DNA of 63,760 nucleotides, filler included, from Aduncisulcus paluster (taxonomy: Eukaryota), in assembly GCA_024181965.1 (NCBI GenBank). It is 24 parts of 24 records of this genome, joined end to end, with 100 filler letters (N's around TTAATTAATTAA, not from the genome) between each part and the next. Parts side by side here need not be neighbours in the genome. Positions count along the whole stretch, not along the records: positions 1 to 23,904 come from BQXS01000610.1; 23 more parts are not named here. One strand, given 5' to 3'. Under the pieces are notes generated by a model. The model ran no database searches. It was not told the origin of the DNA and saw only the letters and a program-made list of their open reading frames with translations. The position numbers and the translations under genes are program-made. How positions within the stretch are numbered: position 1 is the stretch's first letter; each line of letters starts with the position of its first letter. Below, piece by piece: positions 1 through 63,760 of the stretch.

Positions 1-790
1 CTTCATCGCAAATACAGACTCTAGTATCATCGACAAGAGCACAACCGTTTGCAGCAAAACCGCAGTCGGGACATTGAAGCTCATCACAAGCATCTCCTGT
101 CCAATAGGAATTTTCACAATCGCATTTATATGTTGACTCTAAAATACATTCCCCATGCACACAGTCATTGACACACGTTTGGCTACCACAGGAAGTTCCC
201 TCCCATCCACTATCACAAACACATTCTACGTCAGAAAGGTCTTCTAAAAATAGACAAGTACCATGAGTTGTGCAGGTGGAACCACAATCTAATACAGTGC
301 ATCGATTATCATCATCCATTGTAAAAAAATCATCACATAAACATTCATTGCCACTAAGACATACCCCGTGACCACATTCGGGAGTACAATCGTTATAACA
401 ACCACCAGTATCTGAATTGAAGAAATACCCTTCTTCAGAACACTCACATACTTGTGATCCGGATGCGTTTATAACACAATGTCCCGCAAGAATACCATCA
501 TCTTCACTACTATACCCACATGCACCTTCAAGATCAGATGGGTCACAAACTGATTTTGAACAATTAGCTCCTGTGGAAGTAGGAAAGCACACACATTCGT
601 AAACGTCTGGATTATTAACAGGATCCACCTCCAAACACAGACCATCGTTGCAAGAAGAGGAGCTAGAACATGAAGCGCCACCTGATATGCCTTCATCGCT
701 ATTATCTTCAAATACGAAAGTTATTTTATAAAAATTGACATTAAATATGATTAAAAAAATTAAAATAAATATTATATATGTTCGGCCCAT
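1..790 (-). CDS. Cysteine-rich EGF-like (tenascin-like) surface protein, 3' partial; missed by the ORF track
   Basis: Hand translation from ATG at 790 gives MGRTYIIFILIFLIIFNVNFYK (hydrophobic signal/anchor), then repeated EGF-like units (CNDGLC..YECVCFPTSTGANC; CGHGVC..NECLC; CVHGEC..YKCDC..WTGDAC). The frame stays open to the window edge. Confidence 0.85.
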   Translation of the reverse strand, partial: MGRTYIIFILIFLIIFNVNFYKITFVFEDNSDEGISGGASCSSSSSCNDGLCLEVDPVNNPDVYECVCFPTSTGANCSKSVCDPSDLEGACGYSSEDDGILAGHCVINASGSQVCECSEEGYFFNSDTGGCYNDCTPECGHGVCLSGNECLCDDFFTMDDDNRCTVLDCGSTCTTHGTCLFLEDLSDVECVCDSGWEGTSCGSQTCVNDCVHGECILESTYKCDCENSYWTGDACDELQCPDCGFAANGCALVDDTRVCICDE

Positions 791-1297
791 TTTATCTTTG
801 AACGAAAATGGCAAAACGACAGAAGTTATTCAACCAATTGGTGAAAACGTAATTTTATTGGTCTTTTTGTTGCACAAATATAATATAATTTCTTGCAGCG
901 TTTATAAAAATTCAGAAAATCATTTATCCAAAGAGATATATGCCATTTTTCAAACTCCGATTATAAATATCAGGTAATATTATCTTCTCATGAAAATATG
1001 AGATATAAATAACTGCCGCTATCCATAATTGTGGTTTAGAGTGGAATTCTTACGGCAATCCATGATGAAATCAAATCTCGATCATTTCTTTTAAAATCCA
1101 ATGAAATATTGTATTTTGTAAATTTTATTGTGAATGAAAAAAGATGTTTTTGACGAATCAAATCCAATAATAGGAGAAATATCCATGAGTGAAGAGATTC
1201 TTGAATTTCTTGTTGTTGCCATTTATTACAGGTTCAAGTTATTAGCCTAACCATCAAAAACCTTGATGACTTGTTATTTCTTCTGAAATGTTGCTTT

Positions 1298-3514
1298 TTA
1301 TTTTATTTCAACCAAGCCACCCTTTGCATCATCACACACACTCTTCCCAGTGTCTCTATTTCCAATCGAGCAAACACAGACCTCTCCATACACGTCCTCT
1401 CCAGAATCTTCAATAATGCAAGGAGAAGGGCACATTGCCACTGAGAAACCTTGGCAGAGGACTCCCGAACACACAGATGACGTGGAATTGAACACAATTA
1501 CATCAGGAATCTCAAGTTCTTCAAACAAAAGAGGGTAAGGCTCAAGTCTTTTGATAATTTTGTGACTTCCGTCTTTGTCCGAATCTTCATCATCATCCAG
1601 CTCATCTTTTCCCACTCGATCATCTTCAGTCTTGACCTTAACAGATCCAAGTTCCATTTTGATGATTCCGCTATGAGATTTCCTAGCCATACCCCTTTTG
1701 CTGCTTCCAAGGATAGTGTCTTCAGCAAACTCATTGGGGCCGAGCTGAGCATCAAGCTCCTGAGAAACTCGCTGGGGCATTGAAAGGATTGTGCTTCGAA
1801 CCCATTTCCCAGTCCCTGTATGGGTGTGAGCAAGGGCACTTTTGAGGTCAACGCCGAGGGAAAGAGGAGCAGGAAATAGGGGGAAAAGAGAACGTTGGTG
1901 GAGAACAAGATCTCGGAAACGACAAAGGAATTGAAGACGAGCACGATTGAGGTCTTTCTCGGAAAGTTCCAATTTGCGTTCATTTTTATCAATCACGGTT
2001 AACATTGCCCCTTCTGCCCGTTTGCTCCTCTCAAGTGCCCTTTTGTTGCGAGAAACTTGTTTAACGAGATCCATGATATTCTTTCGCACATAATCTGCAT
2101 CCATGGAGTGTGAATGGGCAATGATATCAACACCGGGAACGGCAATAACCATACCAGCGACTCGAAGAGAGCAAGGAGAGGGGAGGCAGAGGACATTCCG
2201 ATTGCCTTCAAGGGGGAATAGAGGAGGAGTAACAGAATGGGGGGTCAAAAGCTTAAGGCTGACGGTAACTGGTACAGGGAAGGGTGATGGAGTGACAGTA
2301 AGATCATTTTCCCATCCTGTCAGGATAATCCTTGAGCGAGGTAAAATACGACTTAAATTGGCGACATCACTTGCAACAAAGTTAATAAATACCTTAAGAG
2401 GAGTGACTTCTTCGTCAATACCTTCACTGGATGATAACAGTGATAATAACACAGCAGGAGGGAGCGTAGCAGGAATAAAGGGTCCGTTAACTATAATAAT
2501 GTCAGGTTTTTCTTTAATTAAAACGCGAGAAGCTCTCTTAAAACCTTCAAATTTCCAATGAGAAGCATCATAAATTAACATATCTTTTTCTGATTCTGAT
2601 TCCGATTCTTCTTCTTCCTCTTTCCTCATTTCTTTCTTCACTTTAATAAATTCAGTTGTTTTTTCTTCATCTTTAGCCACTTCACTTTTTTTGGGAATAG
2701 TTGAAATANNNNNNNNNNNNNNNNNNNNGGATGATAACAGTGATAATAACACAGCAGGAGGGAGCGTAGCAGGAATAAAGGGTCCGTTAACTATAATAAT
2801 GTCAGGTTTTTCTTTAATTAAAACGCGAGAAGCTCTCTTAAAACCTTCAAATTTCCAATGAGAAGCATCATAAATTAACATATCTTTTTCTGATTCTGAT
2901 TCCGATTCTTCTTCTTCCTCTTTCCTCATTTCTTTCTTCACTTTAATAAATTCAGTTGTTTTTTCTTCATCTTTAGCCACTTCACTTTTTTTGGGAATAG
3001 TTGAAATATAAGGCCCACATATCGAACATATTTTGAGCGGTTTATCCTGTAACTTCTTTTTATCCTCTGAAGGAGTTGATTTTTCATCCAATTCAACTGG
3101 TAATCCTGGAATAATATGCGTAACCATTACATTGTTACCCTTTTCCACTCTTCTCCCACGAAGAGCAATATATTGACCATCCACGAGCTGTGGTACGGTT
3201 CTTCCTGCAACTTGTATCGATTTTATATGAGGGGTTTGAGTTTTATGATCTAAATCAATAGTTTCAACATATACGGCACTATTCATTCTATCGAGTACAA
3301 TTCTCCCACCAGCAACAAATGGAGAATCATCATCTTCATCGTCTTGAATTCCACTTGTATCTAATATTACATCAGTCTTGGATACGGAATATTGTTTTAG
3401 CAATTCATAATTATCAGTAAACGTTTGAACAAGACGTTTAATTGGCCGGAATAATCCAACAGATACATCAATATCAAGCCTAAAACGTGGTTTCTTTGTT
3501 GTTGGTTTGCCCAT
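1298..3514 (-). CDS. POLA2: DNA polymerase alpha B (regulatory) subunit; about 638 aa once the artefactual duplication is removed
   Basis: OB-like segment (LVDGQYIALRG) and inactive phosphoesterase motifs ICGPY, PDIIIVNGPF, LPSPCSL..G..IAV, HQRSLFPLFP, PDVIV. Confidence 0.8.
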   Translation of the reverse strand: MGKPTTKKPRFRLDIDVSVGLFRPIKRLVQTFTDNYELLKQYSVSKTDVILDTSGIQDDEDDDSPFVAGGRIVLDRMNSAVYVETIDLDHKTQTPHIKSIQVAGRTVPQLVDGQYIALRGRRVEKGNNVMVTHIIPGLPVELDEKSTPSEDKKKLQDKPLKICSICGPYISTIPKKSEVAKDEEKTTEFIKVKKEMRKEEEEESESESEKDMLIYDASHWKFEGFKRASRVLIKEKPDIIIVNGPFIPATLPPAVLLSLLSSXXXXXXXISTIPKKSEVAKDEEKTTEFIKVKKEMRKEEEEESESESEKDMLIYDASHWKFEGFKRASRVLIKEKPDIIIVNGPFIPATLPPAVLLSLLSSSEGIDEEVTPLKVFINFVASDVANLSRILPRSRIILTGWENDLTVTPSPFPVPVTVSLKLLTPHSVTPPLFPLEGNRNVLCLPSPCSLRVAGMVIAVPGVDIIAHSHSMDADYVRKNIMDLVKQVSRNKRALERSKRAEGAMLTVIDKNERKLELSEKDLNRARLQFLCRFRDLVLHQRSLFPLFPAPLSLGVDLKSALAHTHTGTGKWVRSTILSMPQRVSQELDAQLGPNEFAEDTILGSSKRGMARKSHSGIIKMELGSVKVKTEDDRVGKDELDDDEDSDKDGSHKIIKRLEPYPLLFEELEIPDVIVFNSTSSVCSGVLCQGFSVAMCPSPCIIEDSGEDVYGEVCVCSIGNRDTGKSVCDDAKGGLVEIK
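2429..3008. other. Assembly artefact: 280-bp duplication (2429-2708 = 2729-3008) flanking a 20-N gap
   Basis: The same sequence lies on both sides of the gap at offset 300, creating a false 100-aa repeat in POLA2. Confidence 0.92.
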
Positions 3515-3820
3515 TTCGACAAGAAGGGCATTTTCTTGTTATTGTTTGAAGATGTCAATAAATGAAACAAATTCCGAGATAAATTGAGTTTATTTGACAT
3601 ATTCTGAAACATTCATGAAAAAATAAATCTTTGAAATCTTATTCTTCGGGGGATTGAATCGAAATATTGGTCGGACTAAGACAGAAGGAATGATGGCTAA
3701 ATAAATTTAATTATTTAATAAAATCGTGATAATTTGCTTTATTTGTCCATTAGAATTATATTTCCTGCATTTAACTTTGAGAAAATAAATCGACCATTTT
3801 TTCGGAAGAGAAGAGGGCTC

Positions 3821-5602
3821 ATGGTGAGGAGAGCGACTAGGTTAACCAAAATTCATGAGCAAGATGAAAAAAGAAAGGAGAGAATGGAGCAACAATTTGA
3901 GCTAGGTCAGAAAATGCACCAATCTCTTATTGAGCGTTTACAGAGTGGTGACCAACAATTACAAGAAGGAAAGAAGCGTAAAGAAATTGAAACTTCATAT
4001 ACTTCGATTGAAGAGTTCCCCGAAGGAACAAATTCAGATAGAGTTCGTGTTTGTTCTAAGGATAAAACTGTGCTCTTCCCACTCTTTGGAAGGCCAGTTC
4101 CTGTTCATTGCTCCAATATTACATCTGTTTCTTGCTCTGTTGCTGGGGCTATCTCGACCCTTCGTGTGAATTTGGATATCCCCAAACAAAACACGACTGA
4201 TCCTATCCGTCCTGAATTTGTTGGTTTATCCTTTATCAAGGAGCTTACTTTTCAAAGTGCAGACCCTAAAGCTTTCGTTCTTATTGAAAAAAAGATTCGT
4301 GAATGGAAGAGACAGAGAACTCAACGTGAATCTGATCGTAAGAAGAGAGCTGTTATCATTAGTCAAGGTTCTCTTGTTAAATTCCCGACTGCCACTGCTC
4401 CCAAATTGCGCCAAGTTAAGATTTACCTTCCAGGTAGAACAAAAGGAAATGAAAATGGTCAACTCATTGCCCATGCCAATGGGTTTAGATTTGTCTCAAC
4501 AAAAGGAAATACATTTGATTTATTATATAAGACAATTCGTTATGCTATTTTCCAACCGGCTTGGAAGAGTGAAACCAAGGTTATTCTTCACTTCCACTTA
4601 TACGGCCCTATTTCAGCTGTTATGAAAGGAACCACATCCCGTGGAAGTATTCCCACTGCTCAAGATGTTCAAATATATGCTCAAGTTGATTCTTTGTCCT
4701 CCGTGGCCTCCTCCTCCAGACGTTCTTACAAGGAAGAGATGCAAGAAGAGGTGAGGATGAGAAGGGAGATTAAGAAGCGTGTTCGTGACTTTGTTCAGTT
4801 TATTACTCGTGTTAGAGAGCATCTCAAGAAACGTGAGGAGGATGGAAAGGATGATCGATTCAAGTTCCAAGCCCCCAAGGAGAAGTTTGGTTTCAAAGGA
4901 AGCAGTGGTCGTTTATTCTATCCCGCAGCCCATTGTCTTGTTTCTCTCACCAAGCTGCCCCATGTTGTTGTCCCCTGGGATGATGTTGAGTTCGTTGTGT
5001 TCGAGAGGCTTGTCATGCGTCTATCGTCATTCGATCTCACCTTTGTCTTCAAGGATCTCAGTCAGGAGCCTTACCAGATCAGAGCTGTGCCATTCGAATA
5101 TCTTGAGCAGCTCCAAGACTTCTTCAATAACTTTGAGATCAAGTATTTCACCAGTACAACCTCCATTGGTTGGGCGATGATTGCCAAGAAGCTCCTTAAG
5201 GATGAGAAATCATATAGGGATTTCTTGCTTGAGGAAGGGGGTTGGCCTGCACTCTTTGGCGAACGTGTTCTTGATGAGGATGAGGTCGAGGAAGAGGAGC
5301 CCGAGGAAGAGGTCTTCAAGGAATACAGTGATGAAGGGAGCGAGTTCGTTGATGAGGAGGATAGTGATGAATTCGTCGATGAAGATGAACTCGAGAAGGA
5401 AATGGAGGAAAGAAAGGCTGAAAAGAAACGTAGAGAACAGGCGGATGACGAAAGCTCAGAGGAAGAAACTGAAGAGGAAGATTGGGAAGAACAACAGAGA
5501 AGAGCTAAGCTTGAAGATGCCAAGAAAATGAGAGCTCAAGAACGTGGACAACCTTTCAGTGATGGAGGGCAACTCAGAAGGAAAAAACACCGATTCCTTT
5601 GA
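3821..5602 (+). CDS. SPT16: FACT complex subunit SPT16 (dimerisation, middle and acidic domains only), 593 aa
   Basis: Motifs TVLFPLFGRPVPVH, TLRVNL, FIKELTFQS, GQLIAHANGFRF, IRYAIFQPA, VILHFHL, DVQIY, VEFVVFERL, FDLTFVFKD, FLLEEGGW and an acidic tail. The first in-frame ATG is at 3821. Confidence 0.9.
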   Translation: MVRRATRLTKIHEQDEKRKERMEQQFELGQKMHQSLIERLQSGDQQLQEGKKRKEIETSYTSIEEFPEGTNSDRVRVCSKDKTVLFPLFGRPVPVHCSNITSVSCSVAGAISTLRVNLDIPKQNTTDPIRPEFVGLSFIKELTFQSADPKAFVLIEKKIREWKRQRTQRESDRKKRAVIISQGSLVKFPTATAPKLRQVKIYLPGRTKGNENGQLIAHANGFRFVSTKGNTFDLLYKTIRYAIFQPAWKSETKVILHFHLYGPISAVMKGTTSRGSIPTAQDVQIYAQVDSLSSVASSSRRSYKEEMQEEVRMRREIKKRVRDFVQFITRVREHLKKREEDGKDDRFKFQAPKEKFGFKGSSGRLFYPAAHCLVSLTKLPHVVVPWDDVEFVVFERLVMRLSSFDLTFVFKDLSQEPYQIRAVPFEYLEQLQDFFNNFEIKYFTSTTSIGWAMIAKKLLKDEKSYRDFLLEEGGWPALFGERVLDEDEVEEEEPEEEVFKEYSDEGSEFVDEEDSDEFVDEDELEKEMEERKAEKKRREQADDESSEEETEEEDWEEQQRRAKLEDAKKMRAQERGQPFSDGGQLRRKKHRFL

Positions 5603-5805
5603 ATTTAAGAATCATGACTTGGTGAATGATTTTTTTTGACCGTTGTTGTGTTGCGTGTTCTGAAAAAAAAGATGAAAATAAAGGATATATTTAACTTGTT
5701 TGAGAGTTTTGATTTTATATATGATATTTATTTTCTAAATTGTAAACCACAATTGAAACCAAGTTTAAACTTGAAGTTTTGGTACACAATCCAAGATAAC
5801 AAACA

Positions 5806-6513
5806 ATGGGTATAAATTTATATTTGGTCAGACACGGAAATACATCATGGAATACATCTGACAAGTTCCGTGGAAAGGCAGATATCTTCCTCTCAGAACT
5901 CGGTCGTGAACAGGCGACATCTCAAGGGAAAAGACTTTCAAAAGTTAAATTTGCTCATGTATATTGTTCTCCTCTTAAAAGAGCTCAGGAAACAGCCACA
6001 AAAATAATTTCTCTTAACTGTACTCCTGGACTCAAGGAAAAACTCGAAATCAAACCAGAATTGGCTTCTGTTGATTATGGTATGTGGGAAGGCCTTACAC
6101 CAGCTGAAGTTGAAGAAAAATGGCCAGGATCTTTTGATAAATATGCTAAAGAACCTCATACTGTTGTGTTTCCAGGTGGAGAATCTCTCTCACAAAGATT
6201 AGACAAAGTTTTGACAGTTTTAGATGAAGCCCTTTTGAAATATGGGGATAAGAAAGATTCTGAGGGTAATGATTTAAATATTTTATTCGTTACTCACCAA
6301 GTTGTCACCAGAACCTTTTTGTGTCATTGCTTTAAACTTCCTGATGCTAGAGGATATTGGTCTATTGGTCAAGAAACTGCTTGTCTTAATATTATTACAA
6401 TTGCAGAAAGGGATGAGTGTGTGGTTGAAAAAATGAATATTGGTCCCTTCGATCCTATGAAAATCGAAGAAACCGAATCAGTCACCACAGACTGTGGGGA
6501 AGAAGAAAAATAG
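5806..6513 (+). CDS. Histidine phosphatase (phosphoglycerate mutase family; PspA/CobC-like)
   Basis: LYLVRHG catalytic motif, plus SPLKRAQET, DYGMWEG, FPGGES and second His in ILFVTH. Confidence 0.9.
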   Translation: MGINLYLVRHGNTSWNTSDKFRGKADIFLSELGREQATSQGKRLSKVKFAHVYCSPLKRAQETATKIISLNCTPGLKEKLEIKPELASVDYGMWEGLTPAEVEEKWPGSFDKYAKEPHTVVFPGGESLSQRLDKVLTVLDEALLKYGDKKDSEGNDLNILFVTHQVVTRTFLCHCFKLPDARGYWSIGQETACLNIITIAERDECVVEKMNIGPFDPMKIEETESVTTDCGEEEK

Positions 6514-7915
6514 GACAATCTAAACGATGAATTTCATTTAAATTCAGTCTTTTTTTATTTGTTTTGTTAAATTTTGTTATTGTTTTTTCGAAATGTCGCT
6601 TTGAACAATTTATGGTTCATTATGTGTCCTTTTTTATATTGTTTTGGGAATATTTCTAATTCGATCATCAGATCTTCTGATCTGTGTCGTTTATTTATCG
6701 GACGAAGCAAGTTCTTGCTCTGATATTGGCAACTTGCCATTGAAGATGCAAGATTTTCTTCCCAAAACGAATAAAATATCATTCTTACATTTATGAGTTT
6801 GTCTTATTAATAATTAACACATATCGTTAAGGAAGGGGAGTGTTCGTTTTCAATTTCAAACAAAAAGTGACTTTCCGGAGTCTCCGGACCGGAGATAATG
6901 AGGTAATCTAATTTATATCCCCTCTATATCACAGCATTAAAAACATTTATAACCAAATCAACCCTTATGTATGTATTTTGTTCCTAGATGGAGCCTCAGC
7001 TTCGTTCTTGAGACCGTCTCATGAGAGTGGCTCTCATATCGGATATGATGATGGGTATGCGTTGTTAATCGACTCATTGCCATTTTTTCGGAAAGAATTA
7101 TGTTTTTAAGTACGTTTTTACTGGATTTTGTTGTGTATGTGGATTCCACATTGTGGAAAGTATTTTAAGAAGGTTATTGCAGCTCCGGCGAGAAAAGTAA
7201 TTTTGTTGATTTATTATTTGTAAGATAACGTTATCATATATCCACGGATAAGGTTGACTCTCCTACACTTTGCTGATTCAGAAAAGATATTCTGTCAGGC
7301 ATGGATTCCGCTTTATATGAGACTCAAGGCATCATTAAGTTGTATTTGATCATTTGAAGAGTATGTTAACCACATTGGTGATCAATTAAAATATAAAATA
7401 ACTTGAAATAAAATAATACAATCAAAAAAAAATATATATATATATCTAAAAAGAAAACCCAATTCGGGAGATTGATATCAAGTAAAAATCAGTAAAACTT
7501 TGATTAGAATTACACCTATAATAGTTAAGATAGAACATATAGTGGTACAGTACAAAAAGATTGAGGCAAGTTGAGTGAAATGATAATCATGGAAAGTCCC
7601 GAAGTATGAATTGTTAATAAAAAAAAATTAATGTCAAAAAATTATTGAAGATTATTGAAGAATTTTGAAAGTCACTGGATGGGAAGAAGGGCATTATTAA
7701 AAGGTTAAAATAATAATCTTGGGTAGTACATTATCCAATGACAAATATTAAATTAAATTGGATCTCGTTAAGATTTGATTTGGGATAATAGTCAAAGAAA
7801 ATTGAATATTAGAAGAAATTACCTTTTTGATCCAATAAATTGAACAGAAATAAGTTTCTAAAAATGAATTAAATAGATCTAATAATAGATCATAATTAGT
7901 ATCAATGAGTAAATA

Positions 7916-10900
7916 TTATTCCACCCATCCTGTAATCCGATAGAAGAGGGCAGAGTCAGTGTTTGATGAACTATCTGAGAGCATAACTCTTACAATGACT
8001 TGGCCAGACTCATCGGGAGTCACACCGTCGCAAATGATCTTAGTAAGGTCATCAACAGAGTCGCTCAGAGTGTAGGTACAACTTCCACCGTTATCCGTGC
8101 TCACAGAGGACACCTGCATGAAACTATTGGCATACACATTAAGCACAACAACGCTGTAGCTGTCTGATTTAATGGGATTGAAGCTCACACTCATGGCTCC
8201 AGCACTCACTTCCTCAGACTTCACAAGGAGAGATCCAGATAGAGTCAGATGAAGATCAGCCGTAGCATTGAAAAAGATGGGAGATACTGCGAGCCAGGAG
8301 GGCACACTCACAGATAATTCAACATTCGTATCGTCAAAAGCAAAGTACTCGTTTGTACTGTCAGAATACAAGTTAGCAGGCCATTCATCATTGGATGAAT
8401 CGTACCAGAGGTACAAGAGTTGAAGATCAAGAGATTCCTCTGAACCAGAGAGAGAGAGGGAATACAACACATATGTCACCATAAATTGATGAAAAGAGGG
8501 TAATGTTTGAACCAAGAGGGAGATATCCCTCACCATCAAGAGTTTGAAGGGCAGAATTGGAACCGATCTGGGAATATCCTCCAGTTTTACCCATTTTGAG
8601 CACAGTGATATTGGTTTCAAACTCATTGGTATACGGTTCGACAGTGGTATCAATACAAACAGAATAGAACATAATGGCGAATAATGGACGATTACTCATA
8701 ACATCCATAGTAATTGACACTTCCCCGATTGCCTCGTAGTTTATGACTCCATCAACACTCGAGAATGAAGCTTCATATATCTGGGTTGGACGAATATCCA
8801 TTGAATTGGCATTCTCAAAGTGGAGGTGATAAATACCATAAAGGTTATAATAAGAATCGATACTTTCCTCAAGCTTAATTCCAGCAATGTGGACTCCACC
8901 AATAGAATCAGCGACAACACCGTAGGGTTTGAAACTGACAGAATAGCTCTTTGGAAGATCACCAATCATCATGGCACTGAAGGAAGGCCACACAAGGATA
9001 GAATGACTACTGGCATCGGTAACATAGACCTGTCCAGTTTGTGAGATAGCAACGTTCAAGTTAGCGCTCTGAGTATCCTCTTCGAGCGTTAGCTCAATGT
9101 CGTACACAGAATTGCCAATATATTCGCCATTCAAAATTAGCATACACTCAAGTGTGTACACTGATGTTCCAGATAGAAGGAAGTTGACACCACATGCAAC
9201 AGAAGCATCATATACAATCGTGTCCTCGTTCGACAAGTTTGTATAAGTTAATGGATCAGTGAAGGATATGGTTGAAGAAGCTACATATTGGATATTGGAA
9301 CTGGCAAACTTAGCTTCTGGCAGCGAATCCATGTCAGCATCCCAGTCAGTACCATCAATGGTGAAAGTGTAAACAGCTCCTTTAGAGTTTAAATATATTC
9401 CAACACCGTTATCACCAATAGAGAAGGAAGGGGAATTGGAAATGTCAAGATCAGCATCGAAATCATAGGATTCCTTGGAGGTGAAATCATCAGCAAATGT
9501 GAAGAAAGGGGCCAGAGTCCCAAGGGTCTCCACACTAGGGTGTAAATTACTAACTTCTCCACGGACAGATTGCATGTAGATGGTCTCGGTGCTGCCTTTT
9601 ACAATGGAGAGTGAAGATGAATAGAAGATAAAGGGACTGGCATTTTCGTCGAGGGTTTCAGAGAGGTATAAATTAACCGAAGAAAGGTTCCCGATGGTTC
9701 TTTCAGAGAAATTGTCGAAGGTCACAGTAACCATGGAATCAGCAGCCTCAGATGAAATATCTCCAGATGCAGCAAAGAAAAGTTTGATTTCTCCAGATGT
9801 TTCATCCAAAGTTCCCTCAATAACATCACAATCAAGAGTTGTGCCACTGGATGTTACTTCAGCAATGGAACAATGCATAATCAATCTATTGATGTGTCCA
9901 GCACTGTTCTGATATGTTTGGCCACTGATTCCCGTCAACCCATTCATATCGTCGTACAAGAAGATAGTGTTGCCACGGACAGTGTATCCGTCATCCAAGA
10001 GAGCGAGAGAATCGGCAACAGAATGCTGAACATCGTCAAGAACAGTCGATATCTTGGGGGAGTAAGGTTTCCATGAAAGGGCAGCAACAGACTCATCATC
10101 TATTTCATCATCAGCGATAGCAGTGAGATAGAGATTGGATGAAAGGGCTTCGGGGAAGGAAGGGTGGATAATCTGAGGATTAGCACTATCTTCACGAGCA
10201 TCGAGGTAGAATATATTATCCATGTCAGTTGATACCTTAACGTCACTCTTCTTGACATATTGACTGTGGTGATGCAACTCATCGGCATCGTTGCCCTGTG
10301 TCAGGGTTGTGTACTGGTCACCAGAAAGATGGACATCCTCGGCTGAGTTAGTCATGAAATCAGAGTGCGAGAGGTCCAATATTGTCAACGTGTCGTCATT
10401 TTTAGTGTCAACTTGAAGAGTTCTAACGTAATGTTCAGGATCCGAGACAGAAGAATCTCTAGGAATGATCTTGGCACCATATTCCAGCAAACTATCCTCA
10501 TCAACAATGGTTCCATCGGTTTGGGTGGGGGTTCTTATAAACCATGTTCCTGTACTGTCCTCGTTCCCAGACTCAATGGGAATAGAGTCAAAGGGGAGAA
10601 GGCCAAGATCAGTCAGTTCAACGAGCTTCTCCTCAATCTTGTCGTGATAAAGGGCATGAGAATGACCAGGATCGGAAGTGACGGTCGTTAGTTTGGTGAG
10701 AGTGTCCTCACTAATGTGAACATCACCACCTTTAATACCGTCCATATCAGAATGGACAACCTTATGGTCTCCAATCATTAAAATACCATCAACATATTGT
10801 GTGTCATTCGTGCTTTCCATTGTTTGGACACCATTTAAAATTAATGAACTCTTTGAGATCTGGCGATTCATTCCAGAGGAAAGATAAGTGGAAGAAAGAG

Positions 10901-11423
10901 ATATCGAATCGGTGGTTGAGGTTTCGGAAAATCCTAATAATCCAACGAGGGCAGGCCATGCCTTAAACTTAATAATCACATAACTGAAAGCAACAATAAT
11001 AACAATAAATAAAACTCCAAATAAAATAGCTAAAATAATTAAATTCAATTTAAGAGCCCTAACGGTCTGTTTTTTCTCAATAGTTTGCCTCTTTTTCGCA
11101 GCTTTGCTTTCTTTTTTAACCTTAGGGGCAGAGGTAGCATCGGGTTCAACTCGATGACCGATAGCAGAATCAAACATGGTCGAAGAAATGGGTGCCGGTG
11201 TCATAATGATACCAGAATCTTCCATGGTGGTAGAAATTACGGAGGCCGGTGTTATCATTGGGGCTATAATACCAGTAGAAGGCTTTGATCCAAGAAAAGG
11301 ATCTAATGCTCCAGCGACATCGGCCATTTCGGGCATTTTGGGGTCTGATGCCTTTGGTACTGTTTCTTCAACATCAACATGATCTGGAGAAATAGCAGCG
11401 ACATCTCCAAGATAGTCAAACAT
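7916..11423 (-). CDS. Large type II single-pass membrane protein with His-rich repeats and NHL-like motifs; frameshift at (AG)6 8447-8458
   Basis: The 998-aa ORF has one TM segment (LIILAILFGVLFIVIIVAFSYVII). The overlapping ORF 7916-8653 continues with the same Ser/Asp-rich composition after the microsatellite. Adding 2 nt joins them into about 1169 aa. Confidence 0.75.
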
Positions 11424-12360
11424 ATCTTCTCCGAATGGATCTTAAATTTTGACAATATTGTAAGTGTAAATAAAATAATAATAAAGATTAGCATCAAAAT
11501 ATACATACCTTCCATTGTTTTAAAGTTTAAATGAGTGTGATACCGGGGGAAATGTTTGATATGGAAAGATTTTACCACTTGATGAAATTTTAACGACAAA
11601 AATAATAATAACGTTCCGAGAAATGTTTATTTTTTAGCTTGGTGTATTTTACAACCATGCAAATTCAGAAATAATTTTTTTGCGTTCTATTTCGCTCTAA
11701 TCATCTTTATTGGAGCTATACTGAACTATTTTAAATTATACTAATCGATACTAAAAAATAATGACTCTTAAATGCAATTAAAATCCGGAAAAACTCAGAA
11801 TTCCACTTTCTGGGTTTTCCATACATCTTACCGATAAATAGATCATTAACATGGTCATTGAGCAGAGACTATTGGGTTATATCGCCATATATGGGTGAGC
11901 TCGAGCTAGGGACAATCCATATGGCCTTCAAGGCCGCCTTGAATCTGTGAATATCACAGAATATCACGAAAACTCGTTGTCCTCATAAATAATTTCACAG
12001 CTGTGAATACAAAAATAATATCAAGGAGTGACTTTGAAACACAATACTCAGGAATATCTACAAACCCTACTGTAGTACTATCATAGTACAAGGAGGAAAC
12101 CATCAACAGAAACCAAACAATAATATGATCCACAAGAAATTTGATGTAATGTCAAGCATAAATACCCCAATAACCACGGTCAAACCTTGGCTGATTCATG
12201 TTCCACAACACTGTTGATGATAGGCATGATCATGTTGATCAGTGCTCGTCATATGTTTTTAGATTGAATTGATTTATATTCTTCTCTCTTTGGATGATTG
12301 AAACTACTTCTTTCTCAATGCAAAGAGAAAAGGTTGATCAACAGTTTCGGTTGAAGGCCT

Positions 12361-13102
12361 CTACAGATTTGACAAAAAGTCAAATAAACCTGGTTCGGCA
12401 CTTTTGCCTTTTTGTTTTGAAGGAGGTTTCTTATCTCTTGGCTTGCCTTGCTGACGCTTTTTGATTTTGGCAAGAGATTTCATTTTTTGTTTCTTATTTT
12501 TTGCTAAAATATCCTGATCAGAACTCATTCCTTTCGTATTGGCTTTCTTAATCCGAGTATCTTTCTGATATGATCCTTTTCTTTTTCCTTTTTCAGTCAA
12601 ACTTTTTGAATGTTTGGACCCCTTCTTATCCTGACTATTTCTAACTTTTTCACTATCTGATGTAGACATTTTTTTGAGAGGTTTAATTTTAACTTGAGAA
12701 ATAAAAAGTGGGAACGATACGTGATTTGTACATTTTAAGCACGAATAAATGCAAACCTTCCGAACTTTATGACTATCCACCTTAATATATTTTCGAGCTA
12801 TTTTACGATGGCGAACCCTACAATATTTCCCATCGATCCATGATATACCACAGAATGGACAAAATTTACGTTTTATACTTGGGGTTTGTTCATCTTTTTC
12901 ATAGGTTGAGAGTTCCGAGCTCCTTTTAACATAATGAAAGAGATAAGAGAAAATATGAGGATAAAATTCAATATAATATAAAAAACAACAGAATATAAGA
13001 AGTGAATATTCAAACAACAACATACTTGACATATCTTTTGTAATCAAGAGGTAAGGCATCAACAGACAACAATTCTGTAAACAGTGTTCGGTAATCTTCC
13101 AT
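12361..13102 (-). CDS. RPP21: RNase P subunit Rpr2/RPP21-like zinc-ribbon protein; exons 13102-13026 and 12922-12361
   Basis: IKRKFCPFC...CRVR...YSCLKC two-CxxC pattern with a basic tail. A GTATGT..AAG intron (13025-12923) joins MEDYRTLF..RYVK in frame to SSELSTYEK. Confidence 0.7.
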
Positions 13103-13394
13103 TAATCTATATATTATCCTAAAAAGCCAACAAGAATGCCAGCAATGTCACGCAAAACGATATTTTTGTATTCCTTGCTTTATACCTGAATTAAATAGAA
13201 TTTGATTATCAAATTTTTGTTATTCTATGATATTGACTACCACTTTTAGTTAATATATTCCGTTAATAAGCAAATTTGACAGAAATATTGAAACGATATT
13301 TTTTCCTTGCACTAGACCAAACTTTTCATCTATTGCTTCACAAATCTGATTATTATTTGTAAAATTTATTTTTAATTTCTCTATATTGAAATAG

Positions 13395-16300
13395 ATGGAG
13401 ACTACACAATCTATCTTGGAAGAATTCATTGCCAAACATATATCTGAGTTAAAATTTCTGTTTAATTTTTATTCTGGTACATCAACTTACCTTTCTGGTG
13501 GGGATTTTATGAAAATATTGGATGATTCTGGTCTTTTCTCATCGAAAAAAATTACCAGAAATCAAGCTCGTTCTATCTTTGAATCCATCGTTTTTAAATC
13601 ATTACAGCAAGTAAGAAAACCAAATGTTCCTGGAAGATCCATTACTGTGTCTGAAATTGGAAAGAATCTGTTTTCCACTTCTAAAGTATATCATGAGCGG
13701 GTTGCTAGAAGTAGAGATGTAGTAATAGCTAAATCATTTGATAAAACATATTCTCAACTTACTAAATCTAAAATTTTAGAAGAACGAGAAAGGAGTAGAG
13801 CGTTTGATCGGGTCAACCCTCCAGACGCTTCAATGTTTGCCCCTTCACCTCAATCTTTTAAACAAAGTCTTATTTCAGAAATGCCATCCCATGCTCCAAC
13901 CTATTTACTTGGTGGAAAGTCTCATTCTCCAGCTCGTCAGATTACTTCAGCCACATATGCTACTCGTGCCCTTAAATCGGCACATTCAAGATCCAGTCAC
14001 TCTAGTGATGGAGGTAGAGTTAAATCTTACCTTAATTTGCGGACTATTCCACATCCTGCCACGCTAGTTCAAGGTGATCTTGATAATTCTAAATCTCATA
14101 CTGGCAACAAATCAAAACAGAGTTTAGGTACCGCGATATCTTCTTCGGATGGTCCTTCGTCATCTCTTGCTCTTCAAGCCAGGAGTTGGGGTCTTGGAGG
14201 TCCACTCTATATTGAGGGTAACGGAAGTATCGGCGGTGAGAATGTTGAAAAAGTGCTTGCTTCTGTGAGAAGTGTGGCTGGGAGCACTCCAGTTGCAAGA
14301 ACAGGGATGTCTCACGAGTTGAAGAAGAAGAAGAAAAGGGAGGAGACTCTTGAGTGGAAAAGGAAGAGAAAGGACCAAATGAAAACAATCAAGGAGAGAA
14401 GAAAGCATATAATAAGCGGAGAAATGGTTAAACCCTGTGATATTGCAACGCGTGAAGTTTATTCTGCTACAGGTCGTCCTCGACCAGCCATCTCTCGAAC
14501 ATCCTCAGTAAGCAGTCATTCGGCCAGTGAAGAGGAACATTCCATGTCNNNNNNNNNNNNNNNNNNNNCTTGGAGGTCCACTCTATATTGAGGGTAACGG
14601 AAGTATCGGCGGTGAGAATGTTGAAAAAGTGCTTGCTTCTGTGAGAAGTGTGGCTGGGAGCACTCCAGTTGCAAGAACAGGGATGTCTCACGAGTTGAAG
14701 AAGAAGAAGAAAAGGGAGGAGACTCTTGAGTGGAAAAGGAAGAGAAAGGACCAAATGAAAACAATCAAGGAGAGAAGAAAGCATATAATAAGCGGAGAAA
14801 TGGTTAAACCCTGTGATATTGCAACTCGTGAAGTTTATTCTGCTACAGGTCGTCCTCGACCAGCCATCTCTCGAACATCCTCAGTAAGCAGTCATTCGGC
14901 CAGTGAAGAGGAACATTCCATGTCTGTCCATGAGCATTCTTCAAGTGAAGAAGATCATTCGAGCAGTGGCATCTCTGGTGGACTCTCTGATAGTCAGAGT
15001 GCCGGCAAAGCTATCGAAGGTGAACAACTGACCAAATATTCCTCTTTCCCCATTCATTCTGCACTGAAATCGTCATCTTATCAAGGTCATTCAACCGATA
15101 ATTTACAGACAGTTACTGAAGAACCTGGAATGGGTGAATATAATCCCCAGAACACTAGCGACAGTGCCAGGGAAGGGTATGCTGTAGCTGATGAGGAAAC
15201 GACGATCCCTAGTAGCATTGGAGGTGGATGGGGCAGAGCTGCCACTAGGGCATCAATTGCTGATATCAATCCAAGTTCAGCCTCCAAGCAGAACTCATAT
15301 AACCGTATCCACTCAAGGACACCGTCTGCACATAATCCAATGACATGGACGTATGTTCCGAGTACCAGCTCTTCTGTTGCTTCCATTAAGAGCGGACAAG
15401 ACTCTCCTTCTCAGAAACACACTGCACCGGGATCCCAGACTCCTCTTCTCTCGCTCCACACTCATTCTGTTCTCTTGTCTCTCTGTGGTAATGCTCCTGC
15501 GATACCCCAAACACATGAACCAGCGTCAAGGCAGCGTGGAGAGTTCTCTATCACTCAGAGTCAGAAACTAACAACCCCCGGGACTGGTCCCACTGTCACT
15601 GATGATGGCACAGTACAGTATAGCAATGCGATGGGTCGGTCCGTCAGTCATCAATCATCCGTTGCTGGTGGAGTATCAGGGTCGATGGGAGTTGCTGAGT
15701 TTGAAGCCTCTGGCACCATTGCTGAAGATTTGAAACATCAGGAACTCCTCGAGAAGACAGGGAGGAATGTTGATGAGACTGTGATTGAGCATGACTTGAA
15801 GGAGGCACATGCCTTCACCACTCTTCAAACGATGCTGACGGCGATATCCGGGTCAATCGGGAAAGGAGTGAGAAAGACAACAGGTGCCACGGCTAGTAGT
15901 GGTCTATTTGGAGTTAGAATGGGTCTTCAAACCTCTCCAAGCAGTGGGAAACCATTCCCATCCACTTCTGAGTCTCCCCAAGCAAAGGATACAATGTCTG
16001 GTGCTTCCTCTGGCACACTCACTGGCAGTTCCACTCAGCACACAGTAGATCCTGTGAGTGGCAAGAGATTGCTCCACCAGGGGGGCTATATTTCTTCCCA
16101 AGCGAGTGCGTCTCTATCTCCTTCGACAGGAAGATACCCTTCTGGCTCTGTTCTCTCGACCATGTCAGGGAGGACTGAGAAATCTGGCACAAGCGACATT
16201 CGGTCAGGTCTTACAACTCACACATCCATGAATACAAATGATGTAAAATACACTACACACACAGATACAACCTCATGGTTGACAGATGCCAAGAAAATCT

Positions 16301-17571
16301 CGGACAAAAACCTTAATTTACTCCAACAGACTGCAATCGAAGCTGCTACACAACCTCCTCAGCTTCCTCCATATCCGGTTTTGGACGGTAAGTTCCGTCT
16401 TCGCCGTCGAGGTGATGGAGGTATTGAATCTGGTGGTAAGAGTGGTCTTGAGCACACTCACAATGACATATCATACAGTCAGGCTCCAGATCTTGTTGCC
16501 CACACGCATGACATGGGAGATGGTGAGCTGGAATGGTATCTTGAACGTGTCGAAGGAGGAGTCGTGATGCGTATGTCATTTAGTGAGTTTTTGGCCGCTA
16601 TCATCGAGGTTGGGGCCAAATGTAGGGAACAAAGGGAAAGGGCTGCCAAGCATGAGGAAGAAGAAGAAATGAAGAGTGGGAAATCCTCGATCTCGATAGC
16701 CAGTGAAGATCTCCTGTCTCACAGCACTGTTGTGAGTAAGAAAACACAGAAAGGAGTCACTGTTCGTCAAGAAATGAAACTATCGAGAAGATCCATGTCC
16801 TCTTCAGCTCTTACCTCTGGTGATCTTGGCAAAGAAAACTCTATTGGCGAGGAGATGGAGCTTGTTATTGAGTTTAACCATGTAAAGAAAGCTATTCCAT
16901 CCTCAATGAGTCTCTCTCAGTCAGTGATGGATCTGGTTGGACATTATTTACTGCCCACGTTGAGACATAAGGTGCATCGCCTGCAGCTAACAAAGCCCCC
17001 CGGTAAAATGATCGGCAATGAACTCACTGAGGTCTCTATGGCTCACTATAAACTCCTTAAGGCCCATGCTAGTCTTCTGCGTCAAGTCTTTGTGATGCTT
17101 GGGAACCTTGATTTCAGAAGCAACAAAGGTATCGGAGTCACGATCATGGGATGTCGCTCCTTTTTGTCGATATTCAAAAAGACCAGAGTCATTAGTAGCG
17201 AAATGCCAATTGCGACTGTGAGGAAAGTGTTTTATTTATGCTCCCGGAAGAACTCTCTCGAACGTGCCCCACACCTCGACTCCCATCTCATCTTCCCTGA
17301 GTTCTTAGTGGCCATTGTATCAGTGTGCACGATCCATGGGGCTCTTGACGGGAAAGAGGCAGGCCGTGCTAGGTCTAGAGAAAGAAGGAAGAGGGAGTTA
17401 GATTCCAAAACAAGACAGAGGGGGTCAACTTCAATGGAAATGGCAAAAGATGACGAATCTTCGAGTGTGAAGACATTGCGTAAGTTCCTTGCTTTACTTA
17501 AAGTCGAATATAACCACGAAGCTAGGCTTATCCCTGCTCGGAAACTTCCCCTGTGGCCACAGCTGTTTTGA
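13395..17571 (+). CDS. Hypothetical protein with degenerate EF-hand-like helical repeats and a long Ser/Thr/Gly-rich insert; about 1266 aa after removing the duplication
   Basis: Similar motifs near both ends (LKFLFNFY..DFMKIL..IF..MSFSEFLAAI; LLRQVF..SFLSIF..VF..LIFPEFLVAI). The two track ORFs merge when the gap duplication is collapsed. Confidence 0.65.
14193..14924. other. Assembly artefact: 356-bp duplication (14193-14548 ~ 14569-14924) around a 20-N gap
   Basis: Offset 376; the only difference I saw is G14450/T14826. Confidence 0.9.
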
Positions 17572-17873
17572 GCGTTAATATAAGACATTGGATCCATTAA
17601 CTATACCATTCTCTTAATCATGAATTTAATTATGATTCTCTTATAGTATTTTTTTTATATTACTTGACATTTTTGAACCATTATCCTTTGAAATTTTTTG
17701 GCCGGAATCGGATGTATATACCCCATGATATTTCGAAAATAAAGCATAAAATTTGTGTATAAATGAAGATTTTCCAATCATTTTAAATCAATTTTGATTA
17801 ATTCACAGCTGAACAGAAAGAATGCATTTTTGATCAAAAAAATAGCGTTTAACAGCACCCAATACAAATACAA

Positions 17874-20800
17874 ATGGAAAAAGATGAAGTGATTTCTTCA
17901 GAACAACATTTTGAAGTCCAACCTCTGTATGTATTTCTATGATTTTGTTCAAAAGTTGTTTTTTAATGTTTCCGATCAATATTTACATGAATTTGTACTA
18001 TTTTTATTTTCAATATTATGATATAATGTAGATTTTCACTTGGAATTTCCCCTGTTATGGGACTACCTCAATTTATTGACGATCATACAATTATTTATAT
18101 ATCAGGGCGTGTTATTGTACAAAAAGATCTTGAAAGGGGGCTTATACGACAAACAGCTTTCACAACCAATCCAGGAACTGTTAAAATTGCGAGCATTTCG
18201 ATATGTCACAGATATTTAGTTTTTGCAGATTATGTTGATAAACACACACCTCCTGTTCTATATATTTTTAATTTGGCTCCACCATCAGCCCCTAGACTTC
18301 TTGGAACGATCAAAATACCCGATGCTAGATCCATTGGTACCGATGTCTTATCGCTTGAGATAGATGATGATGGTCAGCATGTAATGTGTCAAATGGGAGC
18401 CTCAGAGTACACTATGATGTCTTGGCGAGTAGAAAAAGAGGATAGTGTCCTCAAGCGGAGTGCAGTTGTCGGATCTAAAGTTGTACAATCTTCAGTCTGT
18501 CCTTTCGAGAAAGTTGGGTGGCTATCCACAGGAGATCGATTGATTAAATTTTGGCGTGTTAATGATTCTTCAATGCGTGAGTTTGTGCCTGTTAATTGCA
18601 GGAAACTTAGTGGGAATTTTACCAAACACACCTGGCTCAGTGCTGATATTGCCGTTGTCGCCGGGGAGGATGGTAATATTATTCTCATTGAGGATAATTT
18701 TATTAGTTCAGTAATTCCTGCAAAGGCCATTTGGGGTAGATTTTTCGTTGACCGTACTGGAATATCTCTCATCTCTGATGGTGGTGAGAAAACTCCCAAG
18801 AAAGATACAGCTTCAACCGTATCGGCAACAGGCGAAGCAGAGGCTTCTTCATCTTCTACTCCCCCACCGGGATTTATCACTGTTCTTCAGAGATGGAGTG
18901 AGGGTATCATTGTTGGTACAAGTGATGGCCTTGTCACAGTGTTTAAAATTGGACAAGATGAAACCTTTAAGGAGCCTGTCGTGGGTGGGGTTTCGTCTGG
19001 GGCGTCAGAGATTGGACCCAATCCATCTTCAAAGCCAGGGAGGACAAATGAGGCTCTTGAGGCCAGTGCATATGGGCATGGTGCATCGAAAGGAAGGTCT
19101 TCAATGGTGGCAAGTCAGGCCTCTGGAGAGCCAGAGGCTATCAAACATAAGAAAGGTTTTTCAACATCATCAACTCTGGTTATGCCCTTCCTCAATTACC
19201 GTCCAATTCCTCTCACCGATTGTGTGGCTCTAGTTCGTTATAAGATACCCACAGCTCTGGCCACATGTGGAACCCATACATTGCTGTCAACTCTGTGCGA
19301 CGATGCCAATACTTATGTGATTGATTCTCCGTCCATTGACAACATTAGTGTGTCTCCTGGGAGCAAAGTTGTATGTATTTCAACTGGAGATAGACAAATT
19401 TATATTCTTCGCCTCGATTTTATTGCTGAGGAAATGAGAGATCGTGCTGAGAAGCTTGGTGATGCCGCGAAGAGGAAAGAAGAGGAGAGGCTGAAGACAA
19501 AGAAAGATATTAAGCGTCGAGAGAAGGTTAAAACCGAGAGATATCCGGATCCTCTTGGAAGAGACTTCCATTCGACATCAAAGATGTCTTCCTCTCAAGC
19601 CTATAATCCTCCAGTCATAATCCAACCAATATATGACGATATTGACAACATTATTGCTGCCTGTACAAGAGTGGTTGGTGGTGTTGTTATCCGTAAGAAG
19701 GAATCTGCCATTACATCGTCCTCTTCTTTCCACGAAAGATCGAATAATATATCATTATATAGAAGAGAAACCGAGGAACTCCTGGATGATCCTGATGTCA
19801 AAAGCCTTGTACAGCATGGATATATGGAGGATCTTGAGGTCACCCGGAGGATATTTGCTACCCTGAATGATTGTCTTGATGCAATGAGCAAACATCGTGG
19901 TATCTCGATTGGGGATCAATGCATTAATCTCCTTACCGCAAGAGTATCCATGTTCCATCCCATATGCTGTAGTGTGACTCTAGACAGTGGACTTGAAGAA
20001 TGGAGAGAAATTGATGGGTTTGAAGTGAAACTGGCACCTAAAACGGCGTTGGAAGAGGTGGAATCGATGCTTTCAAGACAAAAGGAATCAGATCTCATGC
20101 ACCAACGTCCAATTGAAGGGGATCTTGAACATGAGGTTGCCACTCTTGTTAGGGGAGGAAGAGGCTCTACCCTTGGATTGTTCCATACTATTCCTGCCAT
20201 ACTGCCCTTTGACACTGTTATATCAGTGTCGGTGTGTAATACAACCCCTCTGGCTGCATTTATCACCGGGGAAGGTGTTGTTACCGTGTTTCGTTACACT
20301 GACAGTGCTATATTGTGCCAAAAACTCATATCCAACCAACCAAAGTCGTTATCTTTCCATCCCATGGGCTATTTGGCTATCGGTAGTCTGTCCCATTGCT
20401 CCGTGTATAGTTTTGTCAATACCGAAGCCGAGGGAGGTGGTTTGCTTGAAATTGGACGGGTGAGTTGTTCTTGTTCAACTCGTTGTCTTTTCAACAATGG
20501 GGGTAATATCCTTGCCATTGCCACAGCAACCAATGTATCCATTGTTTCTTTCCCTTCAATGCTGATCCAATGTGTCATTTCGCCTCAGTCTGACCCTATT
20601 ACTGATATTGCCTTCTCGAACGACGGTCAATTCATTGCCACAGTGAGTGTTGGGGGTTCCTTATGTGTGAATCGGCTTCCCACTGGGGAAAAAGTTGCCG
20701 AATGCTCCATTAAGAGTACTGCCTTGTTTGGGTGTACTTGGATTCCTCTTCCGCCACATATGGGTGGAATCAGTGGGATTAACTTTGAGAAGGCCATTAT

Positions 20801-23456
20801 GTCTGCCAAAGAAGTGGATGCTTCAATTGGTCTCAAAAGTGTAAATATGCTGTTTTCTAATATACCTTTCCTGGTGCTTGGGAGTGACAGAAAGCTTAGG
20901 GTGGTTGCTGGGAGTTGTGTTGTCACTGAGTTATTCCTTCCCGATCACGTCCATAAGCCTACTTGTGTTGCTGTCGGAGGTGAATCCATTGAAGACGGAT
21001 TCATTGTCACTGGAACTGACACTGGACACTTGTGCATTCACCGCTCTCCTTTATCCTCTGCTTCATGCTCGACAATTCTCCTCCACGCCGCTCCAGTCAC
21101 TGATGTCAGGGTTGTCCGTGGATGGATCGTGGTGTCTGTGGATAAGAGTGGGTGTGTAATGGTCTCTCAGATTCATAAACGCCAGCCACCACCCAGTACG
21201 AAATCGTCTGCTCGTGGAAGCTCTCGAAAGTTGACAGCCTCTACTTCTGCCAGATCTAATGGAGCCTCTGTAATCTCTGAGAAGGCTGATGCCAAGAAGG
21301 ACGATCCAGTATCAGAGTTTTACCGGCCCCAGTCATATATGAGTTCAAATATACCAACCTCCACACATAAAACAGACGAATCCATGGCCTTATCGACGAT
21401 ATCGCTTCCCACCCATCCGTTCTCACATTCTGTGTCACTCTGGCAGGGCACTCTCCCTTCATCGCCTCATTTTGTGACCAGTCTATTCAATCTCATCCAG
21501 ACGCTCGTTCGTTTGTGTGCTCGTGGCCTCTCTGAGCTTGCTGAGCGTGAGAGTAGCATTGTTTACTCTGCCAGTAAGGGTATCACAGAGACGAAGAAAG
21601 AGCTCAATCAGGATCTGATTAATCTACGGCAGAAGCTGGAAGATGTCAAGACAGATGGCACCGTTGTGCAGACTAACCATGCTCAAGAGATCCGTAATTT
21701 GAAGATGAAGCATGCTGAGGAGATGCAGAGGGAGAAAGATGAGAAATGTCGGGCTCTTGATCAACAAGAGAGAGACTGGATCAAGAAAGAGCAAGAATTG
21801 AAAGATCGCCTGGCAGAAGTGATGGCAAGAGTCACACATGAACAACTGGTGAGAGAAGAGCTCAAGGAAAGTGCCAAACAACATATATCTGAAGTAGAGA
21901 GCCAATTCCAGGAATCGTTGAGTCGTGTGGTGAAGGAAAGGGATACGATTGTTGACGAATACATTGGAGAACTCTCAAAAACACGGGAAGAGAGTGAAGA
22001 AGCTACCAAGAAACTCGAGCAAAGGCTGCGAGGTGATATTAGCGCTGTAAAGCTTGAAGAAAGAAAGACTCGGTCAACCACAAACATTCTCATTACCCAA
22101 AATAGAAAGCTTCGGGAGGAGATTTATGCCAAAAAGATGCGGATCTGTTCCCTGAAACAACAACTCGATAGTAGCAAGAAGAAGAATTTATCCGACACTG
22201 CCAAAGTTTCTCAATTGTCTGCTCAAGTGAAAGAGAGGGATGCTGCACTGAAAAAACATGAAGAAGAGTTGAAACGAGCGAGAGAGAAGATTTCTGAGTT
22301 GAGAAAAGTTCGGGAGGTTCTTGACTTTCGTGTCCAGGATCTTCGGCGTGAAATTGCACCTCGAGACCAACAACTCAGCGACTTTAAGATCCAACTTAGT
22401 GAGGTTGACGCTGCTCTTGTTCAAGCTCATAAGGAAGGTGTCATATACCAACAGAAAGCTCAGGCCATCGAGACTCGATTGGCCGTCACTCGCTCTGAAA
22501 TGAAGAGCGTACAGACTGATTTGAATGTAATCAGGAAGAAATATAAAGATATAATGTTTGAACTCAATAGGGTGGCTCATTTGGACTCTAGCAAAATGCC
22601 AGCGGAACTTGGGGAGTTGCTTCGGGTTTATAGTGATGGTGAAATCACCAAAAAGGTTGAAACTAGAGGTAAGAAAGAGGATGCATTAAGTGAGTTCCAA
22701 TTCCAGAGGCATTTACTCGAAAAGAATGTATCTTTCCTGAAGATTCGAGTTAGTCAAAGTGAAGAAAAGGCCAAACGAGTCAGTCGTCTCCTGGTTGCTC
22801 AGAACGCTGATCTTCTTCGTGAAATCAATCAATTGCGAAGTGAGAACAAAGATTTGCATCTGGAACTGGCTGCTCTCAAGGCAAGGGAGAAGAAAAAGGT
22901 ATCTCGCCCTTCAAGCAAGGTAAGAAGCAGACAATCTGTGTCGAGATCTGAGAGTTTCACGATGTCTCCTACATCCATCGAACGTCCTTCCGCATTCGAG
23001 CGTCTTCCACAGTTGATGCCGAGTAAGGTTGCTCTTGATGACGCCGGAGAGACTCCTGATGTGGGTCCTCCCGTGTCTTCCAAGTCAATGCCTGGCCAAG
23101 GAGTTCCGGAAGCCATCCCTATGTATAAACACGTATATAATCAGCATCCTGTCATGCCCAGGCCCGCACTGGCTGCACTTACACGTGGAAGAGGAAGATC
23201 ATCGTCGTCATTGGGCATGTTAAGAGGGTCAGGTGGGCGAAAATCTCAGCAACAGGTTAGTAGCCGGGCTTCATCCCAGGCTAGCGGAAGAATATCTGCT
23301 CAAGGTGGGAAATACCCTGTTAGCCCTTCAAGTTCTTCAAGGGCCTTGTCGCAGCAAGCAATAGGAAGGGGTGAATTGATGTCGATCGCCCAAATGGCGG
23401 GTGATGATTTTTTCCCAGGGCGAGCGAGGCTTCCAGTGGATCCACGGGATGATTAA
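17874..23456 (+). CDS. CFAP57: Cilia- and flagella-associated protein 57 (WDR65): WD40 repeats plus long coiled coil; exons 17874-17926 and 18032-23456
   Basis: N-terminal QPLFSLG..FIDDHTIIY, WD40 repeats, and coiled-coil EVLDFRVQDLRREIAPR and QNADLLREINQLR. Intron GTATGT(17927)..TAG(18031) restores the frame to the ORF at 18057. Confidence 0.8.
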
Positions 23457-23904
23457 GTTTTTAAATATTTTTGGGTGAAAACAATATTATCTTGCTCATA
23501 TTTTAACACTTCTTTTTCTTTAAAAACTTGGCTGTGAGTATTTTTTTATTTATCTATGAAATTAGAAGCATTTTAATTAAATCTTTTTCCCAAATAAAAT
23601 ATAATTTATATTTTTAAGTGATATACTTGTATTATTTATAATTTTACTTAACATTTCAAGAGCAAAAGAAATTGCCCCTAATTCAACGTAATTTGACACG
23701 TTTATTTCTCTTCACATTGATCAAATCAATGAAAAGGGTGGATAAATGTAAAATCCAATCAAAAAAACAAGACTGTCAAGATGAATCCATTACTTATGAC
23801 GAAACTGCAATCCCTTCTCATTGTACATTTTTTACTTCGTTTAGACGGGTAGTTGATTCGACAAATTACTTTTTATTTCTCCGGCATTGGTGTAAAATTC
23901 ATGT

Positions 23905-24004
23905 NNNNNNNNNNNNNNNNNNNNNNNNNNNNNNNNNNNNNNNNNNNNTTAATTAATTAANNNNNNNNNNNNNNNNNNNNNNNNNNNNNNNNNNNNNNNN
24001 NNNN
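23905..24004. other. Artificial contig spacer (N44-TTAATTAATTAA-N44), first of 23. Others start at 30700, 32048, 33337, 34692, 36572, 37818, 38925, 40553, 43292, 44984, 46193, 47739, 49085, 50715, 52658, 54150, 55550, 56786, 57918, 59304, 61192, 62540
   Basis: Identical 100-nt cassettes with stops in all six frames; composition and taxonomy change abruptly across them. Confidence 0.98.
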
Positions 24005-24516
24005 GTGTGAAAGTAAAAGTCTTCTCCGAGGTTAGTGGATCAATATCAAGCGAAATTCCGAAATATTTTTCAAAGAGGAGGAGCTGGGCATCAATTTGAG
24101 CCGCTTCTTTCTTCAATCGAGTCTGAAAACTATTTTCACGTACAATCAATGCATTATACAGTTCCTTTTCTTTCTGGAAATGTGCTTCAAAATCCTTTCT
24201 TTCAGCATCTTCAGCTTCTGACAATTTCAATTCACGCTCGTGTTGTGCAATTTTTGCTTTTAACGTGTGAAGTTTGCCAAGTTGTGCTTCATCTGTTTTA
24301 CGGCTTGCTTGCTCACATTCTATGCGATAAAATTGACGGATATTAGCATTATCAAGTCGATAAAAAAATACGGCAATTTATATATATCAGAAATAACATA
24401 CCTTTTATCTTTTCTTTGAGTTTTCCGATAGTCTCCTGTAATTCTTGTGCTCGTTTATGTAATTCTTCAAGACTGTCCAATTTAACAATTGTACTATCCC
24501 CAATAGTCTTCCCCAT
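24005..24516 (-). CDS. SPC25: Probable kinetochore protein SPC25 (Ndc80 complex), 3' partial; exons 24516-24402 and 24319-<24005
   Basis: N-terminal coiled coil followed by LLLFEKYFGISLDI..KTFTFT, which resembles the start of the Spc25 RWD domain. Intron GTATGT..GCTAAT..CATAG (24401-24320) keeps the frame. Confidence 0.6.
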
Positions 24517-26382
24517 TTTTTATATTGCCGACAAAATTGGAAAAAGAAGAAAAAAGGAAACAATATCGGATTTTATTGGAAATATCTTGCCCAAAATAAA
24601 AATAAAAATGTACATAAAATACATTACAAAATTCTAGGGTATGTAAATGTGTGACAATCTTTGATTCCAGAAGAATATGACAACCCATCGTTTTCTTAAG
24701 TTAAAGGGGGGAAATAAGAAAAAAAATCCACGTCAGAAAGTAATATGAATCACATGAACATGCAAATATCATGCGAATACTCACTCTAAAGTCCATGATA
24801 TAGCCCCGATAATGGAGCCGTGAAACATATTACAGAGCACAGGATACGCTATCCGGCACTATGGAGGAGCACACAGCTAGAAATGATCATAGATGATATA
24901 AACATATAAATACATAAATATAAATACAACCAAGACAATTGGTGCTTCCAAACCTGACCGTGCAATCCAATACTACGGCCTCAACGAAAACATTACTCGA
25001 GGAGAGTGAATAACACTCATGAATGTCCCCACCATTACTTATATATATCTAGATATATCTAGATACAATAAAAAAAGATAGGGAACAAACAAAACATTAG
25101 GAGCCAATCTTGTCGCATATGAGAGGTCAATAATCAACATTATCCACATCCATGGAACAAGTAGCGGGGTATAAAATATAAAAGCAATAGTACAGTATAT
25201 CTTGAGAAAGTTGGGATACCAAGCTCAAGGTCTGGAATATAATTCCAAACCGAGCGAGACCAACGTCACGGGTAATATCATTAATACATTGAGGTCTGAC
25301 AGCACAACAAAGGAAAAAAAACAGAATCCCGAAGAATTCCACCTTTGACCTTCTGCAATGTGGACAAAGGACAGTGTTTTGTTCTAAATACATCATTAGA
25401 GAGAAAACAAGGTAAATCAAATAGTAAATGTTTATTAAATTGCATATAGAGTGGATTGAAAGCTTTTAAATCCATGAAAAACTCAAATTGCGACCATTTA
25501 CGCTTGAAAGTTGTGTTTTTACACAGTGTTTGAATGTTTTCAAAATGTTATGCCTAAAAATATGTCCAATGGAATATATTTAGGAATTTGACCATTTAAG
25601 AACAACTATAATCAGATGCTATACTGTACAAGATTGTCAACTTGAAGTTGGATGGAGACTTTTTATTGGCATTGAAAATGTACTATGGTTTATGAAGAAT
25701 TGTAATACTAAAATACAATGCGCTATTAAGATAACAGAATCATTGTTATCCTTATTCAAGGGAAAGGAAGAAACATCTACAAAACCCTTAGATTTTTTGG
25801 ATAATCCTTTCGTCTGTACAAATATTAAGAAAAAAAATAAGAAATATCGTCAAAGAAAAAGGAAAGAAAACGATTAAACTTGGAATAAAAACAAACAAAT
25901 ATAAATTTCAAAATTAATCATCGTTCACAGCCAATTTCTTTAAAAATAAAAATAAAATATTTTTTTTCTACTGCTCTTCTTATTATTGATTTGTCACAAT
26001 TTGATTTTTTTGTTTTTTTTGTAAATTGCCGTTTGTTAGATTATTTGTGAAGTTTAAAAATGGAAATATATAACAACATACGGCGGTCACATTTGACTAT
26101 TTTCTTATGTTTAGGAGAACGGGATTGCATCTTTTTTTTTGAAGGAATAGTTTTCAAAAGAATGGAAGAAGAAAGAGGAGATAATAAAAGGAAATGAGAG
26201 GAAGAAAATATAAAAAAAAATTAAAGAAAAGAGAGGGAAGAAAGTAAAAAGTTGGAAAGTTATTGTTTGAGAAAGTACGCTTCTAAAAATAGAATATAAT
26301 TATATCATAATTATAAAATCAACTTTTATACCGCACAAAAGAATTAATGACAATAATTAAAACCGAAATAATAATAATATTC

Positions 26383-27829
26383 TTATTCTTTCCTTTCTTC
26401 TCCTGAAGTGGAATGGCGGGGGTGTTCAGGACCTTCAACAGCCTCTTCATCTCCCTCAGAACTTACTGAGAGTCCAGCAGCCATAAACACGGACTTTGGA
26501 ATCTCCTTTGGGAAAGGAGAAATGTCAATTGATAAGGCCTTCTGAGTCTCAAAGAATTTCTCCTCATCACTTGACTGCAACAGGGAAATAACAACTCCTC
26601 TTCTTCCAAACCTCGAAGCACGGCCAGCACGATGGAGGTAAGTTGCAATATCGAATGGGAAATCGAAATTAATGACAATGTTGACGCTAGGCACATCGAT
26701 ACCTCTCTGATAAAGATCGGAACAAATCAAATACCTGGCCTCTCCTTTCTTAAACTTATCAAAGGCTTTGTTTCTCTCTGTCTGAGTCATATGGGAGTGC
26801 ACGGCGAGGGCGGGGAAACCCAACTTCTTCACGGCAATATATAATAGATTTCTGGATGACCTTACGCTGTTACAGAAGATCATACAGTGGTCGATACGGA
26901 GTTTAGTCAGGAGAGTGCGAAGAATCTTGATCTTATCGCCACTCTTCTTGTAGACATAATAATGGGTCAGACCTTGGGGAACCATGCAGCTCATAGCGTT
27001 CTGTTGGGAATAGGAACGGTCTCCCATAACCTCTTTGATACCAACAATACATTCACGATTGAAAGTGGCGGAAAGCAAGAGGATTTGAGCAGTCTTGGGA
27101 ATAATTCTAGATATTCCTATGGCCTGTCTTGCGATATCAATATCTCTCGTCTCATCTACTTCCAAAAGCTTGTCGGCTTCATCAAAAACAAAGAATTTGA
27201 CGTCAGAAACCCTAATATAGGATTCCTTAGCAATGGTGGACAATTTACCTGGAGTTCCAACAACAATTTGAACTCCTTCTCTCAAAACTTGCACAGTTTG
27301 AATATTATCTTCCTGGGAACAGCCTCCAATGACGTAAGTATGCCGTAATCCAATCATATATCTTGTAAAATCTTTAATAATCCCAGAAATTTGAAGGGCC
27401 AGCTCACGAACTGGAACTACAATAATAGCTTGAAGGTTTGGGTTTTTAAGGTCGATGGATTGTAAGATAGGAACCAGATATGAGAAGGTTTTGCCAGTTC
27501 CATTTTTACCACGAGCAACAACGGATTCTCCCGCAATTGCACGGGGAATAACTTTAGCTTGAATAGGGGTTAAGATATTTACCCCCAAAGCTGTCAAGGC
27601 ACGCATTAAATCATCCTTTAAACCTAAAGATCTATAAGTTGTCTCACTAACAACTTCTTCCTTAATAATTTCACGTTTTGACCTTGAATGATGAGAGAAA
27701 AGAGAGGAGAAAGCAGAAAAAATGCCATAAGAAAAAGGTTGAGTTGGAAAAATTAGAAGGCCACTAGGTTGATGAAAAAAAATGGTAAATAATCAATAAA
27801 ATGAGTAATAAACGAACATACTGGCTCAT
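26383..27829 (-). CDS. DDX6: DEAD-box RNA helicase DDX6/Dhh1-like; 8-nt first coding exon (27829-27822) plus exon 27682-26383
   Basis: ARGKNGTGKT (DDX6-type motif I), DEADKLL, SAT, GLTHYY, IFCNS, RGID, YLHR.GR..RFG. The GTATGT..AAG intron (27821-27683) adds the Q-motif region (MSQSKRE..YRSLGLKDDL). Confidence 0.8.
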
Positions 27830-28196
27830 ATATGTATTAATGCCCTGTAAACTTCTCGGCAAAAACGTCCAATCGAGATCAAGATCTCCAAGCCTGGCTA
27901 TTTTTAGAAGAATGAATATTGCCCCTATTTTCAATTTCGACACTCCTTTATCGCCATCATGGCCTAAAATACTTTTTATTACTTTAATAGTGCATGGAAT
28001 GGATCAATGCCTTGCCATAGATAGCCATCTGAGATTGGTTGTTTAATATCGATAATTTAAGCAAGATGAGATACATAAATAAATTTTTATGATTAAAAAA
28101 TTTATGACTGCAATGTATCTGTCAAAAAATATTCATTTAAATGCTGGTATTGCCTGGATCTAAAATTCAGAAGCTCCAGGTGCTCATTCTCCTTGT

Positions 28197-28686
28197 TTTT
28201 GACACATACACATTTATTTTCGATAAGGTGATGGATCAAACACCTCGTCAGAACGTGTCTCAGGCATATTTTTCGGCTCACAGACATGAGCCTCTAGAAT
28301 GGATTGATAAGGAAGTATGCCTAGATCATTTCTCATCCAGCGATCTGCCTGCAACAGTACGTAATATTTTACATTTTACTTTTGATAACATAGAAATTGA
28401 CAGAATTATTGACCTTTCATTCGATTTTTTTNNNNNNNNNNNNNNNNNNNNTTTTGACACATACACATTTATTTTCGATAAGGTGATGGATCAAACACCT
28501 CGTCAGAACGTGTCTCAGGCATATTTTTCGGCTCACAGACATGAGCCTCTAGAATGGATTGATAAGGAAGTATGCCTAGATCATTTCTCATCCAGCGATC
28601 TGCCTGCAACAGTACGTAATATTTTACATTTTACTTTTGATAACATAGAAATTGACAGAATTATTGACCTTTCATTCGATTTTTTT
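28197..28686. other. Assembly artefact: 235-bp duplication (28197-28431 = 28452-28686) around a 20-N gap, duplicating Raptor exon 1
   Basis: Offset 255, sequences match. Confidence 0.9.
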
Positions 28687-30699
28687 CACCTATCTCTGAT
28701 ACTTTCTCTATCTTCTTACTCCATACATTTTCATCGTTTATTTTTATTATTTTACAATATTCCAATATTATATATTTAGCATACCTTTGGAGCTATTTTT
28801 ATGTACGCTTATAACGTCCTTCGTGATACATCCGGTGAAAAAGCAACATTCGAAGCTGCTCATGCGGGTAAAAAGAAAAAATTTAAAAATAATGTTTGTT
28901 GTTGGACTGATCCAAGTCAGTTAAAGAAAGATAAAGCTGCATTTACTCTTGTTGATATATTATCGAATCAATATCGGCAAACTATACGTCAGAAATTTGT
29001 TAAATATATTACTGTTGGTCCTGTTGTGCGGGAGAATTTTTTTAAGACTTTAATTCGTGCCAGAGCCAATGCTTTACCCAGACGTCCTCGAATTATCGTG
29101 CATTATATTGGTCGTGGGATGCCCGCTGCCACCCCGACTTCTCTTCCTGTTCTAAAGCCAAGAAAACAGCATGATGCGAAGGATCCTCTATATGAGTTCA
29201 ATAATGAGTATCTCCCGTACACTGAGATTCTTGAGGCTGCTGGTTCTCCAACTCTCTTTGTCATTGATTGTAACTGTGCTGGTGCTGCCGTAAAACCATT
29301 ATCTAATGGTGGAAAGAACATTGTATTCGCTAGTTGCGGTGAGAAAGAGTCTATTCCGATTGTTCCTGAACTTCCTTGGGATGCTTTTACTGCTACATTA
29401 TCCACGCCTCTTAGAACATTCATTCAGTTTTTTATCGCACATTCAACGTTGTTGGACGTCACACCAGCCATATTTAAAGAGATTCCTGGTCAAATCACTG
29501 ATCGGACCAGCTTTTTAGGAGAGATGGAAACAGTCATGATTGCTCTTCTTGATGCCATTGCTTGGGATACAATTCCGACACAACAGTTCCAACAATATTT
29601 TAGAAAGGACTCCGCCTGTGCTGCTCTTAGTCGTAACTTTTTGCTATGTCAAAGAATTGTCGGTAGTACCGGCGTCACACCGGTTTCTGCTCCCTTTACG
29701 TTCCCCATTGTTCGTGACCATCAGCTATGGTCTGTTCTCGATGTGGTTATCGAAGAAGCATTGATATTGGTTATCCAAGCTAAAGAAAGTCAGTTGAAGC
29801 GACAGAGAATGTTGATAAGGAGAGAAAGGCTATCTTTATTGAGTAACTCAGTGCGTAATGGTGCCAATGGTAGTCATGGGGGTGAGGGAACAGGGAGTGG
29901 AACCGGTTCTGGTAGTGGGGTTATCAGCGGTGGAGCTGGACAGTTTGGCGATGCCGGTGCTGCCGCTGATATTTCTTCGGCTCGAGCCGGTTACTATTTC
30001 CATGATGTTTCTGGTGGTTTAGGTCCTGTAATCGATCATCAACTCCTATCCCGAAGTCTGGACCAATCCGGTGTATATTATTCTTCCGGAGGTATTACTC
30101 ATTCTCCACCTCCTCCGACCTTTGGAAACACGACTCCTTTCACGACTACCAGTACAAATATAGATGAGGATGAAGTTAAGCCAAGGAGATGGGGGAAAGG
30201 GGATCAGAAGGAACGTGCAAGTCGGGTTGCAGCCAGACTCAAGATTGGCCATATTCATGGATATGCCTTGGAGTCTAAAGTTACAGATAGAACCGTAGGA
30301 TCAGATATAAGTCTCTCCTCCTCTTCCTCCTCCTCTTCAAGTTCCTCTTCATCTATTTATGGATCAATGGATCAGAATCCTAAACCACACTTAACATCGA
30401 CCAGTTTGTTGAATAACGCAGGCTTTCATTCACATCAGTATCTTAAGAGGCTAAGGCAAAGAGCTTATGCTGCCTCGTTGGGAACGGATCCTGTTAAAGA
30501 TATTGATGTGAATGCGTCATTGAGACAGCGAACAGCTACTTCAGGGGGGATTCAGAAGATATCAACTGGAGGAATTGGAGCAAAAAGTGGGAGTGGAGCA
30601 ACTAGTGGCTCTGGTGGAGCATCTACAGCCTCACAATCGAGATCTGACTTGTTCCATGAACCTTTGGATAAGTATATCAAAAAACACCCATCTTCAAAC
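28486..30699 (+). CDS. RPTOR: Raptor/KOG1 (TORC1 subunit) N-terminal caspase-like domain, 3' partial; exons 28486-28611 and 28780->30699
   Basis: CWTDP, RIIVHYIGRGMP, GSPTLFVIDCNCAG, PELPWDAFTATLSTP, PGQITDRTSFLGE, DAIAWD, RNFLLCQRI, HQLW. Phase-0 GTACGT..TTTAG intron at 28612-28779. Confidence 0.9.
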
Positions 30700-31531
30700 N
30701 NNNNNNNNNNNNNNNNNNNNNNNNNNNNNNNNNNNNNNNNNNNTTAATTAATTAANNNNNNNNNNNNNNNNNNNNNNNNNNNNNNNNNNNNNNNNNNNNA
30801 TTTGAAATTTTATATTGATCAGCCTACAAAGTATAAAATCCACATATTAAAATGCAAATTAATATTATCTAAGCAATAAAAACATATGAGAGAGTATTTA
30901 TTTTACCGAGAATATGATCTGTTGACGGTTTGCTATAATATGGTAGGATACATTGTTACCCCACCAAACAATAGCACATATAGAACAATGAATAAATGTA
31001 TTGTTATAATATAATAATATCCATTGGGGTATTACCTGAGTGCACAGTCCAATTTACTGAAACAATACAATAAAGTTGTAATTGTTTATCGTCATTCCAT
31101 TTCATAAATCTATTAAATATCGGTAGTTATATTTATAAATCGTCTTCAGAATAATTTATCGCCCAGTTCATATATGTAAATTTTCTTTATACGGGTTGCT
31201 GGAAACAGTGTATCCTATCAGATTATTTTCTGGGAGACCCCAGGAATTAATAATAAATTATAATTATATATATAATATATAGTATATATATTATTACTTA
31301 GGATGGGGTAATAAGAAGTTTAGAGTCGTGAAAGAATTGATTCCTGTTTTCTTGAAAAATCAGGTTATGATAATATGGCAAATTACCACCACGGATGATA
31401 TTATAGTGAGTAATATACATATTATTTTATTATTTATTTTCATGTTTATGGTGGTAAACATAGGTTGAAGGCGGTGTCTAGAGGGGAGTTATCTTGTAAG
31501 GTGGAAATTAGATATCTGACCAAAGAGACAT

Positions 31532-32047
31532 TTATTCTATATCCTCAATTATCGGTTCTGCAGTGAATTGATACTTGCAAGTTTTCAGATGAGGGAGATT
31601 CCCGGTAACCATTGCACCACGTCCTTGTAACCGAATAGTAAGTATAAATTTCCCACACGAGGTGCATTTTGCTCTTATACGTTTTTTTGAACGGTCCTCA
31701 TAATAGACTACCTCACATGGTCTAAGGGAGGATGTTATCTTGGCTTTGAGGCTTCCTAGTGGTGCCACAATCTTAGAAAGCAGGGAGTAATCGGTGAATA
31801 TTTTCGCCGGTGGCCATTCTTTTATGAGCACACCTGATATATCTTCAAGGTCAACTGAGCCAGTTGGAGACAGCAATGTAAAGTGGTAGGACTCGAGCGC
31901 TACCCAGACAACATCTGATTCGGCGTCACCTCGGTTATAGAGAGTGATTCCACCCTGATCCACGATACCAATGCAAATTTTTGCAGCTTTTGCAAACGCA
32001 AAAATTTCATCGGAAGTCGCAAGATAGTCGTGGTCCAGGGCTTCACC
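31532..32047 (-). CDS. Partial ORF with an OTU-like C-terminal half followed by a MuDR/WRKY-like Cys/His finger
   Basis: The frame is open from the contig edge: YLATSDEIFAFAKAAKICIGIV..VWVALESYHFTLL, then RIRAKCTSC..HLKTC. Motif resemblance only. Confidence 0.35.
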   Translation of the reverse strand, partial: GEALDHDYLATSDEIFAFAKAAKICIGIVDQGGITLYNRGDAESDVVWVALESYHFTLLSPTGSVDLEDISGVLIKEWPPAKIFTDYSLLSKIVAPLGSLKAKITSSLRPCEVVYYEDRSKKRIRAKCTSCGKFILTIRLQGRGAMVTGNLPHLKTCKYQFTAEPIIEDIE

Positions 32048-32749
32048 NNNNNNNNNNNNNNNNNNNNNNNNNNNNNNNNNNNNNNNNNNNNTTAATTAAT
32101 TAANNNNNNNNNNNNNNNNNNNNNNNNNNNNNNNNNNNNNNNNNNNNTCATCAGCATCATGGATTCCATGGAACGAAGCGAAGAAATTGGAAAAACAGCT
32201 TAATAACTACCTCGACGAGCATAAGACGTTGCAAAGACGTCTCAGTGAGAAGTCTGTTCGTTTAAAGTAGGTATTCAGTATTTTGATGCGGTATTACGCA
32301 AGTAATATAGCAAAATAGGGGAGCTCGAATATGAAAGACTTTGACTCATCACGTAAAAAGGAAATACTGAATACGGGGGAAGAGGGTCACAAATAAGAAT
32401 TATTTTTCAGAAAAGTTTTGCTTGAACCCTAACAACCGAGGAGGATCGAGTGGAAGAAATCTTCAAAAAATATCAAAAAACAGAATGACCTAAACGCACG
32501 TTATTGAAGACGAGGACACTTGGAAGACGAAGAAAACGAGGTTTAAATCGTCATAGCTCCAAGGACTGGAGAGATAGAATGAGAAACACTATTATCTACG
32601 GAAGAAAGTGTTTAAAAAATATTTTAAAACACACAAAATGACGCTCCGTTAATGGCTGTATAAATCTATAAGCTATTGTTCTTTTTCCTTTTATGCATGC
32701 CGAGAAAACGGATTTTCGAAAGGATTGAACACCCTGAAAAATTCAACCA

Positions 32750-32752
<3 letters not shown>

Positions 32753-32786
<34 letters not shown>
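32753..32786 (+). repeat. Poly(A) tract, 34 nt
   Basis: Directly visible homopolymer. Confidence 0.95.
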
Positions 32787-32790
<4 letters not shown>

Positions 32791-32800
32791 CATGAAAGAA

Positions 32801-32870
32801 ACTCTTATGGTTCAGCCGGTATTACATGTCTCCTTTCGGATATAGGGTCTGGGTTCGAGCCCCTCTCCTT
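32801..32870 (+). pseudogene. Degenerate tRNA-like / Pol III element
   Basis: A-box-like TGGTTCAGCCGG (32808-32819), anticodon-like stem ATGTC/GATAT and B-box GGTTCGAGCCC (32852-32862). No pairing acceptor stem. Confidence 0.4.
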
Positions 32871-33866
32871 CTATTTTTATGTATAATGAAGTATTGTGTC
32901 TTTGTCTTGACTCTGATCTGGGGGAAGTGTTAGATTCTCATGATCTATTTTTAGATCAGAGTCTCCATCTGTTTTATTTTCAATAAATTTGATTGCTTTA
33001 AAAAAGTTTTCGACAATGATAACTTCAAAATAATAAATAATAATAATAGTTTCTGTCAATAATAAATAAACAACATTGTAATACCATCATACTAACACTA
33101 CCTTCTTTCTTTTTATAATTCTCGTATTATGATGATTGTTTTTTTTCCATTAATCAGACTATCCTTTCCTTTTCCTACCAGGTTTTCTTTTAATTTTATA
33201 TTTCGAACCTTGCTCAGCAATTCGATATATTAATTCCGGGTGCGAGATAATAAATTTCTCTAATGGTAATGTTCCAATAACCTTTGGTAATGGTTCCCAT
33301 TTGTCTGTACCATCTAAATATCTTGCCAAGAAAAACNNNNNNNNNNNNNNNNNNNNNNNNNNNNNNNNNNNNNNNNNNNNTTAATTAATTAANNNNNNNN
33401 NNNNNNNNNNNNNNNNNNNNNNNNNNNNNNNNNNNNAGGAATATTAACCAGTTGAGCTATTTAGTTCTTCTTTTCAATTTTGTTTTTATATATCAATGAA
33501 ATTTTGGCTGGTCTCTCTTTCCTTGTTACTCTCTGATTTTTTAGAAAAATAAAATAATAACATATACAAAATCATTCACATAACAAAGGGTTTTTAGATT
33601 ATATTCCATATGTGTCTTGATCGCACTGCCTTCATGTGCTTTCTCTATCTCCTCAACGGATGGAGCTATAACAAAATGAATAGCGTTTTTGAGCTCTTCT
33701 AAAAAATCGTATCTTTTTATCGTAGATGTATCTGTAGATATGTATTCGAGTGTAATTTTTGATTTTGACCTTTCTTTTGCTAACCTCGATCAGTGTCCCA
33801 GGGGTTCAAGACTTTTAGTTTGGTTAATACTGCTTATGATTGCAAATGTATTCTGCTATGATGGTT

Positions 33867-34370
33867 AATATTCTTCTAACATCATTCTTTTGCTGAAATT
33901 GCTAAACACCGTGTTTCAGCTTAATTATCAATTATATTTGTCAAATATCGCCTAATACTGATATTATGTATTATTATTGCGCTTAATGTTGTTATAACAT
34001 CATTCTTTTGCTGAAATTGTTAAAGACTGTATTTTAGCTTAATTATTAAATATATTTGTCAAATATCCGATAATATTGATATTATATGTTATTATGGTGT
34101 TAAATATTGTTCTGACGCCATTGCCTTAATGAAATTGCTAAAGTCTGTATTTTAGCTTAATTATTAATTATATTTGTCAAATATCCGTTAATATTGATAT
34201 TATATATTATTATTATGCTTAATGTTGTTCTAGCTTCATTTTCCCGCTGAAATTGTTAAAGACTGAATTTTAGCTTAATTGTTAAATATATTCGACAAAT
34301 ATCAGTTAATATTGATATTATATGTTATTATGATGGTTCATATTGTTCTAGTTTCGTTACCTTAATAAAA
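33867..34370. repeat. AT-rich tandem repeat, 118-bp unit, 4 full copies plus a partial
   Basis: Units start at 33867, 33985, 34103, 34221 and 34339, with conserved TGAAATTG.TAAA, TT.AGCTTAATT and CAAATATC. Confidence 0.9.
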
Positions 34371-34471
34371 TATCCAAAATATCAATTATACATGACTTGT
34401 TGTCCTGATAATAGAATATATTCTTTTAGAAATAACATATTATTTTTCTTTTACTACAGATTTCAGACTAG

Positions 34472-34577
34472 TATGGTAGAATGCGATAAAGCTTACGTAC
34501 AATTTATTAATAAACGAACACATCTATGGTAGAATGCGATAAAGCTTACGTACAATTTATTAATAAACGAACACATC
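34472..34577. repeat. Perfect 53-bp tandem duplication
   Basis: 34472-34524 = 34525-34577 (TATGGTAGAATGCGAT...GAACACATC). Confidence 0.95.
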
Positions 34578-35097
34578 ATAGTCGGTTCTATAAATAGATC
34601 CTCTGAGAACCTGCAAGGATACCACATCCTCCTCTCACTTTCCCAGATCACTTTGTGATCGCAGCTATTCAGATACTATGACACGAACGTANNNNNNNNN
34701 NNNNNNNNNNNNNNNNNNNNNNNNNNNNNNNNNNNTTAATTAATTAANNNNNNNNNNNNNNNNNNNNNNNNNNNNNNNNNNNNNNNNNNNNCGATCTACT
34801 GTCACGCGACCGCGGCGCGCACTAGAGCGCGGCGCCGCTCTTGGCCGGGGCAACCGTCAACGGCGGTGAGGGAATCTTGGTTCAGGCATCGGAAACCGCG
34901 CCAAACGCGTCACCACCCCCGATGAATGGTCGTTTGTGTCGTACCCCGCCACGTCTTTCATGTTCTGGCACCCGTAGCGGGCGAATTCCTGTCCTTAGGG
35001 CAGGATCCACATCCCCCTAGCCACGAGTGGTATCCCATTCCTCAATGCGATCCCCGAGCCCGCCAAGAGCTCGGGGATCGCACCCTGACCAGTTCAA

Positions 35098-35889
35098 TTA
35101 GACAACCGGTACGCCATACTTTCGCTTGTCAAAAGTCTGGCTGACGGCATAGGCATGAACCGCTAGGAAGTATTTCTGCTGGTCAGGTCCGGTCTTAGCG
35201 ATTTCCTCGGACTGCAGCACTTCCTCGATGGAGGCACGATCAGGGCCAGCGACAATGATCGCAGCGTGATACTCGCGCTCAGCTGGATTGTCGTGCTCCA
35301 CATTGTAAGTTAGCCAGATATCCGGATTGTACGGGCTGTAAGTCTGAACCCTAACTTCCAAGAGACCAGCCTCGAGAAAGATCCGACCAAGACGCTGCAC
35401 AAAACCGTCAAATTCACCACGATCAGCGTCCGGGCGTTTACGGAAGAATGCAATAACGCGGGAATCGCTTTCGGCTGCATCATCACGCAGCCAAGAACCC
35501 AGCCCATAATTCGGAAGAGTTCGAACAAAAGCGTTCTGCTCGTCCTTAAAAACAGGACCGAGGCCGCCCCTACCTGCAGACGGGCTAGTTCCCGTGACGG
35601 AATCTGGATCCAAATATGACTCAGGTACCCCATCGATTCGCCAATCTGGGTCGATCTTTACTTCGACGTTAGGCTGAGGCGGCCATATCCCATCGTTATC
35701 GCCCTCCAGTTCTAGCTGGCGATATTCGTGCACACCATCAGTATGCGCCACCAATACGCCGTGAGGACCATGCCAATGATCGAGTATCTCATCGCGAGGT
35801 CGATCACTCCGGAAGAATAGTTGGAACGTGAAACCCGGACCCTGCCATCCCGGTTTTACATTTTGCTGGTTAGTGGTTTTCACGTCCAA
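35098..35889 (-). CDS. Bacterial EthD-like dimeric alpha/beta-barrel protein (two domains); start codon uncertain
   Basis: DEILDHWHGPHGVLV..GVHEYRQ..IDGVPE..FKDEQNAF, then a second RVIAFFRKRP..EF unit. GC-rich bacterial contig. Confidence 0.6.
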   Translation of the reverse strand: MDVKTTNQQNVKPGWQGPGFTFQLFFRSDRPRDEILDHWHGPHGVLVAHTDGVHEYRQLELEGDNDGIWPPQPNVEVKIDPDWRIDGVPESYLDPDSVTGTSPSAGRGGLGPVFKDEQNAFVRTLPNYGLGSWLRDDAAESDSRVIAFFRKRPDADRGEFDGFVQRLGRIFLEAGLLEVRVQTYSPYNPDIWLTYNVEHDNPAEREYHAAIIVAGPDRASIEEVLQSEEIAKTGPDQQKYFLAVHAYAVSQTFDKRKYGVPVV

Positions 35890-36076
35890 AAAAATACATA
35901 GTTTCCCGGCACGGAGTCTTTAGGCAAATGCACAGAAAATCGACCTGCTGATGCACGCCAAAAAGAATCGAACCATGCGAAAACCTGCGATGAACTGCTA
36001 TTTCGCATGTCTGATACCGATTGTCAGGCATCAGTCCACACCATCGGAAGGTGCTCTGGCAGCTAGCATCTGGATC

Positions 36077-36571
36077 ATGGAGCCAAGCCCGGGGGTCTAC
36101 GCCTTGACTCGGCGGACGTGGGCAGATCTCGACTTAGTGTTGAGTCGCATCGTCGCGGCCTTGCGAGCAGAGGTATCGGCCTACAGCCCCCACGGCGAGT
36201 TAAGCGATGACGACATCCGCGATGTGTTAACCGTCTACTTGGCCGATGTCTTCCATTTCTTAGGCGGAGGTCCCGCTGTCCACTCGAATGCAGTCGACAA
36301 CGCTATGCGTCGCCAGCTTGACCAGGGGATAAGTGTCACCGACCTGTTGCACAGCTACCGGATCAGTGCGTCCGTGATCTGGGACTTGCTGGCCACTCAG
36401 GCTAAGAACAACCCCACCGCTACCGACGCCTTAATCAGTGCAACTCCCCTAATGCTGCAATTGGCGGATCGATACTCGTTGCGAATCAACGAGATTCACC
36501 ATCAGGAAGCATTGCGTTCGGCTCGACGCCGCGAGCAAGTAAGAGCTTCGATGTTCGACTTGCTCATTAGC
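36077..36571 (+). CDS. PucR/CdaR-family transcriptional regulator N-terminal (RsbRD_N-like) domain, 3' partial
   Basis: IVAALRAEVSAY..RRQLDQGISVTDLLHSYRIS..IWDLL is typical of actinobacterial PucR-like regulators. Divergent from the EthD-like gene. Confidence 0.7.
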
Positions 36572-36671
36572 NNNNNNNNNNNNNNNNNNNNNNNNNNNNN
36601 NNNNNNNNNNNNNNNTTAATTAATTAANNNNNNNNNNNNNNNNNNNNNNNNNNNNNNNNNNNNNNNNNNNN

Positions 36672-37817
36672 TATAAACTTAAAATGTCAACAGATGAAGT
36701 TATCAAACGAGCAGTACATGCAGTTGAATATGCAAAAACATTTGTTGATGATGTTGAATTTTCACTTGAAGATGCAGGAAGAAGTGAATTACCTTTTATG
36801 AAAGAGATAACACAAGCTGTTATTGAAGCTGGAGCAAAAACAATTAATCTTCCTGATACAGTAGGATATAGATTACCAAGTGAAATTAAATATATGGTTC
36901 AAGAGATGGTTTCATTTATTGATTCAATTAAATCTGATGCAATTGTTTCATTACACAACCACAATGATTTAGGTTTTGCTGTTGCAAATACTTTAGCTGG
37001 TATTGAAGCTGGTGCTGGTCAGGTTGAGTGTACCATAAATGGTTTAGGTGAGCGTGCTGGAAATGCTGCTATGGAAGAGATTGTTATGACACTGAAAACA
37101 CGACAAGATCTATTTCCTGGAATCACAACAAATATCAATACAAAAGAGATATACCAAGCTTCTAAAATGGTAGCAAACATAACAGGAATAGAGCCTCAAC
37201 CAAATAAATCTATTGTAGGTAAAAATGCTTTTGCTCACGAAAGTGGTATTCATCAAGATGGTGTTTTAAAACATCAAGAAACTTATGAGATTATGAAACC
37301 TGAAGATATTGGTATTGAAAAAAACAATTCTATTGTTTTAGGAAAACACTCAGGTAGAGCAGCTTTTAAAGACACTTTATCACATTTAGGATTTGATGAC
37401 TTAGATAATGAAGCATTGATTTCTGCTTTTGAAAAATTCAAAGCAATTTGTGATAAGAAAAAAGAGATTACTGATGATGATATCAGAATGATTGTTACAG
37501 ATGAAAAACTCAATAACAATAAAACATTCGAGATCACATCTGTTCAAATATCAGACTGTTCAAATGGTGTACCAAGTGCTGTAGTTACAATTAAACACGA
37601 AGACAAAGAGATAACAGATGCAGGGATTGGAGATGGTGCAATGGATGCTATTTTTAAAACAATTGATAGAATTACAGGGTACAATGGAACACTCATTAAC
37701 TATAAAGTAAACTCTGTAACAGAAGGGAAAGATGCCTTAGCAAAAGTAAATTGTCAGGTTATTTTCAATGATGATAAACAGGCTGTTTTAGGACATGGTC
37801 TTAGTTTAGATACTATG
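36672..37817 (+). CDS. leuA: 2-isopropylmalate synthase, internal fragment (Campylobacterota-like)
   Basis: [55 protein letters not shown] and the regulatory domain (VTEGKDALA). Confidence 0.97.
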
Positions 37818-37917
37818 NNNNNNNNNNNNNNNNNNNNNNNNNNNNNNNNNNNNNNNNNNNNTTAATTAATTAANNNNNNNNNNNNNNNNNNNNNNNNNNN
37901 NNNNNNNNNNNNNNNNN

Positions 37918-38175
37918 TTGTTTGATCAAACAGTGCCGCGATGCAGCGTGTGAATCTTGATTTGAAGTACGGCTGAACGCCTCTAAGCCGGAAATCATGC
38001 TGGAGATATCCGTGTTTCGGGTTGGTTGTGCCTTGGGGGGTTGAATGTGCGTTTCATGTCCTCGGATGTGTTATGCCGTTTGATTTCTACCAAGTGCCGT
38101 TACGGGACAGAGTAGCTCAATGATAGGGTTGGTCTTCGGGCCATCTTCGTGGGGCACTATGCGTTTATGTCAATG
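37918..38175 (+). rRNA. 3' end of eukaryotic LSU (28S) rRNA, partial; 3' boundary approximate
   Basis: GGCTGAACGCCTCTAAG..ATCATGCT (from 37971) matches the conserved 3' LSU segment; AGAGTAGC near 38109; UUCG hairpin TGGTC-TTCG-GGCCA; GT-rich composition. Confidence 0.75.
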
Positions 38176-39024
38176 GTCATTGGTGATGATTATATTGCTG
38201 ATGGCCGGCATTTGAATAGTAATAGAAACTGTCCTCCTGGTTACCTTTCTCTCCGGGGATTGGTGGCTGTTTATAATCAATCTGTAGCGGTGCTGTTAGT
38301 TTACTAGCGGTATTGCTTTGAAGCCTTCTTGAAGACGACAAGATGTTGCAACCACAGTGTACAAGTAAGAGAGTCTTTGTGCTCGATTCTTTGAGCTGTT
38401 GGGAGTGCAAAAGGTGATTTATTTCTTTTAATTATATTTTCTTTTGTTACTGAGATCTGATTCTTTAGTGACATGATTTCTGGTGTGATGTGTGTACTCG
38501 AAATTTTTTTCTTTGAGTGTATTTCACCCACCAAATCTTATATTTTATTTAAGTCAGTTAATTTTTTCTGTGTGCAGGACGCTTCAACTTGAGAAACTTT
38601 ATTCTATCAATTTTTTTTTTATTTTCACTCACTAGTTAAAATGCAGTGCCAGAAAATTTTTGAGTTTTTCACTCCTCTAGACGCAATTTGACGGGGTTGA
38701 AATCGTGTTTTTGGGTGTAGAAAAATGATCTTCGACATAGATGAATTTTCAAAAAAAAAAAAAAACAACATCCAAGCAAAACAAAGCCATAGTACCATCA
38801 TGTAAGATACGATTGGAGATATAAGAATGAAATAAACATAAGCTTACTATACTATTACTATTGTTTTAATAATGTGGCTGTACCTTACCTCACCAGAATA
38901 TTTCACTTATGAGCACTTAATGTTNNNNNNNNNNNNNNNNNNNNNNNNNNNNNNNNNNNNNNNNNNNNTTAATTAATTAANNNNNNNNNNNNNNNNNNNN
39001 NNNNNNNNNNNNNNNNNNNNNNNN

Positions 39025-40149
39025 GCGCTTGTGCTGCCATTGGGATAAACTGAAGATACTTTTCTGAAGAATTGAAAAACTTGAAAGAACCGATAGATAA
39101 GGTAATAAAAAGAGGCGATAAGCCGATGATGATACACAAAACAATTTCACGGGAATAGCCCAAAACAAACAGTTCTATACATATTCCAACATAATTTGGC
39201 CAAAGGAAATCAGGATAGAATCCTTATCTTTCATGTCTAGACTGGCTAGAGATGCAATGAGTAAAATGATTGGCAGTAATAAAAACCAAGAATTTACAAA
39301 CCATCCAAAATACGAAGTGCAACCGCACATAACAAATGCGATAAAGATGCCAAAACACGACAAGGCCTCGTAATCAGTTGAAATTAAGACCCGAACTCCG
39401 GTTATTAAAGAATCAATTCCAATAATAATTCCAAAGACAGAACAAAATTTTGCAAATCCAGAATAATCTTCAGAATCTTCTTCATTGAAGATCTGTAAAT
39501 ATATATATAATTGAATGAGAATTCCTGAAATAAAAAAACTAATCGTCGCAAAAACTATTTTTGTTCGTGGTGAAGCTATAGGATGTAAATCCTCGGGATC
39601 TGCCAACGCTTTAGAATCCTCGGAATCTTCCAAGGTAGCAAGTCCAAAACATTGCCATACAAATCCAAAAATTACAAGAATGGGTAAATAGACTTTAAGA
39701 ATGGTTGAAATAGGCATGCCTTCATCTTCATCCTCGTCATATGAGTCTTTCACAGATGAATTGACTTGATTACGAGCTATCTGAACATTTTCGAGGGTTG
39801 AGCCATAAATGTCTGAGTTATTTTGACATTTGGACAATTTTAGATCTTCGACTCCAATGTTATTACCATTATCATTCGTATTGTCAACGAGAGAAGGGTC
39901 TTCTCTGCCAAATAGTTTCTCACGATATTCAACGGAGGGCTCGGGGTTATGTTCAGCTAAATTGTCCATTTTATGAGTATTATGGTGGAAATTACCCTTC
40001 ATAGCATTTTTATCCAGCTGTGACCATGATTCTGTCAATTCAGTGTGATCTGGAGGAATACTCTCATAATAAGGCATTTCAGAGGAATGAGCATCAGTAA
40101 TAAGGATAAAGAGCATAAAAAGAATGAAAAGAAATGTTTGAAGACGCAT
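39025..40149 (-). CDS. Signal-peptide-bearing multi-pass membrane protein, apparently frameshifted near 39190-39230, 3' partial
   Basis: MRLQTFLFILFMLFILITDAHS, then several TM helices. A second frame continues with TM-like GICIELFVLGYSREIVLCIIIGLSPLFITL past the TAG at 39175. Confidence 0.55.
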
Positions 40150-41129
40150 CTTATGGCGTCCAACGCCAGAATACATGAAAATATTATTATTCATGAAGAA
40201 ACGCAATGATTATTGACTATTTTGAATGTCGTGGGAAATTTACAATAAAATATGAAGATACAAAAACCAAAATAATCCTGAAAAAGGGAATATTTTGCCG
40301 AGAATGCTGACAAAATGGGATTATTCGATTATTTGATCATTGAGTGATAGAATACTTGATTCCTTCGGCGGTATTATCTTTAATTTCATTTTTCTCAAGT
40401 TATTATTTCAATTATATAATATATAATGTTGATTTATTTAGACGTAGTATTTCATTGTTTCCTCACTGAGCAAAAAACTTTGAATATCACAAATACGCAC
40501 TTACATCACCATTTGAAGGAAGAATCTTCAGTAAAAGTTTGCTATTTCACAGNNNNNNNNNNNNNNNNNNNNNNNNNNNNNNNNNNNNNNNNNNNNTTAA
40601 TTAATTAANNNNNNNNNNNNNNNNNNNNNNNNNNNNNNNNNNNNNNNNNNNNAAGGAAATATTTATATTGCTATCCTGATTTGTCGAGAAATCACTTTAT
40701 TGTCACCTGAAAGTTTGAGACTTCTCGATTTGAAATCAAAATGATTGTTTTCAATCTCTTCCAAGTGAGAAATTTGTTCATGGATATTATGAAGAAGTTG
40801 AAAACGGAAGAATACGAAGAGGAAGAAGAAGAGAGTGACCACGAACTTGTATTTATTGCATAATAATGGGAGATATAAATGAATAATATTCACATCAGAC
40901 CCATAAACATATACCACATCACCAAAAGAAGCCAAAGGGAAAGAAAAGGAAAGAAAAGCTGAAACCAAGCCACTACTGGACCAAATTGAGCAGAAGCCGA
41001 AAATAAATTATGACAAATCAATAAATATTACACATTATAATGGGGGCTAAACCGTTTCATCTATCGAGATCGTTCATCAAGAGAGAACAGTCTGCTCTGA
41101 ACAGACATTGTCCAATATTACACATAGCC

Positions 41130-42121
41130 TCAGAAATCATCATCCATGGTGCCATACATGAGTGAAATATTCGTGTGAGAGTGTGAAAGATCCGGATAGA
41201 TTGGAGGTGCTTCATGGGTCACAGCAGGCTCAATGGGATCGACAAGAGGGCCCACTCCTTCAAACGGGACAGAGGGATGAGGAGCATCAGGGGGTGCAGG
41301 AGTAAGGAGAGGAACAGAGGGATCGTCATCAATCGCATGGAACACAGCTTCTTTACGTTGTTTTTTGGAGGATTCTGTTTTTTTTCGTTGTTTTTTGGAT
41401 GGAGAGGGGTTTTTGCCATTCCGTCTGTACTTAGGAAGAGATAAACTTACATATGATCTGTCATTTCCGATGATTGAAATGATAGTTATGATGGCCAAGA
41501 CGGGGATTATAATGTAAAACCAGAGAATAGGGGGTTTAAAAAATATCGCAGCCCAAAACAATATGGTAGTAAGGATAACAAGAGAGACGGAGACTCGAAG
41601 TTTAAAGAAGAAGAAATTGGAATGCTCATCGATGTATTGAGCCCGACTTATACCACATCTGACAAGACAAATAAAAAAGATGATTGGTACAATAATACAC
41701 AAGGGAATATATCCGACNNNNNNNNNNNNNNNNNNNNGGGGATTATAATGTAAAACCAGAGAATAGGGGGTTTAAAAAATATCGCAGCCCAAAACAATAT
41801 GGTAGTAAGGATAACAAGAGAGACGGAGACTCGAAGTTTAAAGAAGAAGAAATTGGAATGCTCATCGATGTATTGAGCCCGACTTATACCACATCTGACA
41901 AGACAAATAAAAAAGATGATTGGTACAATAATACACAAGGGAATATATCCGACCACAAACCAAAATACTTTCCAAAAAAAAGAAAATGGTCGCCATTCAT
42001 AAAAAACATTAATATATATAATGACAGAACCACAGAAAGTCGAAGTCGTGAAAAAAGCCCAGGGTATAATAAAACTCAAATCACAAGTGCAAGGCATTCT
42101 CATTGGATCATTGTTGATCAT
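41130..42121 (-). CDS. Hypothetical 4-TM protein with basic and Pro-rich tail; about 251 aa after removing the duplication; start uncertain
   Basis: The two track ORFs merge when the 236-nt offset duplication is collapsed. Confidence 0.6.
41502..41953. other. Assembly artefact: 216-bp duplication (41502-41717 = 41738-41953) around a 20-N gap
   Basis: Offset 236, sequences match. Confidence 0.9.
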
Positions 42122-42756
42122 TTTTTGTGATGTAGAGTTCTTCGAAAAAATGAATGATCTGTTTAAAAAGATTCAGAATAATTATTGAAGCGGATAAAGG
42201 AATAATCCCAATAAAACCAATATATTTCCAATAATAGTAAATATAGATGGAAAATAACAGTATAAAAAATTCCTAAAAACGGTGGAATTGAAGACAAAAA
42301 GGGAAAAATATATTTTATTGTTGATATCATTCATATAATCTAATAATTTCATTAAATTTTATTAAAAAAAGGAAAGAAGTTTAACATTCTTCTTCAGTTT
42401 TACTTGACCCAACCGTGCAATTCGCCGAAATATCCATTCGAAATATCTGCATAATTTTGATGAAGAACTCGTATTTGGAACAATTATTTGGCTATAAATT
42501 GCAATATAGGAATGATTTCTCCCAAATCTATAAATTAATCTGAATGTCTTCAAGTGTTGAATGGATAAGACATAAATGAACTGAACTTGTCACCTCCTTT
42601 CAGCTAATATAAGCCATTTTTTCAATTTTAAAAAATATTTTTTATTTATATGGTAAAATTTTCTTTGACATTTTCAGGTGATGAAAACATTTCTCCCTTA
42701 ATAACCATAGATTTTGAAATATGGCAAGTTCTTGCTGTTTTGCTCACCTAATTAGA

Positions 42757-43291
42757 ATGAAACGTCCATATATTGAATCTTTAATTCAGGCAAGAAAGAG
42801 TTGCCGACGTTTTGAAAAACATTCTGATGAATTTCCTGGTAAGAAAGAAGCCATCACAGCCATCTGCCAAGCCGCGAATAGTGCCCCAAGTGCAGGGAAT
42901 CTTCAGGCTTATAAGTGTCTTGTGATTCACAAAAAAGAAAGAATCAAGCGATTAGCTCATTATTGTCAAGCATTCGTCCGAGATGCCGATTTCGTATTGA
43001 TGTTTTTCTCTGACAGCGCTTCCTCATCTCGTAAATATCGTCACCATGGTGCATTATTTGCGACTCAAGATGCGACGATAGCTGCAACATATGCCCAATT
43101 GGTTGGTGAAGAGTATGGGCTTGGTTCATGTTGGATTGGAATTTTCAATGATGCTATCACCTCCACATTTTCGATTGGTGATCTTTCTCCAATTGCATTA
43201 ATCCCATTTGGGATTAAAGAAGGGAAAAAAACGGGGATTAAACTCCCTGACAGTCCTGTTGAAGGCACTAAGCACCGAAAAGCTCTTACAG
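42757..43291 (+). CDS. Nitroreductase family (FMN-binding) protein, 3' partial
   Basis: RKSCRRF, AANSAPSAGNLQ, DATIAATY, YGLGSCWIG, IALIPFG. Confidence 0.92.
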
Positions 43292-44490
43292 NNNNNNNNN
43301 NNNNNNNNNNNNNNNNNNNNNNNNNNNNNNNNNNNTTAATTAATTAANNNNNNNNNNNNNNNNNNNNNNNNNNNNNNNNNNNNNNNNNNNNAGGGATTCA
43401 GAAGGATGCTGGGCATAAAGGGTGGGATTGGAGTTGCCGAAAAATAATAAACAGGACAATGCCAATATCAAGAACGGTAAAATGAAATAATCCAACAGGA
43501 TTCTCAAAATACCTTCAGAATGGTTCAATACGGGGAGATGAAAAGTGTCCCACATAGAAAAATCTTGAAACGGATTTTGTTTCATTGAAGTAGATATATA
43601 ATTGCTTTAAATAGTCGATATTTTCAAAATAGGTTGAATTATACCCTTAGAGCGTCGGGGAAATGGATCAGTTTGAAATTGGCAAGAAATGAGATGATTA
43701 CAAATATAAATGTTCGAAAATATTCAATAAAAAGGAATGGTATTTTCTAATATTCGAATTTTATTTTCCCAACATAATTAATATTGGAGTTTTCTGTTTT
43801 TGTCTTTTTGTTACGGGGTAAATTTAAATTTTCTCAGTTTTCACGGCACAAATGAGTTAACAATATGAAAAAAAAGACATTTTCATTGATTTGAGTTAAT
43901 TTGTCATGATAGGATGTCGTTAATGAACAATAAACAAATATGTTTCTTTTTTGCGAAATTATTCCCATTCGTTGGCAAAATAAAAGTAGAGATATTTTCA
44001 AAAATTCATAATTGGCGACAAAAATCATTGGGGAGAACTGTATAGTACAACAGAAATTCCAGCTCCATGGAAGAGGTTCTATCATTGTATGACTTCCTTG
44101 AAATCGTTATAGTTATGAATTATCTTGAGATTCTAAGTCATTTCCGTTTTGTATTGTCAACTCCAAAGGCTTTGATAAACATCAAAGTTTAAAAGGTTCA
44201 ATTTCTCAGAAAAGATCGAGAAATCACAAAGAATAGACTCTTTTAAGTCATTACTAGCAATAAAAAGAATAAATTAATGACGATAATAAAGTATTATGGG
44301 TTACAAAGGCCATCTTTGACTTAAGAATTGGAGATAATCCTACTTCAAAACAATGATTATCCATTTCACAATCATATATCATTTTAAATGGGATTGATTG
44401 GTATGATTTGACTATTTTGATGCTAGAACAACTTGTTCGTTGTTCGTGATCAACCTTGGTGTGAAAAGTATTCTATCTACACGTTTTGTG

Positions 44491-44983
44491 ATGGAAGAAT
44501 ATCATTCTATCGTCCGTAAACTTTATTCTGAATCCTTAGATGATAATCCTGATCTTAATTTAACAGTTTTCCTTGAAAACACATTTTCAAGCGATTGTCT
44601 TGATTTATCAAGAGTTTATTTCACAGAATATGTACTTGTATCGCTTATCTTGCCGCTACTTAAGAACAAATATTTCCAGCAACATGTAAAACGCGTAATC
44701 TTCCCAGAATCCATCGAAAGTTCATATGTCTCGATGCCTGAATGTTCTGCATTTGATTACAATGGAAATAGATTGTATCCTATTTTTCCTAGCCGGTATC
44801 ATGCCCCACCACTCTGTTTATTGATTGACATGCTCATCATTCTATACAACCTTCGACTCGACGAGTATTTCAACACTGCTTCATTTGTTGAGATTTTCAG
44901 AGATGATACAAGTATTGCAGATGGTTCTGATAGTGTTATCCCCTCCAGTGTCTTTTCCTTCACCTCTTCACATCGAGTGCTTG
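44491..44983 (+). CDS. Hypothetical protein, 3' partial
   Basis: Open frame of 164 codons to the contig end; no motif recognised. Confidence 0.45.
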
Positions 44984-45083
44984 NNNNNNNNNNNNNNNNN
45001 NNNNNNNNNNNNNNNNNNNNNNNNNNNTTAATTAATTAANNNNNNNNNNNNNNNNNNNNNNNNNNNNNNNNNNNNNNNNNNNN

Positions 45084-45140
45084 CTGCTTTTTAGGAGAAC
45101 CGAAGATAGCACCGCCAAGACTACCTAACATGTCACCCAT
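45084..45140 (-). CDS. Start of next phage gene (MGDMLGSLGGAIFGSPKK...), partial
   Basis: ATG immediately follows the previous TAA, with GGAGG upstream. Confidence 0.5.
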
Positions 45141-45524
45141 TTAATTAACCTCCATTTCCGCCACCTGCACTTGCATCCCGGCAACGGTGGTAGTCCAGAC
45201 ATTATTGAAACCGAAGAGCTTGCAGAAACGTACCCACATTTCATCAAGCCGCCCGGTAATTCCTGCTATCTTCTTTTTACCGAGACACCGGGCATACTTC
45301 CGAAGCCATTCCCGATCCTCAGTAAGGAAAAATCTTATTCGCCTGTTCAGCCGCTTGGTCAGCTTCAGGTGCAACTCCAGCGTATCAGGATGAACAGCAA
45401 GGGCTGCATAGCCGTATGCAACACCGCCGGGGGTAACCAGCCTGTACCACTCAAAGCGGTCAACATTCGGCCCGGTCAATGAGCCTTCAAAAATCACCGG
45501 CATATTCTGGATACGTTCAACCAT
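45141..45524 (-). CDS. Phage hypothetical protein (possible GNAT-like fold)
   Basis: Starts 3 nt after the terL stop with a GAGG RBS. LELHL and VRFCKLFGF resemble small phage GNAT-like proteins. Confidence 0.6.
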   Translation of the reverse strand: MVERIQNMPVIFEGSLTGPNVDRFEWYRLVTPGGVAYGYAALAVHPDTLELHLKLTKRLNRRIRFFLTEDREWLRKYARCLGKKKIAGITGRLDEMWVRFCKLFGFNNVWTTTVAGMQVQVAEMEVN

Positions 45525-45527
45525 GCG

Positions 45528-46192
45528 TTACCTCGCAAACATGTTGTAGTCGCTTTTAACCCTGCCGCGCCGCTTCGGTGCTGGTGGACGATGACCAACA
45601 GCCAGATAACGGAAAGCATCAGAACCGTGTGAGGTCCAATCATGCTTTGGTCTATCTCGCCATGTTCCGGCCTTGTCATTCCATTCCTTTTGATAAGCTT
45701 CCAGAGCCTTCAGCCCTTCGCTGCAATTCTCTTTGTCAAACCAACAGCGAGGAAGAATCATGCGTACTTCGTCAATGCCTTCCATGACTGACAATGATGG
45801 AGCCACATCAAAACGAATTCCAAGTTCACGAGCTTTTTCTATACGGCTCTTACCGTTCCCCAACTCCTTGACCTGAATGTCATGGGGCGCGATATGTTGC
45901 CCGTAATGATAGCCCTTATTCCTGAGAACTTCGGCATAATGGGCCAGCCCTTCGCCGCTGTTCTCATAGTAGTCAATGATCCTGATTTCTCCGGTTCCAA
46001 GATACTGGGCAAACCAGATAGCGGTGCAATCCGACATACCCAAATCCCAAGCGGTAATAACAGGCAAAATAGGATCATAAGGAACACGGGTAATCTGTCC
46101 TTTCTCCCGGATAAAACGGAACTGCTCGGCGTAATAAGCCCCCTTAATAGTGGCTTCAAAAGCTTCAGCTGAAGTGCTTGGAAATTCTTGTC
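45528..46192 (-). CDS. terL: Phage terminase large subunit, C-terminal nuclease domain, 5' partial
   Basis: QEFPST..EAF..GAYY, TAWDLG..D.TAIWFAQ, IIDYYE, APHD, HDWTSHGSDAFRYLA. Confidence 0.93.
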
Positions 46193-47838
46193 NNNNNNNN
46201 NNNNNNNNNNNNNNNNNNNNNNNNNNNNNNNNNNNNTTAATTAATTAANNNNNNNNNNNNNNNNNNNNNNNNNNNNNNNNNNNNNNNNNNNNCATATACT
46301 CTTCCCCTCGAAAAGAAGATACTGTCCAAAACAACACTGCTGTTCATAGATTGGCCTCAACATTAATCGAGGGAATAATGAATCCTTGGCCTCCCTATGT
46401 CGACGAACACATCTCTCCATCATCTCCCTACCTGAGCACGGCTCTGGCAGAGAGAGACCGAGCATCGTGACCTGCTCAGCACGGAGGTAATTGAAGTGCT
46501 CCATGCTGAGCAAAAAAAAAAAAAAAAAAAGAAAGCCAATTACCGCGGAACGGACGGGGGAAGCGGTCGTAAAAAAAAAAAGCCAAAAAAAAGGGAGGAT
46601 GTAAAAAAAAATTAAAAACACCCTACCAATGGAAGGAGGAAAAGTTCTCTCTTCAAGAAAAAGGATAGCAAGAAATCTTGCCGTCTTGAAGACAAAAGAA
46701 AAACCTCCACTTTAAGGGAAAAGATTCATATCAGAATAAGAAAAACCCTTGACAAAAACATAAAAAAAGAAGAAAAGCATAGGTCAGTACTTGACATGCG
46801 AATGATAACTTCGCAAATCATTGAATGATAACTGTTGTCTGAGACTGTTGCCTACTCAACATTAAAATTACTAATTTTAATTATTAGTAATAATTTAATA
46901 AAACTGCAATACAATATGGACAAAAAATCTCTTGCTATAGTTTATATGTTTGTCTTTACATTCCTTAGTGTTAATGCTTCTTCTTATCACACTAATTCGC
47001 AATCATCGCCCTCAACTCATTTGTTGTCACAAGAATCCTAGAATCTGATTTCTTGGAATCTCTACTGAAACACTGTTTTAAATAAATCGAGGTTCATAAT
47101 TTATTACTACAAGCGTATTTTTATTTGTTTGTTTTGATTTCAATTATTATACAGTACGGCACCGCTGGTTGGAAGTTCCACTTCACCCGGACTATTATTA
47201 ATTTTTTATTGATCCGGGCAATAATATTTTTCACACTATGATTCATACGACATTAATTTAGAAATCGATGTAACCTGTGCCATTCAAAAAAAGGTTTTTT
47301 CTGGTTGAATGAGAACATAATAATATTGTGGGTATTCAAATGATGTGTAAATTATAAGTGTCATCTGTATTTGGGAGTGATTTTGATTGTATCATCAAAT
47401 AGATCTAATATATTCAAGACAATGTTCTGATAATCCGAAACAACGCATCTCCTCCAAAGAAGGTGACAAAGCTGTCTATATGACGAGGCTGAGGCTACTT
47501 CGGAGACGCATCGGACAAGCTGTGCTCATGAGAGCATTTGGATCGGCTGACAAAGCCATATCCAAACTTCTCGACAGAGCTGGCTTTACCAAGAGAGCCA
47601 GAGCTTCGATGGCGTTCCTCTAGTATGTCTAACCCTAGAATAGTTTCATAAAACAACACCTAAGGCTTCCCACACAGTTTTCTATCCCTCCAATGATATT
47701 CTTTCTATTTCAATAACATTTCCTCCACTAATACTTTCNNNNNNNNNNNNNNNNNNNNNNNNNNNNNNNNNNNNNNNNNNNNTTAATTAATTAANNNNNN
47801 NNNNNNNNNNNNNNNNNNNNNNNNNNNNNNNNNNNNNN

Positions 47839-49084
47839 GACAAATCACCTGCAATCTCTCCATAATTGGAGATAACACAGTAAATGATGGATCCTTGTGC
47901 TTCTCTAACAATGTCTGGAACTCACCACCACGCTTCAAAAACTCATATTCTCCGACTGTGACCTGACTCAGAAACGATGGGAATGCCTCTGTTTTGTCTG
48001 AGTCCAGTGAAGGGATGGCCGGGATACGAATCTTCTCCGCACTCAAGTAAGGGGCTTGGAAGGCAAGGAAATGATATGAATGGGAATTCAAATTACCACG
48101 CATCTCAGGACAAAGGTTAGTGTGCAGTATGGTCCAGAGACGTTTCGCAATAGTGTTGACATCGTGCCAATTCAACCCAAAATTGGCTGCCTCTTCCCCA
48201 AAGAAAGTAGCAACTCCATAGGCCACCTCCATGAATTGACTGATAAATTCTTTGAATTGCTTCTTTTCATACAACTCATCGAAATACTTGCATAGTTTCT
48301 TTCCATGCTCCCTCAGTGCCGTTCTAGAGATAATGTCACTTCCATTGTGACAGATCAAGAGAGATTTATCCCTGTCACACACATGCGTCTTTGTGAGATC
48401 AGTCAAGGATGACGGAATTGCTCCATTTCTCTTGTTCATCATAAGCTTAATCTTCTTCCTTCTCCAGCCCTTCACCATGACAGACTCAAAGAGACCTGCA
48501 GTGACACTGTCTCCAACCTTCTCACAGTACCATTGATACTCAGGGGGAACAGAAGGAACAGTCCGCCAATCGTGTGGTTTCAGGGAGGAAGCATATTTGA
48601 GAATGAAAGGGTATGGAGCATAGACTCGGAGAATATCGAGGGAAGGGAATGAGGAGAGAGAGAGGGGATTGGGATGATTCAGCGAACAGGCAAGCAAGAG
48701 ATCATCAAGGAGATACTCAGGGAGTTCAACATCATCATCAGACTTTTTGACTTCACGACCACCCACACTCTTACGATTCTTCTTTATCCTCCTTCTCCCA
48801 CCAAGGATGGCCACTTTCCTTCGTTTCTCATCATTCGCCTTACCTTCCTCATCCAAGGGTCCATATTTTGGATATTTGGAGTAAGTGTCATTAATCACAC
48901 CTGTTACCATCTCATGGATTTCATCAGGAATGAGCTTATTGAGGAATATGGTCGACACAAGAGAACGGATGGGGTTCAGAAACACGGAAGGAGGGAAAGA
49001 AGAGATCAAGGGTTTGTTAAGAGCCTTGACTGCATTGAGAGAAGCGCACAAATTCTTTGCAACACGGATACGAATGTAGTCAAG
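47839..49084 (-). CDS. Hypothetical eukaryotic protein, internal fragment
   Basis: Frame open for more than 400 codons; no motif recognised. Confidence 0.7.
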
Positions 49085-49184
49085 NNNNNNNNNNNNNNNN
49101 NNNNNNNNNNNNNNNNNNNNNNNNNNNNTTAATTAATTAANNNNNNNNNNNNNNNNNNNNNNNNNNNNNNNNNNNNNNNNNNNN

Positions 49185-49361
49185 ACACGAAAGCATTCAC
49201 TTCCTCTTCATCATCCATGCCACAGACATTGTTGACACGCAGATCAAGTGTGGTGAGAGTGGATGAGAGCAAGAACAATGGAGATGGATCAGAGATGTTG
49301 TTATCACTGGCATCCAGATACTCTAACATCGGGAACAGGATCGTGAAAGAGGAAGAGTCAG

Positions 49362-49402
<41 letters not shown>

Positions 49403-50714
49403 ACAACAACTTCATAGAGCCACAACAAATCATCCAACTTCATGCCACTCACATCAAGCTCTGTCAAACACGATCCGAAAATGGATGCAACATCAGAGAG
49501 TGAGAGAGTTGGGGTGTCGTCACTTCCACCAATACCAACAATGCCTCCAATGCTAATGGAAGTGAGTGTGTCAGACAAAGATGATATCTGACTCAAATCT
49601 GTTACAGCTGTATCAGAGATGTTGAGAGCTGTCAGATGGTTAAACTCACTCAAGGAGTCAAGAACAGAGATGTCACTCAACAAAGTGTTTCCACTCAGAT
49701 CAATGCATGCAATGTTCGTGAGATATTCGAGTCCACTTAGATCGGTGATGTTACAATTCGACAGATCAAGACATGACATTTCTCCATCCTCTTCACCCGA
49801 CACAATCCCTGCAAGATCACTCTCAGTCAGATCGTCACATGTGGAGGCATGCCCATCAACAAGTGAACACAGAGCAGAGAGAAGGTTGGCATCAGGGATT
49901 GTGACATATTGACACGCATCACCATGGAAGCCAAATACAACAGAGCAATCACAAGTATGTGTTGAATCGTCACATGTTCCATACTCAGAGCCTCCACATT
50001 CCTCAGTGCCTTGGAATGGGCATTCATCCTGACACTCATCGCCATACCACCCTTCAACACATCCACTCACGATAGAAACGGTTCCATTGGATCCATCATT
50101 GTATATAGCCACACACTGAGTGTTGGGATTGGACTCGATGCCAGACAGACATGTTAAGGAAGAAATGTCAACATCAGATCCAAAGTTCACACATGCTAAT
50201 GATTCGTCAGAGTCAGAATTGGAGTAATCACGATAGCTGAAGATGGCACAATCTGCACGAAACTCGCCACTCCACACCTCTTTGCACACAATATTGGAAG
50301 AAGGTGATACAGATGGCAGGATTGAATTGGAACAATACCCACAATACTCCGGATCTTGGTCTCTTGGAGCAGATGTCGAATTGCCTGTCGTGATTGTGAT
50401 GGATTCAGAAAGAGCAAAGAATGGCTTAAATATTGCATCTGTCACACTACAGAGCTTGTTCTGAGATACATCCAAGGAAGATAAATTTCTCAACTGAAAC
50501 AACAGAGAAAGATCTGTAATAGAGTTATTCGATAGATCTAATGTTTCCAGCGAGGAAAGCGATGAAATGTGGAACAAATCGAAATCTGATATCCCAGTGT
50601 TGGACATACTAAGAGAGATCAACGATGATGGCAATGAAGCAAGACTTGGGTTATTCGTCAAAATGATCCCGTTCACACTCAACTCAGTGAGATTCAAACC
50701 ATTGTTTGCTTCGC
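49185..50714 (-). CDS. Leucine-rich repeat plus EGF/Cys-rich surface protein, internal fragment
   Basis: LETLDLSNNSITDLSLL-type LRRs, an IPDANL..ALC cap, EGF-like GWYGDEC..CGG..GTC..CDC..GFHGDAC, and (GAT)13 poly-Asp at 49363-49401. Confidence 0.9.
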
Positions 50715-50814
50715 NNNNNNNNNNNNNNNNNNNNNNNNNNNNNNNNNNNNNNNNNNNNTTAATTAATTAANNNNNNNNNNNNNNNNNNNNNNNNNNNNNN
50801 NNNNNNNNNNNNNN

Positions 50815-52657
50815 ACATTTTTCGATACAATATTTCACAGCGTATGCTTCTTTTTCATTTGTTGTCCATCTTGATTCACGTTCCGAAAGTACCTTGCTAA
50901 TGAAAGTGATTGGCTCAATTCTGCCCTCTGAATCCTCTTGTAAGAGAACACCTCCTATGGCATTGTCACTTGCATCCGTTTGCATGATTATGTTCTTGTC
51001 ATAATCAATGAAAGCTAGGAGAGTCCGTTCCCTGATATCATTTTTGATTTCCTCAAATCTCTTTTGAACAATGTCGTCCCAATTAAACATGACACTTTTT
51101 CTTGTGAGTGCCTGAATGGGTGCTGCCTTCTTGGCATAATTGGGGATGAAGCTTCGAAAGAAGTTAAAAAGTCCCAATACACTCCTCACCTGCGACTTGT
51201 CCTGAGGAGGTTGCAAGTTATCGAGATCATCCACTCTCGATTCAGCTGGAGATATACCCTCTTGAGAGACGTTTCTTCCCAGGAACTCGATTGATCTGAA
51301 ACCAAACTCACACTTACAAGCTTTTGCACGCAGATCTAATTCCTCGAATCTGGTTAAAACCCGCTCCAGATTTAAACAGAATTCCTCAATCGTTCGACCA
51401 TAGATGATAATGTCATCGACAAATATGTTGCACACAGTAGGGATCAGATCAGAAAACGCATTCATCATTGCTTGTTGAAAGTGAGCTGACGAGTTCCTTG
51501 TTCCGAAGGGCATTCTCGTATATTTAAATACCCCATATTTCGTTGTAAATGCCAGATACTTTTGGGATTCCTTCTCTACAGGTACTTGGTGAAATCCTGA
51601 TCTGGCATCTATTTTCCCAAAGATGGCTTGTCCTTTCAACGAATCAAGTAGTTCAGGTACAATTGGTAGCGGGTACTGGAGAGGAACTGTGTTTCGATTT
51701 AATGGAATGTAGTTTACACACATCCTAGTTCCACCACCAGGTTTTGGGACAAAAACAGGGGAACACATATAAGGAGAACTTTCTTTGACGATCAACCCTG
51801 ATTCCAAACCTGAACTAATGTTGTCACGAAGAATCTTATCATAGGCGGGTGGAAAACGTCTCGGTTTGACACTCCAGACTGCTTTCGAATTGGTTAACTC
51901 CACACGGAACGGAGACAACTTTGATCCTTCCTTGGGCATATCTTCACTAAAGACAATTTCATGACGACTGACAACCTCACTGATTCTTGACCTAAACTCT
52001 TCGTTAATCATAATCTCAGAAATGTCACTTGGGGTATGAGCCAATTCCTCAGGGTACAGATCACTGAGTTCTTCATCTTCCACATCAGCAGTCTGTTGAC
52101 CTCCAAAACTGAGGAGACCATGATTCTTGGCCCAGACACCTGATATAATTATCGGATCGGATCCGACGACTGGTGATATCAAAAACAAGATTGGAGCAGA
52201 GCACTGCTTTCCAGTGGGGGATTTGAATCTTATCACGACTTCAATAGAACTATCAACTCTGACCTTCGAATCAGCCCCATGAATTATTGTGTGATCACAA
52301 GACACACATTTCTCATGTGGAAATAACTTCTTGACCATGTTTGGATGAATAAGGTTTCCATCACTTCCTGTATCCACCAACGCCCGCACAGGTGATTTCA
52401 TTTTAGAGTTTTGAAATGTAACATCCACACAGAATTCCTCAGAGACTTCACCATGTGACAATTTTCTGTTTCTCAACTCCGGATGAAGTTTATAGCAGGT
52501 AGTCAGACCGTGTCCACGCAGACCACAGTGAGGGCACTTGTCATTAGATGGCTTTTCTCTCTTCGATGTTGACTTCTCGGTGGACTGGAATCTCTTTTCC
52601 TGAGAGTCATCACGCAATCTCCATCCATCAGCCAACAAACGGGTGGCTGTATCAATG
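50815..52657 (-). mobile_element. Ty3/Gypsy LTR retrotransposon gag-pol fragment (zinc knuckle, protease, RT, RNase H in one frame)
   Basis: CPHCGLRGHGLTTC; ALVDTGS; RMCVNY..LN, KIDARSGFHQ, MPFG, FVDD, FLG; TDASD..GGVL..EKEAYAV. Confidence 0.95.
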
Positions 52658-52757
52658 NNNNNNNNNNNNNNNNNNNNNNNNNNNNNNNNNNNNNNNNNNN
52701 NTTAATTAATTAANNNNNNNNNNNNNNNNNNNNNNNNNNNNNNNNNNNNNNNNNNNN

Positions 52758-54149
52758 AAGAACACATGCTTGTGCTTCAGGGAATTGCTGGAATCCTTTG
52801 TTCATTTTTTCAGGAATCAAACATTTGGAATATTCAACGACACGATTGTAGAGACCAAAATACTCACTGTCCATCAACACATTATTGGATGTATCATTTC
52901 TACGCAACATAAGCAAGGCAAGAGAGGGAGATACACCATCGGGATGATGTTGTAAATGATTGAGACAAACACATGATGCAATGTCAAATATGGCTTGTGC
53001 ATAATCACTTGGCTGGAATCCACTGGTTTTTGAGATCATGAAAGATTTCAGTGATATCTTGGAAGATGACGATGACGCAGATGACGCAGATGACGCAGAT
53101 GACGCAGATGACGCGGATAAGGAAGATTCTGAATTCATATAGCGAGAAGTGATGGCATCTTTGAGAGTGGAAACATATCGTTTGCAGACAGTAACCATAT
53201 TCTTCAGCAAATATGAAAGGATGGGCACACAATATCCTTTGGTGTAATCTTCAGATTCGCGAACAATCATCTTCCATTTCCTTTGTTTCTCAATGAGAGA
53301 CTCACGTGAGATGGCACCGACCGAAAGTGAAAGTAAGCAATCCAACCAAAGAGAATGCTCTTTGTATTTCTCACTCTCATTCAATATATCAACGCATTGT
53401 TTGTTCACATAGTTGAACGAATTAAACAATGGTTTTCCAGGTTTTCCATCCCTAGTGTTTGGTTTGAATTTCTTGATAGGATCTGTGAAATGTTTTGTGA
53501 TATACTCATGGACTTCATCTTCAGTCGAGTTTCCTTCAAGAATGGTCTCCAATTTTGCAAGCGAGACAATCTTCTTCCTCAAGATGGCCTTGGTGTTCTT
53601 GGATTCCTTATCGTCAGTTGTAGACGACTTCATGGAAATAGATGCATCTGAGGATCCGTCGCATAGAATAGAGAAGATTCTCTTGCACTCATTGCTTGTG
53701 ATGACAGGAACAGTCAATCCCCATTCACATCCAACTTTGCACAGAGAGCTCACTCCATAAGTGCACCAGAGATTCATGTTTTTGACACTCAGATCATCGG
53801 AGAATATAGGACTCTGAAGAGCTGGCGCAGCTTGTTTGAGAATGATGGTCTTGGCAAGTCCGAGCAAAAAGATTCCATATTCATACGTATCACTATCATC
53901 ATGACAGTAATCGATGAAATATTGGTTCAACTCGTTTTGGAGTTCACTTGAGAAGATGCCTCCTTCAGTGAAACTGGACAGAATCAAATACACATAACTA
54001 TCACTTGACTTATCCACGCTCTCGCCTTCGACATGTGAAAATGAGTTACACATGCTGAGTAAAGAAGTAAGATGATCGAACATATTGCTCTGTTCACTGT
54101 TTTGAGTGAAACACATCGTGGAGATCTTGGAAAGTGTCAACCACAGTTT
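52758..54149 (-). CDS. Hypothetical eukaryotic protein, internal fragment, with a 9-bp repeat (53071-53115) encoding (ASS)n
   Basis: Frame open for about 460 codons; GATGACGCA x4 plus a variant on the + strand. Confidence 0.7.
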
Positions 54150-54424
54150 NNNNNNNNNNNNNNNNNNNNNNNNNNNNNNNNNNNNNNNNNNNNTTAATTA
54201 ATTAANNNNNNNNNNNNNNNNNNNNNNNNNNNNNNNNNNNNNNNNNNNNGCTGCTCATGCTCTTCCCATACCGTTCTCCGAGATTATGAGCCTCTTTATT
54301 ACGTCGCCTACACCTATGTGTCCAACTATCTTCCAAACTCTGCTAAGAGAAAAGTAAAGCGTGATTTTATGTTGTTCAAATAAATTTTTACACTTATTTA
54401 ATTATCTATATTTTATATTATATT

Positions 54425-54890
54425 TCACATCTGGGATTCCTCATTAGATCCAGCTTCGCCAAATACTTGGAGAAACAGTAACCATATCCTTTCGCCAATG
54501 CTGCGCCAAGGCGAGCAAGTCTCCAGAATGAGGTTTGGAAGGGATTTTTCAGAAACCGTGCTATCTTCGCTGGAAGTGTCTCCGGAAAATGAATCCACTT
54601 CACTTGTTGCAGTCACGTCTCTTCTGCGAAATTCTTTCAACAGGTCTGATAATCCTTGACCAATGGCTCCATGGGTTGAGATAGCAACCGGAATTACTCC
54701 GAAGTATTGTATAGCTACGCTCCTCCTCATAGAGTCAATTGATTCAAGGGTCACCGAGTCTGCCTGGTCGTCGTTCTGCCCTTCACTTATTTGTTGGGCT
54801 TGTGGTTCACTTTCTCCCTGCTGAACAACAACACAACAGGTCTTTATTTGGTCTCAGACAGAGATTGAGAGGCAGTATAGTTAAATCTGC
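54425..54890 (-). pseudogene. Second, frameshifted REL-endonuclease-like remnant directly downstream of the first
   Basis: ADLTIL, VIPVAISTHGAIG and LARLGAALAKG occur in REL order but in different frames. Confidence 0.45.
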
Positions 54891-54897
54891 CCACTAT

Positions 54898-55549
54898 CTA
54901 TACCAAACCACGCCTACGAGATACACACGAACGGCGAGTAAAAGGAAATAGGAGACGGTGGTTGTAGATAGTTTCTGAAGTGGCATGGCCACTGCAGCGG
55001 AGCTCATAAGATTGACGATTCAAAGCATTGCCAAAAGCAAGGGAGCGAGCAAGCACTACCTTGAGTTCCTCTATGCAGCGAGATGGATGATGACGTTGAA
55101 CCAAGGCAAGAAATTCTTGGAAAGATTCACCAATAACACCTGTTGAAGAAAAGATCATGGGATAAAAGTCGAACGAGTAGCGAGGGTTAATCTCACTACC
55201 AGGAGGAGGATGAGGCGTATAGTTACTACGCTTCACTGCCTCCTTCTGCGTAAGACACGCATGAATAGTATCACGACCGAGCTCAACAATGGCAGTCACA
55301 GAGTTACCAATTGCAACGATCTTCCGTGTGAAATCCAGAATAATGTCTGTCGATATAACCTCAGTGATTTGAGCATCAAACACAAGATTCCGAGACCAGT
55401 CACTTGTGCCAAATACATGAGCAACAATGTCTGCTTTCTGGGTTCGAGTGTTTAGATGCCGGAGGAAGCGACTGTCTTCTCGAGTAATGGGAAGACCCAA
55501 GACTTCCTCTAACCAGACAGCAGATAGCGAACTTATGTTATCATGTCTG
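54898..55549 (-). mobile_element. Non-LTR retrotransposon (RLE type) C-terminal restriction-like endonuclease domain
   Basis: From the contig edge: RHDN..RE..KADIV..LVFD..KEAVKRSNY..FYPMIFSSTG..LARSLAFGNA. Confidence 0.8.
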
Positions 55550-55649
55550 NNNNNNNNNNNNNNNNNNNNNNNNNNNNNNNNNNNNNNNNNNNNTTAATTA
55601 ATTAANNNNNNNNNNNNNNNNNNNNNNNNNNNNNNNNNNNNNNNNNNNN

Positions 55650-56785
55650 GAGCCAAGAAACATTTCTGAACGAAAGGGAGGATCTTTGTCAGTTGAATGG
55701 CTTGTTAGTGAACGAAGATGGGATGATCGTCATACCAGACGAAGATGAAGACCTGCAGAACGAGCTCACAAGGAAACTGCATAAACATGTCTTGGGTGGT
55801 CACCTTGGAATAACTGGAACTGCTGCTAAGCTGAAGGATGCACGTCTATATTGGAATGGACAGAGAAAAACTATTGAGTGCGTGGTACGGTCCTGCTTGA
55901 CGTGCCAGAAGAACAAACACCTTCCACCACCGAAGGTGATGGGGACGATCATGAGGCAACGGCCATTCGAAGAGGTATCGATTGATACTTTTGGACCTGT
56001 AGTGAAAGAAGATGAGGCTGATGTGAGATATTTAGTCGTAATCGTTGATAATTTCTCGCGGTTCACCGAACTGGTCCCCACCATAAGCACCACAGGGGAA
56101 GAAGCAGCGGATGCCCTCATTGCAGCAGTAGTGTCACGCCATGGAGTTCCAGAATGCATACGATCAGACTCTGGCAGACAGTATGACAATGGTTTGCTGA
56201 AGAGGTTGTGTGAAAGGTTAAAGATCGTTCAGTCTTTTACACACCCCCACCATCACGAATCTAATGGGATTGTTGAGCGGAAGAATCAAGACATCGGCAA
56301 GCATTTAAGGAAAATGTACTCTGAAGGGTTGAGAAAACAGGAGTGGGTCGATGCTGTTCCATTGATCATGTCCTTGCTAAATGATACTCCATGTTCAACA
56401 ACTGGAATGTCACCAAGAGAACTACTATATGGAACGGACAGTGGGAAGTTTAGTTTGTTGAAAAGGTTAACAAAAGAGGATAGTGAAAATCCTTCGACGG
56501 ATGATGAATTGAAAACGATTTACAAGAACTATCTCTCACTTCTGGATCACAGACTCAAACAAAAACGGAGCACGGCTTCAAGGAAACAGGAGCTGTTTCA
56601 ATCAAAACAAAAGGAGAAGTACGATGAAGACGATGCTTTTATAGAGGGTGAAAAGGTGCTTCTTAAAAGAATTGAGAGGAAGAGGAAAGGTCAATCAATC
56701 AACCTTGGACCATATGTCATCGTTGAGAGAAAGAGCAAGTTCTACTATTTAATAAGGGGATTAAATGGTGGAGCCCCTCAAAAAG
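55650..56785 (+). mobile_element. LTR retrotransposon integrase fragment (H2C2 plus DDE core), Ty3/Gypsy-like
   Basis: LHKH..GHLG..CLTCQK; PFEEVSIDTFGP; IVDNFSRF; IRSDSG; SNGIVER; GPY. Confidence 0.93.
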
Positions 56786-56885
56786 NNNNNNNNNNNNNNN
56801 NNNNNNNNNNNNNNNNNNNNNNNNNNNNNTTAATTAATTAANNNNNNNNNNNNNNNNNNNNNNNNNNNNNNNNNNNNNNNNNNNN

Positions 56886-57917
56886 CTCTGCAACACACTG
56901 CAATGAACTGCTTTCCAAATTAATACCTGATCTGGCTGCTTTTTCTTTCGTAGTCAATCCAGCGAAGTGTTTCGCTATTTCCTCTGAGGAAATCGTAATT
57001 GATGATATGCAGATTAGACAAGCAACATCAGATGAGACTTCGTATCTTGGGGTCGGTATAATCCCTAGGTCACCTCTCTCAGCATCATCTTTATCTCACT
57101 ACAAAAAAGCGCTATATGACACACGGCGTATATTAGCCCTACCACTTCTCCCCACACATTTACTAACTGCTATAAACACATATATTGTCCCAAAATTTAC
57201 ATATCTGGGAACAATCGGCTTTATTACCCAAGAGCAATCAGACAAGATCGATACTGAGATGAAGAAAAAGATATGTAAAGTTTTACATCGACCTTTCGAA
57301 TCTTTCCCTCGCTCATACCTACACACTGCTCGTGAAGATGGCGGTGCCGGTGTTGCATCAGTACAGCAAACCATAGATATCTCAAGAGCTGGAGCACTCC
57401 TTGAGGCGCTATCAGATATGTTCCTCAAAGACTCCTTCTTGAATGACTTTATCTCCCTAACAGCCCATGAATGGAATGAAGACGTTCTATCCTTCACCTA
57501 CACTTCTGGCGGTGACATATGTCGTACATCCTCACCACAACATATCAGACTCTTAAACTTAAATTGGCTGGCACCCCTATTATCAGTGAAACGGCTTGGC
57601 TTATCTTTGAAGTTACACAGTGATGTATTCTCCCTGGTTAAAACCGGTAGCACCTTCTCTGTCTCAACCAGATCCACACACCTTCTCAGAAGGAGAATCA
57701 ATGCCATAAACCATGCTGAATGGACATCATTGGCCTGTGGAAGATGTGCTCCATACCTGAAAAAACATCCCACTTCATCAATCACTTTCAATAGAGCCAC
57801 CCAACTTACTCCCTCTCTCATCCTCATGCGTTCACACCTTACCAACGTAAGAGGAAATAAGCACCATGGAGACAGATCATGTCCCTTTTGCGATACACCT
57901 ATTGAATCACAGAACCA
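56886..57917 (+). mobile_element. Non-LTR retrotransposon RT C-terminal/thumb region and start of the zinc knuckle
   Basis: VNPAKC, SYLGV, INTYIVPKFTY, GGAGV, CPFC..ES.NH at the contig end. Confidence 0.85.
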
Positions 57918-58069
57918 NNNNNNNNNNNNNNNNNNNNNNNNNNNNNNNNNNNNNNNNNNNNTTAATTAATTAANNNNNNNNNNNNNNNNNNNNNNNNNNN
58001 NNNNNNNNNNNNNNNNNGAATATAATCCCCTGATGCTTCATGGAACATGACATTTCCCCGCAGTCAAAT

Positions 58070-58123
58070 CCAACTCCAACTCCAATTCCAACTTCAACTC
58101 CAACCCCAACTCCGACTCCAACG
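58070..58123. repeat. Hexamer minisatellite (CCAACT)9, imperfect
   Basis: Directly visible; reads as a PT or SN repeat. Confidence 0.85.
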
Positions 58124-58228
58124 CTCCAATGCCAGATCCTGATCATCCGATACATTTAATACTGAGATTTGTGCTAGTTCACCCCAGATTGACAATGTGA
58201 CAATCATGGAAAGTGATATCGTAGGTTT

Positions 58229-58425
58229 TTTGAATTTGCAGTTGGAATGGGTATGGTTATCAGTGTTTGGGATGAAGCCTTTCTTACATTAAGTGTTGGT
58301 GAAAGAGCCACGATTGTAATCAAATCGATCCTGATTATGGTTATGGTGCCCGTGGAGCTGGCGATTCTATTCCACCTGATTCCACTCTCATATTTGATGT
58401 TGAATTATTAAGAATCAAGAAATAA
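58229..58425 (+). pseudogene. FKBP-type peptidyl-prolyl isomerase remnant (C-terminal half, frameshifted)
   Basis: [31 protein letters not shown], a frameshift near 58320, then [33 protein letters not shown]. The N-terminal half is not recognisable. Confidence 0.85.
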
Positions 58426-59049
58426 CGCTTGAAAAGAACAAACGAATTGATTTTATTGGTTTTTAGACATTTTCTCTTGCTCAGAAATCAAAGTTCTCAA
58501 ACCCCGTTTGAGAATCTCTTTCCGGGACAATACATTGAATGCATTGCATTCGACTTCCATTTCCAACTCATAGGCCCTATGACATACGGATTTTGTCCAA
58601 CAATCTAGAATAAAGACCCCGGAAATAAAAACAGGTACTTTTTTTTTGATTCTTCAAAACTCATATAATGTCCCTAAAAAAGACGAGATCAACAAATATA
58701 TTAACGTAAATAAATAAATTCTATCTGCTTCTATTCTTCGTATGTGAAAAGTGTTGAATTCTACTAGAATAATGACTATGTGTTTATTTATAGGACGTAA
58801 CAGGTTCTCGCTAAATTTTTAAACACTAGGATTTTACGATAAATTGTTTCAGTAAAATTGGGTTTAATTTGCGAGATTTTTATTCTATTCACCGCCATCA
58901 TGGCGAATTTGTTGGGATTGATTTGATTTGATTTAATAAATTTGTCGACCCGTGGATAATTTTTATAAAGTTTTATTCACGATTAACAATAATTATTGTT
59001 AACATTAATATTTTTGTGAATCTTATTCGTTTTATTTTCTAAAATAGTG

Positions 59050-59303
59050 ATGATTCCCAGAACTCCTATTCCCAGCGCGAACCCACCTGGTGGCCAACCT
59101 CAGATGACGATCTGGGGCTCTGCCCTTTCAACAGAAGCAGATTTAGCTGCTCTCATTAAGAAAAATGAACAACAAATAACCACTCTCGCATCATCAGTCG
59201 AAAAGCTTATGAAGATGATGGAGACAATGGTGCAACAGAACGATTCTTTGAGACAAGAACAGATTAGAATTAGAGAAGATATAATATCTTCGTCAGAAGA
59301 ATC
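59050..59303 (+). CDS. Hypothetical coiled-coil protein, partial
   Basis: Open frame to the contig end with heptad-like LIKKNEQQITTLASSVEKL. Confidence 0.45.
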
Positions 59304-59403
59304 NNNNNNNNNNNNNNNNNNNNNNNNNNNNNNNNNNNNNNNNNNNNTTAATTAATTAANNNNNNNNNNNNNNNNNNNNNNNNNNNNNNNNNNNNNNNNN
59401 NNN

Positions 59404-61191
59404 CTAAACAAAGTAATGGATCGGTATTATTAACAGTTGGAAATACTGTATTAATGGCAACAGTGGTATCAGAATTTGACAATCCAGTAAGTGAAGACTT
59501 TACTCCATTAACAGTACAGTATATTGAAAAAACATATGCTGCCGCTAAATTTGCAGGTGGATTTATCAAAAGAGAAGGAAAACCAAGTGATTTTGAAACG
59601 CTAACTTCTCGTGTAATTGATAGAAGTTTAAGACCATTATTTCCTAAAGGTTATGTTTTCCCTACTACAATTACAGTTATGGTTCTGAGTGTTGATTTAG
59701 ATGCTGACCTACAAGTTTTAGCATTAAATGCAGCTAGTGCTGCTTTATATACATCAAATTTACCTGTTAAGAAATCTGTTTGTGCAACAAGAATTGGAAA
59801 AATTGAGGGTGAATTAGTAGTAAATCCATCTTTAAGTGAGATGGAAAACTCGACACTTGATTTATTTATTGCGGGTACTTCAAAAGAGTTATTAATGATT
59901 GAAATGAAAGCAGTTTCAACATCAGAAATGGTAGAAGTTGATATTGAAAATTTTACAAAAATCCATAATATTAATGATATAAGTGAAGTTGAATTAGTTG
60001 AAGCTATCTCTGTTGCTTCAGATAATATTTCAAATATAAATAATACATATGAAAAAAGTTTTGAGTTTGCAAAACAAGAGATTGAAGATGTAGAACTTAT
60101 GGAAACAAAAATAGAAAATTCTTTAATTGAATATGTTGAAAATAATTATTCTTCAAATATAAAAGATGCTATTAAAGTAATGGCAAAAAAAGAGAGATAT
60201 AGTGGTTTAAATGATATTGCAAAGCTAATATCAGAAGATGAACATTGTATTGCACAAGAGATTGAACTTAAAAACATTAGAGAAGCTGTAGAAATTGTTA
60301 AGAAAAAGATTGTTCGAACTATGATTATAGAAGAAAAACTAAGAGCTGATGGACGAGGTCCTAAAGATGTTCGACCAATTACTATAGAAACAAATATTTT
60401 ACCAGCAGCTCATAGTAGTTGTTTATTTACAAGAGGGGAAACACAAGCTTTAGTTGTTGCAACTTTAGGGAATAATAAAGATGCACAAATGTATGAAACA
60501 TTAACTTCAAAAGGAAATGAAAATGAATCATTTATGGTGCACTATAATTTTCCAGGTTTTAGTGTTGGAGAGGCAAAGCCAATATTTGGTGTAAGCAGAA
60601 GAGAATTAGGTCATGGAAATCTTGCTAAAAGAGCATTAGAATCATCAATAGATAAAGATTATTCAGATACAGTAAGGTTAGTTTCTGAAATATTTGAATC
60701 AAATGGAAGCTCTTCTATGGCAACAGTTTGTGGTGGTTCAATGGCTTTAAAAGCTGCAGGTGTTCCAACAAAATCATTAATTGCAGGTGTTGCAATGGGT
60801 GGTATTTTTGAGGATGATAAATATGTTGTTCTTACTGATATTATGGGATTAGAAGATCATGATGGTGATATGGACTTTAAAGTTACAGGTACACTAGAGG
60901 GTATCACCGCTTTACAGATGGATATTAAATTAGGTGGTATTGCATTAGATGTTTTAAAAGAAGCATTAGAACAAGCAAAAGAGGGACGAGTACATATTCT
61001 TAAATTAATGGAAGAAGCTTCTTCTGAAATTGTACCAAGTGAAGCCCTTCCTTTAATAGAACAATTTAGTATTGATCCAAGTAAAGTATTAGCTGTAATT
61101 GGTAAAGCAGGATCAGTTATTCGTGAAATTATCGAAAAATGGGAAGTTTCAATTGATTTGGACAAAACAAGCGGTAATGTCAAAATAACAG
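59404..61191 (+). CDS. pnp: Polyribonucleotide nucleotidyltransferase (PNPase), internal fragment (Campylobacterota-like)
   Basis: [67 protein letters not shown] and KH IGKAG. Confidence 0.98.
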
Positions 61192-61291
61192 NNNNNNNNN
61201 NNNNNNNNNNNNNNNNNNNNNNNNNNNNNNNNNNNTTAATTAATTAANNNNNNNNNNNNNNNNNNNNNNNNNNNNNNNNNNNNNNNNNNNN

Positions 61292-62040
61292 GAGGCGTGC
61301 CATGAGAAGGAGAGAAGGGTGTATTGGAGGGCACTCCTGAGGAGGACACCTGTGGTTGAGACCGTGATTTGGAGATCATTGGCTTTGTTGGAGAGATAGG
61401 GGGATGGGTCGAAATATGCTGTGAAAATGAGTGAGAAGAAGATGAGGACGCTAAAGAAGAGTGATGTGTGGAGCTTCCCATTGATGATGAGTGGAATGAT
61501 GAGGCAGTGGATGGAACATGGCTCGAACGCAACGAAGGTGAATTGATCGAGGGAGATGGGGCAGCGCCGCGCCTGGGAGAAGAGGGAGAGTGTAGCATCG
61601 ATGATTGTGGCAATAACATGGAAGGGTCATATACTTTCTTCAATTTCGTAACAATGTTGAAAGATTCGTTTGGAACAACCTCCAAAATGGTGATATAGTC
61701 TCCTGCTCGGATTTGCTTATTCTCAATCATTTGTTTGACGAGAGGGCCCGTTTGAAGATATAGCACATGGTCTTTCTCACATATCCGGATGATGTACGCT
61801 TCTGGAGGACTCCTGACGGGAATAATGAAACGGGAAATGAAATAATATACACAAAAACAGAAAAATATATTCCAAATTAAAATGAATGACACGCAGAAAA
61901 CGAAAATGAAAGGCGAGAGAAACATACAGCAAATTCCCAGAGCTTGACATTGGAGTAAAACCCAAAACCTTCAGCGCATGTGGCTGTTTAGTTGCTCGAG
62001 AGCAATGAGGCGATGATAATAATTGAACAACACTGCTCAT
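61292..62040 (-). CDS. RPA1: Probable RPA1 (RPA70) N-terminal OB fold plus Ser/Pro-rich linker, 3' partial; exons 62040-61928 and 61812-<61292
   Basis: Spliced sequence ALKVLGF..YIIRICE..LVKQMIENKQIRAGDYITIL..IVTKL follows the Rep-A_N pattern. Intron GTATGT..TCAG at 61927-61813. Confidence 0.5.
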
Positions 62041-62264
62041 CTGACAAAAACGAAATTGGTTGGCACGAATACGGCGATTATATTAAGATCGTCCAATAAA
62101 CAGTATCACCATTCCAGGTTATAAGGGAATAATATGCCCATTATAATTTTATCAGCTGTCTTGTACATGATCATGAAAAAGTTGAGAGAAAGTTAATTGA
62201 GACAATTCCAGGCAGGAAAAAAACGGACGAGTGAAATACGTTTCATTCTTATTCATGGATAAAT

Positions 62265-62539
62265 TTACTCTTTGTCAGAAAGGCGAGCAATTCCGGGGAG
62301 AACATGACCCTCAAGAACAGCAAGAGAAGCACCTCCACCGGTTGAGACATGGCTGAAACCGGAAAGACCATACTTCACTGCGGCAGTGGCACTGTCTCCA
62401 CCACCGACAACAGTGACAGTACCGTGCTTGGCGGTGGCCTCGATACAGGCCTTCATGATTCCACGGGTTCCGTGGGAGAAAGGCTCCATCTCAAACACAC
62501 CAGCGGGACCATTCCACACAACAGTCTTGGCGCTCTTAA
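62265..62539 (-). CDS. PGK: Phosphoglycerate kinase C-terminus, 5' partial
   Basis: [37 protein letters not shown]. Confidence 0.97.
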
Positions 62540-63760
62540 NNNNNNNNNNNNNNNNNNNNNNNNNNNNNNNNNNNNNNNNNNNNTTAATTAATTAANNNNN
62601 NNNNNNNNNNNNNNNNNNNNNNNNNNNNNNNNNNNNNNNCATTGAGAGATACCACAAAGGAAATAAAATTAAAATAAGATAAAAATAATACAATTCAGAA
62701 TAAATGGTGATAATAATATTTTGATGCTCTATTGTGGTGACCATCTTGTTTTCGTGAATCTCTAACATATTATTATTTATTATTTTGTTTTATTAATATT
62801 ATTTCTATTTTATTATTATTTATATTCTTAATTTATTATATTTATTATGTTCCTGTGCTAACGCTAAGGTACAATTTATTAAATAAAAATAAACAAGGTT
62901 CATCTATAAATAGGTATCTACAATTAGACGGTGAGAACAATAATAATAATAATAATGATAATAATTGTTAACTGAAGCAATTTATTAAATAAAGAATTGA
63001 ACAAGGTGATCCAAAAATAGAACACCTTGAGAAACAATGAAATAGTTATATTACATAACACTACCCCTTCTTTCCACAATGTTGCTTGACAACATTTGAA
63101 TAAAATGCACCCAACGGGGTTCATACCCATGGAAGCCTTCAATTTAAGGCACGCCTTAACCATTGAACCATGATCAGGTATTTTGATAAAATCGAATAAA
63201 CATATCGATCATTTTCAGAGATGTTCGACACTCCTCCATCACACGAATAAGACATAATAAAAATATTGTACTATTTTTCTTTCCAATGATTTGTTATACT
63301 CTTCTTATTTTTGCGCTTTAATCCGCCAACCTATTTCCTGCGTTGGTCAATCGGATTCGTGACAGATTTCTGTTATCCATGATGACTGAATTTTCTTAGC
63401 CCAATGGGGGGACCGATACAAAATAATAAATATATTTAATGTTAAAACCATGCTATTTCTAAATATTACATTTTAACAACCATCATTTTAGTCCTTCTAA
63501 GATTTTCGGAAATTCTCTGTTTTTGTCACCATTTTACATTAACATGCTATTTTCTTTCCTATTTTCTAACACTTATCTTATTAGTGTTATTTTTCTTAAC
63601 TAAGTCATGGTGCATCTCAACACCTTGACATTTTCATAATGAAACCATTATGCTCTACTCTTTCCCTCAGCGAGCCTCTTTCTGTTCCCTTGTTTTCTGG
63701 CCTTAAAACCCTGCCAAAATAACAAGATTTATAAACTGAAAAGTCGATTTTCGCTGTTAA

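What the first reader, a model, noticed from the sequence alone, without database searches (positions are those of the whole stretch)
10257..10754. Phage tail-fibre-like His repeats in a eukaryotic type II membrane protein
Seen: after the single TM helix, two related units occur: HSDMDGIKGGDVHISEDTLTKLTTVTSDPGHSH (10656-10754) and HSDFMTNSAEDVHLSGDQYTTLTQGNDADELHHHSQY (10257-10367). Further C-terminal are NHL/beta-propeller-like strands (VAISQTGQVYVTDASSHSILVW, PYGVVADSIGGVHIA). Known: HxH motifs bind metal on the trimer axis of T4 fibres gp12 and gp37. Inference from recalled patterns: the H-x-D-x-x-G-x-x-GG..H-[IL]..LT..HxH unit resembles repeats in uncharacterised phage fibre proteins. The architecture (anchor, metal-stapled trimeric stalk, propeller head) would suit a phage-derived surface fibre or adhesin, for example for prey capture or symbiont binding. 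The gene sits on the 24-kb scaffold with intron-bearing eukaryotic genes, so simple contamination is unlikely.
Basis: partly seen in the sequence, partly recalled or inferred. Interest (0 to 1): 0.75.

Follow-up and report, generated by a model that had tools for sequence, protein, structure and literature searches.

The report
Orphan protist membrane protein, His-rich stalk
A gene found only in the free-living flagellate Aduncisulcus paluster encodes a membrane-anchored protein with two histidine-rich repeats that a structure model places at the core of a three-chain bundle, but nothing links it to phage tail fibres by descent.

Summary
Both units sit at the stated coordinates in a 1145-aa, three-exon gene (ADUPG1_000999, Aduncisulcus paluster) on a 23.9-kb scaffold with clearly eukaryotic neighbours. 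The protein has one TM helix with N-in topology. Half of its His (12 of 24) lie in residues 228-402.

The two units are the protein's best internal similarity, but only modestly above chance: 3 of 150 global and 1 of 150 block shuffles reach the score. There are two copies only.

The phage-derived reading failed every sequence test: Pfam, PHROGs, NCBIfam, tblastn against 50,697 phage records, three IMG/VR scans, PDB sequences, and direct comparison with T4 gp37 and gp12. By exhaustive HMMER over 1.84 billion representatives the protein is a singleton orphan. The only hit is one NHL-type blade (799-855).

The trimeric-stalk idea did gain model support. ESMFold2 on three copies of 222-410 scored ipSAE 0.54 against 0.00 for the best of 3 controls (pLDDT 52). 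The interface falls on the two units, with same-residue contacts between copies. No coordinates were returned, so the His and metal geometry is unchecked.

Verdict: a lineage-specific surface protein, probably self-associating through a new His/Asp module. It resembles a phage fibre in mechanism at most, and is not a member of those families.

The parts
11509..11515 (-). Exon 1 (ATGGAAG: start codon, Glu, and the first base of Asp3)
   Evidence: Read from the sequence. It reproduces the N-terminus MEDPFGED of the annotated protein P0002.
11441..11508 (-). Intron 1, 68 nt, GTATGT...TTAAG, start-codon proximal
   Evidence: No transcript evidence was obtained here.
8534..11440 (-). Exon 2, residues 3-972 of P0002; holds everything in the finding
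   Evidence: tblastn of P0002 on the window and the sequence.
8440..8533 (-). Intron 2, 94 nt, GTGAGG...TTCAG, holds a (CT)n tract
   Evidence: The contig of run X1 carries a 2-bp insertion here at 8446.
7916..8439 (-). Exon 3, residues 973-1145 plus stop; no family match
11052..11515 (-). Cytoplasmic N-terminal region (residues 1-132, intron 1 included). Acidic and Pro/Ser/Thr-rich, ending in a basic stretch with 10 K/R in 25 residues
10968..11051 (-). Single transmembrane helix (residues 133-160)
   Evidence: It is the only Kyte-Doolittle segment above 1.6 (peak 3.49). The positive-inside rule gives N-in.
10656..10754 (-). His/Asp unit 1 (residues 232-264; HMM envelope 228-272). Invariant H232, D234, D242, V243, H244, H262, H264, Y267
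   Evidence: It lies in the modelled trimer interface.
10596..10646 (-). Short helix after unit 1 (residues 268-284) with interface residues at 3-4 residue spacing (270-271, 274-275, 277-278, 281)
   Evidence: A helix at 271-280 appears in the low-confidence AF2 model. Interface list.
10368..10595 (-). Spacer between the units (residues 285-360); no residue in the modelled interface
10257..10367 (-). His/Asp unit 2 (residues 361-397). Invariant H361, D363, D371, V372, H373, H392, H394, Y397
   Evidence: It lies in the modelled trimer interface, apart from 361-368.
8883..9053 (-). NHL-type blade plus the first strand of the next blade (residues 799-855)
   Evidence: Pfam NHL 16.2 bits, below the cutoff of 20. 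phmmer E 7.2e-6 to the NHL protein P0003. Blade HMM 12.4 bits against a shuffle maximum of 3.6.

Best explanation
This is a lineage-specific (orphan) single-pass type II membrane protein of Aduncisulcus paluster. After the anchor and a Ser/Thr-rich linker come two copies of a new ~45-residue His/Asp module: H-S-D-x7-8-D-V-H-[IL]-S-x-D-x2-T-x-L-T-x6-7-H-x-H-x2-Y.

My reading is that the modules act as in-register clamps. They hold several chains together in parallel (three as modelled). The conserved His, and perhaps Asp, face the shared core, where they could bind a divalent metal. The ~85-residue spacer between the modules loops out.

The stalk would then display a very acidic, beta-rich ~750-residue distal part carrying at least one NHL-type blade as the ligand-binding end. 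For a bacterivorous flagellate, that suggests a surface adhesin or receptor.

Shown: the gene, its topology, the repeat, the His clustering, orphan status, and one NHL blade.
Supported by a model only: self-association through the units.
Inferred: the number of chains, metal binding, cell-surface location, and an adhesion role.

The protein resembles a phage fibre in mechanism at most. Descent from phage is not detectable.
For: - Gene and topology.
- Repeat: it is the best internal similarity of the protein, reached by 3 of 150 and 1 of 150 shuffles. There are 17 invariant columns, including 4 His.
- His clustering: 12 of 24 His lie in 228-402, P 7e-5.
- Self-association: ESMFold2 on three copies of 222-410 plus 2 Zn, no alignment, gave ipSAE 0.53, 0.54 and 0.54 against 0.00 for the best of 3 controls. 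The runs agree in at least 65% of contacts, and the partner pLDDT is at least 51.
- Calibration of that mark: reached by 21 of 30 microbial homo-pairs and 0 of 23 single chains. For eukaryotes it was reached by 17 of 29 homo-pairs, but only 1 of the 7 with no older solved relative, and by 0 of 30 single chains. The tool notes these counts hold only roughly, because a ligand rode along.
- Interface location: 61 of 81 interface residues fall in the 74 unit residues out of 189 modelled, and none fall in 285-368. His244, 264, 373, 393 and 394 are in the interface of all three copies.
- Register: same-residue contacts at 244, 245, 253, 382, 397 and 398 indicate a parallel, in-register arrangement.
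- Not a remembered complex, as far as sequence shows: no solved structure has a similar sequence (0 hits at E <= 10; only chance hits with best E 0.31).
- Distal part: net charge -106, 13.7% Ser, 7 Cys, 7 sequons, and one NHL blade.
- Eukaryotic setting: neighbours SPT16, DNA polymerase alpha/epsilon subunit B, Rpr2 and EML-like propellers.
Against: - The repeat's significance is modest once selection is removed (P about 0.01-0.02), and about half of its score comes from the aligned His.
- The complex model has low confidence in the fold itself (pLDDT 52). It used no alignment, and 'predicted or disordered chains' were not in its calibration.
- Only the three-chain state was modelled. No coordinates were returned, so neither three-fold symmetry nor His-metal geometry could be inspected.
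- AF2 on the monomeric stalk and on residues 650-971 gave nothing usable (pLDDT 29.1 and 33.0).
- No homologue exists, so conservation of the His cannot be tested.
- No transcript evidence was obtained.
- Surface location and adhesion are inference only.
Confidence: 0.45

Rival explanations
1. This is a monomeric orphan membrane glycoprotein. The two units are the fading relic of an internal duplication, with no assembly or metal role, and the ESMFold2 pass is a false positive on a partly disordered, His-rich chain.
For: The repeat is only modestly significant, and the tails are not duplicated. Fold confidence is low everywhere (pLDDT 52; 29 and 33). Disordered or predicted chains were not covered by the tool's calibration, and up to about 10-12 in 100 single chains may reach the mark by the tool's own bound.
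Against: The score is 0.54 against 0.00 in all 3 controls. None of 23 microbial and none of 30 eukaryotic single chains reached the mark. The interface coincides with the two units and skips the spacer entirely, which a non-specific bundling of chains would not be expected to do.
Confidence: 0.33
2. This is a phage- or virus-derived fibre gene, acquired by horizontal transfer and diverged beyond recognition.
For: The predicted parallel self-association has His in the interface, which is how HxH motifs work in T4 gp37 according to passages read in PMC11705849. The local context G-H-S-H of unit 1 resembles the G-x-H-[ST]-H contexts of gp37. The two best Atlas feature hits for the stalk are caudoviral clusters, but at 0.76 and 0.75, below the level shuffled proteins often reach.
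Against: Every similarity test was negative: PHROGs and Pfam, tblastn on phages, IMG/VR scans, gp37 and gp12 comparisons, and 1.84 billion representatives. There are two HxH 130 residues apart, against 7 within about 115 residues in gp37. The gene has two spliceosomal-type introns, host-like GC3 and housekeeping neighbours.
Confidence: 0.07
3. Each unit is a within-chain metal site, with four His and several Asp per unit. It would serve metal sensing, metal scavenging or a pH switch rather than chain-to-chain assembly.
For: Each unit has four invariant His and four invariant Asp, and His are strongly clustered.
Against: No match to any metal-binding family in Pfam or NCBIfam. The only structural test places these residues between chains. 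This rival is not exclusive of the best explanation.
Confidence: 0.1
4. This is not a real gene but an annotation artefact.
For: No homologue in any collection and no transcript evidence obtained here.
Against: An uninterrupted 998-codon frame in a window whose 2-kb bins run 29-47% G+C is far beyond chance. The exon-intron model has canonical GT..AG ends. Per the genome announcement, which I read in full, the models were built by Braker2 with RNA-seq hints (PMC9933649).
Confidence: 0.02

Closest known systems
Receptor-binding tip of phage T4 long tail fibre gp37 (HxH iron sites) and similar fibres
   Same: His-x-His motifs sit in a protein predicted to assemble in parallel, with the His between chains. 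gp37 binds seven iron ions through paired His (passages of PMC11705849).
   Different: No sequence or profile similarity (also 5, 25-27, 51, 52, 73, 74). There are two HxH 130 residues apart rather than seven within 883-998 at gaps of 9-37. The protein is membrane-anchored, intron-bearing and eukaryotic. Metal binding is unverified.
T4 short tail fibre gp12 (single HxH site in its distal domain)
   Same: A single HxH per module: gp12 has one, at residue 445.
   Different: BLASTP best E 5 and hhalign probability 0.07%. Pfam gave no family at all for the stalk.
NHL-repeat beta-propeller proteins (Pfam PF01436), such as P0003, a six-blade NHL surface protein with a C-terminal anchor
   Same: Residues 799-855 align to NHL blades at 30-35% identity (E 7.2e-6 over the whole library).
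   Different: Only one blade is detectable rather than five or six. The Pfam score of 16.2 is below the cutoff of 20. There is no match to the teneurin NHL domain model, which P0003 does match.
Animal type II trimeric surface receptors (scavenger receptor A, langerin, collectin-like; recalled, not tested)
   Same: The architecture is similar: N-terminal cytoplasmic tail, a single anchor, an oligomerising stalk and distal binding domains.
   Different: Those use coiled coils or collagen triple helices. Here only a ~15-residue helix follows unit 1, and the clamps would be His/Asp modules. No sequence relation was found in any search.

Membership tests
Phage tail-fibre families (gp37-type tip, phage fibre repeats, tail collar domain) | Sequence or profile similarity to a phage fibre family or protein | tested here: not met
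   PHROGs: 0 families for the stalk and for each unit at E <= 10; whole protein only a spanin model at E 0.41 over the TM. Pfam: none. tblastn on phages: best E 7, antisense to the annotated gene. gp37 and gp12: E >= 2.8, probability <= 0.22%.
Phage tail-fibre families (gp37-type tip) | Several closely spaced HxH motifs along the fibre axis | tested here: not met
   gp37 has 7 HxH within 883-998 at gaps of 9-37. This protein has HxH at 262 and 392, 130 apart, plus an unrelated one at 874.
Phage tail-fibre families | Parallel homotrimer with the His between the chains | tested here: inconclusive
   ESMFold2 on three copies scored 0.54 against 0.00 for the best of 3 controls, pLDDT 52. The interface is on the units, and His244/264/373/393/394 are in all three copies' interfaces. 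Only the three-chain state was modelled, and no coordinates were returned.
Phage tail-fibre families | Metal ion coordinated by six His on the three-fold axis | not testable with these tools
   Zn rode along but is not scored, and no coordinates are given.
Phage tail-fibre families | Relatives of the unit encoded in viral genomes | tested here: not met
   IMG/VR scans confirmed 0 of 38 and 0 of 22. The degenerate core pattern gave 10 stretches, 0 with the flanking H-x-D or H-x-H.
NHL repeat beta-propeller (PF01436) | Score at or above Pfam's gathering cutoff | tested here: not met
   16.2 bits (P0001) and 16.1 bits (P0002) against a cutoff of 20.
NHL repeat beta-propeller (PF01436) | Five or six consecutive blades | tested here: not met
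   A blade HMM built from the six blades of P0003 finds 1 blade (803-824, 12.4 bits; 200 shuffles reach at most 3.6). The AF2 model of 650-971 is unusable (pLDDT 33), so a degenerate propeller is not excluded.
NHL repeat beta-propeller (PF01436) | At least one blade with significant similarity to bona fide NHL blades | tested here: met
   phmmer E 7.2e-6 over 1.84 billion representatives, query residues 790-852; alignments.
Type II single-pass membrane protein | No N-terminal signal peptide, one internal hydrophobic helix, and positive charge on the N-terminal side | tested here: met
   One hydrophobic segment only (127-168 by window, core 134-159). 10 K/R in the 25 residues before it against 1 in the 25 after. 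This is a prediction from sequence, not an experiment.

The most novel reading that the evidence does not exclude
A eukaryote builds a membrane-anchored trimeric surface fibre whose chains are stapled by hexa-histidine metal sites, one per His/Asp module. This is the same physical solution as phage tail-fibre tips. It would have arisen either independently or from a transfer so old that only the mechanism survives. If the His are on the axis, acidification (for example in a food vacuole) or metal loss would unclamp the stalk, which gives a switchable prey-binding fibre in a bacterivorous protist.
Probability: 0.15. Interest if true: 0.7.

Novelty: new variant of a known kind. Interest (0 to 1): 0.4.

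Why it matters
Surface proteins of free-living fornicates, the relatives of Giardia, are almost unstudied, and how these flagellates bind prey bacteria is unknown. A new oligomerising module held together by histidines would be a second, independent instance of the metal-staple principle known from phage fibres. It would also give a handle on a candidate prey-binding or adhesion protein.

If the self-association does not hold up, this is one more orphan membrane protein of a poorly sampled lineage. The finding is then useful mainly as a caution: HxH motifs alone do not indicate phage ancestry.

Tried and rejected
- Whole-genome search for paralogues: no genome is held for this window. Within the window, tblastn found only the gene itself, and the unit HMM found no other copy.
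- Transcript evidence: no RNA holder is listed. The one run found (X1, kind guessed) gave contigs colinear with the genome and no joints at the introns, so it behaves as DNA. This says nothing about expression.
- AF2 without an alignment gave pLDDT 29.1 for 195-420 and 33.0 for 650-971. Because these models are unusable, I ran no fold search.
- ESM Atlas: the best scores were 0.76 for the stalk (two caudoviral clusters) and 0.80 for 640-1145 (DUF5018, NHL, XusB clusters). All are below the level that shuffled proteins often reach, so they are leads only.
- PDB by sequence: 0 hits for the whole protein. The unit profile hit only a lipoate-protein ligase subunit and RuvB-like 2, at E 0.31-1.2, which is chance.
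- NCBIfam: only TM-region noise at E around 0.1.
- Word-index searches: self only, for residues 190-998 of P0001, for 940-1145 of P0002, and for the unit profile against longer proteins.
- Metagenome contigs: 0 of 79 pattern matches confirmed. Prokaryotic genomes: 0 of 107 confirmed.
- Earlier scan notes: none for this place or sequence.
- Rejected: the weak Synaptobrevin and Orf78 Pfam matches (E 0.036-0.2) cover only the basic stretch plus the TM.
- Rejected: a teneurin relation suggested by type II topology plus NHL, because P0002 does not match the teneurin NHL model.
- The exhaustive HMMER job used P0001, which lacks the last exon. That part (940-1145) was covered only by the word-index search and by Pfam and NCBIfam.
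Full report
WHAT IS THERE. The finding lies in a 998-codon open frame on the minus strand (8427..11423). The only database match is the record itself: hypothetical protein ADUPG1_000999 of Aduncisulcus paluster, 1145 aa, on a 23,904-base contig. A. paluster is a free-living Carpediemonas-like fornicate.

The annotated model has three exons:
- 11515-11509 (ATGGAAG);
- 11440-8534;
- 8439-7916.

Its two introns have canonical ends: 68 nt (GTATGT...AG) and 94 nt (GTGAGG...AG). P0002 numbering, used below, is ORF numbering plus 8.

The window is a chain of scaffolds separated by N runs, and the gene is on the first one, 1..23904. Its neighbours are plainly eukaryotic:
- the FACT subunit SPT16 (E 4e-23);
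- a histidine phosphatase (E 1e-46);
- RNase P Rpr2/Rpp21 (E 5.5e-8);
- DNA polymerase alpha/epsilon subunit B (E 2e-5, below the cutoff);
- EML-like propellers.

The gene's GC3 (0.38 and 0.46 for its two large exons) lies within or just above the neighbours' range of 0.25-0.43.

CHECK OF THE OBSERVATION. All four quoted peptides are at the stated coordinates.

The protein has a single hydrophobic segment (core 134-159). There are 10 K/R in the 25 residues before it and 1 in the 25 after, and the N-terminus is not hydrophobic. The predicted topology is therefore N-in, type II.

The part beyond the anchor (985 aa) is very acidic (net charge -106). It has 13.7% Ser, 9.3% Asp and 8.4% Thr, with only 7 Cys and 7 N-x-S/T sequons.

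The two units align with 17 invariant columns out of 49. These include four His (232/361, 244/373, 262/392, 264/394), four Asp, the D-V-H triplet and a Tyr.

On the pre-selected pair, the Smith-Waterman score is 60 against 27.7 +/- 5.6 in shuffles, reached by 1 of 2000 shuffles. That test is biased because the pair was chosen by eye, so I repeated it over all segment pairs of the protein. This pair is still the best internal similarity (62), but 3 of 150 globally shuffled and 1 of 150 block-shuffled proteins reach that score. The repeat is real but modest.

There are two copies only, and the sequence following each unit is not alike. No further copy is encoded elsewhere in the window.

His are concentrated in the stalk: 12 of 24 lie in residues 228-402 (P 7e-5). 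HxH occurs three times against 0.48 expected (P 0.011).

THE DISTAL PART. The 'NHL-like strands' are supported for one blade.
- Pfam NHL scores 16.2 bits, below the cutoff of 20.
- The exhaustive phmmer search found a six-blade NHL protein (P0003) at E 7.2e-6 over query residues 790-852.
- A blade HMM built from P0003 finds exactly one blade (803-824, 12.4 bits; best of 200 shuffles 3.6).

AF2 on 650-971 without an alignment was unusable (pLDDT 33.0). A complete propeller is therefore neither shown nor excluded.

IS IT PHAGE-LIKE BY DESCENT? Every test I could run says no.
- PHROGs: nothing for the stalk or for either unit at E <= 10. For the whole protein there was only a spanin model over the TM, at E 0.41.
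- Pfam: nothing for the stalk.
- NCBIfam: noise only.
- tblastn of 195-420 against 50,697 phage records: 6 records, best E 7. The top match is antisense to the annotated phage gene.
- IMG/VR scans with the unit alignment and with the stalk: 0 of 38 and 0 of 22 pattern matches confirmed.
- The back-translated invariant core, D-V-H-[IL]-S-x-D-x2-T-x-L-T, matched 10 viral stretches. None of the 10 carried the flanking H-x-D or H-x-H, and 5 of the 10 had stop codons within 20 codons.
- Prokaryotic genomes: 0 of 107 confirmed. Metagenome contigs: 0 of 79 confirmed.
- T4 gp37: BLASTP best E 2.8; the profile comparison gave probability 0.22%, a 10-column match on G-G-H-T-H-S.
- T4 gp12: BLASTP best E 5; hhalign probability 0.07%.

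The layout also differs. T4 gp37 has eight HxH motifs, seven of them within 883-998 at gaps of 9-37 residues, and gp12 has one. This protein has two in the stalk, 130 residues apart.

That gp37 binds seven iron ions through paired His, and that phage fibres carry several close HxH motifs, I took from passages of PMC11705849.

Overall the protein is a singleton orphan. phmmer over 1.84 billion representatives returned only itself and P0003, and three word-index searches returned only itself. The exhaustive job used the ORF without the last exon.

DOES IT WORK LIKE A FIBRE? I modelled three copies of residues 222-410 with two zinc ions riding along (ESMFold2, no alignment).
- The scores were 0.53, 0.54 and 0.54, against 0.00 for the best of 3 controls.
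- The runs agree in at least 65% of contacts, and the partner pLDDT is at least 51.

By the tool's calibration, the mark was reached by 21 of 30 microbial proteins solved as homo-pairs and by 0 of 23 solved as single chains. For eukaryotes it was reached by 17 of 29 homo-pairs, but by only 1 of the 7 with no older solved relative, and by 0 of 30 single chains. The tool adds that these counts hold only roughly here because a ligand rode along, and that predicted or disordered chains were not tested.

The location of the interface is informative.
- 61 of the 81 interface residues lie in the 74 unit residues, out of 189 modelled.
- None lie in the 285-368 spacer.
- His244, 264, 373, 393 and 394 are in the interface of all three copies.

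Several of the most confident contacts join the same residue in two copies (244, 245, 253, 382, 397, 398). That is what a parallel, in-register bundle gives.

After unit 1, the interface residues 270-271, 274-275, 277-278 and 281 follow a 3-4 spacing on a predicted helix.

No solved structure has a similar sequence, so the pass is not an obvious recollection of a known complex.

The limits of this result are as follows:
- the fold confidence is low (pLDDT 52);
- only the three-chain state was tried;
- no coordinates are returned, so symmetry and His-metal distances could not be checked;
- this is a model's confidence, not a measurement.

BEST READING. I read this as a lineage-specific type II membrane protein whose stalk self-associates through two copies of a new His/Asp module, probably with bound metal. 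The stalk would present an acidic, beta-rich distal part with at least one NHL-type blade. In a bacterivorous flagellate, an adhesin or receptor role is the natural guess. I put this at about 0.45.

The main rival, at about 0.33, is that the units are a decaying duplication in a monomeric protein and the model pass is false. Phage ancestry diverged beyond recognition gets about 0.07. A within-chain metal site gets about 0.10. A non-gene gets about 0.02.

NOVELTY. The module matches no family in Pfam, PHROGs, NCBIfam or the PDB. The kind of thing it would be, an anchored oligomeric surface stalk with His between the chains, is known from phage fibres and, in architecture, from animal type II receptors (the latter recalled, not tested). 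I therefore file it as a new variant of a known kind. Interest is moderate, limited by the lack of homologues, of a usable structure and of expression data.

One earlier scan note (e1-4691933, another genome) describes a bacterial membrane-anchored protein with phage-fibre-tip HxH modules. It shows that cellular proteins of that design have been reported in this scan. I did not test it, and it did not change my reading.

Noticed in passing
window 8440-8533 (at 8446): The contig of run X1 carries a 2-bp AG insertion relative to the window, inside the (CT)n tract of the annotated intron 2. A length difference that is not a multiple of three fits this stretch being non-coding.
   Followed up: partly
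window 11441-11515: Intron 1 (68 nt) begins only seven bases after the A of the start codon (ATGGAAG|GTATGT), which makes it a start-codon-proximal intron.
   Followed up: no
window 2-814 (-): An open frame running off the scaffold end has weak teneurin-type and EGF_2 EGF matches (E 3e-4 to 7e-4, all below Pfam cutoffs). It may be another surface protein gene.
   Followed up: no
window 13395-17571 (+): Two long open frames (398 and 1014 aa) are separated by the N gap at 14549-14568. Neither has a Pfam match at E <= 0.001. They are probably one more large orphan gene next door.
   Followed up: no
window 23905-63760: The rest of the window is a chain of about 30 short scaffolds (roughly 1-2 kb each) joined by paired 44-N runs. 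Linkage claims are therefore valid only within 1..23904.
   Followed up: no
window 18057-23456 (+): A 1799-aa intronless frame has weak EML-type and WD40 beta-propeller matches, all far below Pfam cutoffs.
   Followed up: no
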